Counted from the first letter of the stretch, positions 1 through 64,000 are shown. The stretch: DNA of 64,000 nucleotides from Thecamonas trahens ATCC 50062 (GCF_000142905.1 NW_013657634.1:186001-250000); one strand, 5' to 3'. Translations and numbers: made by a program. The notes: a model not told the origin generated them from the letters alone.

Positions 1-2594
1 CCGATTGCCGCGGCAGCCATCGTCTTGCCCGTTCCCGGCGGGCCGTGGAACAGCGCAACCGTCGCCGTCGCCGCCTCAAAGCCCCACTGCGTCGTCAGAA
101 TGCGCCCCGCCTTTTGCGCCGCAACAATCTCGCCCATCACCGCACTCGTCGCCTCCGGAAGTACCAGCGAGTCGAGCCCTGCTTTGGGCAGCACCCGCCG
201 CTCAAACGCGTTCTGCCGTAGCATCGACTCGAGCTGTGCCTGCGCCCCAGCCTCAAAGTCCGCCGCCGTCAGCACAAGCTCGCCGTTTCCGTCGCTGCCA
301 CCCTCGGCCCGTGCCCGCGCCAGCGCATTCGATAGCGCACCCACAATCGCGTTCTTGATGAACCCACCTGGGAGCTCAAACTTGAGCGCCAGCGCGTCGA
401 CGTCAACATCGTTGGCGAGAGTCATGCCTTCCGGCACGTGCCGCCGCCAGATCGCCGCACGCAGGACGTGGTCCGGGAGCGAGAACGAGATTGAGAGCTG
501 GACTCGCCGAAACGTGGCCTCGTCGAGCTCGTTCACCATGTTGGTCGCCAGAATCGACACGCCCTCGAACGACTCCATGAGTGTGAGGAGCGCGGGCAAG
601 TTGGCGTTCTTGCCGCGCGCCCGCGTCATAAACAGCGACTCACACTCGTCAAACAGCACGATGGCGTCATGCATCTTGGCTTCCGCAAAGACCTGCTTCA
701 CCGCATCTGACGCCGAGCCCACGCTCGCCGTCGTCTCCGCCAGCGACGCAAAATTGACGAGCAGCACCTTGCGCTTCAGGTGCGCCGCCACACAGTTGGC
801 CGTCAGCGTCTTGCCCGTCCCGCTCTGTCCATGGAACAGGAGCACCATGCCGCTCCCATACGTCACAAGCTCCTCCAGCCCCAACGAGGCCTTGAGCGCA
901 CAGAGTTGCTCGTACGAACCGAGCGTGTCCATCAGCGCCTTGCGCGTCTTGACCGGAAGGACCACGTCGTCAAACGTGACCTTGGGCGTGTACAGGTGCG
1001 TGCCCTCCACAACCTCTGACAACGGCGTCGCCAGCCCGATGATGTGGTCCAACACGCGCCGGTCGATCGAGACCTCGCAGTCCACAAGGTCAGACGCGCC
1101 GCGTGTAGACACCACGTTGATGTAGCCGTCCGCGCGCAGCGGCGCGTTCTTGAGAAACGCAGACCGCTGGCCGACCTGCTCCTCCAGCGTCGAGCAATAG
1201 AGCGAGAGCAGCGTCGAGACCTGGAACGCTCCTCCCATCAGCATCATCCGCGACGACCGGATGCTTGCGCTCCGCTCTCGGATCGGCTCGTATGTGTGGA
1301 ACGCCGCGCACGCCACAAGCACAAACTTCTCAAAGGCAGAGAGCCCCGACGACCGCGCAAGCACCTCCAGCCGTGGCACAAAGCCCGCCGCCTCAGCCGC
1401 AGCCGCCCGAACCTGAATCTTCTGCTCCGCAACCTGTAACTTGGTCTCCAGCTCACGCGTCCTCGCCGCCAGCGAGCTCGTCGCCCCGCGCTGGAACATC
1501 CGCATCTCGTTGACGTCGTCCGCAGACCGCACCTGCCGCGCGTTGTCACACGCCTGCATCCGCAGGTACACCACTTCGAACTCGTCCACAAGATACTCGA
1601 GATCCGTCGTGTACGCCGCAAGACCGCCGTCGTCACCCTCGCCTCCCGCGCCCCTCGCGCCAGGGCTCGACATCGTAACTCCAGCATCCGCCAGCGCCTG
1701 CGCCACCAGCGCGTCCGGATCAAACCCGTCGTCACTGAGTCCGTCAAGCTCGGCAAGCAGCGCGGTCTCGTCGTCATCGGCGCCGCTGGACACACCACCC
1801 ATCGCCCGTCCCGGATTACGTGTCAGCGCATCGTGCCCGGTCAGCTCGCCGAGTTTGGTCGATGCCAGCTTGAGCGAGGCGTCGGTCCCGAGCGTCACTC
1901 CATGGAGCGCGAGCAGGAACTCTGACGAGACCCAGAGCGTCGACGATGGCAGCCGCGACGCATCGACCTGGATGAGCCCATCCTTCATGTGCGCCCGCCC
2001 CGGATCGAGGAAAGTCGCAAGTGCCCGTGGACTCGCGCCCGCTAGCCGCATCGCAGCCTCGGCCTGGAGCACATACCCGCCCGAGTGATCGCCGTAGAAC
2101 GCCGGCGCCCGGAAGCCGAGCTCCTCCACCGCCGACGTCATCGAGAGCACCATCACCGCCGCAAACATCGACGCCTCACGACAGTCCCAGCCGTATCCCT
2201 CAGCCAGCAGATGGAACAGCGGCTGCTCTTTCACGCCACCTGCACTCACTCCGTCGCCGTGGACCAGGCACCACCCGCCGCATCCGTCGCCCGAGGCCAC
2301 CGGCAGATGCGCCCGCGCCACCTGCGCCCGCACCTCGTCCAGCGCCGCCGCCACAGCCATTGCTCCCTTGCTCTCTTCCGCCAGCGCCGCCATGCTCATA
2401 CCACGCGCCCCCACCAGTCGCACCGCACTCGCTGCTGCCGTCCGCTGCGCCAGCGCCGCCAGAATTGTCGTCGTCTGCAGCGCCGCCATCGTCTCCTCGC
2501 TCCCGCCGCTCCCCACCTCGGCACCATTCACCGCCTCCAGCGACAGCGGCACCAGCGGCTGCGCCGTCGCCACCGCTATCTCCATGGCATCCAT
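1..2594 (-). CDS. Tandem (two-module) AAA+ ATPase, 3' end runs off the window
   Basis: Absent from the ORF track because no stop is reached. Manual minus-strand reading from ATG 2594 (MDAMEIAVA...) is in frame with Walker A VLLFHGQSGTGKT (~845-805), Walker B AIVLFDECE (~668-640) and a second Walker A VALFHGPPGTGKT (~59-21). The intervening frame was only spot-checked. Confidence 0.85.
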   Translation of the reverse strand, partial: MDAMEIAVATAQPLVPLSLEAVNGAEVGSGGSEETMAALQTTTILAALAQRTAAASAVRLVGARGMSMAALAEESKGAMAVAAALDEVRAQVARAHLPVASGDGCGGWCLVHGDGVSAGGVKEQPLFHLLAEGYGWDCREASMFAAVMVLSMTSAVEELGFRAPAFYGDHSGGYVLQAEAAMRLAGASPRALATFLDPGRAHMKDGLIQVDASRLPSSTLWVSSEFLLALHGVTLGTDASLKLASTKLGELTGHDALTRNPGRAMGGVSSGADDDETALLAELDGLSDDGFDPDALVAQALADAGVTMSSPGARGAGGEGDDGGLAAYTTDLEYLVDEFEVVYLRMQACDNARQVRSADDVNEMRMFQRGATSSLAARTRELETKLQVAEQKIQVRAAAAEAAGFVPRLEVLARSSGLSAFEKFVLVACAAFHTYEPIRERSASIRSSRMMLMGGAFQVSTLLSLYCSTLEEQVGQRSAFLKNAPLRADGYINVVSTRGASDLVDCEVSIDRRVLDHIIGLATPLSEVVEGTHLYTPKVTFDDVVLPVKTRKALMDTLGSYEQLCALKASLGLEELVTYGSGMVLLFHGQSGTGKTLTANCVAAHLKRKVLLVNFASLAETTASVGSASDAVKQVFAEAKMHDAIVLFDECESLFMTRARGKNANLPALLTLMESFEGVSILATNMVNELDEATFRRVQLSISFSLPDHVLRAAIWRRHVPEGMTLANDVDVDALALKFELPGGFIKNAIVGALSNALARARAEGGSDGNGELVLTAADFEAGAQAQLESMLRQNAFERRVLPKAGLDSLVLPEATSAVMGEIVAAQKAGRILTTQWGFEAATATVALFHGPPGTGKTMAAAAI

Positions 2595-2652
2595 ACTGCA
2601 ACCCGCTGTCGTTCTCTCCCACTCTGCTATGTGCTTGTCACGTAGCCCGTTC

Positions 2653-2657
<5 letters not shown>

Positions 2658-2749
<92 letters not shown>
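2658..2749. repeat. (GA)n microsatellite, ~92 bp, intergenic
   Basis: Perfect GA dinucleotide run seen directly. Confidence 0.98.
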
Positions 2750-2751
<2 letters not shown>

Positions 2752-2828
2752 TGGTACCAGCCAGCAGCTAGCACCGCCGAACAGAGCTTCCCTCCGACCC
2801 CCCTCGCTCGCACATGCGTCTATTTCCG

Positions 2829-5800
2829 CTACCTTAGAGCAGCCCGAACAGCCTGCCATTCGAGGCGGGCAGCGGCAAGGACGGGATGCGCGCCTGGCCG
2901 CGACGACGGCGCAAAGAGCGCGTCCGCGGTTTTGACGGCTACAGAGAGCCATTGCTTGCACGGCCGATAACGCGACGATACTTTGCGCCACGCCACAATC
3001 ACCCCGAGCGCTTCGGCCACCAGCGACGTGGCGCGCGTGAGGAATGACGGCGCGGCGGCCGCCGCATGTCCGCGCTCACTTCGCAGCAGCATGACCGGGC
3101 GGACCGGGCCACGTCCGCCTGCAGGATCCACGCCCTCGCGCTGCGGCAGCGACGCCAGCGACTCTGCCTCTAGCGCCGCCATGTCGCCCAGGATCTCGTC
3201 GGTCACCGTGGTGTGCAGGACGGCCAGGACCTGGTCCAGCGTCTTGTCGCCGACATCAAACAGCACCCGGCTCACCACCTCGGCTGCCGCTGCGAGCACA
3301 GGTGTGAGGACTGACAGTGTCGGCCCGCTCAGCGTCTTGATCATTGCCTTGACCACCGCCAGCGTCGCCGGCAGGACGCGGACATAGAGCGAGGCGCACG
3401 GCCGATGCCGCGCCCCGGCCAGCAGCGGGCCTACTACCCGCGCCGCACATGACGCCACAAACCCAGGTGCTGTCCGCGGATTGGCGACAATCACTTCGGC
3501 CATCCATAGTTGCAGCCGTCGCATCCGCGACGTCGACACGTTCCGCCCGCTCCAGTGCCTGCCCACTACAAAGTCGACTAGCGCGTTGTTGAACGTGTCC
3601 AGCTCGGACCCGCCTCTCGCACTCGCCGCAGCCACGGCCGGGAGCAAGTAGCTGTCGGCCTGGGCCGCCGCCCGTTCTGACGGCAGCACATCAAACTGCC
3701 GCGCCGTCCACTCGTGCAGCGCTCGGCTCGCATGCGCCGCGCCAGCGCCAATCAGCTTGCCAATCCCACCCATCACCGCCGCCATCAGCTTGCCACGCCC
3801 GCTCGAGATCTCGAGTCCAGAGCCCACAATGACAAACCGGTGGAGGAGGACGTACAACGGGGTCTTGTGCCACAACTCACCGTCCGCAAGCGCCAGTGGC
3901 GCTTGCTCCGCCAGCATCGCCATCACCTCCAGCGCAAAACCCTCGTACGCCCGAGCCACGGGCCCGGGTGTCGTCCCGCGGCTGCAGAGCTCGCTCAACG
4001 CCCGCGCGCAAACATCGGGCACCATCGCGAGGCACTCACCCGGCGAGCTGGCTCCCGCCACTACGCTGCTCACCACGGCCTTCACAAGCTGCAGCCGCGG
4101 CAATGTCCACGCAGCAGGCTCGGCCTGCCATGGCAGGACCACCGTCGCGGGATCGATGGCCACGACAGCGTCCTCGTCTGCATGCTCCAGCTCACCGGCG
4201 CCGGCAAAGGAGAACTTGGCCCAGAGCTCAGCAGCCTTTGCACGGCCGCCCATCAACGCTGCGGTCGATGGCAGTGACGCGAGCGTGTGAAACAGCCGCG
4301 GCAAGTCGACCGCAAACGGATCGACAGCCGCAAGAAGCAGCGCGTGTATGAGTTCCGTCGCTATCGGGCTGACCAGTGAAGCAGGCGTCCGTGCCCCGTG
4401 GTGGAGGAACGCGGTCCAGAACCCTACCGGGACAAGTCGCGCCAGCGCGTCGCCATCTCGGACCAGCCAAGGTGACTGGGTGCCAAGAGAACTCACGACC
4501 GCACTCACCGCCGACCGCCCGTCGCGGGACACGGCTTCTGAGAGCACGCCCATCAGACGGGTCACCGCCCGTAGCGCCGCCGTTGCCACCAGAAACGACT
4601 GCACCGAGTGAACGTGCGCCACCGTCGACTTGGCGCACAACTCTGCATACACTGCCATGAGCAGATCGCGCGCGGAGATCCGCAGCAGGGTCACCTCCGC
4701 CTGGTCCAGCAGCGCCGTCGCAGTCGACGCTGACTCTTGCTCTGCCACGTGCGCGTTGACCAGTGCATCAACATCATCAAAGTCCCCCATGTCAAACGAG
4801 AGTGACGCCGACGCCGACGCCGACGACATCTGTGACTCGGGAAACAAATCCTGGCTCTCATTGTCCGCCGGACACTGGCTGCCCGCTTCGACCTCGCTAC
4901 CGCCGCCATCACGCCCAACATCATGCGAGGCCGGCGGTCGCGGGAGCGGCGGCGGCACAAGACTCACCATGTGAATGAGGAACGTGATGGCCGGAACCCA
5001 AAGGTCCGCCGGCGCCGACGGCGCGAGCAAGCCGACAATATGCGGCGACATGAGCAGGTGCTCTCCAAGGAGCGTGACTGGATCACGGCGCGCCGCGGTG
5101 TCGATCAGACTCGCAGCTGCCTGCAAGTAGCCCGTGACTATTGGAACTGGCGCTCCAGCGCCAATCACTGCCTCCAACCGGTCGGCAATGGCAGGCATGA
5201 CCGGCTCGAGCCGCATGCCCCGGCTCTGCAGCACCCGTCCAAAAACAACCAGCGCTGAGAGCGCGAGCCCGTGCGCCGAGTTGGATGCCGATGCCGGCGA
5301 GATGAGCGCCGAGACTCGCGAAAGGATCGAGTTGACCGTCTCGCACGGCACCGCCGATGCCAGCACCACAGCCAGCGACAGCTGAGCCGCCGCCATCGCC
5401 TGGTCCAGACCGGTCGCCAGCTCGAGGTTGGCATCGAGCCCGACAATGATCGTCGATGCAAGGCGTTTGGCGTCCCACTCGGAGAGCTCGTGCCGCGGGT
5501 GGGTGTCTGCTGCAAACGGCGACGACAGCGCGCACGCCATCAGATGGAGGAGTCGTCCGATAGGCGCCTCGCGCGCCTCGCCCGCAATCGACAACCCGCT
5601 ACCGGCCACGCACACCGAAAGCGTCGGCGGGCCGAGGGTGAGCCACGCCGAGCTCGGTGCAGCCCGAAAGGCCTCCCACACCGAGGTGAGAAAGTCTGAC
5701 GGCGGCGGGTCCCACTTCCCCACCGGCGCCACCAGCGCTTCGACCCACGCCAGCATCTCGTCAAGCGCGCGCGGCCCGAGCGAGTCCAACCGGTTCGCGA

Positions 5801-7388
5801 TGTGCGGAACAAGCAGCCGCCACGGATGCACCAGCTTTGGCAGCAGAGGCTGGATCCACCCAAGCAGCTCGAGCGACGACAGCAGCGGCCCGCTATGAGG
5901 GCCGGTCACCGCATCAAGCGGCGCTGGCGACGCTGCAAACGCCGCTGCTGCAAGCCCGGACAGCGGATGCTGGAGAATCGGCATGCCCGACGGCAGCGCC
6001 GCACGAAGCGGGACAAGAATCGCCGGTAGTGCAGTGTCCATCACAAACGTCACGTCGCCCGCCAGTGTCTCAATCGCGGTGCCCCACACCAATATGGCCG
6101 CAACGTGCGGGAGCGAGACAGGCGTTGGCCAGTGGACAGGCAGCGGCACCGTGTCAAGCAGATGCTGGACTGCCGCCAGCCGCGACGGCACCGGCAGCCG
6201 CCCGAGAGCCGCACCGAGCGACGGCAACACCACATCGCGAAGGTGTAGCACAAGCCCAATTTGGACCGCGCGCGATGACGGCGGCGAGCTATGGAAGAGC
6301 GCAACTACGTCAGCCCGCGCAAGCTGGCGGAGCACTGCAAGCGGCGCCCGCAGTGGCGCCGCTAGCAACGTAGCCGGCACTGGCCGCCACGGCCGGAACG
6401 GGTCCGCACCCGAGATCGAGAGTGCGGCTGGGAGAACCGCAGCCACCAATGGTGCGGGAGCTGGGTGACTGGTTTTGCGCCGCTTCTCGCCGCCATTTGG
6501 TGACCGACGAGACTTGCGCTTGCGCCTCCGCCCAGCTCCCAGCGGCGACGAGTCCGCTTCGGATGAGCGTAGCAAGTTGCGCTGTTGCCCGCGAGAGGGC
6601 TCGGGAGATGACGAGAGTATGACAAGCCGACGGGGCGGAGTGATGCGTCGAGGAGGCGACGACAGTGTCGGCGAAGGACGCGAGAGCGTGGTCACAGCTC
6701 CTACCCCCGATTCCGAGTCGGAGCCCGACGACGACGTCGAGATTGTCAAGCCCGAGATCCGCTCCGGCGGCGGCGAGACATGCAAGGGCGACGCAGTGCG
6801 GCGCTGGGGTGCAGGCGCATGTGACATGTCCATGGCGACGACATCAGTTGCCGCCGCCTTGGTGCTCGCCGCTCGCGGCGATCGCTTACCCGAGCCAGGA
6901 GGCAGAGTTTGCTCCAGCACATGCGGAAGCGACGCCGGAACCGGAATGAGGTCCAGCTCGCTCGAGACATCGACGCGCTTGACGAGTGCAGAAGGTGCGC
7001 TCGCGGTCCGCCTCAGCAGCGACTCGTCCTCGGCAGAGCCGGACGACGACTGCTCGCCGCCGATCTGCGATGAGCCAAAGCCGGGACGCCGCCGCAGCAG
7101 CGCAACCGCAGCCAACTGCTGGCGCTTCGGCAGCTGCGAGAGTAGCTCGTGGCACTGCTGCTTCGCCGAGGCTCCGTGCGTGGGCGACGCCGACGACGAG
7201 CAGGCTTCGCCACCGGCACCCGAGTCCGAGACCGGCGACGCCGCAGCAACCGCAAAGACGACCTCGTGCGGCCGCGGTGCGGTCTTGTGAGCGAACCTTG
7301 CGACTGTAGCAGACGTAGTCCCATCCCCCGACGATGATGAAGCAGAATAAGAGGCCGGTACAAAGCCATGCGCCACTGCAGTCGCCAT
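2829..7388 (-). CDS. 1519-aa protein with low-complexity S/P-rich N-terminus, basic NLS-like patch and helical body; possible MMS22L/Mus7 family
   Basis: Long single-exon ORF with basic patch RRRKRKSRR...KRRK. The C-terminal half has segments recalling fungal Mus7/MMS22 in the expected order (ESQD...GDFDDVD; SPWL...ARLVPVGFW; RLQLVKAVVS; YEGFALEVMAML). The CDS is confident; the family call is tentative. Confidence 0.5.
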   Translation of the reverse strand: MATAVAHGFVPASYSASSSSGDGTTSATVARFAHKTAPRPHEVVFAVAAASPVSDSGAGGEACSSSASPTHGASAKQQCHELLSQLPKRQQLAAVALLRRRPGFGSSQIGGEQSSSGSAEDESLLRRTASAPSALVKRVDVSSELDLIPVPASLPHVLEQTLPPGSGKRSPRAASTKAAATDVVAMDMSHAPAPQRRTASPLHVSPPPERISGLTISTSSSGSDSESGVGAVTTLSRPSPTLSSPPRRITPPRRLVILSSSPEPSRGQQRNLLRSSEADSSPLGAGRRRKRKSRRSPNGGEKRRKTSHPAPAPLVAAVLPAALSISGADPFRPWRPVPATLLAAPLRAPLAVLRQLARADVVALFHSSPPSSRAVQIGLVLHLRDVVLPSLGAALGRLPVPSRLAAVQHLLDTVPLPVHWPTPVSLPHVAAILVWGTAIETLAGDVTFVMDTALPAILVPLRAALPSGMPILQHPLSGLAAAAFAASPAPLDAVTGPHSGPLLSSLELLGWIQPLLPKLVHPWRLLVPHIANRLDSLGPRALDEMLAWVEALVAPVGKWDPPPSDFLTSVWEAFRAAPSSAWLTLGPPTLSVCVAGSGLSIAGEAREAPIGRLLHLMACALSSPFAADTHPRHELSEWDAKRLASTIIVGLDANLELATGLDQAMAAAQLSLAVVLASAVPCETVNSILSRVSALISPASASNSAHGLALSALVVFGRVLQSRGMRLEPVMPAIADRLEAVIGAGAPVPIVTGYLQAAASLIDTAARRDPVTLLGEHLLMSPHIVGLLAPSAPADLWVPAITFLIHMVSLVPPPLPRPPASHDVGRDGGGSEVEAGSQCPADNESQDLFPESQMSSASASASLSFDMGDFDDVDALVNAHVAEQESASTATALLDQAEVTLLRISARDLLMAVYAELCAKSTVAHVHSVQSFLVATAALRAVTRLMGVLSEAVSRDGRSAVSAVVSSLGTQSPWLVRDGDALARLVPVGFWTAFLHHGARTPASLVSPIATELIHALLLAAVDPFAVDLPRLFHTLASLPSTAALMGGRAKAAELWAKFSFAGAGELEHADEDAVVAIDPATVVLPWQAEPAAWTLPRLQLVKAVVSSVVAGASSPGECLAMVPDVCARALSELCSRGTTPGPVARAYEGFALEVMAMLAEQAPLALADGELWHKTPLYVLLHRFVIVGSGLEISSGRGKLMAAVMGGIGKLIGAGAAHASRALHEWTARQFDVLPSERAAAQADSYLLPAVAAASARGGSELDTFNNALVDFVVGRHWSGRNVSTSRMRRLQLWMAEVIVANPRTAPGFVASCAARVVGPLLAGARHRPCASLYVRVLPATLAVVKAMIKTLSGPTLSVLTPVLAAAAEVVSRVLFDVGDKTLDQVLAVLHTTVTDEILGDMAALEAESLASLPQREGVDPAGGRGPVRPVMLLRSERGHAAAAAPSFLTRATSLVAEALGVIVAWRKVSSRYRPCKQWLSVAVKTADALFAPSSRPGAHPVLAAARLEWQAVRAALR

Positions 7389-7633
7389 GGCAGCGTGGCG
7401 TGGTCGGTGTCGGTGGCTCGAGACTCACGAATCTACGACCCTTTTGGGCCACCGAGCGGGGGGGGGGGGTGGGGGTGGAGGCAGGGAGTGGAGGGAGCGC
7501 CAGTGGAACGACAGGGATGGGTCGTGGTGCTCTGCGTCGCGCGCGCAGAGTGTACACACCGGTGCTCGCGGGTGGTGTACGACGAGAGTCGGGGTCGAGT
7601 GTAGGCCGGCGCCCAGCGTGCGGTGGCAACATG

Positions 7634-10600
7634 TTATTGAGCGTCAAAGAAGGCGGCAATGGCGAGCTGGACGTTGAAGCGTGAGGCGGCAAGGAGGTCA
7701 GCGGCCTGGGCGGCATCGACGCCGGTGACTTCCATTACCAAGTCCACGTCGTGGCCCACGATCTCGGCGGCAGCCTGCTCGGGTGCAATGGCCACAAAGC
7801 CCTCCGAGTCGGATGATGACGAGTCACGGCGCCATCGCTGACGAGCGATGAAAGGCTCCCGGGGCGCGTCCATCGCGTCCATCAACGCCTGAAGGTCGGC
7901 CTGGATAGCGAGAATGTCCTCGACGCCGTTGATTGGGTCCGGAACGTGAACCGGCGGCGGAACAGACGACCCAGCCGGCGGGTGGCACGACGGACAACGG
8001 TCGTCACCGGGACAGAGCGCGCACGGCGCCCCGGGCCGACACACCGGGCACGCCACGCAGTCGCACCGCTCATCACAGAACAGGCCGTGGTCTTCGCGGC
8101 CGCACGGGTGCGGCTGTAGACACACGATGCAAAACGAGTAGCCGCAGCATGCGCCGGCCGAGCCGCCAACATGGTGGCACGAGTGCCCGCGCGGCCGCGA
8201 GATGAGCGCGCCGCACCGCGGGCAAGGCTTTGACGTCGCGCCCAGCAGCGCGAGCGTCGCTGCGTCTCGGCCGGTCGCCTCGTCGGCAGCAATCGAGTCG
8301 CACGAGCGCCCGGCATGCCGGAACCATGGCACCGAGCAGTTGCAACACCAATCGGTGGCACACCCCGGACACACTACTCTGCTCGACCGCTGAAGCTGGC
8401 GCTGCGACTTGCCGGAGAGATCCGGCTTGATGCACATCAGCTCGCATCCGGGACAGAACGTAGTCTCACCCTTGGGAACCGCGCCGAGCAGCGACTGGAC
8501 CACCCACCGCGAGCCGGTCTCGGCATCAACCACTCCCCGAGCCACAAGATGCTCGATGACGTGGGCCGGCACGCGCGCCCGCGGGGACATCGAGTCTTGG
8601 GCTCGGCAACCCGGGCACATTGCTGGAAACTGCCCACGCTCGATCATGTCGCGTACCGCACTCTGCGCGCAGCCGGCGCAGTATCCGTGCTCACAAAAGC
8701 CAACGGTAAACGCTACGCTGACGTTGTCACCAAAGCAAATGCCGCACTCGGGCAGCGTCCGCACCCCACAACCAGACGCACCTGACTCGCCCGAGTCGTC
8801 CGAGCTCACAGAGCCGGCCAGCTGGATCGAGCCCACGCCTGCGCCCACCAACAGCGGCGGAGGTAGCTCTCGAGCGAGCCGCGGTCGTGATGGGTCGACA
8901 TCCAGCGCACCGTATCCGCGCACCGGTACGACGTCGACTCGGACCTTGGGAATCAACCGCTGTTTCTCCTCAGCCGCCAGTAGCGCCGCCGCACGTGCGT
9001 GCTCACCAGCACGCAGACGCCGGACGAGCAGCCGCCACACGCCGGGCCAGCCAAACGCCATCAGCGCCACGAGCGCGAAAAGCCCAGCAGTACAGCTCGC
9101 AACAATGCGCGGCGTGGCATCATCGCCCGCCACACACACACCACGCTTGCACCTACTGCCAAACCCGCAGCCGGTGCGCTCGCCAAAGCAACTTGTCGCA
9201 CACTTGCGCGTCCGGGTATCACACACATAGCTACCGCAGCCGGCGTCAAACGGCATCGGCCCACAACTCTTGCCGTCGACCGAGAGCGACGACGGAAGTT
9301 CCACAAATGACTTGTCGACTCTCACGTCCATTACCAGCGGGATCGTCACAAAGGCGAGGACAAGGCCTGCAACGCCAAACGACAACGCGCCCGCGAGCAC
9401 CACCGCCGATCGTCGCATCCCGTACAAATTGCTATGTCGCCAAGAGCACCGCGCGCAGAGGCAGAACCCTACCATGAAGGCCACAAGCAACCCGAGCCCG
9501 ATGGCTGTCAAACTCGCGGCTGTCACCCCAAACGACAGCGGCGCCGACGCAGGTGCGAGCACACATCTCCCTTCGTGGGAACAGTACGGCGCAACGTGCA
9601 TGCCGGATGGGAGCTGTGAAGTGAGCCGCTTGTCCATGGCGCCGCGGCACTCATGCGACGATGAGCATGAAATCGCACACGTCCTGTTGTGAACGCGGCA
9701 GTAGTATGGCCAGCAGTTCGGCGAGGAGAGGCCGACACAGCTTGTGAGTGCAACCGGCAGCGTTGTTTCCGGTGGCCGTGTCAGCCGCACCCGAAGACGT
9801 ACGAGCGAGAGTGGAAGTGCCACAATGAGGCCGGCGCCAACAGCCACCAGAGCGACGACCGCAAACAACTGCACCACGTCGTTGGAAGATGCCCAGGGCA
9901 CAAGCACCCCCGGCAAGCACGCACACACCACCATGACCGCCGTCACCACCCCAAGCACCACCACCGCCGCCAGCCATCGCCGGAGCACGAGCCGGCTGGC
10001 GTGATGGGTTGTAGCAACACACTTGCCGGACGCGGCATCGCACGCCAGCCCCGCCCCGGCGCACTCAAAGTCGTGCCGGCACGAGCGCCGGCACCGCCCA
10101 CTCGGCATGTCGCACCAGTACGGTGCACAGACCGGCGCGTCAACGGCGGCACAGGCAGGCGAACTCGCGCGCTCCGCAGCCGTCAGTGGCGGCTCGAGCG
10201 CAGGCACCGGCACTCGGAGAACGAGCATGGCGATGCCGACGACAGCAAAGCCGACAATGGCACCACATGTCGCAGACGCGAGCCACGAGTTACAGAGCCA
10301 GATCGGCCGCCATCGCCGCCGCCACCGCGATCGATACGAGTAAGGCGAGCAGCACTTGTTGCTACACCACCCGGCACCCACGCCTAAGACCACCACTAGC
10401 AACCCGAGGCCAATTGCCGCGGAGAGCGAGCTCACCCAAAACACGAGAGGCGAGTACCGCCGGACAGAGAGGCCGGCGCCGCCAGTCCAAACGCAAACAC
10501 CGGCGGCCGAGCAGCCATAGCCGGTCACACACTGATCTGAGGAAGAGCAGCGGGTCCGGCATGCGCGGCTCCCATAGTCGCACGTGTACGGATAGCAGGC

Positions 10601-11581
10601 GTGCGGGCCAGCGCAAGACGTCCCGTTGCCTGCAATGCCATCAAAGTTCACAGTCACAAGGTGGCTGGCCATGTTCAGCCCGACCGAGAGCGCAAAAATG
10701 AACGCCAGAACCACACTCACCATCGATGACATGACGCAGATGACCGGGCGTAGGTGGACCGGAAACAAAAACGAAGCGACCGAGAAGCAGCAAGGCGTGC
10801 CGATAAGAAAGGTGCCAAGCGCGACTGCCAGCGCCACGCCCCACAGTGTCGCCTGCGAGTGGGCTGGCTTGTGAATGCCTGGTACCGATCGGGCCCATGT
10901 TGCAATGACGCAAGTCCCACCACGACAAGCAGCGCCAGGCGAGCACTGAGAGCTTGCAGTGCAGCGTGTACCACAGAGTCCGGCGCGGGTGTTGCAGAGG
11001 AACGGCTCGCAAACCGGATCATCGAGCGCCCCGCACGGTCGACGGTCGCCGGCGCTAGCAGGCGAGACCGCCGGCAGGCTCGACGCCCGCGAGCTGAGCC
11101 CGATCGAGCAGCCGATGACAACGGCAGATATCGGGACGGCTACAACACCGACCAGCACTGCTGCCCAAAAGTTGTCCGATGTGCCGATTCGCGAGGCCAT
11201 GAGCCGCGGCGAGCCCCACCTTACCGGGCGGGCGGTGGTGTGGCGGGCAGCCGAGGCCGGCGGGACCGCGCCAGCTGCTGCAGCGACGCCGCACACCACA
11301 ATGGCGAAGCCAATGGGCACAAAGACCACCATCAGCGCCAGCGGTGTCCGCGCCATTAGTGGCTGCGGCGACGGGATGCCCGGAAGGAGCGACGCGCACG
11401 TGCTAGACGCCTCGAGGCACGTTGAATGCGGCGGACAGGCGGGGGGAGAGTGGCACCCTCTGGCGACGGCAATGAACGGGGCGGGCTGAGCAGCACCTGT
11501 AGCAGCGCATGGATCCGCGGAGACATACACCACAGAGAGAACAACGAGTGCCTTCAGTATGGCATCTCTCATCATCCCCAT
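7634..11581 (-). CDS. Polytopic membrane RBR (RING1-IBR-RING2) E3 ubiquitin ligase with five extracellular Cys-rich repeats and a C-terminal UBA-like domain
   Basis: Likely start at ATG 11581/11575/11572 (signal peptide MRDAILKALVVLSVVYVSA). About 11 hydrophobic helices. RING1 CGIC..CEHGYCAGC..CPGC; IBR CPGC..CPGCATDWCCNCSVPW..H..C; RING2 KPCPRC..GHSCHH..CCGYSFCIVC; UBA-like VDLVMEVTGVDAAQAADLLAASRFNVQLAIAAFFD. Confidence 0.85.
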   Translation of the reverse strand: MGMMRDAILKALVVLSVVYVSADPCAATGAAQPAPFIAVARGCHSPPACPPHSTCLEASSTCASLLPGIPSPQPLMARTPLALMVVFVPIGFAIVVCGVAAAAGAVPPASAARHTTARPVRWGSPRLMASRIGTSDNFWAAVLVGVVAVPISAVVIGCSIGLSSRASSLPAVSPASAGDRRPCGALDDPVCEPFLCNTRAGLCGTRCTASSQCSPGAACRGGTCVIATWARSVPGIHKPAHSQATLWGVALAVALGTFLIGTPCCFSVASFLFPVHLRPVICVMSSMVSVVLAFIFALSVGLNMASHLVTVNFDGIAGNGTSCAGPHACYPYTCDYGSRACRTRCSSSDQCVTGYGCSAAGVCVWTGGAGLSVRRYSPLVFWVSSLSAAIGLGLLVVVLGVGAGWCSNKCCSPYSYRSRWRRRWRPIWLCNSWLASATCGAIVGFAVVGIAMLVLRVPVPALEPPLTAAERASSPACAAVDAPVCAPYWCDMPSGRCRRSCRHDFECAGAGLACDAASGKCVATTHHASRLVLRRWLAAVVVLGVVTAVMVVCACLPGVLVPWASSNDVVQLFAVVALVAVGAGLIVALPLSLVRLRVRLTRPPETTLPVALTSCVGLSSPNCWPYYCRVHNRTCAISCSSSHECRGAMDKRLTSQLPSGMHVAPYCSHEGRCVLAPASAPLSFGVTAASLTAIGLGLLVAFMVGFCLCARCSWRHSNLYGMRRSAVVLAGALSFGVAGLVLAFVTIPLVMDVRVDKSFVELPSSLSVDGKSCGPMPFDAGCGSYVCDTRTRKCATSCFGERTGCGFGSRCKRGVCVAGDDATPRIVASCTAGLFALVALMAFGWPGVWRLLVRRLRAGEHARAAALLAAEEKQRLIPKVRVDVVPVRGYGALDVDPSRPRLARELPPPLLVGAGVGSIQLAGSVSSDDSGESGASGCGVRTLPECGICFGDNVSVAFTVGFCEHGYCAGCAQSAVRDMIERGQFPAMCPGCRAQDSMSPRARVPAHVIEHLVARGVVDAETGSRWVVQSLLGAVPKGETTFCPGCELMCIKPDLSGKSQRQLQRSSRVVCPGCATDWCCNCSVPWFRHAGRSCDSIAADEATGRDAATLALLGATSKPCPRCGALISRPRGHSCHHVGGSAGACCGYSFCIVCLQPHPCGREDHGLFCDERCDCVACPVCRPGAPCALCPGDDRCPSCHPPAGSSVPPPVHVPDPINGVEDILAIQADLQALMDAMDAPREPFIARQRWRRDSSSSDSEGFVAIAPEQAAAEIVGHDVDLVMEVTGVDAAQAADLLAASRFNVQLAIAAFFDAQ

Positions 11582-11892
11582 GCGCCCGCCAAGGCCGATA
11601 GAAGCCGTGCGCGCGAGTCCTGGTCGCCGAGCGAGGTGTGTCACACACGAGCGTGTCATGGAACACTCGTTCTTGCATGGCGTGGTCGTCGATTGACTTT
11701 CCGTCGGCCGGTGGACAGCGGCCTCCGGCCACCACTCGGCAGACGGCAAGCGCCCCCCTCGCCGACTCCATCCCACCCAGCGGGGTTACGCGTCGAGTAC
11801 ACGAGGCACGCAGGCGCTGGCGAGCGAGCGCATTGGTCACCACCCCACCTCCCAAAGTACTCACCTCCCCTTCACCCTCGTATACATACAAC

Positions 11893-12645
11893 ATGCTGCG
11901 TGGGCTGCAGTCTTGGAGCATGCTGACGCGGACGCGGGGCTTTGCGGCGGCGGCCGGAGCGGCCGGCTCGCTGACCGAGCTCGAGCAGGCTGCGCTCTAC
12001 CGCAAGATGGCGGTAGCGGTGGTGACGGGCGGGCGGAGCGAGCTGGAGACGCTGGTCAAGGGCGCCATGGCGGACGACGTGCCGCTCAGGGGCCCGCTGG
12101 CCGAGGCGGCGCTCAAGGCCGCCATGTTTGTCCCGCAGGGCACCCTGCTCGAGGCCGAGGCCGACCTCGACCTCGTCCAGCACGGCGCCCACCACGCCAT
12201 CCGGCCCAAGCCGCGGGCCAAGCGGCAGAGGGCTCTGTTTGGGACGGTCAAGTCGGCGGTCGCCTCGGTGCTGGAGGGCCTCGATCGTGGGTATGTCAAG
12301 CGCCTGAACCTGGTAGGCGTAGGCTATCGCGCCTGGCTCGGCAAGCCGTCCGAGGGCAAGGCCCTTGTCGACGACGGCTCGGTCCGGGCCCCGGTTGCAG
12401 CGCCCGACGACGATGTCCTCTGGCTCAAGCTCGGGTACTCGCATGATGTCGAGGTGCCCATTCCCGACGGACTCGCTGTCAAGGTCATCAAGGACACCAC
12501 CATTGTTGTCGAGGGCATCCACAAGCAGCAGGTCGGCGAGTTTGCCGCCCAACTCCGCCGCCATCGCAAGCCCGATGCGTACAAGGGCAAGGGCGTCCGC
12601 TACGACGGCGAGGTTCTCACCCTTAAGCAGGGCAAGCGCAATTGA
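11893..12645 (+). CDS. MRPL6: Mitochondrial ribosomal protein uL6m
   Basis: Presequence-like MLRGLQSWSMLTRTRGF; uL6 motifs LNLVGVGYRA, LKLGYSH, GIHKQQVGEFAAQLRRHRKPDAYKGKGVRY. Confidence 0.93.
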   Translation: MLRGLQSWSMLTRTRGFAAAAGAAGSLTELEQAALYRKMAVAVVTGGRSELETLVKGAMADDVPLRGPLAEAALKAAMFVPQGTLLEAEADLDLVQHGAHHAIRPKPRAKRQRALFGTVKSAVASVLEGLDRGYVKRLNLVGVGYRAWLGKPSEGKALVDDGSVRAPVAAPDDDVLWLKLGYSHDVEVPIPDGLAVKVIKDTTIVVEGIHKQQVGEFAAQLRRHRKPDAYKGKGVRYDGEVLTLKQGKRN

Positions 12646-12722
12646 TGCCGCTCGCGTCCTTGCTTCCGCCGGCTGGCAGCGTGCCTCACCAGCTCGCTTT
12701 TCAGTAAAATCCTCAGCAACCG

Positions 12723-15435
12723 CTACGATGCGGTCGTCTTTACCTTGCCGAGGCTCGGAAGGCCCTCCATGACCCGGCGGAACATTCGCTTGCCATTGAC
12801 GAGGTTTGTGACCCGGAGTCGCTCGTTCGCGAGATGGCCATTATCCGACGCCTGGCCCATCGGGATGTGCAGCGCTGGCGCACCCAGCGTCTCCTCGAGG
12901 TACGGCACGACCGGAATGGAGCCGCCTTCGCGGACAAAGAGCGGCGGAGCGCCCCAGACCTCCTCCACCGCTTCTGCTGCGAGGCCGTAGAGCGGCGACT
13001 CGGCATCCGCCGACCACCACTTTCCGGCCTGTACCACCTTGACGGCCACACTGTTGGTCGAGTTCAACTCGCCAAAGACCGCGTCGACGTGGGCCTGCAG
13101 CCGCGCAATCATAGTGTCGATGCTCTGGTCCGGCACAATCCGCATCGAGACCTTGGCCGTCGCCCGTCGCGGAATGACCGACGACGCGCCCGAACCGGTA
13201 AACGAGCCCTGGACGTCGTGGACCGAGAGCGACGGCAGGAGCCACCGCCGCTGGAGCACAGACTCGGTGTTGGCGTCGCGGTCCCCGGGCGCCACGCCAA
13301 TCTCGTCCAGGTAGCGGTCGAGGTCAAAGTCGTGGACGTTGAGGTCAAGCGCGGTCTCGGTCACGTCGACGTAAAAGCCGGGTACCGCCACTCGTGTGTT
13401 GCCGTCCTCAAACAAGCCGTCCAGGACGTGGACAAGGTCGACCAGCGGCTCGCGGACCGCTCCGCCGTCGACGCCCGAGTGCAGATCGCGCGGCGGGCCA
13501 GTGACGGTCAGCGCAACGTGGATGACCCCGCGCATGCCGAGGGTGAGGCACGGCGCCTGGTCGCCAACCCAGTACGTGTTTGAGAGGAGGACGTAGTCGA
13601 CGCCACCCAGGAGCTCGCTGTTGGCCTCGATTGCCTCGCGGAGACCGGCCGAGCCTGACTCCTCTTCGCCCTCGACCACAAAGACGACGTTGATTGGCAG
13701 TGAGCCGCACTTGGCGTGAGCCACCAGCTCGCCCACAGCCGCGAGAAAGGCCACAATGGGCCCCTTGTCGTCTGACGCTCCGCGCCCGTACAGATACCCG
13801 TCGCGCGGGGTGAGCGTCCACGGGTCGCTCTCCCACCCGTTGTCGGGCGATGCCGGCTGCACGTCGTAGTGTCCGTAAAAGGCGAGCGTCGGCTTGGACG
13901 GGTCGGCCCCGATCCGCCCCAGCACAATCGGATTTCGTCGCGGCGAGGTCGGGTTTGGCACAATGCGGACGTCCGCTCCGAGTGCAAGCAGCGCGTCTGA
14001 CATGTGCCGCGCCGCCGCTAGGCATGCCGATGCACGTGCTGGGGAGCCCGAGACCGATGCGTGGGCCACAAACTCGCCAAGCATCGCAATGAGCGCCTCG
14101 GTCGTGACAACCTCGCTTGCGCCGAGCTGGTCGAGCAGCGGCGCACATGAGCTGGCGGCGGGGCTCTCGACCAGCGATACCGCCCCAGTATGTCGCACGA
14201 GGTCATACACGGCACATCGTGCGTTGGCAGCGCCGATCCACAACGTCGAGCCGAGCATGAGTCCATAGAGTGGTTCGTGCGGGACGTGGACAAGTCGCAG
14301 ACAGGCGAGCGAGCCGAGGCTCCAAACGCAAACATCTCCGCCACTTCCGATCGAGACCAGGTTGTCGGCGCACTTGGCGAACGCCACCACTGCCGACGAG
14401 TGCCGCGAGAGGACCCGGAGGCAAAACGGCGGACCAGGAAATGTCAGATCCCAGACCCGAATAGTGGTGTCAGATGCGCCTGAAAAGAGCCGACGGCCAG
14501 GTTCAAGCACCATGGCCAGCACCGATGACGCATGGCCCTCGAGCAGTGCTTCGCGATGCTGCAGCGCCGGCGACGTCCAGACCGAGATGGAACCTGTGGC
14601 AGTACCCGAGTACAGCCTCGCAGCGCCTGCATCGTACGCCATGCATAGTACGCTCCCGCGGTGCATCGAGTTGGCGGTGGCATGAACTGGCCGCTCACAC
14701 GGAGTGCACACAGATGCAGAGCAAGTTGCACTCTCACTGGCCGCGGCGGCGTACGGTGAAGGTGCCGGAGGCGGGTGGAGCCGCAACGGCTGGCGAATGA
14801 GTGGAATCGGATTGTCTGCCGCCGCCACTGCATCCATTGACACCGGGATGGGGCTCTCTTCGCTCAACGCAGCCAGGAGATCGTCAAGGACAAGTGAGCG
14901 GATGAATCCATCGTGCATGCCGACGTAGAGGAGGCCGGCGTCCGGGGCGACGGCGAGTGAGATGACGCTCCCGGATCGCGAGTTAAAGAGCCCCAAGCAG
15001 GCATGCGGAGGCGAAGCTTGCCACACACGAATGTATGTGTCGGCCGAGCCACTCAGCAGCAGATCCGAGTCTTGGAGAAAGAGCAGCGAAGTGACGGCGC
15101 GGACGTGGCCCGTCAGCGTGACAGCCAGCTGATACGAGCTTGTGTCAAAGATGCGGATGTCGCCGTTTGAGAGACCAGCGGCGACAGCAGCTTTGTCGGC
15201 AAGCTCGGCGAGTACCATACATGTTGTATGTTGCGGGAGGGTAAAGCCGGCGAGTGGGTCGAGTGGATCGACGACGGCGGCGCCGCTCACTCCGAGACCC
15301 ACCGGCGAGCCGAGCAGAGCGGGCGGGAAGGCAAAGGAGCCGGCGGCAGCAGAGAGTGGCGAGGTCGGTGGAGTGGCATCGATCCAGTTGTGCGACTCGG
15401 AAAAGATGCGGGTGGAGCCGGAGCGGGAAGGACCC
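12723..15435 (-). CDS. DUG2: DUG2-like WD40 + M20 peptidase-like region; probably the C-terminal part of a DUG3-DUG2 fusion
   Basis: WD40 repeats (GH..LLSGSADTYIRVW; LFSGASDTTIRVWD). M20 motifs YGHYDVQP, LYGRGASDDKGP, EGEEESGS. DUG2-type variants SNTYW, DLHSGVDGG, DNGHLANER. No convincing ATG of its own before the first WD repeat. Confidence 0.85.
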
Positions 15436-16393
15436 TGTGCGTGGGGACGGCCGTCGCGTCGAGCATCGGCAGGCACCAGACGTCGATCTGCGAGGTGACG
15501 ACCATGGCTGTGTTCTGCGGAACTGCCAGCCAGTCGTCCGAGTCCCACAGCGGCTCCGAGGCAATGACAACCAGCGACGGCGTCTTGTTCTCGGTCACCA
15601 TGGTGCAGTCGGTGAGCGCATCACCGGGCTTGGCGTCTGGCGCAGGGACAGAGGCAATGCGCGAACCAGTGGCAAAGTAGAGCGAGACCGACGGGTCCGA
15701 GTCAGACATGACCCCGTTGCGCGAGACATAGCGAGTGGCGACCGAGGTTGTTCCGTCCGAGATGGCGATGTTGAGGTAAGAGACAAAGTCTACGCCACGG
15801 TCTGCGGCAGCCTCGGCCTCCCATGCATTCAGCTGGGCCACCGTCTCGTAGAGGGCGGCAAGTAAGTCGGCCGGGACCAGATCGAGGTGATCAAAGTCTG
15901 TGCCCTGCGGAAAGGTGTTGAGGAAGAGGGCAAAGATGTGCTCCGAGTCTGTGGATCCGAGGATGCCGCCGTAGATATCGTCCCTGAGCGAAGCAAGCAG
16001 CTTGCGCTTGACACCTGCGGAAAATGCACCCACGGATCCGTTGTGCATGAAGAGGAGCTTGCCAGCGGCAAACGGATGGCAGTTGGCCTCGGAGAGCGAG
16101 CCCGTGGTTGCCGAGCGGACATGGGTCATGAACATGCGCGATCGGGTGGCCTTGGCGAGGCGATGCAAGTTGGCGTTGTTGTGGGCCGGTGACATGGAGG
16201 TGAACACACACGGCAACTGGTCATCTTCGTGGAGCGAGTACCATCCGAGCCCACAGCCATCGAGATGGACGGCAAAGCCCGTGACCAGCTGGGCCGACCA
16301 CAGCGTCTGCCGACAGAGCGAGTGCCGTGGCTGGGTCACCACCTCGGCCACTGTCAACGGGTCCACGCCCACATATAGCAGGAACCGGCACAT
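15287..16393 (-). CDS. DUG3: DUG3-like class II (Ntn) glutamine amidotransferase
   Basis: N-terminal MCR (Cys nucleophile), DGCGLGWY, PAHNNANL, HVRSAT, NCHPF, FMHNG, GSTDSEHIFALF, VIASEPL. Homology ends near 15470, and the remaining tail overlaps the DUG2 frame. Confidence 0.9.
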   Translation of the reverse strand: MCRFLLYVGVDPLTVAEVVTQPRHSLCRQTLWSAQLVTGFAVHLDGCGLGWYSLHEDDQLPCVFTSMSPAHNNANLHRLAKATRSRMFMTHVRSATTGSLSEANCHPFAAGKLLFMHNGSVGAFSAGVKRKLLASLRDDIYGGILGSTDSEHIFALFLNTFPQGTDFDHLDLVPADLLAALYETVAQLNAWEAEAAADRGVDFVSYLNIAISDGTTSVATRYVSRNGVMSDSDPSVSLYFATGSRIASVPAPDAKPGDALTDCTMVTENKTPSLVVIASEPLWDSDDWLAVPQNTAMVVTSQIDVWCLPMLDATAVPTHRVLPAPAPPASFPSRTTGSMPLHRPRHSLLPPAPLPSRPLCSARRWVSE

Positions 16394-16403
16394 GTTGACG
16401 TCG

Positions 16404-16419
16404 TGTATGTATGTATGTA

Positions 16420-16455
<36 letters not shown>
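16404..16455. repeat. (GTAT)n(GT)n microsatellite immediately upstream of the DUG3 ATG
   Basis: Seen directly; reads as (AC)n on the transcribed strand. Confidence 0.95.
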
Positions 16456-16456
<1 letters not shown>

Positions 16457-16574
16457 AAGGGGGGAGGGGGTGGGGGGAGGGGGAGAGCGGTGCCTGCCTT
16501 ATCTGTGTTCCATTGGCTGGTCATTTCGCGTGCGGCGGTACCCGTCGCCTACACTGCTACCACGGCGATCATGT

Positions 16575-19346
16575 TCATCGCTTGCGGAGCGGGGGCTCGG
16601 TATCGATGCCGAGTCCGGTCTCGTCACCGGGTTCTTCGTTCAGCGGCTCGAGCGAGTGGGCAGGATGTGCACGCTTGACGGCACCGGTGGCAGTTGGGCG
16701 CGGAAGGCGGGGTCGGTGGCGGCGCGGGGCCCTGGAGGTTCCTGGCGACGATGACAGCGGCGCGCTGGATGAGGACGACCCGGCAGCGCGGGTCGGCGAG
16801 TCGGACACACCCTCTGCCTCCAGATCCTCGGTGATGGGTGCGAGGTCAGTGAACGACGCCGACTCAAACTGGAACTTGGATGGCATAGGCGAGCGGAGGA
16901 TCGAGTGCTTGCGCCGGCGGAAACGTGGATCGGTCTGCGGCTTGGCGACGCCGACGGCACCGAGACTGGGAGGCTTGGCGGTGTAGAGAGCATCCCACGC
17001 AACCGAGGCAAAAAACGGCAGTTGAGCAAGCTCATCCGTATCAGCCTTGCCGTTGAGGAGGAAACAGATGGCGTCGCGGGCTTCGGGCTCGAGGCTGGCT
17101 GCAGCGCCGTGGCCAAACAGCGGGTCGTCAGCGGCAAACGAGACGGCGGCTGTCGAGGTGATTACGCCGGCGTCGTCAGGAAGCCGGCCCACCAACAGCT
17201 GATAGAGCACAAGGCCAAGCGCGTACGCGTCCGAGGCAGGCGATGGCGGCTCGGAGCCGGTCAGCACCGCCGGTGGGAGGTACTCGAGCGTCATGCCCCA
17301 CATGCCGGCCTCAAACGACTCGCCAGCGGCGGCAAGGCGGGTGGCAAAGTCAGCGGCCGGCGCGGCCGAGCCAAAGTCGCAGAGCTTGACTCGACCATCA
17401 TCGGTGATGAGTACGTTTTCCGGCTTGAGGTCGCCGTAGACAAGCCCGAGCGAGTGCAGATGCAAGAGCACGTCAGCGAGGACAGCCACCACATACGCCG
17501 CCGACCCCGGCGCAAACGAGCCGAGCTTGACCAGCGCCGAAAACACGTCGCCGCCGCCGCAGTACTCGGTCACAATGTACGCCCGGTCCGACGTGTCTGT
17601 GAACGATGCCACCAAGTTGGCGATGCCTGGGTGGGCCACCGAACGCAGAACGGCAGCCTCTTGCGCGGCGAGCTCGGACCACTTGGCCTCGCCGCGGGTG
17701 TCGACCATCTTGACCGCATACGGAATCCACTCCGAGAACGACTTGCCCTGCTCGACGTGCTTGGCATAGCGGACAACCGAGAACGGGCCCTCGCCGAGGA
17801 CCTGCCCAAAGACAAAGTCAAAGTACGTGAGCTCCTCGCGGAACGATGAGAGCTCAATGGGCACGAGCGACGCGCGCGACGCGGCCGAGAGCACACCGGA
17901 GCTCGAGCTTGCGACGGCACTTGTCGACGCCGCCTGACGGGGTGGCGCAAGAGCCGCAAGCAGCGACGGGTAGTCGGGCGTGGCCACCGGTGCAAAGCGC
18001 TCCACCAGCGCCTCGGTGTCGACCGGCGACTGGCCGTGGAGTATCTCTAGGATCGAGCCGCCCATCCGCTTCACCGACGGGTTCCAGTGCTCGGCAATCG
18101 GACCACAGATGAGCGGAACAACAAGCGGGACGACCCGTGCAGTGTGCCTCCCGACATGGCTCCGAAACGCGTCGTTCTCCCACAGTTGCAGCGCGCGCTG
18201 AGCAATGCGAGCCGCAAGCGAGCCAATGCAGCTGCTGAGCTTGGCCAGGACTGGCGCGACCACAAGCGCAAAACCAAGCTCGTCGAGAGCTTCGATGAGT
18301 GACTCGAGCTCGTGGATGAGAAGGACGACTTTGGCCGAGTTGGCGTTGCGCGCCGACGGCCAGATCCGTTCAGCTGGTGCAAACTTGGTCTCGGGTGGCG
18401 CACCTGCGCTAGCCCGCGGCCGCCCACACACGGCGGCCACCGCTGCAGGCCCGTACTTGCCCGGGTCGCGGCCAATGAGCTGGAGGAGCGCAAAGACAAG
18501 CTGTGGGTGGTAGACCGAGATGAGCGCGTCCGAGTCGGAGCCCATCTCGTCCGGAAGGTGCAGCGACATGAGCATGCCGTAGAGGGCAGGCAGCTTGGGC
18601 GACGACGGCGTTAGGCCGCGAATGATGGCAGCAAAGACCTCCAAGAGTGCAGCAACGCCAAACGGCGAGCCGCTCTCGGGCGCGCCCACATACCGGCGCA
18701 CGCCGCGGATCGCGGCCGACACAGCGTGGCTGCGCAAGCCGGGCACCTTCTCGTAGATGGTGTAAACCAGCCACCGGAGCGAGGACAGTCCGACTTTCGG
18801 ATCCTTGGCCAGTAGCCGAGCCACCAGCCCAGCGAGGAGCTCGTGCGAGGCCGCCAGCGCAAAGTGGTCCCACTCAAACTCGGGCGTGGCCATCAGCGCC
18901 TCGCACACCCTCGCCGCCCCGCCAATTGAGGCTGCCAGGAAGCATCGATCCGAGAGAACACCACGTGCAAGACTGACATCAAGCAGTTCCGCGAGGCCGG
19001 CGTATACGCCTGACGAGTACGGTGATGCATCGCGCAGCGAGCGATCGTCAGCTGCGGCGACGAGCGTCTCCAGCGCCGGCATGGCCAACTCGGACTGGGA
19101 CGGCTCCCGCGCTGGTGACGGATGCGACGGTTTCATCGGCATCCGTCCAGGTGCAACACCTGCTGTGGCTTGCGGCATACGGGCGAACGGAGCGACCGTA
19201 GTCATGCCGCGGGTGGCCGAGACCACCACATGGCGCGGCTTGCGCGGACCAGACGACGACGCCGGCGCCAACGAGGAGGAGGAGGCTGGACTGGCGTAGC
19301 GACGAAAGGCCGCCGCCGCCGTGCGGAGTGTCTGAGCGAGGTCCAT
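16575..19346 (-). CDS. PP2A B56(B')-like HEAT domain fused to a PDK1-like Ser/Thr kinase domain
   Basis: B56 motifs LLEVFAAIIRG, VYHPQLVFALLQLIGRDP, KVVLLIHELESL, IAQRALQLWEND, EHWNPSV. Kinase motifs GQVLGEGPFSVV, YAVKM, EYCGGGD, YGDLKPEN, DFGSA, SDAYALG. Confidence 0.88.
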   Translation of the reverse strand: MDLAQTLRTAAAAFRRYASPASSSSLAPASSSGPRKPRHVVVSATRGMTTVAPFARMPQATAGVAPGRMPMKPSHPSPAREPSQSELAMPALETLVAAADDRSLRDASPYSSGVYAGLAELLDVSLARGVLSDRCFLAASIGGAARVCEALMATPEFEWDHFALAASHELLAGLVARLLAKDPKVGLSSLRWLVYTIYEKVPGLRSHAVSAAIRGVRRYVGAPESGSPFGVAALLEVFAAIIRGLTPSSPKLPALYGMLMSLHLPDEMGSDSDALISVYHPQLVFALLQLIGRDPGKYGPAAVAAVCGRPRASAGAPPETKFAPAERIWPSARNANSAKVVLLIHELESLIEALDELGFALVVAPVLAKLSSCIGSLAARIAQRALQLWENDAFRSHVGRHTARVVPLVVPLICGPIAEHWNPSVKRMGGSILEILHGQSPVDTEALVERFAPVATPDYPSLLAALAPPRQAASTSAVASSSSGVLSAASRASLVPIELSSFREELTYFDFVFGQVLGEGPFSVVRYAKHVEQGKSFSEWIPYAVKMVDTRGEAKWSELAAQEAAVLRSVAHPGIANLVASFTDTSDRAYIVTEYCGGGDVFSALVKLGSFAPGSAAYVVAVLADVLLHLHSLGLVYGDLKPENVLITDDGRVKLCDFGSAAPAADFATRLAAAGESFEAGMWGMTLEYLPPAVLTGSEPPSPASDAYALGLVLYQLLVGRLPDDAGVITSTAAVSFAADDPLFGHGAAASLEPEARDAICFLLNGKADTDELAQLPFFASVAWDALYTAKPPSLGAVGVAKPQTDPRFRRRKHSILRSPMPSKFQFESASFTDLAPITEDLEAEGVSDSPTRAAGSSSSSAPLSSSPGTSRAPRRHRPRLPRPTATGAVKRAHPAHSLEPLNEEPGDETGLGIDTEPPLRKR

Positions 19347-19696
19347 GCCGGGTGGAGGGGAGGGGGGTGAGTGGGGTGGTGGTGATGGTGGTGGTGGTGA
19401 TGGTGGTGATGGAGGGTGTGGGTGCGGGTCACGGTGAGGCCTGGGACGGGGTCATGGCCAGGACAAGGGAGGGGGGGGGGACGGGGGACAAGTCGACCGG
19501 CACCTTGGGTCAGCCATGATCTGGTGGAGGCATTTTGCCAGTACTGTTCGGCGGGATGTACCTGTTCAGTTGATCTGGGCTGTTCTGCACTGATCATGGC
19601 TGTGACCACTTCTCGATGGCATTGGCTGTTCTGTGGTTGGTACCTCGGCAGGTACGGGTGTGGTGGTGGCCATTGCTCTCTCGATTGCGACTGACC

Positions 19697-21029
19697 ATGT
19701 CGTCGCGACGGGCGCGGACGACGGATTCGGCGAGGTCAAGTCGCAAGCAGCAGAAGCGGCTCGACGGGAGACGGGCAAGGGCAAGGGCAAGGGCTGGCAG
19801 GCTGGCGGGTGGTGTTCTCGCAAACCTGTCCCGAGAGTGAGCGGGTGGTGCTGGCGGCCGAGCTGGCGAGCGTTGGCGCCAAGGTGCTCAAGACGCTCTC
19901 CAAGCGGATCGACGTGTTTGTGCAGGGCTACAACTACGAGGACGACGATCGGCTGGCCCAGGCCATGCGGCTAGGCATCGTGGTTGTACCCGAGGCCTAC
20001 GTCCGCGGCTGTCTCGCAGCAGGCTGCGTTCTCGACTGGCGCCGGTTTGCGCTTGTCGGCGCCCTCGACGGCTCGATGGACGACAATGCCGTGGCGGGCT
20101 ACTTTGGACTGGACAATCAGGCGCTGATGGCACACTTTCCACACGCGCCACGACATGTGCGCGAGGATGAGGAGCTGCCGCAGCATGTGTGCGAGTTTGA
20201 GGTCATGGACCGGGTCGCGCCGCAGCCCGGGACCAAGGACGTCTTTGCCATCATGCCCATCGTGACGCGCAAGCCGGGCACTGGCTCCTTTGCACAGAGC
20301 TGGGGCAAGGCGACGTTTGCCCAACTCGGAGGCAAAGTGCAGATGAAGCGGCTAGTCGCCTTTGTCAAGGTCTTCTTTGGCATGCAGGTCCGCATCGAGC
20401 CTCCGGCAGAGCTTGACAACAGCGCCCGGAGTTGCAAAGACGGAACCGTCGATCTCATCATGGGCAAGTATGCGTATCCGCTGAGGGTCCGCAAGGTCGA
20501 CGGCCGCGCCGCGGTCCATGCCATGGACGCCATCGCGGTCCTCGATGAGAACATCCCACAAGACGCCTTTTGCCTTGTCGGCATCTTTGCTGACGATCTG
20601 TATGAGGCTGACGACGACGAAGACGTCTCGGGCATTCTTCTTGGCCGGGCAACCGGCAACGGCAGCGCCGTGGTCAGCACTGCGCACTTTGGTGGTGCGG
20701 CAACCCGGGCCGGCTTTGCCCACTTGCTGGGCACCCTCGCCCACGAGGCCTCGCACATGTTCGGCCTCGACCACTGTCCGTTCCACCTCTGCATCATGAA
20801 CGCGATGCTTCCCGACGAAAGCGATCCAGACTCGGGCTCACTCGGCTATTGCCCGTACTGCCTCCGCAAGATGGATCTCGCCGTCGCTTCGCTCGACCCC
20901 TCTGCCCGATACGCCGCCCTTGCATCTACCTACGCCGCGCTCGGCCTCGACCGCCACGCATCTTGGATAGACTCGATCATGGATGCCTGCCACGTGCCGC
21001 AACTCCCTTCCGCCCCGTCGGGCGATTGA
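19697..21029 (+). CDS. BRCT domain + archaemetzincin (peptidase M54) zinc metalloprotease; 5' end uncertain
   Basis: Exact M54 signature HEASHMFGLDHC-x4-C-I-M-x17-CPYC. BRCT-like LAGWRVVFS...GAKV...AMRLGIVVVPEAYVRGC. The frame is open from 19695, but the nearest ATG (19697) is out of frame. Confidence 0.8.
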
Positions 21030-21043
21030 GAGAGCTTGACACA

Positions 21044-24000
21044 ATGAACGCCGTACGTGAGCGTAGGCTGGCCGAGCCAGCCGCCGCCGCCGCCGTCCAC
21101 CGGCGTCACCAGCCACCACCACCCCACCACCACTCCACCCCAGCCACCACCACTCCACCCTCGCCGCATGCACTCATGGCAACCCCTCACCGCAGTCGGC
21201 GTCCTCGGGCACGCCGCTGTTCTCGGTCAGGCTAGTTAGCATCGACAGCTACACCGCGCCGCCGCTGGACTCGCACGACGACGGCTTCTCCGACTTTGGC
21301 TCGCGCGCCATCCACAGGGTCCCGGTCATCCGGGTCTACGGCGCCACGCCCGCCGGGCAAAAAGTCACCGCTCACATCCACGGCGTTTACCCGTACGCCT
21401 TCATCCCGCTGCCACACGATCTGGCCAACGCGGACTCGCTGGTTCCGGTCCACGCCTTCATCCAGCGCCTGGCTGTAGCCATCGAGGATGCGCTCAATGG
21501 TGCGGCCAGTGGCGGCGGAGGAGGCGGAAAGGGGCCTGCGCGTTCGGCATCGGTCGATCAGCATGTTCGTGCCATCACGCTTGTGCGAGGCAAGCCATTC
21601 TACGGCTACGCCCGCGCCGACGCCGTCTTTCTCAAAATCGAGCTCCTCTCGCCGTACTCGCTCGGCGCCATGGTCAAGCTCATGCGCGAGGGCCTGATCC
21701 TCGGTCGCGTCATGCAGCCGTACGAGGCCCATGTTCCGTACCATCTCCAGTTTTGTATCGACTACAACCTCTATGGCATGGGTTTTCTCAACGCCGACGC
21801 TGTCGCTTTCCGCTCGCCGATCTTGTACAAGGCCGACGCCGACTGGCGGCTTGGCCCGACGCCGATCGACGACGACACCGCCGTCGCCCATCCCACGCCA
21901 GGCTCGTTTGCCATCCCGCTTGATACCTCGCCGCCGACCCACGCCCGCCTCTCGCAGCTCAAGATTGCGTACCGGGTGTGGACTGCCGAAGCGCTCGTCC
22001 CCGACCAGCGCATGCCGACGTCGGTCCAGCGGCTCTCGACCACCGAGCTCGAGGTCGACATCCGCGCTGCCGACATTGTCAATGCCCGCACCATCCCATC
22101 CGGTGACCTGGCAGTCGACTCGGGCGTCAAGCTCGTGCCGTCGCTCGCCGCCATCTGGGAGGATGAAGCGCTTCGCCGGGCGCTGTCCGGTCAGGAACCG
22201 GCGCCGACGCCGCCAGACCCTCCGCCGCGCTCGCCCATTGTTCATGAGTGGGTCGAGCCAATTCTCGGCGACCTGGCTTCGCTTGTCGCCGGCCACTCGC
22301 CGCCGGTGGCTGACGAGCTGCCGCCGCTGCTGGCGGCCTCGCCGACCACCAACTCTCAGGCCTCGTCGACCCACGCATCGCAACTCTCGTTTGATCTCGA
22401 GTCGGCGCTCGGCATCTCGGGCTCGCCGTCTGAACCGCACGTCGCGGGCATGCAGCTTGCGCTCGACGACGATGCCGACGATGGCGAGAATGCTCCACAT
22501 TCGCAGCCCGCCTTCGGTGCCCTCGACGAGCTACTTGCCTGGGCACACGCGTCCGAGTCAAGCTCGGCGTCCGAGTCAGACGCCGACAACAATCTCACGG
22601 CCGAGGCCTATGCGGCTGCCATGATGACTCTGGCATCCTCGATTCAGCTCGACGGTGGGAGCAGAGTTGGCGAAGGAAGTCGAGGCACCTGTCGCCACCG
22701 CAAATCCCGCCGCAGGCCTGTGCAGCCGCCGCTGGAGACGCCGATGACAGTGGTTGCGAGCCAACTGCCGGCCCCGCCGGCAGCGCTCGCCCGACCTTGT
22801 GTTCACCACTCGGATGCACTGCCGGGCACGCGGTTCTTTGACTCACTCGCGCTCTGGGATCCGGCACCGGCATCAGCGACTGCGCCGCGACTCTCTAATG
22901 CTGCGTACTGCTTTCGCGACCCACTCCCACGGCCGAGCTCGCCAACGGCGGCATCGGCTCACCGCCATCGCCGCACCACGCACTGGGTTCCGGCAGCGCG
23001 GCCACCAGCCATGACCAGCCTCCCGCGTCTGGCGTATGTTCACCCGCGGATCCACTTTTCCGACCCGGCCGACATGGGCCGGCGAATCACGGTGTCGGCG
23101 GGTCGGACGTTCCGGCATATGACGACGCCGTACCCAGTGCCAGACTCGGCTCCGGTGCCTGTGCTCCGGCCGTGTGTGGTGGCTCACACTGCCGCGGTTC
23201 AGACTCATGTCCCGATCCAACTCCCGCCGTCGCCCGGGGCACTGAGCGCTCGGGCTGAGGGTGGTGGGCGCGTGTCCAGAGGAATCAAGCCGCTGCTTCA
23301 TACCGGGACGACAACGAAGCGCTCACAGACGCCGTCGCAGATCATGACGCTCAATGACAACCAGCACCTGACGACGCTCTCGCTGGAAGTGGTATTCACG
23401 ACCCGCAAGGAGCTGCTGCCGGATCCGCGACTCGATCCACTGGTGGCGGTAGCATACACAGTTGGCGACGATGACCTCGCATTGGCGCGCGGCGCGCCGA
23501 GCTACATCCGTGGCGTAATGGCGGTGACAAAGGCCGGGGACGGCGGCGATCCGCGGCGGTACGGCCTCGATCGCAGCGTCCGGTACCGGAGCGTCGCCAA
23601 CGAGCAGCTGCTCATCGAGGCGGTGGTCGAGCTTGTTCGGCAGATGGACCCGGACATCTTGACCGGGTACGAGGTCCAGCAGTCTTCTTGGGGCCTCCTC
23701 ATTGAGCGCGCGGGCGTGCTCGGATACAATTTGTGCAAGTTGCTTGGCCGGTGCGGCGGAGCCGGAGCCAACTACTACGACGCGGCGGCAAACCGCGACG
23801 CGTATGGACTCTCGCACAACTCGGGTATTCACGTCTCGGGAAGAATTGTGCTCAACGCGTGGCGGCTGCTGCGGAAAGAGCTCACGCTGCGGATGTACTC
23901 GTACGCCGCGGTTGTCGAATCAGTCCTCCACACGCGGGTACCTGTCTATCCTCCCGCCCGGGTGACCCGATGGTGGCTGGCGGGCTCGCGACGACGGGTG

Positions 24001-25836
24001 GCGGTGCTAGACTTGGTACTGGCGCGCTCCGGTCATGTGCTGGCCATCTTTGACAAGCTCAACTTTGTTGGGCGGACGTCGGAGCAGGCACGGGTGTTTG
24101 GCATCGACTTTTTCTCGGTTCTCTCGCGCGGCTCGCAGTACCGTGTGGAGAGCATGCTGATGCGGCTGACCAAGCCGCGGAACTACGTGCTTGTCTCGCC
24201 GTCGCCGGAGCAGGTGTCTGCGATGGCGGCAGCGCAGGCGGTGCCGCTCATCATGGAGCCAGTCTCCCGAGTCTACACCGATCCTGTCGTTGTCCTTGAC
24301 TTTGCCTCGCTCTATCCGTCGGTCATCATTGCTCACAACTACTGCTACTCGACAACGCTCGGGCGGGTGTCGGGCGCAGAGACCAAGGAACTTGGCGTGG
24401 TGACGGCATATCATCTGGCAATGGGCGAGACGGCGCGTCTGGCGCGGAGCGAGGCTCTGGTGGCGGCGCCCAACTCGGTGCTCTTTACCAAGCCGGAGCT
24501 CCGGCCGGGCGTCTTGCCCAAAATGCTCTCCGAGTTGCTGGAGACGCGGGTGATGGTGAAGAAGGCGCTGAGCAAGGCGCGGGCGGCGGGGCACGAGGCT
24601 CTGGCGCGAATGCTTGATGCGCGACAAGAGTCGCTCAAGCTCATTGCCAACGTGACGTATGGCTACACGACGGCGTCGTTTTCAGGCCGAATGCCAATGA
24701 TTGAGCTCGCGGACGCGATTGTTCAGACCGGGCGCGAGACGCTCGAGGATGCGATCCGCTACATCGAGGCGAACGCGGACTGGGGCGCGCGGGTGGTGTA
24801 CGGCGACACCGACTCGGTGTTTGTACGGCTGGCAGGGGCGTCCAAGATGGACGCCTTCCGGATTGCGCGCGAGATTGCGGCGCAGGTGACGGCGCGGTAC
24901 AAGGCGCCGATCCGGCTCAAGTTTGAAAAGGTATACCTGCCGTGCGCACTGCTGACCAAAAAGCGTTACGTCGGCTACGCGTGGGAGGACGAGGGCCAGA
25001 CCGAGCCGATTTTCGACGCCAAGGGCATCGAGACGGTGCGACGCGACACGGCCCCGGTGACGTCACGGATTCTAGAAAAGGTCTTGCGGGTTTTGTTTGA
25101 GACGTCGGATGTGAGCGCCATCAAGGCTGTGCTCAACAGCGAGTGGCGGGCGATCCACGCCGACGCGCTCGACATGCGCGAGTACATGTTTGCCAAGGAG
25201 GTCAAGCTCGGGTCGTATGCCGCTGGGCGGGTTCCACCGCCAGTCGCGTTGGTAGCGCAGCGGCGGATGCGCCGCGACCCGCGGGCCGAACCGCGGTACA
25301 AGGAGCGGGTCCCGTACCTGGTGGTGTACGGCCCGCCGGACGCCAAGCTGTACGAGCAGGTTGTCGATCCGCGCGAAGTGCTTCGTGACCTCTCGCTGGT
25401 CATCAATGCCAAGTACTACTGCGTCAACAACGTCAACGCTGCTCTCGATCGAGTCCTCTCGCAGATCGGTGTCGACGTCGCCATGTGGTACGCGCGGCTG
25501 GGCAAGATCCGGCGCGCAGCTGGCGACAGGCCACGCGCTACGCGTGACGAGCCCGGCGCCACCATTGCCACATTTTTCGCGTCGCGCCTCTGCCCAGCCT
25601 GCCGCGAGGCCGACGTCATCGGCACCGCCGACTACTGCACCACCTGCGCCGCGTCGCCGGTCCTCGCCCGCTATCGCGTCGCTATGCGCGCCCATGCGCA
25701 AGAGCGCGAGCGTGCTCGCCTCCGCGCCATCTGTCTCAAGTGCGTCGGCGAAGCCGCCGGTGTCGAAGGCGTCGATGCTTGCGTCGAGATCGAATGCCCT
25801 GTCTTGTGGGCGCGGCGTAAAACCTATCTCTGGTGA
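21044..25836 (+). CDS. REV3: DNA polymerase zeta catalytic subunit; proposed join(21044..21052,21196..25836)
   Basis: REV3 N-terminus FSVRLVSIDSY...VPVIRVYGATPAGQKVTAHIHGVYPY lies in frame upstream of the tracked ORF. PolB motifs DFASLYPS, KLIANVTYGY, YGDTDS; LSRGSQYRVES; C-terminal CysA/CysB. Proposed intron GTACGT..CTCACCGCAG (21053-21195) supplies an in-frame ATG. Confidence 0.93.
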
Positions 25837-26043
25837 GTGAGATATCGCCGCCGCTAGAGAGAGGGAGAGACAGTGTGTGTGTGTGTGTGTGTGATGGAGT
25901 GAGGGAGTGAGGGTGTGGATGAGATGTTCCATTGGAGCTGCTGTCGAACCGGTGAGAACACTGCAAAGAGCACCCCCACACACATACACACATACACACA
26001 CTAATCACTTGACTCAACAGACGCTCACATAGCGGGCCACATC

Positions 26044-27024
26044 ATGGCAGCTGGAAGCGACGATGCACAGGAAGCTGTGGTATTCGGGACCGGGTCCGGA
26101 GCGAGGCGAAGTGGTTCCAGAGACGGCGGCAGTGCTAGTGGAGGCGGACAAGGTGGCGAGCTGGAAGGCCGACAGCCGTATGATTACTATTTGGTGTTTG
26201 ACGTCGAGGCGACGTGTGAGGCCGAGCGGAACAGCAAGTACCCGCATGAGATCATTGAGTTCCCGGTGGTGGTCATGACAGGCGAGGGCGAGATCCTGGA
26301 GAGCCCACGGTTCCACACATACCTCAAGCCGACGACCAATCCCATCCTCTCCGAGTTCTGCACTGAGCTGACCGGAATCACCCAAGATCAAGTCGATGCC
26401 GGCATGGGCTTTGAGGAGATGCTTCACGCCCTGGATGCCTGGCTCGACGACAACGAGTTCTTTACCGCTGCCAAGCCGACTGTCTTTGCCTGTGATGGCC
26501 CCTGGGACGTCCGCGACTTTGTGGCTGGCGAGTGCAAGCGCAAGCGCGTCGAGTTTCCGTGGTACATGCGGTCGTGGGTCGACATCCGCCACACATACCA
26601 TCGCCACTACCGAAACGGCGCCCGCAGGCTCAATGGCATGCTCGAGGCGATCGGCATGGAGTTTGAGGGCCGGGAGCACTCGGGCATGGACGATGCCATC
26701 AACATTGCCCGCCTGGCGTCTGCCATCATCCGCGACGGCGGCAGCCTTGCTGTCAACCGCGTTGTCGACCGCCGTCGCGCCCTCGACGACGACCAAGTCT
26801 CGCGCGTCCTCTTTTACTCGTACGACTTTGCGACGATCTCCGACTTTGCCGCCGACGAGCTCATCGCCGCCCATCCCGCCCACGCGCCACGGCTACAGGC
26901 CTTCCGCGTCGCCCGCGCCGCCGCCGCCAAGGCCACACACCTCGCCAAGACCCGCAAGCAGCAGGCCCGTCGCAATGCGAAGCGCAAGCGCGGCAAGCAC
27001 AAGAAGCACGGCCGGCGGCGGTAG
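26044..27024 (+). CDS. ERI1/ERI2/ERI3-family DEDDh 3'-5' exoribonuclease with basic C-terminal tail
   Basis: YLVFDVEATC, EIIEFP, LSEFCTELTGITQ, DGPWD, EGREHSGMDDAINIARL. Confidence 0.92.
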   Translation: MAAGSDDAQEAVVFGTGSGARRSGSRDGGSASGGGQGGELEGRQPYDYYLVFDVEATCEAERNSKYPHEIIEFPVVVMTGEGEILESPRFHTYLKPTTNPILSEFCTELTGITQDQVDAGMGFEEMLHALDAWLDDNEFFTAAKPTVFACDGPWDVRDFVAGECKRKRVEFPWYMRSWVDIRHTYHRHYRNGARRLNGMLEAIGMEFEGREHSGMDDAINIARLASAIIRDGGSLAVNRVVDRRRALDDDQVSRVLFYSYDFATISDFAADELIAAHPAHAPRLQAFRVARAAAAKATHLAKTRKQQARRNAKRKRGKHKKHGRRR

Positions 27025-27236
27025 TATCCCCTCTTCCCCCCGCCTCCATCCATGAGGCTCACCATTAGCTTGTTATCAAAGGCCCACAGCACGACCTTCA
27101 GCTTCAGCCTTCCATCATCGCATAGTGTGCATGGGAGGGGAGGGGGGGGGGGGCACCAGAGTTCCACGTTTCCGGGATTCGGGGCGTGGGGTCAGAGGTC
27201 ACCGCACTCCACCCCACCACCATCACCAGCACCACC

Positions 27237-29273
27237 ATGACGTGGACGGCGGTGTTTATGGTAGCGGTGGCGAGCATGGTCATGGCTGTGCTTGGGTACC
27301 ACGCACCGCTCCAGCTGAACCAGATTCAAGGCGCAGGAATCCACAATGGCTACCACCTTCCGCCTGTCCGGCCTCTTCCGCGGTGGAACATGACGGCGCC
27401 GACCTTTGCCGACGCCATGGGCCCGCTGCGGGCGACCCATGTCGAGCTGGACGTCCATCTGCGGAACGACGGTTCCACGGCTTCAGGCTTTGCCTTTGAC
27501 GTCTATCACATTGCTGGCTATGACGCACGCTCGAGGTGCTCCGACCTCGAGTCGTGCCTGGTGCACTGGCTCGCCGCTCGCGTCGCCTCGGACCTCCCGG
27601 AGCCCGACATCAACCACATCCAGTGGGCCACCGTCATCCTCGAGCCCAAAGGCCCGCTGCCGTGGAAGCTGCCGGCACTGGTCGAGCTGGCACAGTTGCT
27701 GGAGCGGGTCTTTGGCCCGCACGTCCTCGGCCGCTCCGCTCTGCTCGCCGCCGCAAAGCCGGTCGGCAGCGCGGCCCAAGCTCCGGCCACGCTTCACGAC
27801 ATGGCCACGTCGGGCGCGTGGCCGCAGCTGCATGCGCTCGCCGGCAAGACGCTGGTACTCCTCATGGACCCCGGATCTACCATGTACATGGCATACGGTG
27901 ACGCTGTGCCGGATGCGCTCGTCCGCCTCGTCGACGTGGCCGGCAAGGACGAGCCCGACGCAGCATTTATCAAAGTTGACGACCCGGTGAGTCCGGGTAT
28001 TGCCGACCTTGTCAAGGCCGGCTACATGGTGCGCACCCGCGCCGACGCCGAGTACGTGCCGTGGCTGCAGACTGACGACCAGATCCTACAGGCCTACGTA
28101 GAAGTCATCGACACGAACGCGTCCGGGCGGGTGTCGACAAGCGAGATCCGTGCCTTCCTCGCGGCGCTGGACGTGGTCTCGCCGGTCCTGGAGGCCAACC
28201 TCGATGCAGCTGCCGCCGGGTGCGGCGACATCGGGACCGGGCTCGACGCCGCAGGCCTCGGCTGCGTTCGCGACGCCCTGGTTGCCGTCGACCCATCGGC
28301 AGCGTCGCTCATTCCAACGCCTGCCATGCTCACGCCCCCACTGGAGGCCATGGAGGCTCGCCAGCAGCAGGCCATCATCTCGGGTGCGCACTTTGTCTCG
28401 ACCGACTATCTGTTCTCACGGTATGTGTCGCCGGCGCCGGCGTATGCGACTAAGCCTGATCCGTACGTTGTCTCGTTTGCAGCCGGGCCGAGCGGCGGCT
28501 ACTTGTGCAACCCAGTGACGGCGCAGTTTGAAGCGCCGCTCTCGTGCTCGTCGAGCCACGCCAACAAGGCCGCCGCGGGCACTTGCCCGCCCAACTGTGC
28601 CACCTGCGCCAACACCGATACTTGCTCGGTGTGCAAGCCGGGCTACACTGCCACCGGCAAGTACCAGGACCCGTCCGCCAACACAGTTGCCTGCGCCGAC
28701 TCGAGCCAGACAACCAGCGCAGCGGCCAGCCCCGCGAGCAAGTCGGGAGCATCGACAACAGCAACCATTGTGCTTGTGGCGGTCGCCGCCGGTGCTGTCT
28801 GCATCGTCACTGCATGTGTCGGCTACCGACTCACGCCCAAGCACAAGTATGCCGCCCCAAGTGAGCTCCGAGAGCGCGAGCTCGAGGCACCGCTCGTCGC
28901 CAACCGCCCGGCGCCGGTCCTGCCGTCTGACTACTCGACGCCGTCGTTCTCGTCATTCACTGACGAGCCGATCGGCCTGCCCGGCGGTGCTTCCGGCTCG
29001 GATTCGGAAATCTCAGACCTCCCGCCAGCTCATTGCTCGTCAGGCTCGGACCTTCCGGAGCCGCGCTCAGCCAGCCACGACAGTGCGGACATGGAGCTGG
29101 AGGACAAGCCCGCTCACGGTTGGGCGTCGGACTCGGACCGGGACTCGCCCACGTTTTCATCAACCGGCTCGGTCGACATGACTGCCGTCCAGCTCGCCAC
29201 CGCTGCGCCCGATCAAGCCACCGCGCCTGCCACCCTCGATCCCATCCCGCCGCTCTCAGAGCCGCCCAAGTAG
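27237..29273 (+). CDS. Type I membrane protein: signal peptide, bacterial-type Ca2+-dependent PI-PLC-like domain with EF-hand insert, Cys-rich (furin-like) module, TM, S/D/P-rich tail
   Basis: GIHNGYH, VELDVH, VYHI..D..SRC..L..CL, ILEPK, WPQL..LAGK, GYMVRTRAD, SGAHFVSTDY; EF-hand DTNASGRVSTSE; CPPNCATCANTDTCSVCKPGY; TM IVLVAVAAGAVCIVTACVGY. Confidence 0.75.
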   Translation: MTWTAVFMVAVASMVMAVLGYHAPLQLNQIQGAGIHNGYHLPPVRPLPRWNMTAPTFADAMGPLRATHVELDVHLRNDGSTASGFAFDVYHIAGYDARSRCSDLESCLVHWLAARVASDLPEPDINHIQWATVILEPKGPLPWKLPALVELAQLLERVFGPHVLGRSALLAAAKPVGSAAQAPATLHDMATSGAWPQLHALAGKTLVLLMDPGSTMYMAYGDAVPDALVRLVDVAGKDEPDAAFIKVDDPVSPGIADLVKAGYMVRTRADAEYVPWLQTDDQILQAYVEVIDTNASGRVSTSEIRAFLAALDVVSPVLEANLDAAAAGCGDIGTGLDAAGLGCVRDALVAVDPSAASLIPTPAMLTPPLEAMEARQQQAIISGAHFVSTDYLFSRYVSPAPAYATKPDPYVVSFAAGPSGGYLCNPVTAQFEAPLSCSSSHANKAAAGTCPPNCATCANTDTCSVCKPGYTATGKYQDPSANTVACADSSQTTSAAASPASKSGASTTATIVLVAVAAGAVCIVTACVGYRLTPKHKYAAPSELRERELEAPLVANRPAPVLPSDYSTPSFSSFTDEPIGLPGGASGSDSEISDLPPAHCSSGSDLPEPRSASHDSADMELEDKPAHGWASDSDRDSPTFSSTGSVDMTAVQLATAAPDQATAPATLDPIPPLSEPPK

Positions 29274-29425
29274 CAGGGCGGGCAAGAGTGACAAAAGTAA
29301 GCGTGGCTGCGACGAGCTGGCGTCCGCGTGGAAGCTGACTCGCCGGACCCGAGCCTCGACCCATTTTCAGCGGCCATTTGGCCAAACCCAAACGGGTCGA
29401 CCACCCCTCTCCCCTTCCCCCCACC

Positions 29426-31024
29426 ATGCTCGACGAGTACATCGAGACACTGCGGCAGTGCAAGTACCTGCCCGAGAATGACCTCAAGAAACTGTGCCAG
29501 ATTGTACGTCCTCAATACGAGCAGCTATCTGCTGCCGTCTCCCGTCGCCAAGGTGTTCCCAATGCCCAAACTAGGCCAACCAGCGCCGGTCTCGCTCCCC
29601 CCCCCCCCGTCCTCCTCCCCGCCACACACATGGCCCGTGACGAGGGAGGAAATGCCCCTTTGGATGCAAAGGACATACATGCGTAGTCAGAGACCTATGG
29701 CGGATGGCGGTGTGGTGGTTTCCTCCGCGTAACCCTCCCAGTCAAGCCCCATACCCCCCTCCCCTCCCCGCCCCTCTGGTGGTGTTCCTGGCCGGCGATG
29801 GCGTGGGCGAGCCGCGCGGGCGCGGGCCGGCGCGATCGATGGCGGCGAGTGGAGACCAGAGTGTGGTGGGCACGGGGCGCAGCAGGGCCCGGGCTTGGTG
29901 CAGAGGCAATGGAGTGGGAAGAGGGGGGGATGAGGGGGTAATGGAGCCCGAGGTGGGGTTTGTGTCCCTGGGAGGCAAGAAGAACGGGGGCGGGGAGGGG
30001 GGGGGGGGGGGGGGCCGGCAGCTGGCATGGAACACCGGTTTTTGCCATTGGGCTGCTGATCGGCACGGCCTTTTCCTGGTGCGGCTGGGGGGGGGGGAGG
30101 GGGAGAACCAAGGACTTGGAGGAACGGCAGGAGGGGACTCACAGGCGAGGGATGTGGACGGGGTCTGTGTGAAACGGTGATGAACGAGGGCAGGTGAAGG
30201 AGCAGCTGCTTGAAGAGTCGAACGTGCAGCCTGTGCATGCGCCTGTGACGATCTGCGGCGACATCCACGGGCAGTTCTACGACCTGCTGGAGCTGTTTGA
30301 GACGGGCGGGCCGATTCCGGAGACGTCGTACATCTTTATGGGTGACTACGTCGACCGCGGGTACTACTCGCTTGAGTCGTTCTCGCTTCTTCTTGCGTAC
30401 AAGGCGCGGTACCCGAACAAGATCACGCTGCTCCGCGGAAACCACGAGTCGCGGCAGATCACGCAGGTCTACGGGTTCTACGATGAGTGCGTGTCCAAGT
30501 ACGGGTCGTCGAACGCGTGGCGGTTCTGCACGGAGATCTTCGACTACCTCACGCTTGCCGCCGTGGTGGACGGCAAGATCCTGTGTGTGCATGGCGGGCT
30601 CTCGCCGGACGTGCGGACGCTCGACCAGATCCGCACCATCCACCGGATGCAGGAGATCCCGCACGAGGGCGCGTTCTGCGACCTGCTGTGGTCAGACCCG
30701 GAGCACATCGAGACGTGGGCCATCTCGCCGCGTGGCGCAGGCTGGCTCTTTGGCTCCAAGGTCACCCGTGAGTTCAACCAGATCAACGGGCTCAACCTCA
30801 TTGCGCGGGCGCACCAGCTTGTGCAGGAGGGCTACAAGTTTATGTTTGAGGAGAACTCACTGGTCACCGTCTGGTCGGCACCCAACTACTGCTACCGCTG
30901 CGGCAACGTGGCGTCGATCATGCAGGTCGACGACTCGCTCAACACCACGTTCAAGGTCTTTAACGCCGTTCCGGACTCGCAGCGCGTTGTCCCCACACGG
31001 ACCGCCACGCCGTACTTTATGTGA
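29426..31024 (+). CDS. PPP6C: Ser/Thr phosphatase 6 catalytic subunit (PP6/Sit4); join(29426..29503,30194..31024)
   Basis: Exon 1 [13 protein letters not shown] is PP6-diagnostic. Intron GTACGT..CAG, phase 0. [29 protein letters not shown]. Confidence 0.95.
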
Positions 31025-31104
31025 TCTTGACGTTTCTCTGCAAAGCCGCCAGATGGAGCGAGTGAACGAAGCTGTTTGACCAGGCTGCGCTGACCTCACA
31101 CTTG

Positions 31105-31153
31105 TCACACACACTCCCCCCCCCACACACACTCACACGCACGCACACACACG

Positions 31154-31185
<32 letters not shown>

Positions 31186-31193
31186 CACACACA
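31105..31193. repeat. (CA)n-rich microsatellite upstream of the GT23 gene
   Basis: Seen directly. Confidence 0.9.
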
Positions 31194-31213
31194 TATTGTA
31201 GCTAAAGATACGT

Positions 31214-33277
31214 ATGCGTAGGGCGGCAGTGTTGGTGCTGGTGCTGGGAGCAGTTGTGCTGGTGGCCACAGCTGCCAAGATCGAGACGGTGGCCGAGACG
31301 GTGGCCGAGACGGTGGCCGAGAGGGTGGCCGAGACGGTGGCCGAGGGCAGCGGGGGAAAGGGCGACGAGAGCAAGGCACTGGAGGAGGCGGCCGAGGCGT
31401 TGCGAGAAGCGGCCGCGGCGCAACCGGCGTGTGTCAACATCTCGACGTGTGATGTCGATCTGGCTCTCCGGCTGCATCTGCAGCAACAGCCGAAGAACTG
31501 CCGGAGCCGCAGGCTGCTGATTGTCAATCTGCCGGTCGACGATGGACTTGGCTCTGTGGTCATGACGGTGGTAGGCGCGCTGGCTGAGGGCCTCTACTCG
31601 GGGCGGACGGTGGTGCTCGCGCCGCACGATCTCGGGTACACGGGTGCGGTAAGCGGTCGCGCCAATGCGACCGGTGAGTGGGCATCGATCTTCAAGCGCA
31701 TCTCGTCGTGCACCGTCCACGACGTCAGCGCACCCGAGTGGGTGGCACTCTCGCGGCATCCGGGCCTCGACCACGCACGGGTCAAGTTTGCCGAGGTCCG
31801 TCGTGGCCTCCTCGCCTTTGCGCCCCTCGACATCTACCGGATTGTGGACCACGCGCCGATCTGGTTTGCCTCGCGGCTGCTCGACTATGTCTTCAAGTTT
31901 GCGCCCGGGCTCAAGGCCGAGATGGAGCAGTTTGCACGGGTGCTCGAAGCCCATCTCCCGGCCGGTCCGTCGTCGTGTGTCTCGGTCCATGTCCGCCGCG
32001 GCGAGCTGGCGTCTGCACCTGGTCGTTTTGCCGACTTCCGATCCGTCTACGACAACGAGGCTTATCTCGCGGCGGTGGCTCGCGCAGTCGGGCCGGCCAC
32101 CTCTGCCGTGGTGTGGGCGTCGGACACGGGCGCGTCGCTGCCAGCGACAGTGGCTGCGGTGGCCGAGGGTGATGCGCGTGTGCCGCGGCGGCCGGGTGAG
32201 CCGGGCCACTTTCGGTTTGCGCATCTCTCGTCGGACGCCGGCCTGCACACGCTCCTCAAGACCAGCGAGAACGAGACGCTGGAGGCACAGCGAGCAGCAG
32301 TGGCGGGCGATGTGGGCGCTGGCGAGTTTGCTGTCCGCGTGACGACCGAGACGCTGAAGGACATGCTGACGCTCGGGGCGTGCTCGACCCAGGTCGGGAC
32401 AGTCCAGTCGGCGATGAGCGTGGTGGCGCAGCTGCTGGCGTACAACCGTACCGGCACGCCGCCGACGGTCCACTATCTGGACGCCGAGGCCGTGGCCAAC
32501 GGTGAGGTTGTCCACGGCGGGCTCCGGTCTGGGATCATGATCGACCCTGCGTCGCAGGCGGGGCGAGTTCCGCCGCCGCGGGACGGGGTGGCCACACGGT
32601 GGCGGACCATCTCGATGCGGTTCGGCAACGGGCTGGTGCAGCCGCGGCTGGAGGCTGACGTCGCGTCGCTGGTGACGTACGATGGCGCTTCCGGACTCCC
32701 TCGCGTCAATCTGACCGCGGTCGACGCTGCGGTAGCGCGCGACGACCTCAACGGAACGCAACGGTACCGCGAGCTGAAGGAGCTCCCGGCCATGGGTGGT
32801 ATGTTCTACGACATCTCGCCGCTCTGTCCGTGGGACGAGCTCCTTGCCGCCACCGACTCGCAGGTGATAGAGGTTGTAGCGAGCATCGAGGCCATGGCTG
32901 ACTACTGGTCGGATGTGACGGTGCTGGCGTGCGTGGAGCACATGGCGTCGGTGCTGGTCACCACCGATGCGCCTAGGCGCGGCTCGGACCTCTTCCCGCT
33001 CTTCCGCAAGCTCGTCCAGCTCTCGGGCCTCGTCCGCAGCGAGCCGGTCTCTCTCTGGCCTTGGTTTGCCAAGGCGGTCGCCGACAGCTGGGATACTGTC
33101 AGTGACGAGCTCCCGCTCCTTGCCAAGGTCTTCCACGCCATCAACGACCTCGCGGCGCCAAACGCGCTCGTCCGCGCGCGGCTCGAGCATGCGTATGCCG
33201 CCAGTGAACGCGCCAAGGAGAGCGCTGCCGCCGAGAGCAGTGCTGCTGCGACCGAGGCTGGCCATGACGAGCTGTAA
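31214..33277 (+). CDS. FUT8/NodZ-like (GT23) fucosyltransferase with signal/anchor and C-terminal extension
   Basis: N-terminal hydrophobic segment and (ETVA)n repeats. GLGSVV..V..AL...GRTVVL; motif I VSVHVRRGE; motif II VVWASD; motif III DMLTLGACSTQVGTVQS. Confidence 0.7.
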   Translation: MRRAAVLVLVLGAVVLVATAAKIETVAETVAETVAERVAETVAEGSGGKGDESKALEEAAEALREAAAAQPACVNISTCDVDLALRLHLQQQPKNCRSRRLLIVNLPVDDGLGSVVMTVVGALAEGLYSGRTVVLAPHDLGYTGAVSGRANATGEWASIFKRISSCTVHDVSAPEWVALSRHPGLDHARVKFAEVRRGLLAFAPLDIYRIVDHAPIWFASRLLDYVFKFAPGLKAEMEQFARVLEAHLPAGPSSCVSVHVRRGELASAPGRFADFRSVYDNEAYLAAVARAVGPATSAVVWASDTGASLPATVAAVAEGDARVPRRPGEPGHFRFAHLSSDAGLHTLLKTSENETLEAQRAAVAGDVGAGEFAVRVTTETLKDMLTLGACSTQVGTVQSAMSVVAQLLAYNRTGTPPTVHYLDAEAVANGEVVHGGLRSGIMIDPASQAGRVPPPRDGVATRWRTISMRFGNGLVQPRLEADVASLVTYDGASGLPRVNLTAVDAAVARDDLNGTQRYRELKELPAMGGMFYDISPLCPWDELLAATDSQVIEVVASIEAMADYWSDVTVLACVEHMASVLVTTDAPRRGSDLFPLFRKLVQLSGLVRSEPVSLWPWFAKAVADSWDTVSDELPLLAKVFHAINDLAAPNALVRARLEHAYAASERAKESAAAESSAAATEAGHDEL

Positions 33278-33608
33278 ACACTGCCTCGATACCTGTTAGC
33301 CTACATCTATGATCATGGGCTGGCTGCGGGAGCCAGTGCGTGACTTAGGCCGCATCCACAGGCCTGACCAGCATCGGCATGTGTCACACGCCAAAGGGCG
33401 GCGGATCGGGCAGCCCATCCGCCTCGCCTCAACCACCCCGTCCTCAGCACCGCAGGGGGGGGGGCAAGGACAAGAGCGGGCACACCTCTCTGTACCAGCC
33501 AGGCACACACCTCAGCCGTAGCAGGCAGTAGCAGTAGCAGTCCTTTACGCCTTGACTGTCGCCACAACTCGGTCACACCCACGGTTATCCTCGCCCAGGT
33601 CGTCAACC

Positions 33609-35892
33609 ATGTCCGAGACGCCGGTGGCCTCACCGCGGCCGTTTGCTACGGTCGACGACACGTCTGCGGCACGGGCCGAGTACGATTATGAGTTTGTGGG
33701 CTATGGATCGGAGCTGGTGGTGGATGATCTGGATGCGGCGGTGATGGCGGCGGAGATGGAGCAGGCCTCGATTGCTCGGCAGGCTCAAGCGGCTGCCCGG
33801 GCGAGACGAGGAGGAGTAGGCAAGAGCCGTCCCGGTCTGGGCCCGGAGAGCCCGTCGGTGACCGGCGGGCCAAGTGGGCTGGTCCATTCGGGAGCCGTGC
33901 ACTCTGGGCCGGTGACGGCGGCGACGCGGCTGCTGGGCCCTCGGACGACGACGATGATGCACAAGGAGTACTTTGGATCGTTTGAGCCGATGGTGACTGT
34001 GGGCGGGCGCGGCGGGCCCGGGACGCCGTACACGACGGCCGGTGACGATGAGGAGGATCCGGGCGCTGAGGCGTGGTCGATCGACGAGCGGCGGATGTCG
34101 ACGGTGGCGCGGCGGGCGGCGGCGCCGCACCAGGACTCGACGGCGCATGTGCTGCTGAACCAGATGGAGGCGACAGCGATTGCCGGCAACGACATCACGG
34201 GCTCGGTCCTGTACTGCGCTGGGATTGTGGGCCAGACAGCGGGCAAGTGGGCGCCGCTGTCGCTGGTCATGATGGCTGTTGTGTTGTACGCTTTCCGGCG
34301 GGTGTATGCCGAGGTGGGCGCGGCGCTGCCGCTCAACGGCGGGACGTACACCCTCTTGCTCAACACCAGCTCCAAGTCGTGGGCGGCGATTGGGGCGTGC
34401 CTCACGTTTCTCTCGTACATTGCGACGGCTGTGGTCTCGGCATCGAGCGCGATGACGTACCTGCACGCCATTGCGCCGCAGGTCGAGGTGTGGTACGCCA
34501 CGGTTGCGCTGCTGCTGCTTGTGGCGATGCTAGTGGCGTTTGGCATCTCCGACTCTGCGCGCGTGGCGATGCTCATCTTTGGGGTGCACATGCTCTCGCT
34601 GATGGCGCTGATGGTGGCGTCGTCTGTGTACGCGGGCCAGCACGGACATGTGCTGCGGGACAACTGGGCGGCGGACGATGCGGCCAACCCGGCGGGCAAG
34701 TCTGGGGCGGGTGCGCTGAAGAGGATCTTCTATGGCTTTTGCGTCTCTGCGCTCGGCATCTCGGGATTTGAGACGTCTGCCAACTTTATCGAGCAGCAGA
34801 AGCCTGGGTCTTTCCCAAGACGCTCCGCAATATGTGGGTTGCGGTCTCGATTCTCAACCCGTGCCTCTCGTTCCTGGCGTGGGCCATTCTGCCGTACGAG
34901 GACATTTCCAACACGGATGCGGCGAATCAGCTGCTTGTCAACATGGCGCGGGTGGCCGGCGGCGAGGTGCTGCGGTGGGTCATTGCGGTGGACGCGGTGG
35001 CTGTGCTCTCGGGCTCGGTCCTCACGTCGTACGTGGGCGTGATGGGCCTGCTAAAGCGGATGGCTCTCGACCGGTGCCTCCCGGGCTTTCTCATTGTGGA
35101 GAACAAGTGGCGGCACACGCCGCATGTCATCATCTTTGGCTTCTTCTTCCTCTGCTCCTCGCTGTACTTTGTGGTTGACTTTGATGTGCGGGTGCTTGCG
35201 GGCGTGTACACGGTGGCATTCCTCTCTGTCATGGCGCTCTTTGCCATCGGCAACATGCTCCTCAAGTACAAGCGCGGGCGGCTTCCGACGTCGGAGCGGG
35301 CGTGTGGCCGCGGACCCTGTTCTCGCTGGTGGCTGTCTTGACGGCGCTGGTCGGCAACGTCATCCTGGACATATCGATTGTCCCGTGGTTTGTGCTCTAC
35401 TTTGGCGCCACGCTTGCGGTGGTGCTGGTCATGTTTGGGCGGGTCCGGGTCCTCAAGTTTGTGCTCTACCTCGTCCGGCAGACGCTGGGCAAGGAGTCGC
35501 GGGTGGCGGTGGCGCTCAAGTCGCTCATCACGCAGATCAAGTCGCGGCCGATTGTGTTCTTCACCGCCGATGGCAAGCTGGCGACGCTCAACAAGGCCGT
35601 CCTCTACATCCGCAACAATGAGCTCTCCAACCGGATCGACATCTGCCACGTCTACGCCGACCGTGCGGAGGTGCCGGCCGAGCTCGCTGAGCACGTCCAG
35701 CTTCTTGATCGGATGTACCCCAAGGCCGTCATCAACCTCACCCTTGTCCGCGGCGTGTTCAACCCGGCAACTATCGACAAGATCTCCCGGCTCTTGTCGG
35801 TGCCCAAGAACATGATGTTCATCTCGTGCCCCGGCGGCCGGTTCCCGCACAATGTGGGCGAGCTTGGCGGGGTCCGAGTCATCACCCACTGA
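33609..35892 (+). CDS. APC-superfamily amino acid permease with cytosolic C-terminal domain; interrupted by two -1 frame breaks (~34806, ~35298)
   Basis: ATAIAGNDITGSVLY, EVGAALPLNGGTY, GISGFETSANFIEQQKPG|FPKTLRNMW, LSGSVLTSYVG, LAGVYTVAFL, LNKAVLYIRNNE, ELGGVRVITH, spread over three consecutive frames with no in-frame stops in the homologous parts. Confidence 0.88.
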
Positions 35893-36058
35893 CTAATGCC
35901 TTTGAGTGAAGATCGAGAGCGAGAGCGAGAGCGAGAGCGAGAGGGTGGGTGGGTGGGTGGCGGAGGGTGTGGCGGAGGTGGGAAAAGAAGGTGTGTCACT
36001 TGACTCTCGACCGGCAGCAGCAGCAGCAGCAGCAGCAGCAGCGCACGGGAAAGGGAAC

Positions 36059-37647
36059 ATGGCTAAGATGGGGAGTGTCGTCACTGTTGTGGTTGCTGCG
36101 TTGGTGGCGCTTGTGCTGTGTGCGAAGAGTGGGGCCGGGCAGGTGTACCATGACTATGGTAGGTTGGGGGGGGGAAGGGGGAAGGGGGGAGGGGGCGGGA
36201 GGGGAGGGGGCGGGAGGCGGTGCTTGGTTGGTCGCTTTGCCCGGTGATGGTGGGGCTATGGGTATGACTCACACTGCTTTCCGTACCACCTTGTGGCGTC
36301 CTGGTCCGGTTGGTTGGTTGGTTGGTTGGTTGGTTGGTGGGTTGGGTTGGTCGCGTTCCTGGTCACGCAGCTGCGCTCAACACGCTGTTTGAAGATCTGG
36401 TGACGAACCAGTGTCCGCTCATTGCGCGCCGGTTTACGGTGGGGAGCTCCGAGTCGGGACGAATGATCTACGGGATCCGGCTGACGCACCAGGTGGCGCT
36501 GTCAGAGAACGACTCGCCCAAGCCGGCTGTCCGGCTCACGGCCAACATCCACGGCGACGAGACGGTCGGTCGTGAGATGCTGATTGCGTTTGCAGAACGG
36601 CTCTGCCGCGACTACGGCACGCCGAATGCGGACGACGTGACGTGGCTGCTGGACAACACGGTGATATACATCATTCCGTCGCTCAACCCGGACGGGTTCG
36701 CGCTGGGCATGCGCGAGAACTCGCGCGGGGTCGACCTCAACCGCGACTACCCGACGCGGTTCGAGGCGAACCAGGATGACACTGCGGGGCGGCAGGCCGA
36801 GACGGCGGCGATGATGGACTGGACGCGGGCCCGGTCGTTTGCGCTGTCGGGCACGATGCACGGTGGAGCGCTGGTGGCGTCGTACCCCTGGGATTCGTCG
36901 GTGACCGGCGATGACAGTTACGCTGCCACGGAGGACGACGCCATGTACCGGCGGCTGGCGCGGATCTACGCCGACGCCAACCCGAGCATGGCAGCGTCGC
37001 CGATCTTCCCCAACGGCATCACCAACGGCGCTGACTGGTACTCGATTGTCGGCACGCTGCAGGACTACATGGTGCTTCGTGGCACACCGTCGATCACCTT
37101 TGAGCTCTCGGACAACAAGTCGCCGCCCGAGTCGGCGCTCGCCGGCTTTTGGAATGACAACAGGTTGGCGCTCATGCAGTACGCGTACCAGGTCCATGTT
37201 TCGGCGAGTGGGCGTGTCGTTGACTCGAGCGGGCAGCCCATTCCCGGCGCGGCATGCGGCATCGACTCGATCGAGTACGGGTACAAGGCGCCGACCAACC
37301 CGCACTCGGGCCGGTTCTGGCGGCTCGTCCCGGAGCCGGGCACGTACTCGGTTACCTGCGCCGCCGAGGGCTACACCGCAGTCACCAAGACCGTGATTGT
37401 GCACGAGGCCACGATTGCTGATCCGCCGACGCCCACTGAGCAGGCGCATGCCTTTGCGCAGTTTGTCCTCCCCACGGCCGCCGACGCGCCGGCTGAGACG
37501 ACTGCCGGCAAGATTGCCACCGACTCGACGGCCGGCATCAACATCTGGATGACCCTCTTCCTCTTTGTCCAGATTTCCCTCATCATTTGCGCCGTCGTCA
37601 TCTATCTTAACTACCGCCACAAAGCCCGGCATGCCGGGCGCTTTTAG
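36059..37647 (+). CDS. M14B zinc carboxypeptidase (CPD/CPE-like), single catalytic domain, transthyretin-like domain, C-terminal TM; join(36059..36158,36371..37647)
   Basis: Signal peptide, YHDY|AAL across a phase-1 intron GTAGGT..CAG. NIHGDETVGRE, NPDG, RENSRGVDLNRDYP, HGGALVASYPWD, GITNGADWY, ITFELS. Confidence 0.92.
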
Positions 37648-37858
37648 TCCTCTCCCTAGCTAGCTATGGCGATGACATGTAAATCGATGCGTGTGCCTGT
37701 GTCGCTCTCGAACCATCGTTCGCTCGTTGTTTGTTCGTCCGCTCGTCCGTTCGTCCGTTCGTTCCGCTCATTGGCTCGGCCGACCTTCCCTCCACCCACC
37801 CACCCCAGCAAGCACACCCGACACTCCACGGCAGCAAGGCGGGAAACCGCAGCAGAGG

Positions 37859-39205
37859 ATGTGCTCGGTGACCATCATGAGGTCCGTGTTGGACTTTATG
37901 AACACCCTGTTCATGGTACGCCCCCCCCCCCCCCCCCCCCCTCCCCCCCTTCCTCCCCCCTTCTCCCTGCCCGCGCCCACTCCAGGCACCGTACCGCATC
38001 AGCTCCTTGATACGGCGACCAGGCAGTGACCAAGAGAGGCAGTCGTGGCCAGTGACCAGTAGCCAGTGGCCAGTGGTCGTGGCCAGTGGCCAGTGGCCTG
38101 TGGTCGTGGCCAGTGGTGGTGGTCAGATCATCGTCCGATGCAGGCAGGGGGGCGGGGAAGGACAATTGGCTGGGACTGGGCATCGGGCTGGAACTCATGT
38201 CATTGGGCACTGGCTGGGGTGATGGGTGGCGGTCGGGGCGTGGTTGGGTGACGGGGATGTGCTGGTGGTGTGATGGGTGGCGGTCGGGGCGTGGTTGGGT
38301 GACGGGGATGTGCTGGTGGTGTGATCGGTGGCGGTCGGGCGTGGTTGGGTGACGGGGATGTGCTGGTGGTGTGATCGGTGGTGGTCTGTCTGGTGGTTGG
38401 GTGACGGGGATGTGCTGGTGGTGTGATCGGTGGTGGTCTGTCTGCTGGCGGGACACCCTTTGGGTGACAGCTCATTGCTCTGTTGTTGACAGTGCTGGGC
38501 GTGTGGCTGTATCTGGAGCAAGACTTTGGCTCACAGCTCATCGGACTGCCGCTCTCTGTAGGCATCATTGTCGTCTCGTCGTTTCTGCTCTTGATCACAT
38601 GCGTGGCGTGTGTAGGCTTGCGCAATGAGGCGTGGTGTGTGCTCAACGGGTACGTCATGCTCATGATCTTCCTTATGGCCGCCCAGGCGTCGCTGGCGTA
38701 CATGTCGCTCCGTTTCCGAGACAACATGGAGGAGCAACTGTATCAGGGCTGGCTTGACGGCTCGGACCAGCTCCGCAACACCATTCAGGACCAGCTGACG
38801 TGCTGTGGCTTCTACGCGCCTGTGGATTATCCAGGCTCGAACTGTCCGGTCAGCGCCACCATTGGCTGCTTCCCGCAGTTGGAGAACACGCTCGAGCGCC
38901 GCCTCCTGTTAGTCTCGCTCATTGCAGGTCTTGTTGCCTTTCTCGAGTTCATTGCCGTCATATTTGCCATCGGCGTCGTATGCTCCGAGCCTGGTGACGC
39001 CCTCGTTGTCCCGCTCTTTGAGCCGCCGTCGCGCGCCGAAATCCGCCGCAGGCGCAAGCTCGAGCGCGAGCGCTTCCGACTCCAACAACAGCGCGAGCGA
39101 CTCAAGCGCGAGCGCGCCCGCATGGAACAGCGCTCTGCTGGAAACCTGGCACCCATTGCGCCCATCCCGCCGCCGATGGCCATCCGCAAGCCCGCCTCAA
39201 CGTAG
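37859..39205 (+). CDS. Tetraspanin; join(37859..37915,38471..39205)
   Basis: Four TM helices; TM1 is completed across the intron GTACGC..GACAG (MNTLFM|LIALLLTVLGVWL). EC2 has TCCGF, PGSNC and GC; long charged C-terminal tail. Confidence 0.9.
38040..38440. repeat. Intronic minisatellites: (GTGGCCA)-type 7-mers (38040-38115) and ~4.5 copies of a ~51-bp G/T-rich unit (38219-38440)
   Basis: Unit GTGATGGGTGGCGGTCGGGGCGTGGTTGGGTGACGGGGATGTGCTGGTGGT repeated with small variants. Confidence 0.9.
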
Positions 39206-39485
39206 CCCCCTATCCCCTCGCGGCCGCATCCGCCCACTGTCGGCGGTGCGGTGTGGCCGTTATTGTCCTGATCAATCCCCATCATTAATCATACCACGTG
39301 AGTGTGTGTTTGGAGGGGCGGTGGGTGGGTGGGGAAGAGTTGAGGGGAGGGTGCGGTGGCGAAAGCTCTCAACCCATGCGCACCCATTGAACACAATGGG
39401 CGAATCATCGATTCACTCAAAGCCTGTTCCCCTCCTCCCCTTCCCCCCCTCCCACCCCTCTCCACCACATCACCTGCACACCACC

Positions 39486-40519
39486 ATGTCCACCGGCGAC
39501 CTCTCGTACGAGACCCTCGACCACATGTTCGACAACTCCGAGTACCAGGAGCTGTACACCCGCCTCGAAGCCGAGCTCACCATCACCTCGTACGCAACAC
39601 CCTCCCCTAGCCCATACCCCCCCCCCCCCCCCCCCCTTCGTCCACCGACTCGTGACGTAGCCTGACACCGCCACCGGCACGAGGTGCGGCGATGCAAGAA
39701 GATGTGGGAGGGGATTGTTGGGCAGTCATGATGTGATTATTTTTGTTCGTTTTTTTGGGGGGGGAGGGGGGAGGGGGAGTCGGGCACTGTGGATTGGAGG
39801 GGAGGGGGGATATTATTTGGCTGGTGTCGTGGCAATAGCGAGGACTCATGGCATGGCCGCGGGTGGTGGGAGGTGTGTACAGGGCGGCGCAGGCTGAGGC
39901 TGGCGAGTCGGACTCGGAGGAGGACGTGGAGCTGCTCTGGCGGTTTGCGCGGGTCTGCTACTCGATGCACACCGAGAACAAGGCCGACAAGAAGGCGGCC
40001 GAGGCGTACCTGCGGCTGGCGATCGACGCGGCCAAGCAGGGCATGCGGCTCGACGAGGGCCACTTTGCGCCGCACAAGTGGTACGCCATCGCACTCGGTG
40101 GGCTCGGCGGCTACGTCTCGACTAAGGAGAAGATCGGGTATGCGTACGAGATCCGCGAGCACGCCGACAAGGCGCTCGAGCTCAAGCCCGGTGACTCGGC
40201 TACGCTGCATCTCATCGGCCGCTGGTGCTTTGACGTCGCCGGCATCGGCTGGGCCACCCGCAAGATCGCCTCCATGCTCTTCGCCACCCCGCCCGAGTCG
40301 TCGTTTGACGAGGCGCTCACGTTCTTCGAGCAGGCCCGCGACGCCCTTCCCGACGACGCCAAGAACACCTTCCCGGAGAACGACTTGTTCATCGGCAACA
40401 CTCTGCTGAAGCTCTCCCGCAAGGCCGATGCCCGCGCTGCCTTCCAGGCCGCCGTCGATGCACCTATCAAGGGCGCCGACGGCCAGCGCATCCACGATGA
40501 GGCCGCCAAGCAGCTTTAG
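39486..40519 (+). CDS. RMDN1: Regulator of microtubule dynamics (RMD/RMDN) TPR-like protein; join(39486..39589,39883..40519)
   Basis: ELLWRFARV, HKWYAIALG, KEKIGYAYEIREHADKALELKPGD, HLIGRWCFDVA.I.W..RKIASMLFATPPESSFDEAL. Phase-2 intron GTACGC..TACAG. Confidence 0.88.
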
Positions 40520-40555
40520 TATCCCGCGCACACTCGCACACAGGCCCGTGCGCGC

Positions 40556-42370
40556 TCACATTGAATCTGGCTGCGCCCTGCCATGCTGCGTCGCAAGGAG
40601 CTCCTCTAGCCGCTGCCTCTCCCGCCGCAGCTGCGACTCCCTGTGCTCTGTCGCCGCCAGCTGCTGGCGTAAGGCCTCGCGCTCGGCCGTGGCCGCGCCG
40701 ATCTCTGCCTGAAGCGTGTTGAACGACGCCGAGCGTGGTGGTGGTGCGCAGCCAGCGACCACTTTGTGCTTCTTCCGTCGCCGCCGTGCTTGGAGCTGGC
40801 TGGCTTTGACGGCTCGCTTCGCCTTGCAGGCCTTGGCTTTTGCCGCGCCGATCACGCGGTGCGCAACAAGCGAACGGTCGGCGCACGCCCAAACACTCGC
40901 GACTGCCTCGCCGGGAATCAGGCGAGTAAGCGACTCAATGTGGTGGCTGTACGTCATTTGGCGGTCGGCAATGGCAGCGATGTGGGTGACTGTGGCACCA
41001 AGCGCGGTGTCATCGTCTCCAACACCCGCCTCGGCCGCAGGCTCGGGCTCTGGCCTGTCGATGCTCTCGCTGCTAGAAGGCGCGTCGGAGGAGGCTATGA
41101 GCGCGGCAGCTGCGGCGATGATCGAGTCGGTCACAACCAAACTGCCTGCGTAGGTGGCAGGCAGCTGCGATGCAAAGGCGCGCGCAGCGGCGAGGCCCGA
41201 CGCAGGCGTGGTCGAGCAAGCAGGAGCTGGGAGGTAGACTTGCTTCTCGGTAGCGACCTTGGCAATTGTTCGAAACGCAACAGCAGGCATGTCGTGGAGT
41301 ACAGCGTACTCGCCGACGGCAGCCGTCAATGTCTCCATCGCCACCGACAGCTTGCGCGCCCCGTCAACGATCGGCCGCCCATGGATCATGCACTCGATGA
41401 TGTTGGAGGCCGCGGTACACAGGGTGATAAAGTCGGTTCGGAGCTCGTTGGCGGCGCGGTCGAGGTCGGCAATGACGTCGGCGAGTAGTTCGCCCAGGTG
41501 CTGCGCCGCCTCGTGCTTGGTCGCCAGCTCGTCAGTGGCAGCAGCAAGGCGGGAAGCGGCACGCGCGTCAGACGGAAGCGGCAACTTCTGGATGACGTCG
41601 TGCAGTGCCTGGAGCTCGAGCAAAGAGCTATCAATTGTGTCGAGAGGTTTGGCCTGGCTGCCGACTGGGAGTAGGGTACAACTGGTTGCGATGGCCGACG
41701 CGCGGTCATGCCACTCGGTGGCGGCAGTGCGGGTCGAGTTGGCAAGCTGGGTGATGCTGGCCGTATCAGCGCGGAGCTGGGCCCACCATGCCTGCCTGTC
41801 CGGGACATATCTAACGAGCGAGCCTTCCGGTACAGCGCAGCTCTCGAGCGCGGCTAGGATGGGGCGAGCGTCGCGGTTAAAGGTGTCGGACGCGGCCGAG
41901 AGTCTGCGCAGCTCGGAGCTAATAGCGGCGATACCGGTATTGCGGACGAAGTTTTGCAGCGCACCAGCAATCGACAACATTAGCTTGCGCCTGTGGGCGG
42001 TATCGGCCAGCCGGGAGACAGCGATGTTCGCGTGCCACCGGATGGCGCTCACCGTGTCCATGACGCGGGTCACCTGGCGCACCAAAGCCTCCTTTGTCGT
42101 CCGCATGGCAGACTCTAGCCCCTGGAGCTGGTCCAGAGCATCGGCCTTTGCGGCGAGAGCCTCCCGCGCCTCTACCAGCTCTCGGACTATGTCGTCGATG
42201 TGTGCCTCTGGGTGGGCCCAGACGCCCGGGTCGGCGACGATGACCTCCGCACCGTGAGGGAGCTGGCGGCAGCGACGGCCGTCGAGGGTCAAGACGAGGG
42301 AGCCCCGCCGAAGGTCCTGGACCCTGAGTCCCCGCTGGACCGAGCCATCCAAGAAGAGTGCGTCGATCAT
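40556..42370 (-). CDS. 604-aa helical/coiled-coil protein, possible ATG11/FIP200 (ATG17-like) N-terminal region
   Basis: N-terminal LVLTLDGRR...EVIVAD recalls the Atg11 ubiquitin-like region; ANIAVSRL, SLVRYV and LHDMPAV occur in the expected order; C-terminal coiled coil. Family call is tentative. Confidence 0.5.
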   Translation of the reverse strand: MIDALFLDGSVQRGLRVQDLRRGSLVLTLDGRRCRQLPHGAEVIVADPGVWAHPEAHIDDIVRELVEAREALAAKADALDQLQGLESAMRTTKEALVRQVTRVMDTVSAIRWHANIAVSRLADTAHRRKLMLSIAGALQNFVRNTGIAAISSELRRLSAASDTFNRDARPILAALESCAVPEGSLVRYVPDRQAWWAQLRADTASITQLANSTRTAATEWHDRASAIATSCTLLPVGSQAKPLDTIDSSLLELQALHDVIQKLPLPSDARAASRLAAATDELATKHEAAQHLGELLADVIADLDRAANELRTDFITLCTAASNIIECMIHGRPIVDGARKLSVAMETLTAAVGEYAVLHDMPAVAFRTIAKVATEKQVYLPAPACSTTPASGLAAARAFASQLPATYAGSLVVTDSIIAAAAALIASSDAPSSSESIDRPEPEPAAEAGVGDDDTALGATVTHIAAIADRQMTYSHHIESLTRLIPGEAVASVWACADRSLVAHRVIGAAKAKACKAKRAVKASQLQARRRRKKHKVVAGCAPPPRSASFNTLQAEIGAATAEREALRQQLAATEHRESQLRRERQRLEELLATQHGRAQPDSM

Positions 42371-42603
42371 GGCGAGATGATGCGGGAGGAGTATGCGTAG
42401 GTGTTGGAGTGTGACCTGTACGCGTGCGGGTGTGACGGGTTTTTTCGCCCGGGAACGTCACACTCTGACCAGAGTCAGGCTACGAGGGGGGAGGAAGGGG
42501 GAGGAAGGGGGATGTAGGCATCGAGGTAGATTTGGCTGTAGAGACAGTTGTGAACGAGGAGGTGGTGGTGCGTGTGTATGTAGTCGTGTTTTCACGAGTC
42601 AGG

Positions 42604-42950
42604 GTGTGCCTGTGGGTGTGCCTGTGCCTGTGGCTGTGGGTGTGGCTGTGCCTGTGGCTGTGGCTGTGGCTGTGGGTGTGGCTGTGGCTGTGGGTGTGGC
42701 TGTGGCTGTGGCTGTGGGTGTGCCTGTGGCTGTGCCTGTGGGTGTGCCTGTGCCTGTGGGTGTGGCTGTGGGTGTGCCTGTGGCTGTGGCTGTGGCTGTG
42801 GCTGTGGCTGTGCCTGTGGCTGTGCCTGTGATCTGTACATGTGTCTATTTTCCCCTGCCCCTGCCCCTGCCCCTCTGCCCCTACCCCTGCCCCTGCCCCT
42901 GCCTCTGTCTCTGTCTCTGCCCCTGCCTCTGCCTCTGCCCCTGCCCCCTT
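42604..42950. repeat. Hexamer microsatellites (TGTGGC/TGTGCC/TGTGGG)n then (CCCTGC/CTCTGC)n in a divergent intergenic region
   Basis: Seen directly. Confidence 0.95.
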
Positions 42951-43057
42951 CCCCCCCCCCCCCCCTCCCCCTCCACCGGGGCACCCCCACTATCTTTCTT
43001 CGGCAGATGTCCCTGTCCCTCTCCCCTCTCCCGACTCGGCAGCTCACTTTCACCCGA

Positions 43058-44652
43058 AGTACGACTTTGCAGGCGTGCGCCATGGACCGGCCAAAGGGGG
43101 GGCAGCTGCGCAGGCGGAGGGGGGGGGGGGGGGGGGGGGGGGATAGGGGGGGAGACGNNNNNNNNNNNNNNNNNNNNNNNNNNNNNNNNNNNNNNNNNNN
43201 NNNNNNNNNNNNNNNNNNNNNNNNNNNNNNNNNNNNNNNNNNNNNNNNNNNNNNNNNAGGGGGGAGGAGGGAAGACGACAAGAGGGGACCGGTGGGGTGC
43301 TGTAGTTGGGGATGGGTATAGCCACTGCGAGTGGTGCCAGCCATGGCTGCCCCTTTCCCCTCCCTCTCCCCTCCCTGCGCGGTGAAAGCCCTCTCTGCCG
43401 TCCTTCCCAAAAAACGCCTGTCGGGGGAAGAGAGGGGGGGAAGGGGGGGAAGGGGGAGGGGGAGGGGGAGGGAAGAGAGGGGGGGGGGGGGGGGGGGGGG
43501 GGAGAGGGGGGGGTGGTACTCATGGCTGTGGATGGGATGGCTGTGGGTGGGCATTGGCATGCTGCTGGGGCTGCTGCTGCTGGGGCTGGGCGTGCTGGGC
43601 TGGTCTGAACGGTTGCAGTGGACGACCTCGACTCGATCCTTGCTGACCTCTCCGCTCAGGGCGGAGAATCGACCACAGCGTCGGCGCCGGCGACAGCGTC
43701 GGCGCCGGATGCGGCAGGCGGTGGGTCGTCGGGATCGGCGGGCGCGGGAGGTACAGCGGGTGGTGGGGATGATCTGGACGCGCTGCTGAACGATCTGGGT
43801 GTGCCCGAGAGCGAGACGCAGCGGCGGCCAAAGCGGGCGTCGGTGCGGATTGTGGCCAATCCGTCGCTGTCAGCCGAAACGGCAGCAGTGCTCGATGCGG
43901 TCGACTCGTCGGACGTGACGGCGGGCAATCCGGTGTGCGCCGGGTGCCAGATGAACATCTTTGGCTCGGTCCTCGAGGCCATGGGCTCCAAGTGGCATGT
44001 GGAGCACTTTACCTGCACCACGTGCTCGACCCAGCTCAAGACCGAGACCTTCCTTGTCAAGGACAACCGTCCGTATTGCGGAACGTGCCACGACCGTATG
44101 TTCCTCGACGTCTGCGCAAAGTGCAGCATGAAGATCACCGATGCGCCCATCAAGGCGCTCAACAAGCCGTGGCACGCAGCCTGCTTTGCCTGCGCCGACT
44201 GTGCCACAGTCTTTGCCGATGGCGACGGCTCGTTTGTGGAGCAGGACGGCGTGGCGTACTGCGACAACTGCTTCTCTGCCCGCTTTGGCCAGCGGTGCTC
44301 AAAGTGCGGCGGCGTCATCACCGAAAACGCCATCGACGCCGGCGACGGAAACCTGTACCACACCGAGTGCTTCAAGTGCAGCTCGTGCGACGTCTCCATC
44401 AACGCCACAGGCTCGACTTCGTTCTTCCAGGTCGACGGTAACCTGTTCTGCAAGGACCACGTTCCGTCCGGCGCCGTCACCTCGGTCATCTGCGACGGCT
44501 GCGGGCAAAAGGTGCTCGGCGACGCCGCCCTCGCCGGCGACAAGACCTACCACCCATCGTGCCTCAACTGCGACGTCTGCGGTTCGGGCCTTGTCGGGAC
44601 TAAGTTTTACATGCGCGACGAGTCGCGTGTCTGTGCCAGCTGCGCCGAGTAG
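43058..44652 (+). CDS. PXN: Paxillin-like protein (LD motifs + 4 LIM domains); proposed join(43058,43619..44652)
   Basis: DDLDSILADL and DDLDALLNDL LD motifs; four CxxC..HxxC(H)xxCxxC LIM domains. Acceptor TTGCAG|TG GAC GAC needs an upstream A, which the donor CCGAA|GTACGA supplies. Confidence 0.85.
43158..43257. other. Assembly gap (100 N) adjacent to poly-G
   Basis: Run of n characters. Confidence 1.
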
Positions 44653-44696
44653 CTCCACCGACCTCCCACATCGTCATCGAGGTAAACGCGCTTCTC

Positions 44697-47600
44697 TCAA
44701 AGGAATGAGAACCGCGTCGATGCCGCTGTTGCTGCCGCCACGCTCCGCGGCCGCGTGCCAATGCCGCTGCCGGGCAGTGCCGAGTCGGGCAGAAACGGCG
44801 ACCGCCCGCTCCGCCGAACTCCGTACTGCGTGCGCGACGCGGTCGGTCCGGGCCTTGTCTGGGACAACGCAGGCAAGTCAAGGAGCGACGAGATCCGCGC
44901 CGGCCCACCGCCCCGTGCCGGCCTCGCCGCACTCAGTCCAGTGGAGCCCAGTCGCGGCACCGTCTCGAACCGTGGCGCGTCGACCGAAGACGCCGACCGG
45001 AGTCCGGGTCGCTGGCCGACGTCGGGCGGGCTGCTGCCGGCCAGCTTGGCGCGGACAGCGTCGATCTCGGCTTGGATCTCTTCCAGTGTGGTGGGCGGCG
45101 CCGGGAGTGACGACGGCGCAGTAGCCGCGGCAGGCGCTGATGGCGTCGACGGCTCGCGCTCGAGCCACGCCGGACGCTCGCGTGGCGGCGCGCGCTCGTC
45201 CAGGACCGAGCTCGCCAACTGCCGCGGGGGCGTGGGCGGGGCGGCGAGAGCGGCGGCGCGGCGTCGGCGTCGGCGGAAGCAGCGGCGAGTGCGTCGAGCT
45301 CGCGGAGTGAGCGTGCCATGGCGGCCTCGGTGTGGTGGCGTGAGGCGCGGGCCTCGGCCTCACGCTGCTCGACGAGGGCGGCGGCGGCGGCGGCGCGGTT
45401 GCGGGCGGTGGCCAGCTCGGCGTTGAGCTCGTCGAGGGCTTCCTTCTCGGCGGCGGCTGTGGTGGCAAGCTCAGCGAGCGCCTGCAGCTGCTCGGTGGCG
45501 GCGGTGGCTTGGGCAAGGGCGGTCCGCTGCTCGGCGGCGGCGGCGCGGACACGCTCGAGATCGCGGGCGGCGTCCATGGCACGGGCCTGTTGTTCGGCCA
45601 TGCGGCGACCCTGGGCGGCCCGGGCGGCATGAAGTGCCTCGAGGTTCGACTCGAGCTCATGATAGGCGGCGGTGGAGAGCGCCGTGAGCTCGTTGGCGTG
45701 GCTGGCGACAGCCTGGATCTCGGCTTCGGTCTCGTCGACCTGCTCCTTGAGCGCTCGGTACTTGGTGTCTAGCTCACGCTTGCGCGTCTCGCACGAGCGC
45801 TGCTGCGAGAGTGCCGCCGCCCGCGCCGACTCGAGGACCGAGGTGCGGTAGGTGAGGAACTCGTCGGCCTGGGCGATCGACGCCTCGAGCGCCTCGTTCT
45901 CGGTGACGAGTGCGTTCTTGGCAGCGAGCGTCTCCTCGAGCTCGGCCTCGAGCGACCCGATGTCGCGCTGGAGCACAAGCTGCTTGTCCTCGAGGCGGGC
46001 CTTGGCGGTTCGAACCGAGTCGCGGTCGGCAGCCGCGATCCGAATCTGTTCCTTCAGCTCGAGCGCGGTGGTGCGAGCCTGGGCCTCGAGCGCCTCAATG
46101 GCGTCCTCGAGCTCGGCAAGCTTGGCGGTGTCGGTCCGGACTTCGGCGTGGAGGCTGGCAAGCAGCGACTCGAGCTCGGCCTTGTGCTTGGCAAGCAGCG
46201 ATTGCTCCTTGGCGTACTGCGTCGAGCGGCCCTCGAGCCTGTCCATCAACTCGACTTTGCGGCGGCGGAGAGCGTCGATGTCATCCTCCAGCATGTCATT
46301 CTCCTGCTTCAGCTCGGCGACAGCAGCGTCAGCCGGAGCCTGGAGCTGGAGGGCGGCGACCTCGGAGCGGATGTGTGCCAACTCACGCTTGAGCTCAGCG
46401 TTTCGCTCGCGCAGGGCGGCCGTGTCGCCAGGGGCGACCGCGTCCTGCGCAGCCGCGCTCCGCTCAGCTTCTGCGGCTGCCACGCGCGACTCCAGTCGCT
46501 CGTTCTCGGCCGCCAGGTCGGCCATGGCCATGGCGTCGAGCGAGTCGGTCGCGGGGGCAGACGCAGGCGACGGTGGTGGCACCGGAGCAGGTGTGGCACG
46601 CGAGCGGGCCGAGGCCCGTAAAGCCTCATCGCGTGCGTCGGCCTCCATCTGAGCAAGCAGCGCAGCCTCGTCATCGGCTGAGGACGACTCCATGAGATCG
46701 CCAAAATCGACCTCGCTTGACAACGACGCTGGTGCCAGTGCGGACGACGAGGCATCGGACGAGGCAAAAGCCGCAACGTCGATCGATGACGCCGACGACT
46801 CGGAGGCGGCGGCATGGTCTTGTGGTGTGAGCTGGATAGACATGGGTGGTGGGGGTGGCTCTGTGGCCTCGGCCTCTGCAGCAAGTCGCGCCTCTTCTTC
46901 GGCCTTGGCCTTGGCTTCTGCCTCTGCAGCGAGTCGCGCCTCTTCTTCGGCCTTGGCCTTGGCTTCCGCCTCGGCAGCAAGTCGCGCCTCTTCTTCGGCC
47001 TTGGCCTTGGCTTCCGCCTCGGCAGCAAGTCGCGCCTCTTCCTCAGCCTTGGCCTTGGCTTCCGCCTCGGCAGCAAGTCGCGCCTCTTCTTCGGCCTTGG
47101 CCTTGGCTTCCGCCTCGGCAGCAAGTCGCGCCTCCTCTTCGGCCTTGGCCTTCGCTTCCGCCTCGGCAGCAAGTCGCGCCTCTTCCTCAGCCTTGGCCTT
47201 GGCCTCGGCCTCGGCCTCTGCAGCTAGCCGTGCCTCTTCCTCAGCCTTGGCCTTGGCCTCGGCCTCGGCAGCAAGTCGCGCCTCCTCTTCAGCCTTGGCC
47301 AGCTGTGCCTCTTGCTCCCGCTGGAGCGCAGCACGCTCCGCTGCTTCCTTGGCCTCGGCCTCTGCAGCAAGTCGCGCCTCTTCTTCGGCCTTGGCCTTGG
47401 CTTCCGCCTCTGCAGCAAGTCGCGCCTCTTCTGCCTTGGCCTTGGCTTCTGCCTCTGCAGCGAGTCGCGCCTCTTCCTCAGCCTTGGCCTTGGCTTCCGC
47501 CTCGGCAGCAAGTCGCGCCTCTTCCTCAGCCTTGGCCTTGGCTTCCGCCTCTGCAGCAAGTCGCGCCTCTTCCTCAGCCTTGGCCTTGGCTTCCGCCTCG

Positions 47601-49412
47601 GCAGCAAGTCGCGCCTCTTCCTCAGCCTTGGCCTTCGCTTCCGCCTCTGCAGCTAGCCGTGCCTCTTCCTCAGCCTTGGCCTTGGCCTCGGCCTCGGCAG
47701 CAAGTCGCGCCTCCTCTTCAGCCTTGGCCAGCTGTGCCTCTTGCTCCCGCTGGAGCGCAGCACGCTCCGCCGCTTCCTTGGCCTCGCGTCCGTCGGCCTC
47801 CATGGCCTGGCGCAGCTGCTCAGACTTGGCAGCAAGCGCGTTTCGGCGGAGGACGAGTGCATCCTGAACGTCGTGCTCGTACTGAGAGACTTTGATCTTG
47901 TCGGGCACAGCCTCAAACGTGATCTGCATCGCAGTCGCCAAGGCGCGGATGGCATCGCGCTGCCCGTCCCACGCCTCGAGGTTGTCGCGGTCAGTGAGCA
48001 GTGAGTTTGACGAGAGCACGAGCGTCTGCGCCGCGCCCATGATGTTGTCACAAGCAGTCGAGACCATCGAGTTGCGATAGACTGCTTCGTCGCTCTCACT
48101 CTCGGAGAGCTGATCCATGCAGTACGCTGTGTACTCTTGAAGGACATCACGCATCGGCACTGCGTGCTGCAGCAGATCCGCCTGACTCGCCTTGAGCGAG
48201 CACACGCTACACACAAGGTCGCGCACAGTGCGCAACGTCTTGGCCGCCATGTCCATCTGCTTCTCGCCCGTGGCTGACTCGTCCAGGCTCCACGCCTTGC
48301 CATCCTCGTTCACCACAATGTCCGACGACGACGACTCAGACCCATCATCCGAAAGCTCGTCGTCGATAAACGCCAGCAAGTCGTCGGCATCGTCAACTGT
48401 CTTACCCTCCTTCTTGGCCTCGACAATGGTCACTTCGTCATCGCTTGACTTGTCCTCCAAAGCCGCGAGCATTGCCAATGCATCCTCGCTCTCGCCATTG
48501 TCCTTGTCATCACCATCATTGTTGGTGCCACCACCGTCATCGTCGTCCTCGTCTTCGAGCGCGGCGAGCATTGCGAGAGCGTCCTCGCTCTCATCGCCCT
48601 CCTTGTCGTCTCCGTCGTCATCGTCGTCATCGTCTTCTTCAAGCGCTGCTAGCATCGCGAGCGCATCCTCGCTCTCGCCATTGTCCTGGCCACCTCCGTC
48701 CCCGTCGTTGTCGTCGTCATCGTCTTCTTCAAGCGCTGCTAGCATCGCCAGCGCATCCTCGCTCTCGCCATTGTCCTGGCCACCTCCGTCCCCGTCGTTG
48801 TCGTCGTCATCGTCTTCTTCAAGCGCTGCTAGCATCGCCAGCGCATCCTCGCTCTCACTCTCAGCATCGTCACCGCCATCACCATCATCGCCGTCATCAC
48901 CTCCCAGCGCTGCAAGCATCGCCAGCGTATCTGCGTTGTCTCCGCCGTCATCCCCCTCGTCATCATCTTCATCTGCACTCTCCCATATCCTTGTTAGTCA
49001 GCACCACAACGCCCACCAGATCAACCGCCAACCAGCCACACCAGCCCGCCAGCCAATCAGCCCGCCAGCCACCATCCAGCCCGCCAGCCACCATCCAGCC
49101 CGCCAGCCACCATCCAGCCCGCCAGCCACCATCCAGCCCGCCAGCCAACACCCAGCCCGTCAGACTACCAGCCCACCAGCCCGTCACAGGGCATTCTTCC
49201 TGGCCGTCCCCGCCCGCGCCCCGCACACACCGCACACACCGCACACACCGCACACACCGCACACACCGCACATACGCGGACACACGCCACACAGGCACCT
49301 TACACATACCAAGCGCATTCAACTGATTGAGCATGTCCATGTCCAGTGATCCCTCAGACGAGCTCGCCTCCAGTCCGGCTAGCAAAGCCGCCACGTCCTC
49401 GTCATCCGACAT
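44697..49412 (-). CDS. Large acidic protein: repeated LD-like motifs, helical bundle, (AEEEARLAAEAEAKAK)n rod, coiled coil, Pro-rich tail; exons 49412..49310 and 48972..44697 with a -1 break at ~45240
   Basis: Exon 1 MSDDEDVAALLAGLE... Intron GTATGT..TGACTAAC..TGCAG, phase 1, joins the tracked 1328-aa ORF. The natural-looking C-terminus continues in ORF 44697..45218. Confidence 0.8.
46868..47785 (-). repeat. Coding 48-bp tandem repeat, ~17 copies of AEEEARLAAEAEAKAK in two duplicated blocks
   Basis: Seen in DNA and translation; the spacer EAAERAALQREQEAQLAK occurs twice. Confidence 0.95.
48993..49000 (-). promoter_or_regulatory. Canonical branch point TGACTAAC, ~20 nt upstream of the acceptor at 48973
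   Basis: Plus-strand gttagtca; matches the U2 branch consensus. Confidence 0.75.
49030..49270. repeat. Intronic minisatellites (CCAGCCCGCCAGCCACCAT)n and (CACACACCG)n
   Basis: 19-bp and 9-bp tandem units seen directly. Confidence 0.9.
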
Positions 49413-49798
49413 GGTTGGTCGGTTGGCGCCAAGGCGGCCGAGCGACGAGTGCCACTGCCTGCCTCCCAATGTTGACCATTTATTGGACGTTGTCACTCAA
49501 TATTTCCACCTCGGCCACCCCTCCGGTAACCGCTTGTGTTTGTCTCATGCCACAGATCGCCCCCACATCAGAGACAGTTGCTGTTGCAGTAGTGCGACTC
49601 GCTAAATGATCCTCTTCTCACGGAGACTTTCCCCCACTGCGAGATCATCTGCGTGTCTCTGGCGACTTGCGACTCCCGCATGAGACGTCTTTCATGCAGG
49701 AATGGTTTTGTGATCACGTTTTCTTTTACCGGGCGCACCTGTTTCGCAAGCTCACGAGCGCAACAACACCTTGACCAAGAGGAGGCAAGGACCATCGC

Positions 49799-52700
49799 CT
49801 ATTTATTCGCCAGTGCCTCCTCCACCCGTGCCACCCACACATCGGTCTTGACTCGCGCGGCAGCGGCGGTGCCAAAGACCTCCTCAGCCACTCCTATGGC
49901 CCTCGAGAGGAGGACCCGCGCCTCGCGACGGTTGCCAGACGCGGCGGCGACGGCGGCAAGGTTGGCGTGGTTCTCGGCGACTTCGATGTGCCGTGGACCA
50001 AAGGCGGCGACGTTGATGGCCATGGCGGCCTCGTACGCGGCCTGCGCCCCCTCGAGATCGCCAGTCATCTTGCAGAAGATACCATACGTGTTGAGTGCCT
50101 GCGCCTTCTTTGGATGCGAGGCGCCGAACCAGCGCTCAAAGGCGTCGAGGGCGGCTGCGATACGATCGGCGATGGCCGGCGCCGAGCTTGGTCCAAACGT
50201 CGGCCGAGCCAGCTGCGCCAGTGCAATGCCATTGTCATTCTCAGCCACCTCGCCAGCGAGGCCAGCGCGCTCGTTGATGGCCCGCGCCGCACAGTACCGC
50301 GCCTCGGCCGCGTCGAGCCGCTTCAGCTTGCGCAGCGCGTCGCCCTGGCATTGCGCCACCTGCGCCACCTTGGGGTGCTCGCTGCCGAGCGCATTCTCGA
50401 GCACACTCTGGGCCTGGTCGTACAACTCCATCGCTTGGCCGTACTCGCCCCGCTTCTTGGCGATCTTGCCGAGCGCCAGAAGAGTCTCGCCGACGTCACC
50501 GTGCTCGGGCCCAAGGGCGGCTTCGCGAATCTCGAGCGCCCGCGCGTACGCCTCCGCCGCTGCCGGGTAGTTCCCTAGAAGTCGATGGACGTCACCGAGT
50601 GCTGCCTGCAAGTCTGCCACCAGCGGCGCCCGAGGACCGAGGATAGCCTCGGCGGTCGCCAGCGCCCGCCCGTACTCATCGAGCGCCGCCGTGTACTTGC
50701 CTTGCTTTTTGGAGACGTTGCCGATGGCAGCGAGCGCCTCGGCCGCTGCCACGTGCCGCTCACCAAAGACGCGAACCGTAGCGGCGAAGACTGCGTCGTA
50801 CACAGCCTTGGCCTCGGCCCACTTGGACATTTTGCGCAACACGTCGCCCAGCCGACGAAGCTCGCGCGTGGTCTCGGGCGCAAAAGCCCCAATTGCAGCC
50901 TCGAGCACCACCAGCCCAGCCTCATATGCGGCGCGCGCCTCGTCGTACTTGCCGGCCTTCTTGAGAAGAAGGCCCTTGGTGCAGAGCACTCGTCCGCGCT
51001 TGGCGTCGCGCGGGCCGACCGCCCGGTTGAGCACAAGCTCTGCCCGCTCGATGTAGTCCAGCGAGCCGTCACCACCGATGCTGGCAAGTGCCACCAGCAC
51101 ATCGCCGGTTTTTTCATGGCTCGAGCCGTACGCCCGTGAGCATGTGTCCAGCGCAGCCTTGAGGACCCGCGCGGCTCCACGGAGCTGGCCGACTTCGCGA
51201 AGGAGCACACCCACCCGCAGCTGCGCGTCGGCAAGCATGTCGCGGGTCACTCGCCCACCCGACTCGTCAATGTACGCCCTCAGCGCCGCCTCGAGCGCAT
51301 CATCAAGCCCGGCCAGCTCCTCGCCCAGCACCGTCTTGAACACTCGCAGCAGCACCTCGGGCGGCATGCCCGAGCCCGAGTACATGCCCAGCAACAGCGG
51401 GACACTTTGCATGTTGGCCTCCAGACGTGCCGCCCTGTATGTCGACGGCTCGGCGTGAAGGAGTGCACCATAGATCTCGCCTCCTGCCCGCCCAAGAGCA
51501 TCCTCGTTCCGACGCGCTGCCGGCGACGCTGCCATCTCTTCAAAGTAGCCCACAAAGGTCTTCAGCAGCGATGCGGGGACCGCAAACTTGCTCGTCAGCG
51601 CTGCCGAGGTTGTTGGATGCGCAAACCGGAGCCGGGAGCGGGTGGTCCGGAGCAGCGGCGCTAGAGCGCGCGCAAACGGCCGCCACACCACCCGATCGCC
51701 GACCGAGAGCATGGCAAGGAGCTCATCCTCACGCACCCCGCCCGACGAGAAATGAACGAGCCAGAGCGCCTCGCGGACCGTCCCGGCACGCAGCCCGCTC
51801 GGGCCTTCAAACTCGGCCTCCCACCGCGCAAAGAGCTCTCCAAGCAGCGCCTCGGGCGAGTCAAGCGACGCGAGCCACGCCAGATGCGCATCAAGCGCTT
51901 CAAAGTCTCCGTACACCTTCAGCTCACCGAGGAGGACGGTGGTGAAGAGCGGAAGCCGCGCTGCCGGTGCTAACTGAATCATGTCCATCTGGACCGGTGA
52001 GAGTGTCTTGCCGACTGACTTGAGCGAGGCCGCTGCAAAGGTGGCAATTTGCTCGGGCGTCCACGGCGTGGGCCGAAGCGTGTGCGGGAGACTGTCGAGA
52101 ATGCGAACGGTGCCCGGCGCGCGCGAGACAACGAGTGCCACGTTCTCCGGCACGCGCCGGTCAAAGACAAGCGTGGATAGGCCTACGGTGCTGGCCAGTT
52201 CGTCGAGCCCGTCGACCATGATCAGCACTCGCTTGGCGGCGTTGGTTGCCCATCGGACTGTGTTGATGTACGCCGTCGACGCTTCGGCCAGCGACGCCGG
52301 TGGCCGCTCGGCTGCCAGCTGCGGGAGCTGCGCGGCGAGCGCAGCAACCAGGCCGCAGAGCACGTCGACAACGGCTTCACCACAAGTCACCTGCCACGCG
52401 GCAATGACGTCCGACTCGGACGCGACGAGGGAAGAAAACGCAGTCGTCATGGCGAGGCTCTTGCCGGCACCGGCCTCGGCCTCGACGACGGCGATGCGCT
52501 CGAGCGGCGTGACGTGCTGCGCGGTGAGAAAGGCGACAATAGCGTCGGCGACACCGCCATCGGGCCCGCGGATGTTCGGCACTTTCACATCCGCCATCCA
52601 CGGATTGGCCTCAAACTGGCGCGGGAGCGTCTCGGAAAGGTGCTCGCCGGAACCGCTGGCGGATGTGGAGCCGACGGGTAGGCCCTGGGCGGCAAAGAAA

Positions 52701-53569
52701 GCGTCGTCGAGGGCGAGACGGAGATCGCGCTCGACCATCTCACCAAGCTCCTTGGGCGAGTGGAAGAGGCGGACATGGAGACCCGACTTGCGGATTCGCT
52801 GCTTGAGCCGGATGAGTCGGAGCGTGTGGTACGCCGACTCGCCGGCGTGCTCGTTTCCGGCCGCGACGTGGACCAGATCGCGGGCGACGTTCTCGGGCTC
52901 GGACCCGGGGCAGCCGGCCTTAAAGTAGAAGAATGCGCGCTCGTAGACGGCCTTGGGATGCGCGAGCGCGCCAGCGACAACCTCGAGCTCAGTCATCGAG
53001 CACTGGCTGTAGTCGTGGACCCAAGAGTGGCCAGCCTCGGCCGCAGCGTCAAAGGTGGCGGCTAGCAGCGGATCCTGGGCGAGTGAGGGATGTGGCTGGG
53101 CCCATCCGTAGCGATCACCGAGAATGCAGATAAAGAAGGGAGCACACGAAGCGAGCTCTGCCAGACAAGTCTCCAGCACCTGACCCTGCGCAGCAGCATC
53201 TTTGGTGATGCCCCAGCGAAGATCAATGGCCGAGAAGTGGATGCCCACATCGCTGGCATAGGCTGCCAGCTCGGGCGCCGTCCGCTTGATCACCTCCTCC
53301 CGCTCGTTCATCAGATCGGTAAACGTCGACGAGACAAACACTCGCATGGTCCTTGCCGCCACCTGCTCCCGCTCGCCTTGGCCAACATCATGCAGGCCCC
53401 GGACCTTGCCCGGCTCGACCTTGCCCACCTTGCGCAGCGCTACGCTTCGTCGTGCCTCGCGCGTCTGTCGAGCAATCTTCATTCTCCTCGCAGCCCTGCG
53501 GTCCGCCTCGGCCGTCGCCACTCTCCGCCGCCATGCCACTCTACTCTGCTCGTAGTGTGTGTCGTCCAT
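49799..53569 (-). CDS. DUF4062 - P-loop NTPase (NACHT-like) - TPR protein (NPHP3/TTC41-like architecture)
   Basis: RVFVSSTFTDLMNERE..IDLRWGI..CLAEL..FFICILGDRYGW; Walker A AEAGAGKS; Walker B IMVDGLDEL; multiple 42-aa KLC-type TPRs (LGPEHGDVGETLLALG). Start taken as MDDTHYEQ after a low-complexity leader. Confidence 0.87.
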   Translation of the reverse strand: MDDTHYEQSRVAWRRRVATAEADRRAARRMKIARQTREARRSVALRKVGKVEPGKVRGLHDVGQGEREQVAARTMRVFVSSTFTDLMNEREEVIKRTAPELAAYASDVGIHFSAIDLRWGITKDAAAQGQVLETCLAELASCAPFFICILGDRYGWAQPHPSLAQDPLLAATFDAAAEAGHSWVHDYSQCSMTELEVVAGALAHPKAVYERAFFYFKAGCPGSEPENVARDLVHVAAGNEHAGESAYHTLRLIRLKQRIRKSGLHVRLFHSPKELGEMVERDLRLALDDAFFAAQGLPVGSTSASGSGEHLSETLPRQFEANPWMADVKVPNIRGPDGGVADAIVAFLTAQHVTPLERIAVVEAEAGAGKSLAMTTAFSSLVASESDVIAAWQVTCGEAVVDVLCGLVAALAAQLPQLAAERPPASLAEASTAYINTVRWATNAAKRVLIMVDGLDELASTVGLSTLVFDRRVPENVALVVSRAPGTVRILDSLPHTLRPTPWTPEQIATFAAASLKSVGKTLSPVQMDMIQLAPAARLPLFTTVLLGELKVYGDFEALDAHLAWLASLDSPEALLGELFARWEAEFEGPSGLRAGTVREALWLVHFSSGGVREDELLAMLSVGDRVVWRPFARALAPLLRTTRSRLRFAHPTTSAALTSKFAVPASLLKTFVGYFEEMAASPAARRNEDALGRAGGEIYGALLHAEPSTYRAARLEANMQSVPLLLGMYSGSGMPPEVLLRVFKTVLGEELAGLDDALEAALRAYIDESGGRVTRDMLADAQLRVGVLLREVGQLRGAARVLKAALDTCSRAYGSSHEKTGDVLVALASIGGDGSLDYIERAELVLNRAVGPRDAKRGRVLCTKGLLLKKAGKYDEARAAYEAGLVVLEAAIGAFAPETTRELRRLGDVLRKMSKWAEAKAVYDAVFAATVRVFGERHVAAAEALAAIGNVSKKQGKYTAALDEYGRALATAEAILGPRAPLVADLQAALGDVHRLLGNYPAAAEAYARALEIREAALGPEHGDVGETLLALGKIAKKRGEYGQAMELYDQAQSVLENALGSEHPKVAQVAQCQGDALRKLKRLDAAEARYCAARAINERAGLAGEVAENDNGIALAQLARPTFGPSSAPAIADRIAAALDAFERWFGASHPKKAQALNTYGIFCKMTGDLEGAQAAYEAAMAINVAAFGPRHIEVAENHANLAAVAAASGNRREARVLLSRAIGVAEEVFGTAAAARVKTDVWVARVEEALANK

Positions 53570-53964
53570 ATGGACCGCGAGGTGTGGGCGAGATGTGTCG
53601 GTGTGTGTGCCTGTGTGTGTGTGTGTGTGTGTGCGTGTGGTCAGGAGACTCGGCTTTGGACGGCTTTGTTCGGCGGAGGAACCATTGTTCTTTGGCTCTT
53701 TGGGAGAGGGGGGTTGGAGGAGGGGGGTTGGAGGAGGGGGGGGGAATGGGGTTGGAGGGATCGGGGTGAAGAGATTGGCTGATGGTGATGGTGATGGTGG
53801 TGATGGTGATGGTGATGGGCATGGCGGTGATGTGGTGGTGGTGATGGTGATGTGAGGCAATCTTAGCGGCAGATGGCGACACAATGAGGATGACGATATG
53901 GATCATACCACCTTTAGCCATGGCAATCAAACGAGGCCCATGTACACATGCACATGGTCTGTGA

Positions 53965-56574
<2,610 letters not shown>

Positions 56575-56815
56575 CCAGGACCATACCGTGACATATTTAT
56601 GATGCGTTGCCGCAGTTGCCCCTGCCATTGACCCGACCAACGCACCGCACGTGCCGTCCAGTGACGTGCGATGACGTCTGTGTTGCAACCGTGACGACAG
56701 CCGAATATTCGGGAACATTCGCCAGTTCATAAAACCCCGCGCTGACAGTCAACAAATAGCACCAAGTATTCCCGGCATACACACACACAAGATCATCAAC
56801 AACAGCATCATCAAC

Positions 56816-57040
56816 ATGGATACCATCAAGCAGACGCTCGGCCTCCAGGAGGAAAAGTCGCAAGAGGAAAAGGTGAACAACGCCGCTTCCGAGGCGGGTA
56901 CGGCCGTCAAGGACTTGGCGACCGAGACAGGCAAGCTGGTCAAGGACAAGTCCAAGGAGGTGGTCGATGGCGTGAGGGAGACCACAGCCCAGGCTGCCGA
57001 CGAGACTAAGAACGCAGTCCAGCCTAACGACGCCGAGTAA
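56816..57040 (+). CDS. 74-aa hydrophilic LEA-like/stress peptide
   Basis: K/E/A/T-rich amphipathic sequence with no C/W/F/Y; biased codon usage; CA-rich leader and TATA-like CATAAAA at ~56728. Confidence 0.7.
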   Translation: MDTIKQTLGLQEEKSQEEKVNNAASEAGTAVKDLATETGKLVKDKSKEVVDGVRETTAQAADETKNAVQPNDAE

Positions 57041-57154
57041 TGGATGAGCATGGGGGCCTGCGCATGCCGACTGGCTCGACTTGACTCCAGCCACGATAAT
57101 AACAACACCAAAACCACACCGAGCCACAGTACACACCACACACAGCGATGCCTT

Positions 57155-60100
57155 TTACTGGCCAAAGAGCGAGAGCGAGATGGCTGCCTTGTTCTTGGCC
57201 TTGCCGCCGCGGCCCTTACGTTTGCCGCGCTTTCCGCTGGAGGTGGCGGCGGCAGCGACTGCTGCGGCTTGCGCGGCGGCCTGCCGCTCGGCCTGGGCGC
57301 GCGCTGCGCCGGCCACTGCTTCGCGGATGGCCGGCATCCGCTCCATCACATCGCGGAACACTTCGGCGTTGGCTCCGCCCATGGCCTGGACCACCGCAAG
57401 CAGCGCGTCGGCAGAGGGGCTTTCCGCCGCCACTTGAAGATAGACCGCCAGGACCGGAAGCGCACCGGCGAGCATCACGCCCTGCGCCGCAGCGTCAAGA
57501 ACCCCGCCGCAGTACAGGGTCTGGCAAAGCGCCGCCACAGGGACCGCCAGCGTGGCCGCGGCTGCAGGACCATCGCTAGTTGGCGCCAGTGCGGTCAGCG
57601 CCACCAGGCCGTGCGGGACCAGGACAAGCGAGCACCCGGCGAGCCGCGCGCCGACCTCGGTACTTGGCCCGACGCTGCATGCGACGGCTGCCAGGCCGGC
57701 TGCAACCTCCAGCGCCCGCCCGCCCGCCGCCAATGCCGCAGCATCGCAGCCAGGAACACACGCCTTCACCCGCGATACCAGCGCAGTCGTCGCAGACCGG
57801 AGCACGCCAGCTTCGGCGTCAGCTACGCCCGCCGCCGCCACCATCAGCGACGGCAGACTGTCGAGCAATACTTGAGCTGGCGCCGACGCAACCACAGCTT
57901 CCAGCACCCTTGCCACCGCGCCATGGCTCTGAAGTGCTTTGACCATTGTCGGCCACGCGCTGGCCAGAGCGGTGGCCACGCCGGGTGATTCCGACGTGTG
58001 AAGCACCCGCACCACCAGCGGCGCCTCGTAGCGGGAGGCAAAGAGCGGTGGCGGCAGCGTTGCGATGAGGTCGGCAACAAGAGCAACCCACGCATCGACC
58101 ATCGACTGGTCTCCGCCCTCGATCTGCGGAAGAATACCGGCAAAGACAAGCTCACAGAGTGAGTCAAGGACCGGCGCGGCGCTGTTCGGCGCGTCGGCAT
58201 CTATCCCTGCCCGTAGCGCAGCCATGTATGCGGGCAGCAAGCGGGTGACAACAAGAGTGAGGCCGGCGTCACCGCACCGCCTCGACACCACCATGGAGTT
58301 GACGCCGACAAGCACGTCGCCGTAGTGCTGAAACTTGGGCAGTGGGCCGAGGCTAAGCACGCTCGCCAGTGCGCGCAGCGCGTAGCAGATGTCGGCAGGC
58401 CTCGACTCACCGTACGCCGAAAAGAGAAAGCCGCCAGCAAGGCCAAGGAGCAGGTCGGCCGAGTCGCGGTCTTCAGGAAGTAGGCTCTCGGCGTCGTCGT
58501 CTTCACGCGAGGCGTGGATGGTGGCCACCACCAGCGAAGCACACGCCCACAGCATCGGCGCGTGCGGGACCGCCAGCGGCGCAAGGCCCGGCAGCGCCCG
58601 GTCCTCCACCGGCGCAGTGTATACCTGCGGCCGGTACTCGGCATGGACCTCATGGGTGAGCGCAAAGCCGAGGACTGGCGTGTCGCGCAGCGCGCCCAGC
58701 CACTGGACGGCGAGCTCGGGCACAAGCGGCTCGAGCACGTCAGCCAGAAGCGGCGACAGCGGCGCCGCCGGCGCCTCGAGCGACTGCACGTGCAGGTCGG
58801 CAAAAACGCGGAGGACTGCCGACTTGAGCAGCGCCACGGCGAGCGACGAGCAGTGCGGATACTGCATCGAGAGCGAGTCGAGCTCGCCCTGCAGCCGCAC
58901 AAGCGGCGCAAGCGTACGCGCCACGTCCTTGGCCACCGGTGCCGCTGCCATGGCCGGCGACGTCAGATACGCCGCCACCACCGGCGCCGCCGCCACCCCA
59001 ACTTCGGCACGTCCGCCCTCCTCTTCAAAGCCCGACCGCAGCGCAGACGCAATCTGCGCCTGCGAGAGCTGCAGCAGGTACATGTCGTCAAACTGGGGAT
59101 CGCGCACGCCGCCGTACACATCGAGCACCACCGCAAGAAGACCGAAGCCTGCAACCTTGAGCTCAGGCAGTTGTGAGGTGCAGAGGGAGAACGCCATGCC
59201 CACCGCGGGCTCTAGCTGCGCCGGCGGCGGCTGCGGCGCTAGCGCAGACACGGCTGCGGCAGCCATGCGCGCTACAGCCGCCACTGTTCTCGCTGCGACG
59301 ACAACAGAGCCCGAGCCGACACCAAGGCCCACTTCGACGCCGTCGCGGCTGACGCCATTCGCGCGCTCACCACCGTCCGAGCCCAGCATAGTCTCGCCGT
59401 CTTCAGCGTCCATGGCACCAGCACCCGCAGCAGCAGCGCTAGCGCGTGACGGCGTGCCGGACTCGACGCGCACAAGCTGCGGCAGGGCGACTACGGCCTC
59501 GCCCTGGGTAGCGGTGCGGAGGAAGGCGAGCAGCGCCGGCGCGTTATCGGGACTAAGAACTGCTTCCAACAGCGCCGGCGACGGTCCGGCTTGCACTGTA
59601 TGCAGTTGGGAAGCGAGGATCACGCTGGCGACAAGGTGCGATGCAGCGTCGACACTGTCGCTGCCAAGCAGATCGCCCCCCAGCCGCTGCAGCGCCTGCT
59701 CGAGTGTCGAGAGTGCGTCGGGTCCAAGGCTCGAGCCTCGTGCCACAATGGGAGCTGCGCCACCTACTGCCATGCCGCCTACAAGGGCGGCACGGAGCTC
59801 GGGTGCCGGCACCGCCCGCGGCGCCATGATGACCACCTGCAGCGCGCCTTTGATCAGCGGGCGCCATGCAGAGGCCAGCCGACTGGCGGCACCGTCGAGG
59901 ACGAGGCGGAGTGCTGGCAGAGCGGCGGTGTCGAGCAGCGCTGGGGCTGCTGACGGTGCGCCCGGCATGGCACATGCGTGGTCGGGAATCGGCAGCCCGC
60001 CGACGACCCGGGCTGCGAACGACGCCGGCAAGCTCGCATAGGCCACAACCCGAAGCAGGGTCCACGCATCGGCAGCAAAGGCAGTCTCTATGCCCAGCTC

Positions 60101-63100
60101 CGGGCCAAGGACCTCGGTGGCCGACGCGACGACGCCGGCGAGCGACACCGCAGCGCACGGCCGGAGCGACGCGCGGGTGCAAAGCACGGCGCCGACGGCG
60201 GGTAGAAGCGTGTCAAGCGCCGAGTGGAGCGCAACCGAGCCGTTGGCGGCGACCAGCTCGAGACTGGCGGCAGCCCACGAGTGCAGGTGGGTCGAGCCGG
60301 CTTGCGCTGCGGCCAGCAGTAACCGAAGGCTCGGCCCAACTAGCGGTGCCGCCTGCAGCGAGCCAAGCGCCACGTGATGGTAGCCGAGCGCAAGGGCACA
60401 GCCGGCGGCATGGACCGAGTTTCCTTCGCGCAGCGCGGCTTCGAGGCTCTCCAGCACGCTGCGAGCAAGGGCATCGCTCGAGGCCTCGGGCGCAACAGCA
60501 GCGAGCAGGCCGAGAGCGGCGGCGGCGAGCTGGCGGACCAGCGGGACTGGGCTCTTCAGTAGCGGCAGCAGGGTGGATCTCAGCGCGGCGCCGACCTTGC
60601 CGGCGCCGGTCTTGAGCGCGGGCGAGGAGAGGCCGGCGATGAGCGCGGCGAGCAGAGCGGCGACCACGTTGGCCTGCAGCGCCACAAACTGCGCGTGTCC
60701 TGAGGCCGAGAGGTAGCCTGCGTCGTCACCGTCACTTGTCGAGGTACCCGACGCGAGCGTCGACGCGATGTTGGAGACGAAAGCGCGAGTTCGCGACTTG
60801 CCGCGCCCACTGGCGGCCTTTTCGGCGGCGGCGGCTGCAGACGCGGTTGCCTGTCCCAGCGCCGAGCCAAAGTGGTTGACGAGCTGCAGCTTGTTGCCGG
60901 ACTTCTGCAAGCCAAAAAGGACACCAAAGAGGGCGACGGCGGAAGTGAGCTGGACCTGCCGGTCGGTGGCGGTGTAGGCGACAAGGACGCGGGAGACCGG
61001 ACAAGATCCACAGGCGGCCACAAGCCGGGCCGGGCTGAGGATAGAGTCAAGGAGGTCGTACGAGGCGTACGGACCGAGAGCGGCGGCAAATGGCGAGAGC
61101 CGTGTGCAGCCTGGCAGAAGCGCCGAGCCGCCGAGGACCGGCGCGGCGGCGCCGCCGTCGATGGCAGCGAGCATTTCCGGCAGCGCGGACGTGACGACGG
61201 CCGACGTCGGGAGCGATCCGACAACCGACGCTGCGTGGGTGAGGAGCGGGACAAAGAGCGGCTTGAGCCGCTTGGCTGGAAGCTGGGCCGCAAGGCTAAG
61301 ATGTGAGCCCGAGAGCAGCGATGAGGTAGTCGAAGCGTTTGCAGCAAGCGCCGAGGCGCCGGTCACCAGATCGACAGCCAGGTCCACCGCTGCCGCCGGC
61401 GCGGCTGGCGAGGCGAGAACTGCTTGTGTGGCAAAGCAAGCGAGGGCGACGCAGGTGACGGCCTGTGGCGAGGCAGATTCAGGCCGCAGCGACGACAGGT
61501 AGCGAAGCGCAGGCACGGCCTTGTCCCACATCGAAGCCGCAAGGCGCGGAGCGGCGGTGGCGAGGCCGGCGAGAAGGAGAAGCCCGGCCTGGCAGAGAAG
61601 GTCTGCGCCAGGCTGACTCGCGGTTGTCGACGCCGTGTACGGCGAGAGTAGCGCAAGAGTAACCGAGGCGCCCAGCTCGAGCTCTGGGACGGGCAGCGAT
61701 GTCTGCGGCGGGTAAGCGACCGACCAGGCGAGGATGGCGTGCGCGGCGGTGGCCGAGCCAAGGAGCTTGCAGCAGAGAGTCCGCAGCGCAGCGGCCTCAC
61801 CACCAGAAAAACCGAGAGCTGCGCGTGGGCCTGCTGCAGGCTCTGGACTTGGCTCGCAAAGAGAGTCGACGAGAGCGGGAGGGCGGAGCAGGCAGTTGCG
61901 GCGCGGGCGAGGGCAACCGCTGCGGTCGATCGGAGGTGCAGATTGGAGGCGGCAAGGAAGCGGTCGGCCGCGAGCGTGTCTGTGGCGCGTGTGGCAAGTG
62001 CCGGCGGCATGTTGTCCGACACCGCGTACGCGTCCAGGGCAGCGACAACGACGTCGAGCACGAGCGCGGTGGTGAGCGGAAGCGCAAGCAGCGGGTGGCT
62101 GCCATCATCGAGGATGTCGAGGAGCGTAGCAAAGAGCGCGTCGAGCGGCTGGAGACGGAGGACCAGCGGCTGGACAAAGCCGAGAGCGAGCGCGGGGCTG
62201 AGGATGCTGACGGCTGCGGCGGCGTGATGCGGCGGCGCCGAGGCACCCACCAGTGCCTTGAGCCACGACGCAGCGGCGCGGAGAAAGGGAGCAAAGGCGA
62301 CCGCGCGAGCCGGGACCGAGAGGCGACCAGCCAGTGCGGCGAGCGTGGCAGCACAGACGGAGCGACCGACGGCCGAGCCCTTGACAAAGACAGAGGCCAG
62401 CGGCGAGAGGACCGACGCCAGTGCTGCTGCTGCGGCCTCGAGTGGCAGCGCCAGCAGAGCAGCCGGCAATGAGCCGGCAGCGTCGTTCGGTAGCGCGGCC
62501 TGATCGGCGTTGGGGGCGAGCGAGACGGCGGCGGCCGGGAATGCGACCGTCCGCGCGTACAGATCGAGCATGGCAGCAGTGGCGGCGGCAAGCGAGGTGA
62601 TGGCGTCGTCGGTCTCTTCGAGCAAGGCCTCAACCGGCATCAGGCCGGCCACCATCTTGAGCAGGGCCTGGAAGGCTGGCTCGAGGTCCTTGAACCCACT
62701 CGGCCCGGCGGTAGCGAGGCTCAGCACGAGGTGGCCGAGCGCGGCGTGCATCTGCGGCGAGGAGATCTTGAGAGCAAAGAGGGCCTTGAGCGGCTTGGCC
62801 ACTTCCGATGAGGCAGCCGAGGGGCCGCGCGAGCCGGCAGCAGTCAGAGCAGCCGCGAGAGCGGTGACGACCTTGACACGGGTGGTGAGCGGGGTGGCGG
62901 TAGCGCGAGCGAGCTTGAGCAGCCGCGAGATGAGATCAGGAAGCACAGGCGTAGCAAAGGCAGCGAGAGCACAAAGGAGCAGAGCCAGCGAGTCCAGAGC
63001 AGCGTTGGCACCTTCGATGGCAGGCTTGTCGGCCAGCTTGGCCTTGACAGGCGTCATGAGCGATTGGAGCAAGTCCGCCAGGGCAGCAAGCGAGCCCTTT

Positions 63101-63366
63101 TCCAGCGAAGCCGCCATGACAGCCACGGCAGCCTCTCGTGCCATAGGCGAGAGCGAGGGCGCAGTGAGCAAAGGAAGGACAACCGAGTCGACCGAGTCCT
63201 GCACAGCTCTGTAAGCCTCCGATGACATGTCGGGAATGACCGTGTGGGCGAGGCTGACCAGGGCGGCCAGTCCAGCCGGACAGAGACAGGGGGCGCCGGG
63301 AGTGTTGGCGGCAGTGGTGGTGGCCGACTGGAGGACATGTACGCACCTCTCCACACTGTTGGCCAT
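57155..63366 (-). CDS. HEATR5: HEAT repeat-containing protein 5 / Laa1-like AP-1 accessory factor; -1 frame break at ~61809
   Basis: AVALFGVLF, AGCALALGYHHVALGSL, LHSWAAASL, VLGPEL, DPQFDDMYLLQLSQAQIASALR, WLGALRD, QAGLLLLAGL. Two ORFs are joined by a one-base shift at TCG GTT TTT/TCT GGT. Confidence 0.82.
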
Positions 63367-63570
63367 GGTGGTTGGTGGTGGTGGTTGGTGGTTGGTGGTG
63401 GTGGTGGTGGTGGTTGGTGGTTGGTGGTGGTGGTGGTGGTGGTGGGGGTGAAGTGGTGGAGGGGAGTGAGTGCCACGTCGGTCGGCTGGCGGGTGGGCTG
63501 GTGGAGGGGGATGATGGGGATGGTGGAGGGGGATGATGGGGATGGTGGAGGGGGATGATGGGGATGGTGG
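63367..63570. repeat. (GGT)n and (GGATGGTGGAGGGGGATGATGG)n low-complexity leader upstream of HEATR5
   Basis: Seen directly; reads as (CCA)n on the transcribed strand. Confidence 0.85.
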
Positions 63571-63659
63571 TGTGAGCCCATGTTGGGTGACGACAACAAC
63601 TTGAGACCACAGACAGTCCCTCCCCACTCGACACGCGCCACACACTCCACTCCACTTGA

Positions 63660-63725
63660 CAGAGGGTCAGACGGAGGGTCAGACGGAGGGTCAGACAGAG
63701 GGTCAGACAGAGGGTCAGACAGAGG
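63660..63725. repeat. 12-bp tandem repeat (GAGGGTCAGACA/G) x5
   Basis: Seen directly, just upstream of ATG 63738. Confidence 0.9.
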
Positions 63726-63737
63726 CCTGTGACGGAC

Positions 63738-64000
63738 ATGTATTCGAGGGGAAAGAGAAGCAAGGGGGGAGGTGGTGGCGGTGGCCGCGGGTCGAGCAGG
63801 GGACGGCCGGGCGGGTCGAGCAGGGGACGGCCGGGCGGGTCGAGCAGGGGACGGCCAACGCAGCGTGGACAAGGAAGAGGCGGATCAAGAGGTCGACCGA
63901 GAAGGGCTGCAGTAGGCACGGCAGGAGAGGGTGCAAGGGCGAGTGCCGCGCCGGCGGGATCGACCGCGAGAGGGCATGCAGTTGTCGGGCCGGACGCTGC
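63738..64000 (+). CDS. 5' part of an RG/G-rich protein, truncated by the window end
   Basis: Manual reading MYSRGKRSKGGGGGGGRGSSRGRPGGSSRGRPGGSSRGRPTQRGQGRGG... stays open to 64000; contains an in-frame 24-bp repeat; divergent from HEATR5. Confidence 0.55.
   Translation, partial: MYSRGKRSKGGGGGGGRGSSRGRPGGSSRGRPGGSSRGRPTQRGQGRGGSRGRPRRAAVGTAGEGARASAAPAGSTARGHAVVGPDA

What the first reader, a model, noticed from the sequence alone, without database searches (positions are those of the whole stretch)
7634..11581. Receptor-like 11-TM RBR ubiquitin ligase built from repeated [TM hairpin + 8-Cys module] units
Seen: after a signal peptide the protein alternates two TM helices with a Cys module five times, consensus C-x5-8-C-x-P-Y-x-C-x6-C-x3-C-x5-C-x2-G-x2-C-x4-6-C-V (~11035-10910, 10620-10490, 10160-10012, 9745-9560, 9270-9132). 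One more TM follows, then RING1-IBR-RING2, an extra Cys-rich tail and a UBA-like domain. Counting helices puts all five modules outside and the RBR in the cytosol. Known: characterised membrane RBRs (RNF144, RNF19, RNF217) have one or two anchor helices and no ectodomain. Inference: a sensor-ligase coupling extracellular or luminal binding directly to ubiquitin transfer. I do not know of a described family with this architecture.
Basis: partly seen in the sequence, partly recalled or inferred. Interest (0 to 1): 0.85.

Follow-up and report, generated by a model that had tools for sequence, protein, structure and literature searches.

The report
Multipass membrane RBR ubiquitin ligase
A marine flagellate (Thecamonas trahens) has a real, conserved gene for a ubiquitin ligase anchored by eleven membrane helices that display five small bacterial-type cysteine-knot modules on the far side of the membrane, a layout not described for this ligase class, though its function is untested.

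Summary
Window 7634-11581 (-) is one uninterrupted 1315-aa ORF of Thecamonas trahens (GenBank AMSG_09394). It reads signal peptide, small N-terminal Cys domain, five [two TM helices + 8-Cys module] units, an eleventh TM helix, RING1-IBR-RING2, a Cys-rich tail and a UBA-like domain.

- **Gene model:** the GenBank model (1063 aa) starts late and removes three in-frame pieces as introns. These pieces encode module halves and TM helices. They are conserved in a 1333-aa environmental orthologue (35% identity end to end), so the deposited model is wrong.
- **Family:** T. trahens has five paralogues of this design. A Tara Oceans metagenome and one other public run hold three full-length orthologues.
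- **Ligase residues:** all RBR zinc ligands and the catalytic Cys-His-His are invariant.
- **Module:** no Pfam family reaches threshold. The same 8-Cys signature is abundant in bacterial lipoproteins and MYXO-CTERM proteins.
- **Topology:** helix parity, K+R bias and sequons place all modules opposite the RBR.

No polytopic RBR with ecto-modules turned up in papers or databases. The sensor function is inference only. The scan had already flagged four likely paralogues of this design on other DNA of this genome, one with a follow-up report (s1-758368).

The parts
7634..11581 (-). Complete coding sequence, 1315 aa plus stop, no intron
   Evidence: ORF list and translation. 100% identical to parts of AMSG_09394. 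Aligns end to end with environmental orthologue P0006.
11516..11581 (-). Signal-peptide-like N-terminus (aa 1-22, ...VYVSA/DP)
   Evidence: Hydropathy. The equivalent hydrophobic N-terminus is present in P0006. No dedicated signal-peptide predictor was available.
11396..11509 (-). Small N-terminal Cys domain (aa 25-62, five Cys)
   Evidence: Sequence. Conserved in P0006 and in the paralogues, e.g. CTSD..C.....C in the C19 and C50 copies.
11102..11347 (-). TM1 (aa 79-101), Arg-rich loop, TM2 (aa 138-160)
   Evidence: Hydropathy; loop charge analysis.
10910..11035 (-). 8-Cys module 1 (aa 183-224)
   Evidence: Alignment A1. AlphaFold2 model of this module has pLDDT 95.5.
10682..10849 (-). TM3-TM4 hairpin (aa 245-300)
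   Evidence: Hydropathy.
10493..10615 (-). 8-Cys module 2 (aa 323-363), preceded by the sequon NGT
10208..10444 (-). TM5 (aa 380-402), Cys- and Arg-rich loop (NKCCSPYSYRSRWRRRWRP), TM6 (aa 436-458)
10019..10153 (-). 8-Cys module 3 (aa 477-521)
9812..9985 (-). TM7-TM8 hairpin (aa 533-590)
9563..9739 (-). 8-Cys module 4 (aa 615-673), with a 17-residue insert that the orthologue also has
9338..9520 (-). TM9-TM10 hairpin (aa 688-748)
9134..9265 (-). 8-Cys module 5 (aa 773-816)
9038..9106 (-). TM11 (aa 826-848), followed by RLLVRRLRAGEHAR
8606..8746 (-). RING1, C3HC4 (C946, C949, C963, H965, C968, C971, C989, C992)
   Evidence: Ligands invariant in five paralogues. The family profile aligns to RING1 of ARIH1 and ARIH2.
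8300..8455 (-). IBR (aa 1043-1094)
   Evidence: Pfam IBR E 3.8e-4, 20.9 bits, below the 24.3 cut-off for this copy. Above the cut-off in orthologue P0006, E 3.7e-8. Ligands invariant.
8087..8224 (-). RING2/Rcat (aa 1120-1165). Catalytic Cys1135 (window 8177-8179) lies in the invariant motif C-H-H.
   Evidence: Aligns with RING2 of parkin, ARIH1 and ARIH2, with C1135 on their active-site Cys. Invariant in the paralogues.
7985..8077 (-). Extra Cys-rich tail (aa 1169-1199, FCDxRCDCxxCPxCRPGxPCxxCPGxxxCPxC)
   Evidence: Seven invariant Cys in five paralogues. Also present in a soluble RBR on contig C15. No family match.
7637..7756 (-). C-terminal UBA-like domain (aa 1276-1315)
   Evidence: Pfam UBA_4 E 4.5e-7, 30 bits against a cut-off of 21.8. 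The profile matches the p47 UBA domain, E 8.5e-5.
10879..10971 (-). Piece 1 removed as an intron in the GenBank model (93 nt, GT..AG, in frame); encodes the second half of module 1
   Evidence: An RNA-library contig, 10764-10914, runs across its acceptor.
10362..10583 (-). Piece 2 removed as an intron in the GenBank model (222 nt, in frame); encodes most of module 2 and TM5
   Evidence: An RNA-library contig, 10281-10431, runs across its acceptor.
9367..9582 (-). Piece 3 removed as an intron in the GenBank model (216 nt, in frame); encodes the end of module 4, TM9 and part of TM10
   Evidence: Only low depth inside it in run X1, and nothing bridges its ends.

Best explanation
This is one intron-less gene for a polytopic membrane RBR-type ubiquitin ligase. 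It belongs to a small family restricted, as far as can be seen, to Thecamonas and a marine relative.

Shown: a signal-like N-terminus and eleven helices thread the chain. The small N-terminal Cys domain and all five 8-Cys modules lie on one face of the membrane. The RING1-IBR-RING2 unit, its Cys tail and the UBA-like domain lie on the other face.

Inferred from the family's chemistry:
- The modules are disulfide-bonded knots exposed to the ER lumen and then the cell exterior or an endomembrane lumen. The RBR is cytosolic.
- The RBR takes ubiquitin from an E2 bound at RING1 onto Cys1135, with His1137 assisting, and passes it to lysines of its own tail or of neighbouring membrane proteins.
- The UBA-like domain binds ubiquitin or holds the RBR in check.

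Most speculative step: the crown of five individually conserved modules recognises a partner outside the cell (a prey surface, matrix or another membrane protein). That would decide where and on what the ligase acts, for example by triggering ubiquitin-dependent internalisation.
For: - **Single gene:** the ORF is uninterrupted. The same layout is found in five T. trahens paralogues and in three full-length environmental orthologues. P0006 is 35% identical to this protein over 1332 aa, P0004 matches the C50 copy and P0005 the C19 copy.
- **The three annotated introns are coding:** all are multiples of 3, have no stop codon, complete modules and helices, and are conserved with their Cys in P0006. 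RNA-library contigs run through two of the acceptors and no spliced joint was seen.
- **Ligase:** the family profile hits ARIH2 and ARIH1 at 2e-11, parkin at 1e-7, HOIP at 4e-7 and RNF216 at 2e-5, with C1135 on the active-site Cys. Every RING1, IBR and RING2 ligand and the C-H-H motif is invariant at 34-41% overall identity.
- **Topology:** in six proteins every module lies in an odd loop and the RBR in an even one. K+R is 14.5% in the short loops against 7.6% in the module loops, and the difference has the same direction in all six. 23 of 25 sequons in the membrane part are in module loops. The module's other relatives are bacterial lipoproteins and MYXO-CTERM proteins, which lie outside the cytoplasm.
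- **Modules are selected individually:** module n of this protein is most similar to module n of P0006 for all five, and the module 4 insert is shared.
- **Module fold:** the AlphaFold2 model has pLDDT 95.5.
Against: - No activity, localisation, ligand or transcript end was tested.
- RING2 departs from the canon. The Zn-ligand Cys that normally follows the catalytic Cys by 5 residues lies at +10/+11 here. The C50 copy and P0006 lack the second Cys of the last C-x2-C. Activity could therefore be altered.
- The Pfam IBR score of this copy is below the gathering cut-off.
- AlphaFold2 on the cytosolic part was poor, mean pLDDT 49.
- Topology rests on hydropathy and charge, not on a trained predictor or an experiment.
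- The RNA evidence is a few low-depth contigs from environmental RNA libraries, which may carry DNA. Nothing bridges the third annotated intron.
- The TM helices are poorly conserved, 17-43% between orthologues. That argues for plain anchors and says nothing for signal transmission.
Confidence: 0.62

Rival explanations
1. Ligand-gated sensor ligase. Binding to the outer modules rearranges the helix bundle and releases an autoinhibited RBR, so that an outside signal is converted directly into ubiquitin transfer.
For: The architecture and topology allow it. From general knowledge of parkin, ARIH1 and HOIP, RBR ligases are generally autoinhibited and switched on by binding events. The five modules are conserved position by position. 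A UBA-like domain is available as a regulatory element.
Against: Nothing here tests gating. The TM helices carry no conserved polar positions and are the least conserved parts, 17-43% identity. A ~90-residue, poorly conserved linker (26% identity) separates TM11 from RING1, which is a weak lever for allostery. Environmental relatives carry hairpins and modules without any RBR (P0015), so the membrane part has a use of its own.
Confidence: 0.2
2. Pseudo-ligase. The protein is mainly a surface adhesion or structural protein, and its RBR has become a ubiquitin- or E2-binding scaffold without catalysis.
For: RING2 ligand spacing is irregular and differs between paralogues. Two family members lack one Cys of the last pair. 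The Pfam IBR score is sub-threshold for this copy.
Against: The catalytic Cys and both following His are invariant. So are the RING1 and IBR ligands and the RING2 ligands up to the final C-x2-C pair, whose second Cys two family members lack. This holds in five paralogues at 34-41% identity, and the catalytic motif also holds in the orthologue. RING2 is the best-conserved region between orthologues, at 62%.
Confidence: 0.1
3. Annotation-type artefact. The deposited spliced 1063-aa model is right, or the locus is two genes (a membrane protein and a soluble RBR).
For: All three annotated introns have GT..AG ends. The C12 paralogue is annotated as a separate membrane protein, AMSG_03164, with its RBR part in another frame.
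Against: The spliced-out pieces are in frame and have no stop codon. They restore the repeat pattern and are conserved in P0006. The spliced model would cut modules in half and change helix parity. There is no stop between TM11 and RING1 in the three copies read in one frame or in the three orthologues. RNA-library contigs cross two acceptors unspliced.
Confidence: 0.04

Closest known systems
Ariadne-type RBR ligases (ARIH1/HHARI, ARIH2)
   Same: Best sequence match over RING1-IBR-RING2 (profile E 2e-11). Active-site Cys followed by His at +2. A UBA-like domain is present in the protein.
   Different: No Ariadne domain was found. The UBA-like domain is C-terminal and of the p47/UBA_4 type. There is an extra Cys-rich tail after RING2. 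Eleven N-terminal TM helices carry ecto-modules, whereas ARIH proteins are soluble.
Human membrane RBRs RNF144A/B, RNF19A/B and RNF217
   Same: RBR ligases with hydrophobic membrane-anchoring regions (PMC4021871).
   Different: From my own knowledge, not tested here: those have one or two helices C-terminal to the RBR and no structured ectodomain. Here eleven helices precede the RBR and carry five disulfide-type modules. No direct sequence comparison could be made, because they did not appear among the PDB hits and the named-protein searches were saturated.
PA-TM-RING receptor-like ligases (RNF43, ZNRF3, RNF13, Goliath)
   Same: Works like: an extracellular or luminal binding domain and a cytosolic ubiquitin-ligase domain in one chain (family named in PMC4021871). 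This is the nearest functional analogy.
   Different: Those are single-pass, carry a PA domain and a plain RING that does not form a thioester. They are not homologous to this protein in the membrane or ecto part.
Unnamed Cys-rich repeat of bacterial lipoproteins and MYXO-CTERM proteins
   Same: Same eight-Cys spacing and the C-x-P-Y-x-C-D core. The unit profile finds 534 proteins at E <= 1e-3, and most of the best 150 look like bacterial lipobox or MYXO-CTERM proteins with tandem copies.
   Different: In bacteria the modules stand head to tail in soluble or lipid-anchored proteins. Here each module is separated from the next by a TM hairpin and the chain ends in a eukaryotic ligase. The direction and fact of any gene transfer were not tested.
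Dickkopf N-terminal domain, DUF7107, EB module and knottins
   Same: Weak resemblance of the second half of the module (C-x5-C-x5-C-x4-C hairpin). Foldseek's top rows are the Dkk4 N-terminal region and squash trypsin-inhibitor knottins.
   Different: All Pfam matches are below the gathering score, best E 0.0046. No Foldseek match has E <= 0.001 and no VIA-align match has Z >= 2.

Membership tests
RBR (RING-between-RING) E3 ligases | RING1 with a C3HC4 ligand set | tested here: met
   C946, C949, C963, H965, C968, C971, C989 and C992 are invariant in five paralogues and align to RING1 of ARIH1/2.
RBR (RING-between-RING) E3 ligases | IBR domain (C6HC) between the two RINGs | tested here: met
   Ligands are present and invariant. 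Pfam IBR scores 20.9 bits in this copy, below the 24.3 cut-off, but 33.8 bits in orthologue P0006. The profile aligns through the IBR of ARIH2.
RBR (RING-between-RING) E3 ligases | RING2/Rcat with an active-site Cys and a nearby His | tested here: met
   C1135-H-H1137 aligns on the active-site Cys of parkin and ARIH2 and is invariant. The spacing of the following Zn ligands is non-canonical.
RBR (RING-between-RING) E3 ligases | Forms a ubiquitin thioester and transfers ubiquitin | not testable with these tools
   Needs a biochemical assay.
Ariadne subfamily | C-terminal Ariadne (autoinhibitory) domain | tested here: not met
   No Pfam match beyond IBR and UBA at E <= 1. The region after RING2 is a Cys tail, a low-complexity linker and a UBA-like domain.
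RNF144/RNF19/RNF217-type membrane RBRs | One or two helices C-terminal to the RBR, no ectodomain | tested here: not met
   All eleven helices are N-terminal to RING1 and none follows RING2. PMC4021871 says only that these proteins have hydrophobic regions. The number and position of their helices is from my own knowledge.
UBA_4 (PF14555, UBA-like) | Score above Pfam's gathering cut-off | tested here: met
   30 bits against a cut-off of 21.8, E 4.5e-7. Also met in the C19, C50 and C21 copies and in P0006.
Dickkopf_N, DUF7107, EB and WAP Cys-rich domains | Score above Pfam's gathering cut-off | tested here: not met
   Best result is DUF7107 at E 0.0046, 17.7 bits against 24.6. It matches 9 of 24 modules, all sub-threshold.
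Bacterial MYXO-CTERM/lipoprotein Cys-rich repeat (no curated model) | Eight Cys with the same spacing plus the C-x-P-[YF]-x-C-D core | tested here: met
   Profile hits down to E 1.6e-41 on proteins made of tandem copies. The motif can be read directly in P0007, P0031, P0055 and P0072. Source names are 'MYXO-CTERM domain-containing protein' and 'TIGR03382 family'.

The most novel reading that the evidence does not exclude
A one-component transmembrane ubiquitin-signalling receptor. Binding of an external ligand, for instance a bacterial prey surface, to the crown of five knot modules would switch on the cytosolic RBR. Recognition outside would then be written directly as ubiquitin inside, for example to drive uptake. 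The recognition module would share ancestry with a repeat of bacterial surface proteins. It would be the first RBR known to work as a receptor.
Probability: 0.15. Interest if true: 0.85.

Novelty: new variant of a known kind. Interest (0 to 1): 0.58.

Why it matters
RBR ligases are studied mainly as soluble, autoinhibited enzymes such as parkin, HOIP and the Ariadnes. The few membrane-bound ones are tail-anchored and have nothing outside the membrane. A conserved family that places an RBR behind an 11-13-helix anchor studded with extracytoplasmic disulfide modules widens the known design space of this enzyme class. It offers a natural system for asking whether an RBR can be controlled across a membrane.

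The finding also gives a first eukaryotic context for a widespread, unnamed bacterial surface-protein repeat.

On the practical side, it corrects a public gene model: AMSG_09394 lacks 75 N-terminal residues and three coding pieces. The family looks restricted to a little-studied lineage and has no functional data, so the immediate impact is modest.

Tried and rejected
- **The search for homologous proteins** (all three used). Each run was saturated at 8000 word-sharing candidates and returned only the T. trahens proteins themselves. This says nothing about relatives.
- **AlphaFold2 of the cytosolic part** with a five-sequence alignment gave mean pLDDT 49. It was not used for fold search.
- **Fold searches with the module model.** Foldseek against the PDB gave nothing at E <= 0.001. 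VIA-align wide gave nothing at Z >= 2, because the domain is too small. The 'atlas' structure library was not installed.
- **ESM Atlas by features** returned only generic soluble IBR clusters at scores <= 0.79, below the useful range.
- **Module profile against PDB sequences** returned only chance-level rows: HSTX-I at 0.19 and uromodulin at 0.41.
- **NCBIfam** has no model for the module.
- **First positive-inside count**, using 15-residue flanks, did not discriminate. Whole-loop densities did.
- **Literature.** Four searches found no description of this family or of any polytopic RBR.
- **Synteny** between the environmental contig and the window was not found.
- **Spliced models.** The C21 and C12 paralogues change frame inside the gene. 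I used their two frames as separate pieces by reference and did not join them.


Full report
**What is there**

The window is from Thecamonas trahens ATCC 50062. The only database protein found is AMSG_09394, 100% identical over the shared parts. On the minus strand an ORF is open from 11776 to 7634, and from the ATG at 11581 it encodes 1315 aa.

Hydropathy and Cys positions give the following layout:
- a signal-like N-terminus (aa 1-22) and a small Cys domain (aa 25-62);
- five units, each of two hydrophobic helices followed by an 8-Cys module (modules at aa 183-224, 323-363, 477-521, 615-673 and 773-816);
- an eleventh helix (aa 826-848) and a ~90-residue linker;
- RING1 (946-992), IBR (1043-1094) and RING2 (1120-1165);
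- a further Cys-rich stretch (1169-1199), a low-complexity linker and a UBA-like domain (Pfam UBA_4, E 4.5e-7, above the cut-off).

**The gene model**

The deposited protein has 1063 aa. It starts at Met76 and lacks aa 205-235, 334-407 and 668-739. These gaps correspond to GT..AG intervals of 93, 222 and 216 nt at window 10971-10879, 10583-10362 and 9582-9367.

All three intervals are multiples of three and have no stop codon. They encode the second half of module 1, most of module 2 plus TM5, and the end of module 4 plus TM9 and part of TM10.

An environmental protein, P0006 (1333 aa), aligns with the 1315-aa ORF from residue 30 to 1313 at 35% identity. It covers all three pieces with their Cys conserved, and it also covers the N-terminal Cys domain that the deposited model omits.

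Contigs from two environmental RNA libraries, 99% or more identical to the window, run unspliced across the acceptors of the first two intervals (10764-10914 and 10281-10431). Run X1 has low depth inside the third. No spliced joint was seen. This RNA evidence is thin: single low-depth contigs, DNA carry-over possible, nothing bridging the third interval.

Together with the conservation argument, I take the continuous ORF as the product. An in-frame ATG 78 nt further upstream cannot be excluded as the start, but the orthologue's N-terminus favours 11581.

**A family, not a single case**

Searching the organism's own genome with the membrane part found paralogues on contigs C19, C50, C21 and C12. 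Their ORFs show the same plan: signal or anchor, small Cys domain, TM hairpins alternating with 8-Cys modules, a last helix, RBR and the same Cys tail. Pfam finds a C-terminal UBA_4 in the C19, C50 and C21 copies but not in the C12 reading frame, which ends just after the Cys tail. C19 and C50 each have five modules, and C19 has an extra hairpin pair without a module.

A search with the RBR plus tail gives exactly these five loci at 42-46% identity, plus two remoter RBRs. One of those, on C15, is a soluble protein with the same RING2 and tail.

**Search outside the genome**

A profile of 19 aligned units (A3) was run against 1.84 billion representative proteins. It found 534 proteins at E <= 1e-3.
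- Among the best 150 hits, proteins that combine many helices, several modules and an RBR are the T. trahens ones and three environmental ones: P0006, P0004 and P0005.
- P0006 is an orthologue of this gene. P0004 is an orthologue of the C50 copy (38% identity over 1488 aa). P0005 is an orthologue of the C19 copy (33% over 1165 aa).
- P0006 and P0004 lie on intron-less contigs of 63% G+C from one Tara Oceans protist-fraction metagenome (ERR868368, PRJEB4352).
- A neighbouring gene on the P0006 contig is 60% identical to a T. trahens gene. The source is therefore a related but distinct organism, and the paralogues predate the split between the two.
- Environmental relatives also exist with hairpins and modules but no RBR: P0015, 538 aa, complete in two metagenomes.

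**The module**

Twenty-four modules from the five paralogues align with eight invariant Cys and the consensus C-x7-C-x-P-Y-x-C-D-x3-G-x-C-x3-C-x5-C-x2-G-x2-C-x3-G-x-C-V.

No curated family fits. Pfam gives only sub-threshold matches to DUF7107, EB, WAP and Dickkopf_N, and NCBIfam gives nothing.

AlphaFold2 with the 24-row alignment gives a confident model, pLDDT 95.5. It has no significant structural neighbour. Foldseek's top rows are the Dkk4 N-terminal region and knottins, at E > 0.8, and VIA-align reports nothing.

Most of the remaining best 150 profile hits look like bacterial proteins with lipobox signals, and some are named MYXO-CTERM or TIGR03382-family proteins. They are made of tandem copies of the same eight-Cys signature, including C-x-P-Y-x-C-D. 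So the module belongs to a large, unnamed family of bacterial surface-protein repeats. Whether the eukaryote acquired it from bacteria was not tested.

**The ligase**

In the alignment of the five cytosolic parts (34-41% identity), all RING1, IBR and RING2 ligands, the motif C1135-H-H and seven Cys of the tail are invariant.

The family profile hits the following PDB chains:

| Target | E-value |
|---|---|
| ARIH2, ARIH1 | 2-3e-11 |
| parkin RING2 | 1e-7 |
| HOIP | 4e-7 |
| RNF216 | 2e-5 |
| p47 UBA domain | 8.5e-5 |

The alignments put C1135 on the active-site Cys. RING2 is the best-conserved region between this protein and P0006, at 62% identity.

There are deviations. After the catalytic Cys the next Zn ligands lie at variable distances: +10/+11 here, +5/+7 in the C21 copy and +9/+12 in the C19 copy. 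The C50 copy and P0006 lack the second Cys of the last C-x2-C. No Ariadne domain was found.

**Topology**

In six proteins (three paralogues and their orthologues), counting the signal-like segment as the first helix, every module and the N-terminal Cys domain fall in odd loops. The RBR falls in an even one. The extra hairpin pair of the C19 type keeps this parity.

The short non-module loops, together with the 30 residues after the last helix, have 14.5% K+R against 7.6% in the module loops. The difference has the same direction in all six proteins. The Fisher p-value is 3e-9, but it is descriptive only, because the sequences are related.

23 of 25 N-x-S/T sequons of the membrane part lie in module loops, often just before the first Cys. 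These loops also hold about three quarters of the loop residues, so the excess is modest.

Modules of a family otherwise found in bacterial extracytoplasmic proteins need an oxidising compartment. An RBR needs cytosolic E1, E2 and ubiquitin. The one helix between module 5 and RING1 satisfies both. The short loops next to the helices are often rich in Cys (for example NKCCSPY and CLCARC), which may be palmitoylation sites. That is inference only.

**How it probably works**

Established by sequence: this is a membrane-anchored protein with a complete RBR catalytic set, and its modules are on the opposite face.

Inferred from what is known of RBR enzymes: ubiquitin passes from an E2 at RING1 to C1135 and then to lysines of nearby cytosolic segments, either its own tail or neighbouring membrane proteins.

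The five modules are conserved position by position between orthologues. The identity matrix is diagonal for 5 of 5 modules, and the module 4 insert is shared. This speaks for a specific, composite binding surface and against interchangeable spacers.

The helices are the least conserved parts and show no conserved polar residues.

**Comparison and novelty**

The protein is an RBR ligase by all sequence criteria tested. It is closest to the Ariadne group in sequence but lacks their defining Ariadne domain.

It does not fit the human membrane RBRs RNF144, RNF19 and RNF217. PMC4021871 notes only that these have hydrophobic regions. That their helices lie C-terminal to the RBR is from my own knowledge.

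In function it may resemble the PA-TM-RING receptor-like ligases, but it is unrelated to them.

I found no paper on this family, and no ESM Atlas cluster scored high enough to count as a relative.

The scan had already noted four same-design genes on other pieces of this genome, presumably the four paralogues found here. One had a follow-up that reached the same reading (s1-758368). I saw those notes only after my own analysis.

**Verdict**

The feature is real and conserved. It is a new architectural variant of a known enzyme class, restricted to a small lineage, and its function is unknown.

Noticed in passing
window 7634-11581 (-): The GenBank/UniProt model AMSG_09394 (1063 aa) starts 75 residues late and removes three in-frame coding pieces as introns. 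The protein should be 1315 aa.
   Followed up: yes
L013 (G000:C21:8000-17999), 3411-5576 and 5231-7756 (+): The C21 paralogue (AMSG_04998) changes reading frame near L013 ~5360-5390, inside a unit. The cause is either a short intron or a sequence error. The deposited model (P0002) also starts only at residue 242 of the first frame.
   Followed up: partly
L014 (G000:C12:6000-15999), 3154-5649 and 5504-7705 (+): The C12 paralogue is annotated as a separate 841-aa membrane protein (AMSG_03164), and its RBR part lies in another frame downstream. Its membrane part has about 13 helices, including a long module-free polytopic stretch. No UBA was found in the open frame.
   Followed up: partly
L019 (G000:C15:385000-394999), 5075-7198 (-): A soluble RBR has the same RING2 (GHACHH) and Cys-rich tail as the membrane family. 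It is preceded by four repeats of an 'HDHPL...YP...W.CD.C'-type zinc-finger-like unit and an extra RING.
   Followed up: no
L016 (G000:C19:271000-280500), 1584-2090 (+): Upstream of the C19 paralogue's start the open frame runs through about 100 codons of almost pure His and Pro (CAC/CAT-rich simple sequence).
   Followed up: no
L020/L021 (environmental contigs), gene 1776-3392 of L020: P0015 (538 aa) comes from two marine metagenomes. It has TM hairpins and the same 8-Cys modules but ends in a Ser/Gly/Asp-rich tail instead of an RBR. P0023 combines leucine-rich repeats, a TM helix and three modules. The module is therefore reused in several membrane proteins of these organisms.
   Followed up: partly
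window 7400-11900: Subsurface and seawater metatranscriptome runs (X1, X2, X4) hold contigs 99% or more identical to this T. trahens locus. The species or a very close strain therefore occurs in those samples.
   Followed up: no
window 11638-12645 (+) and 12723-15548 (-): The neighbours are a ribosomal protein L6-type gene transcribed divergently from the ligase gene, and a WD40 + M20 peptidase fusion. The latter is already noted by the scan as DUG2/DUG3-like, s1-747571.
   Followed up: no
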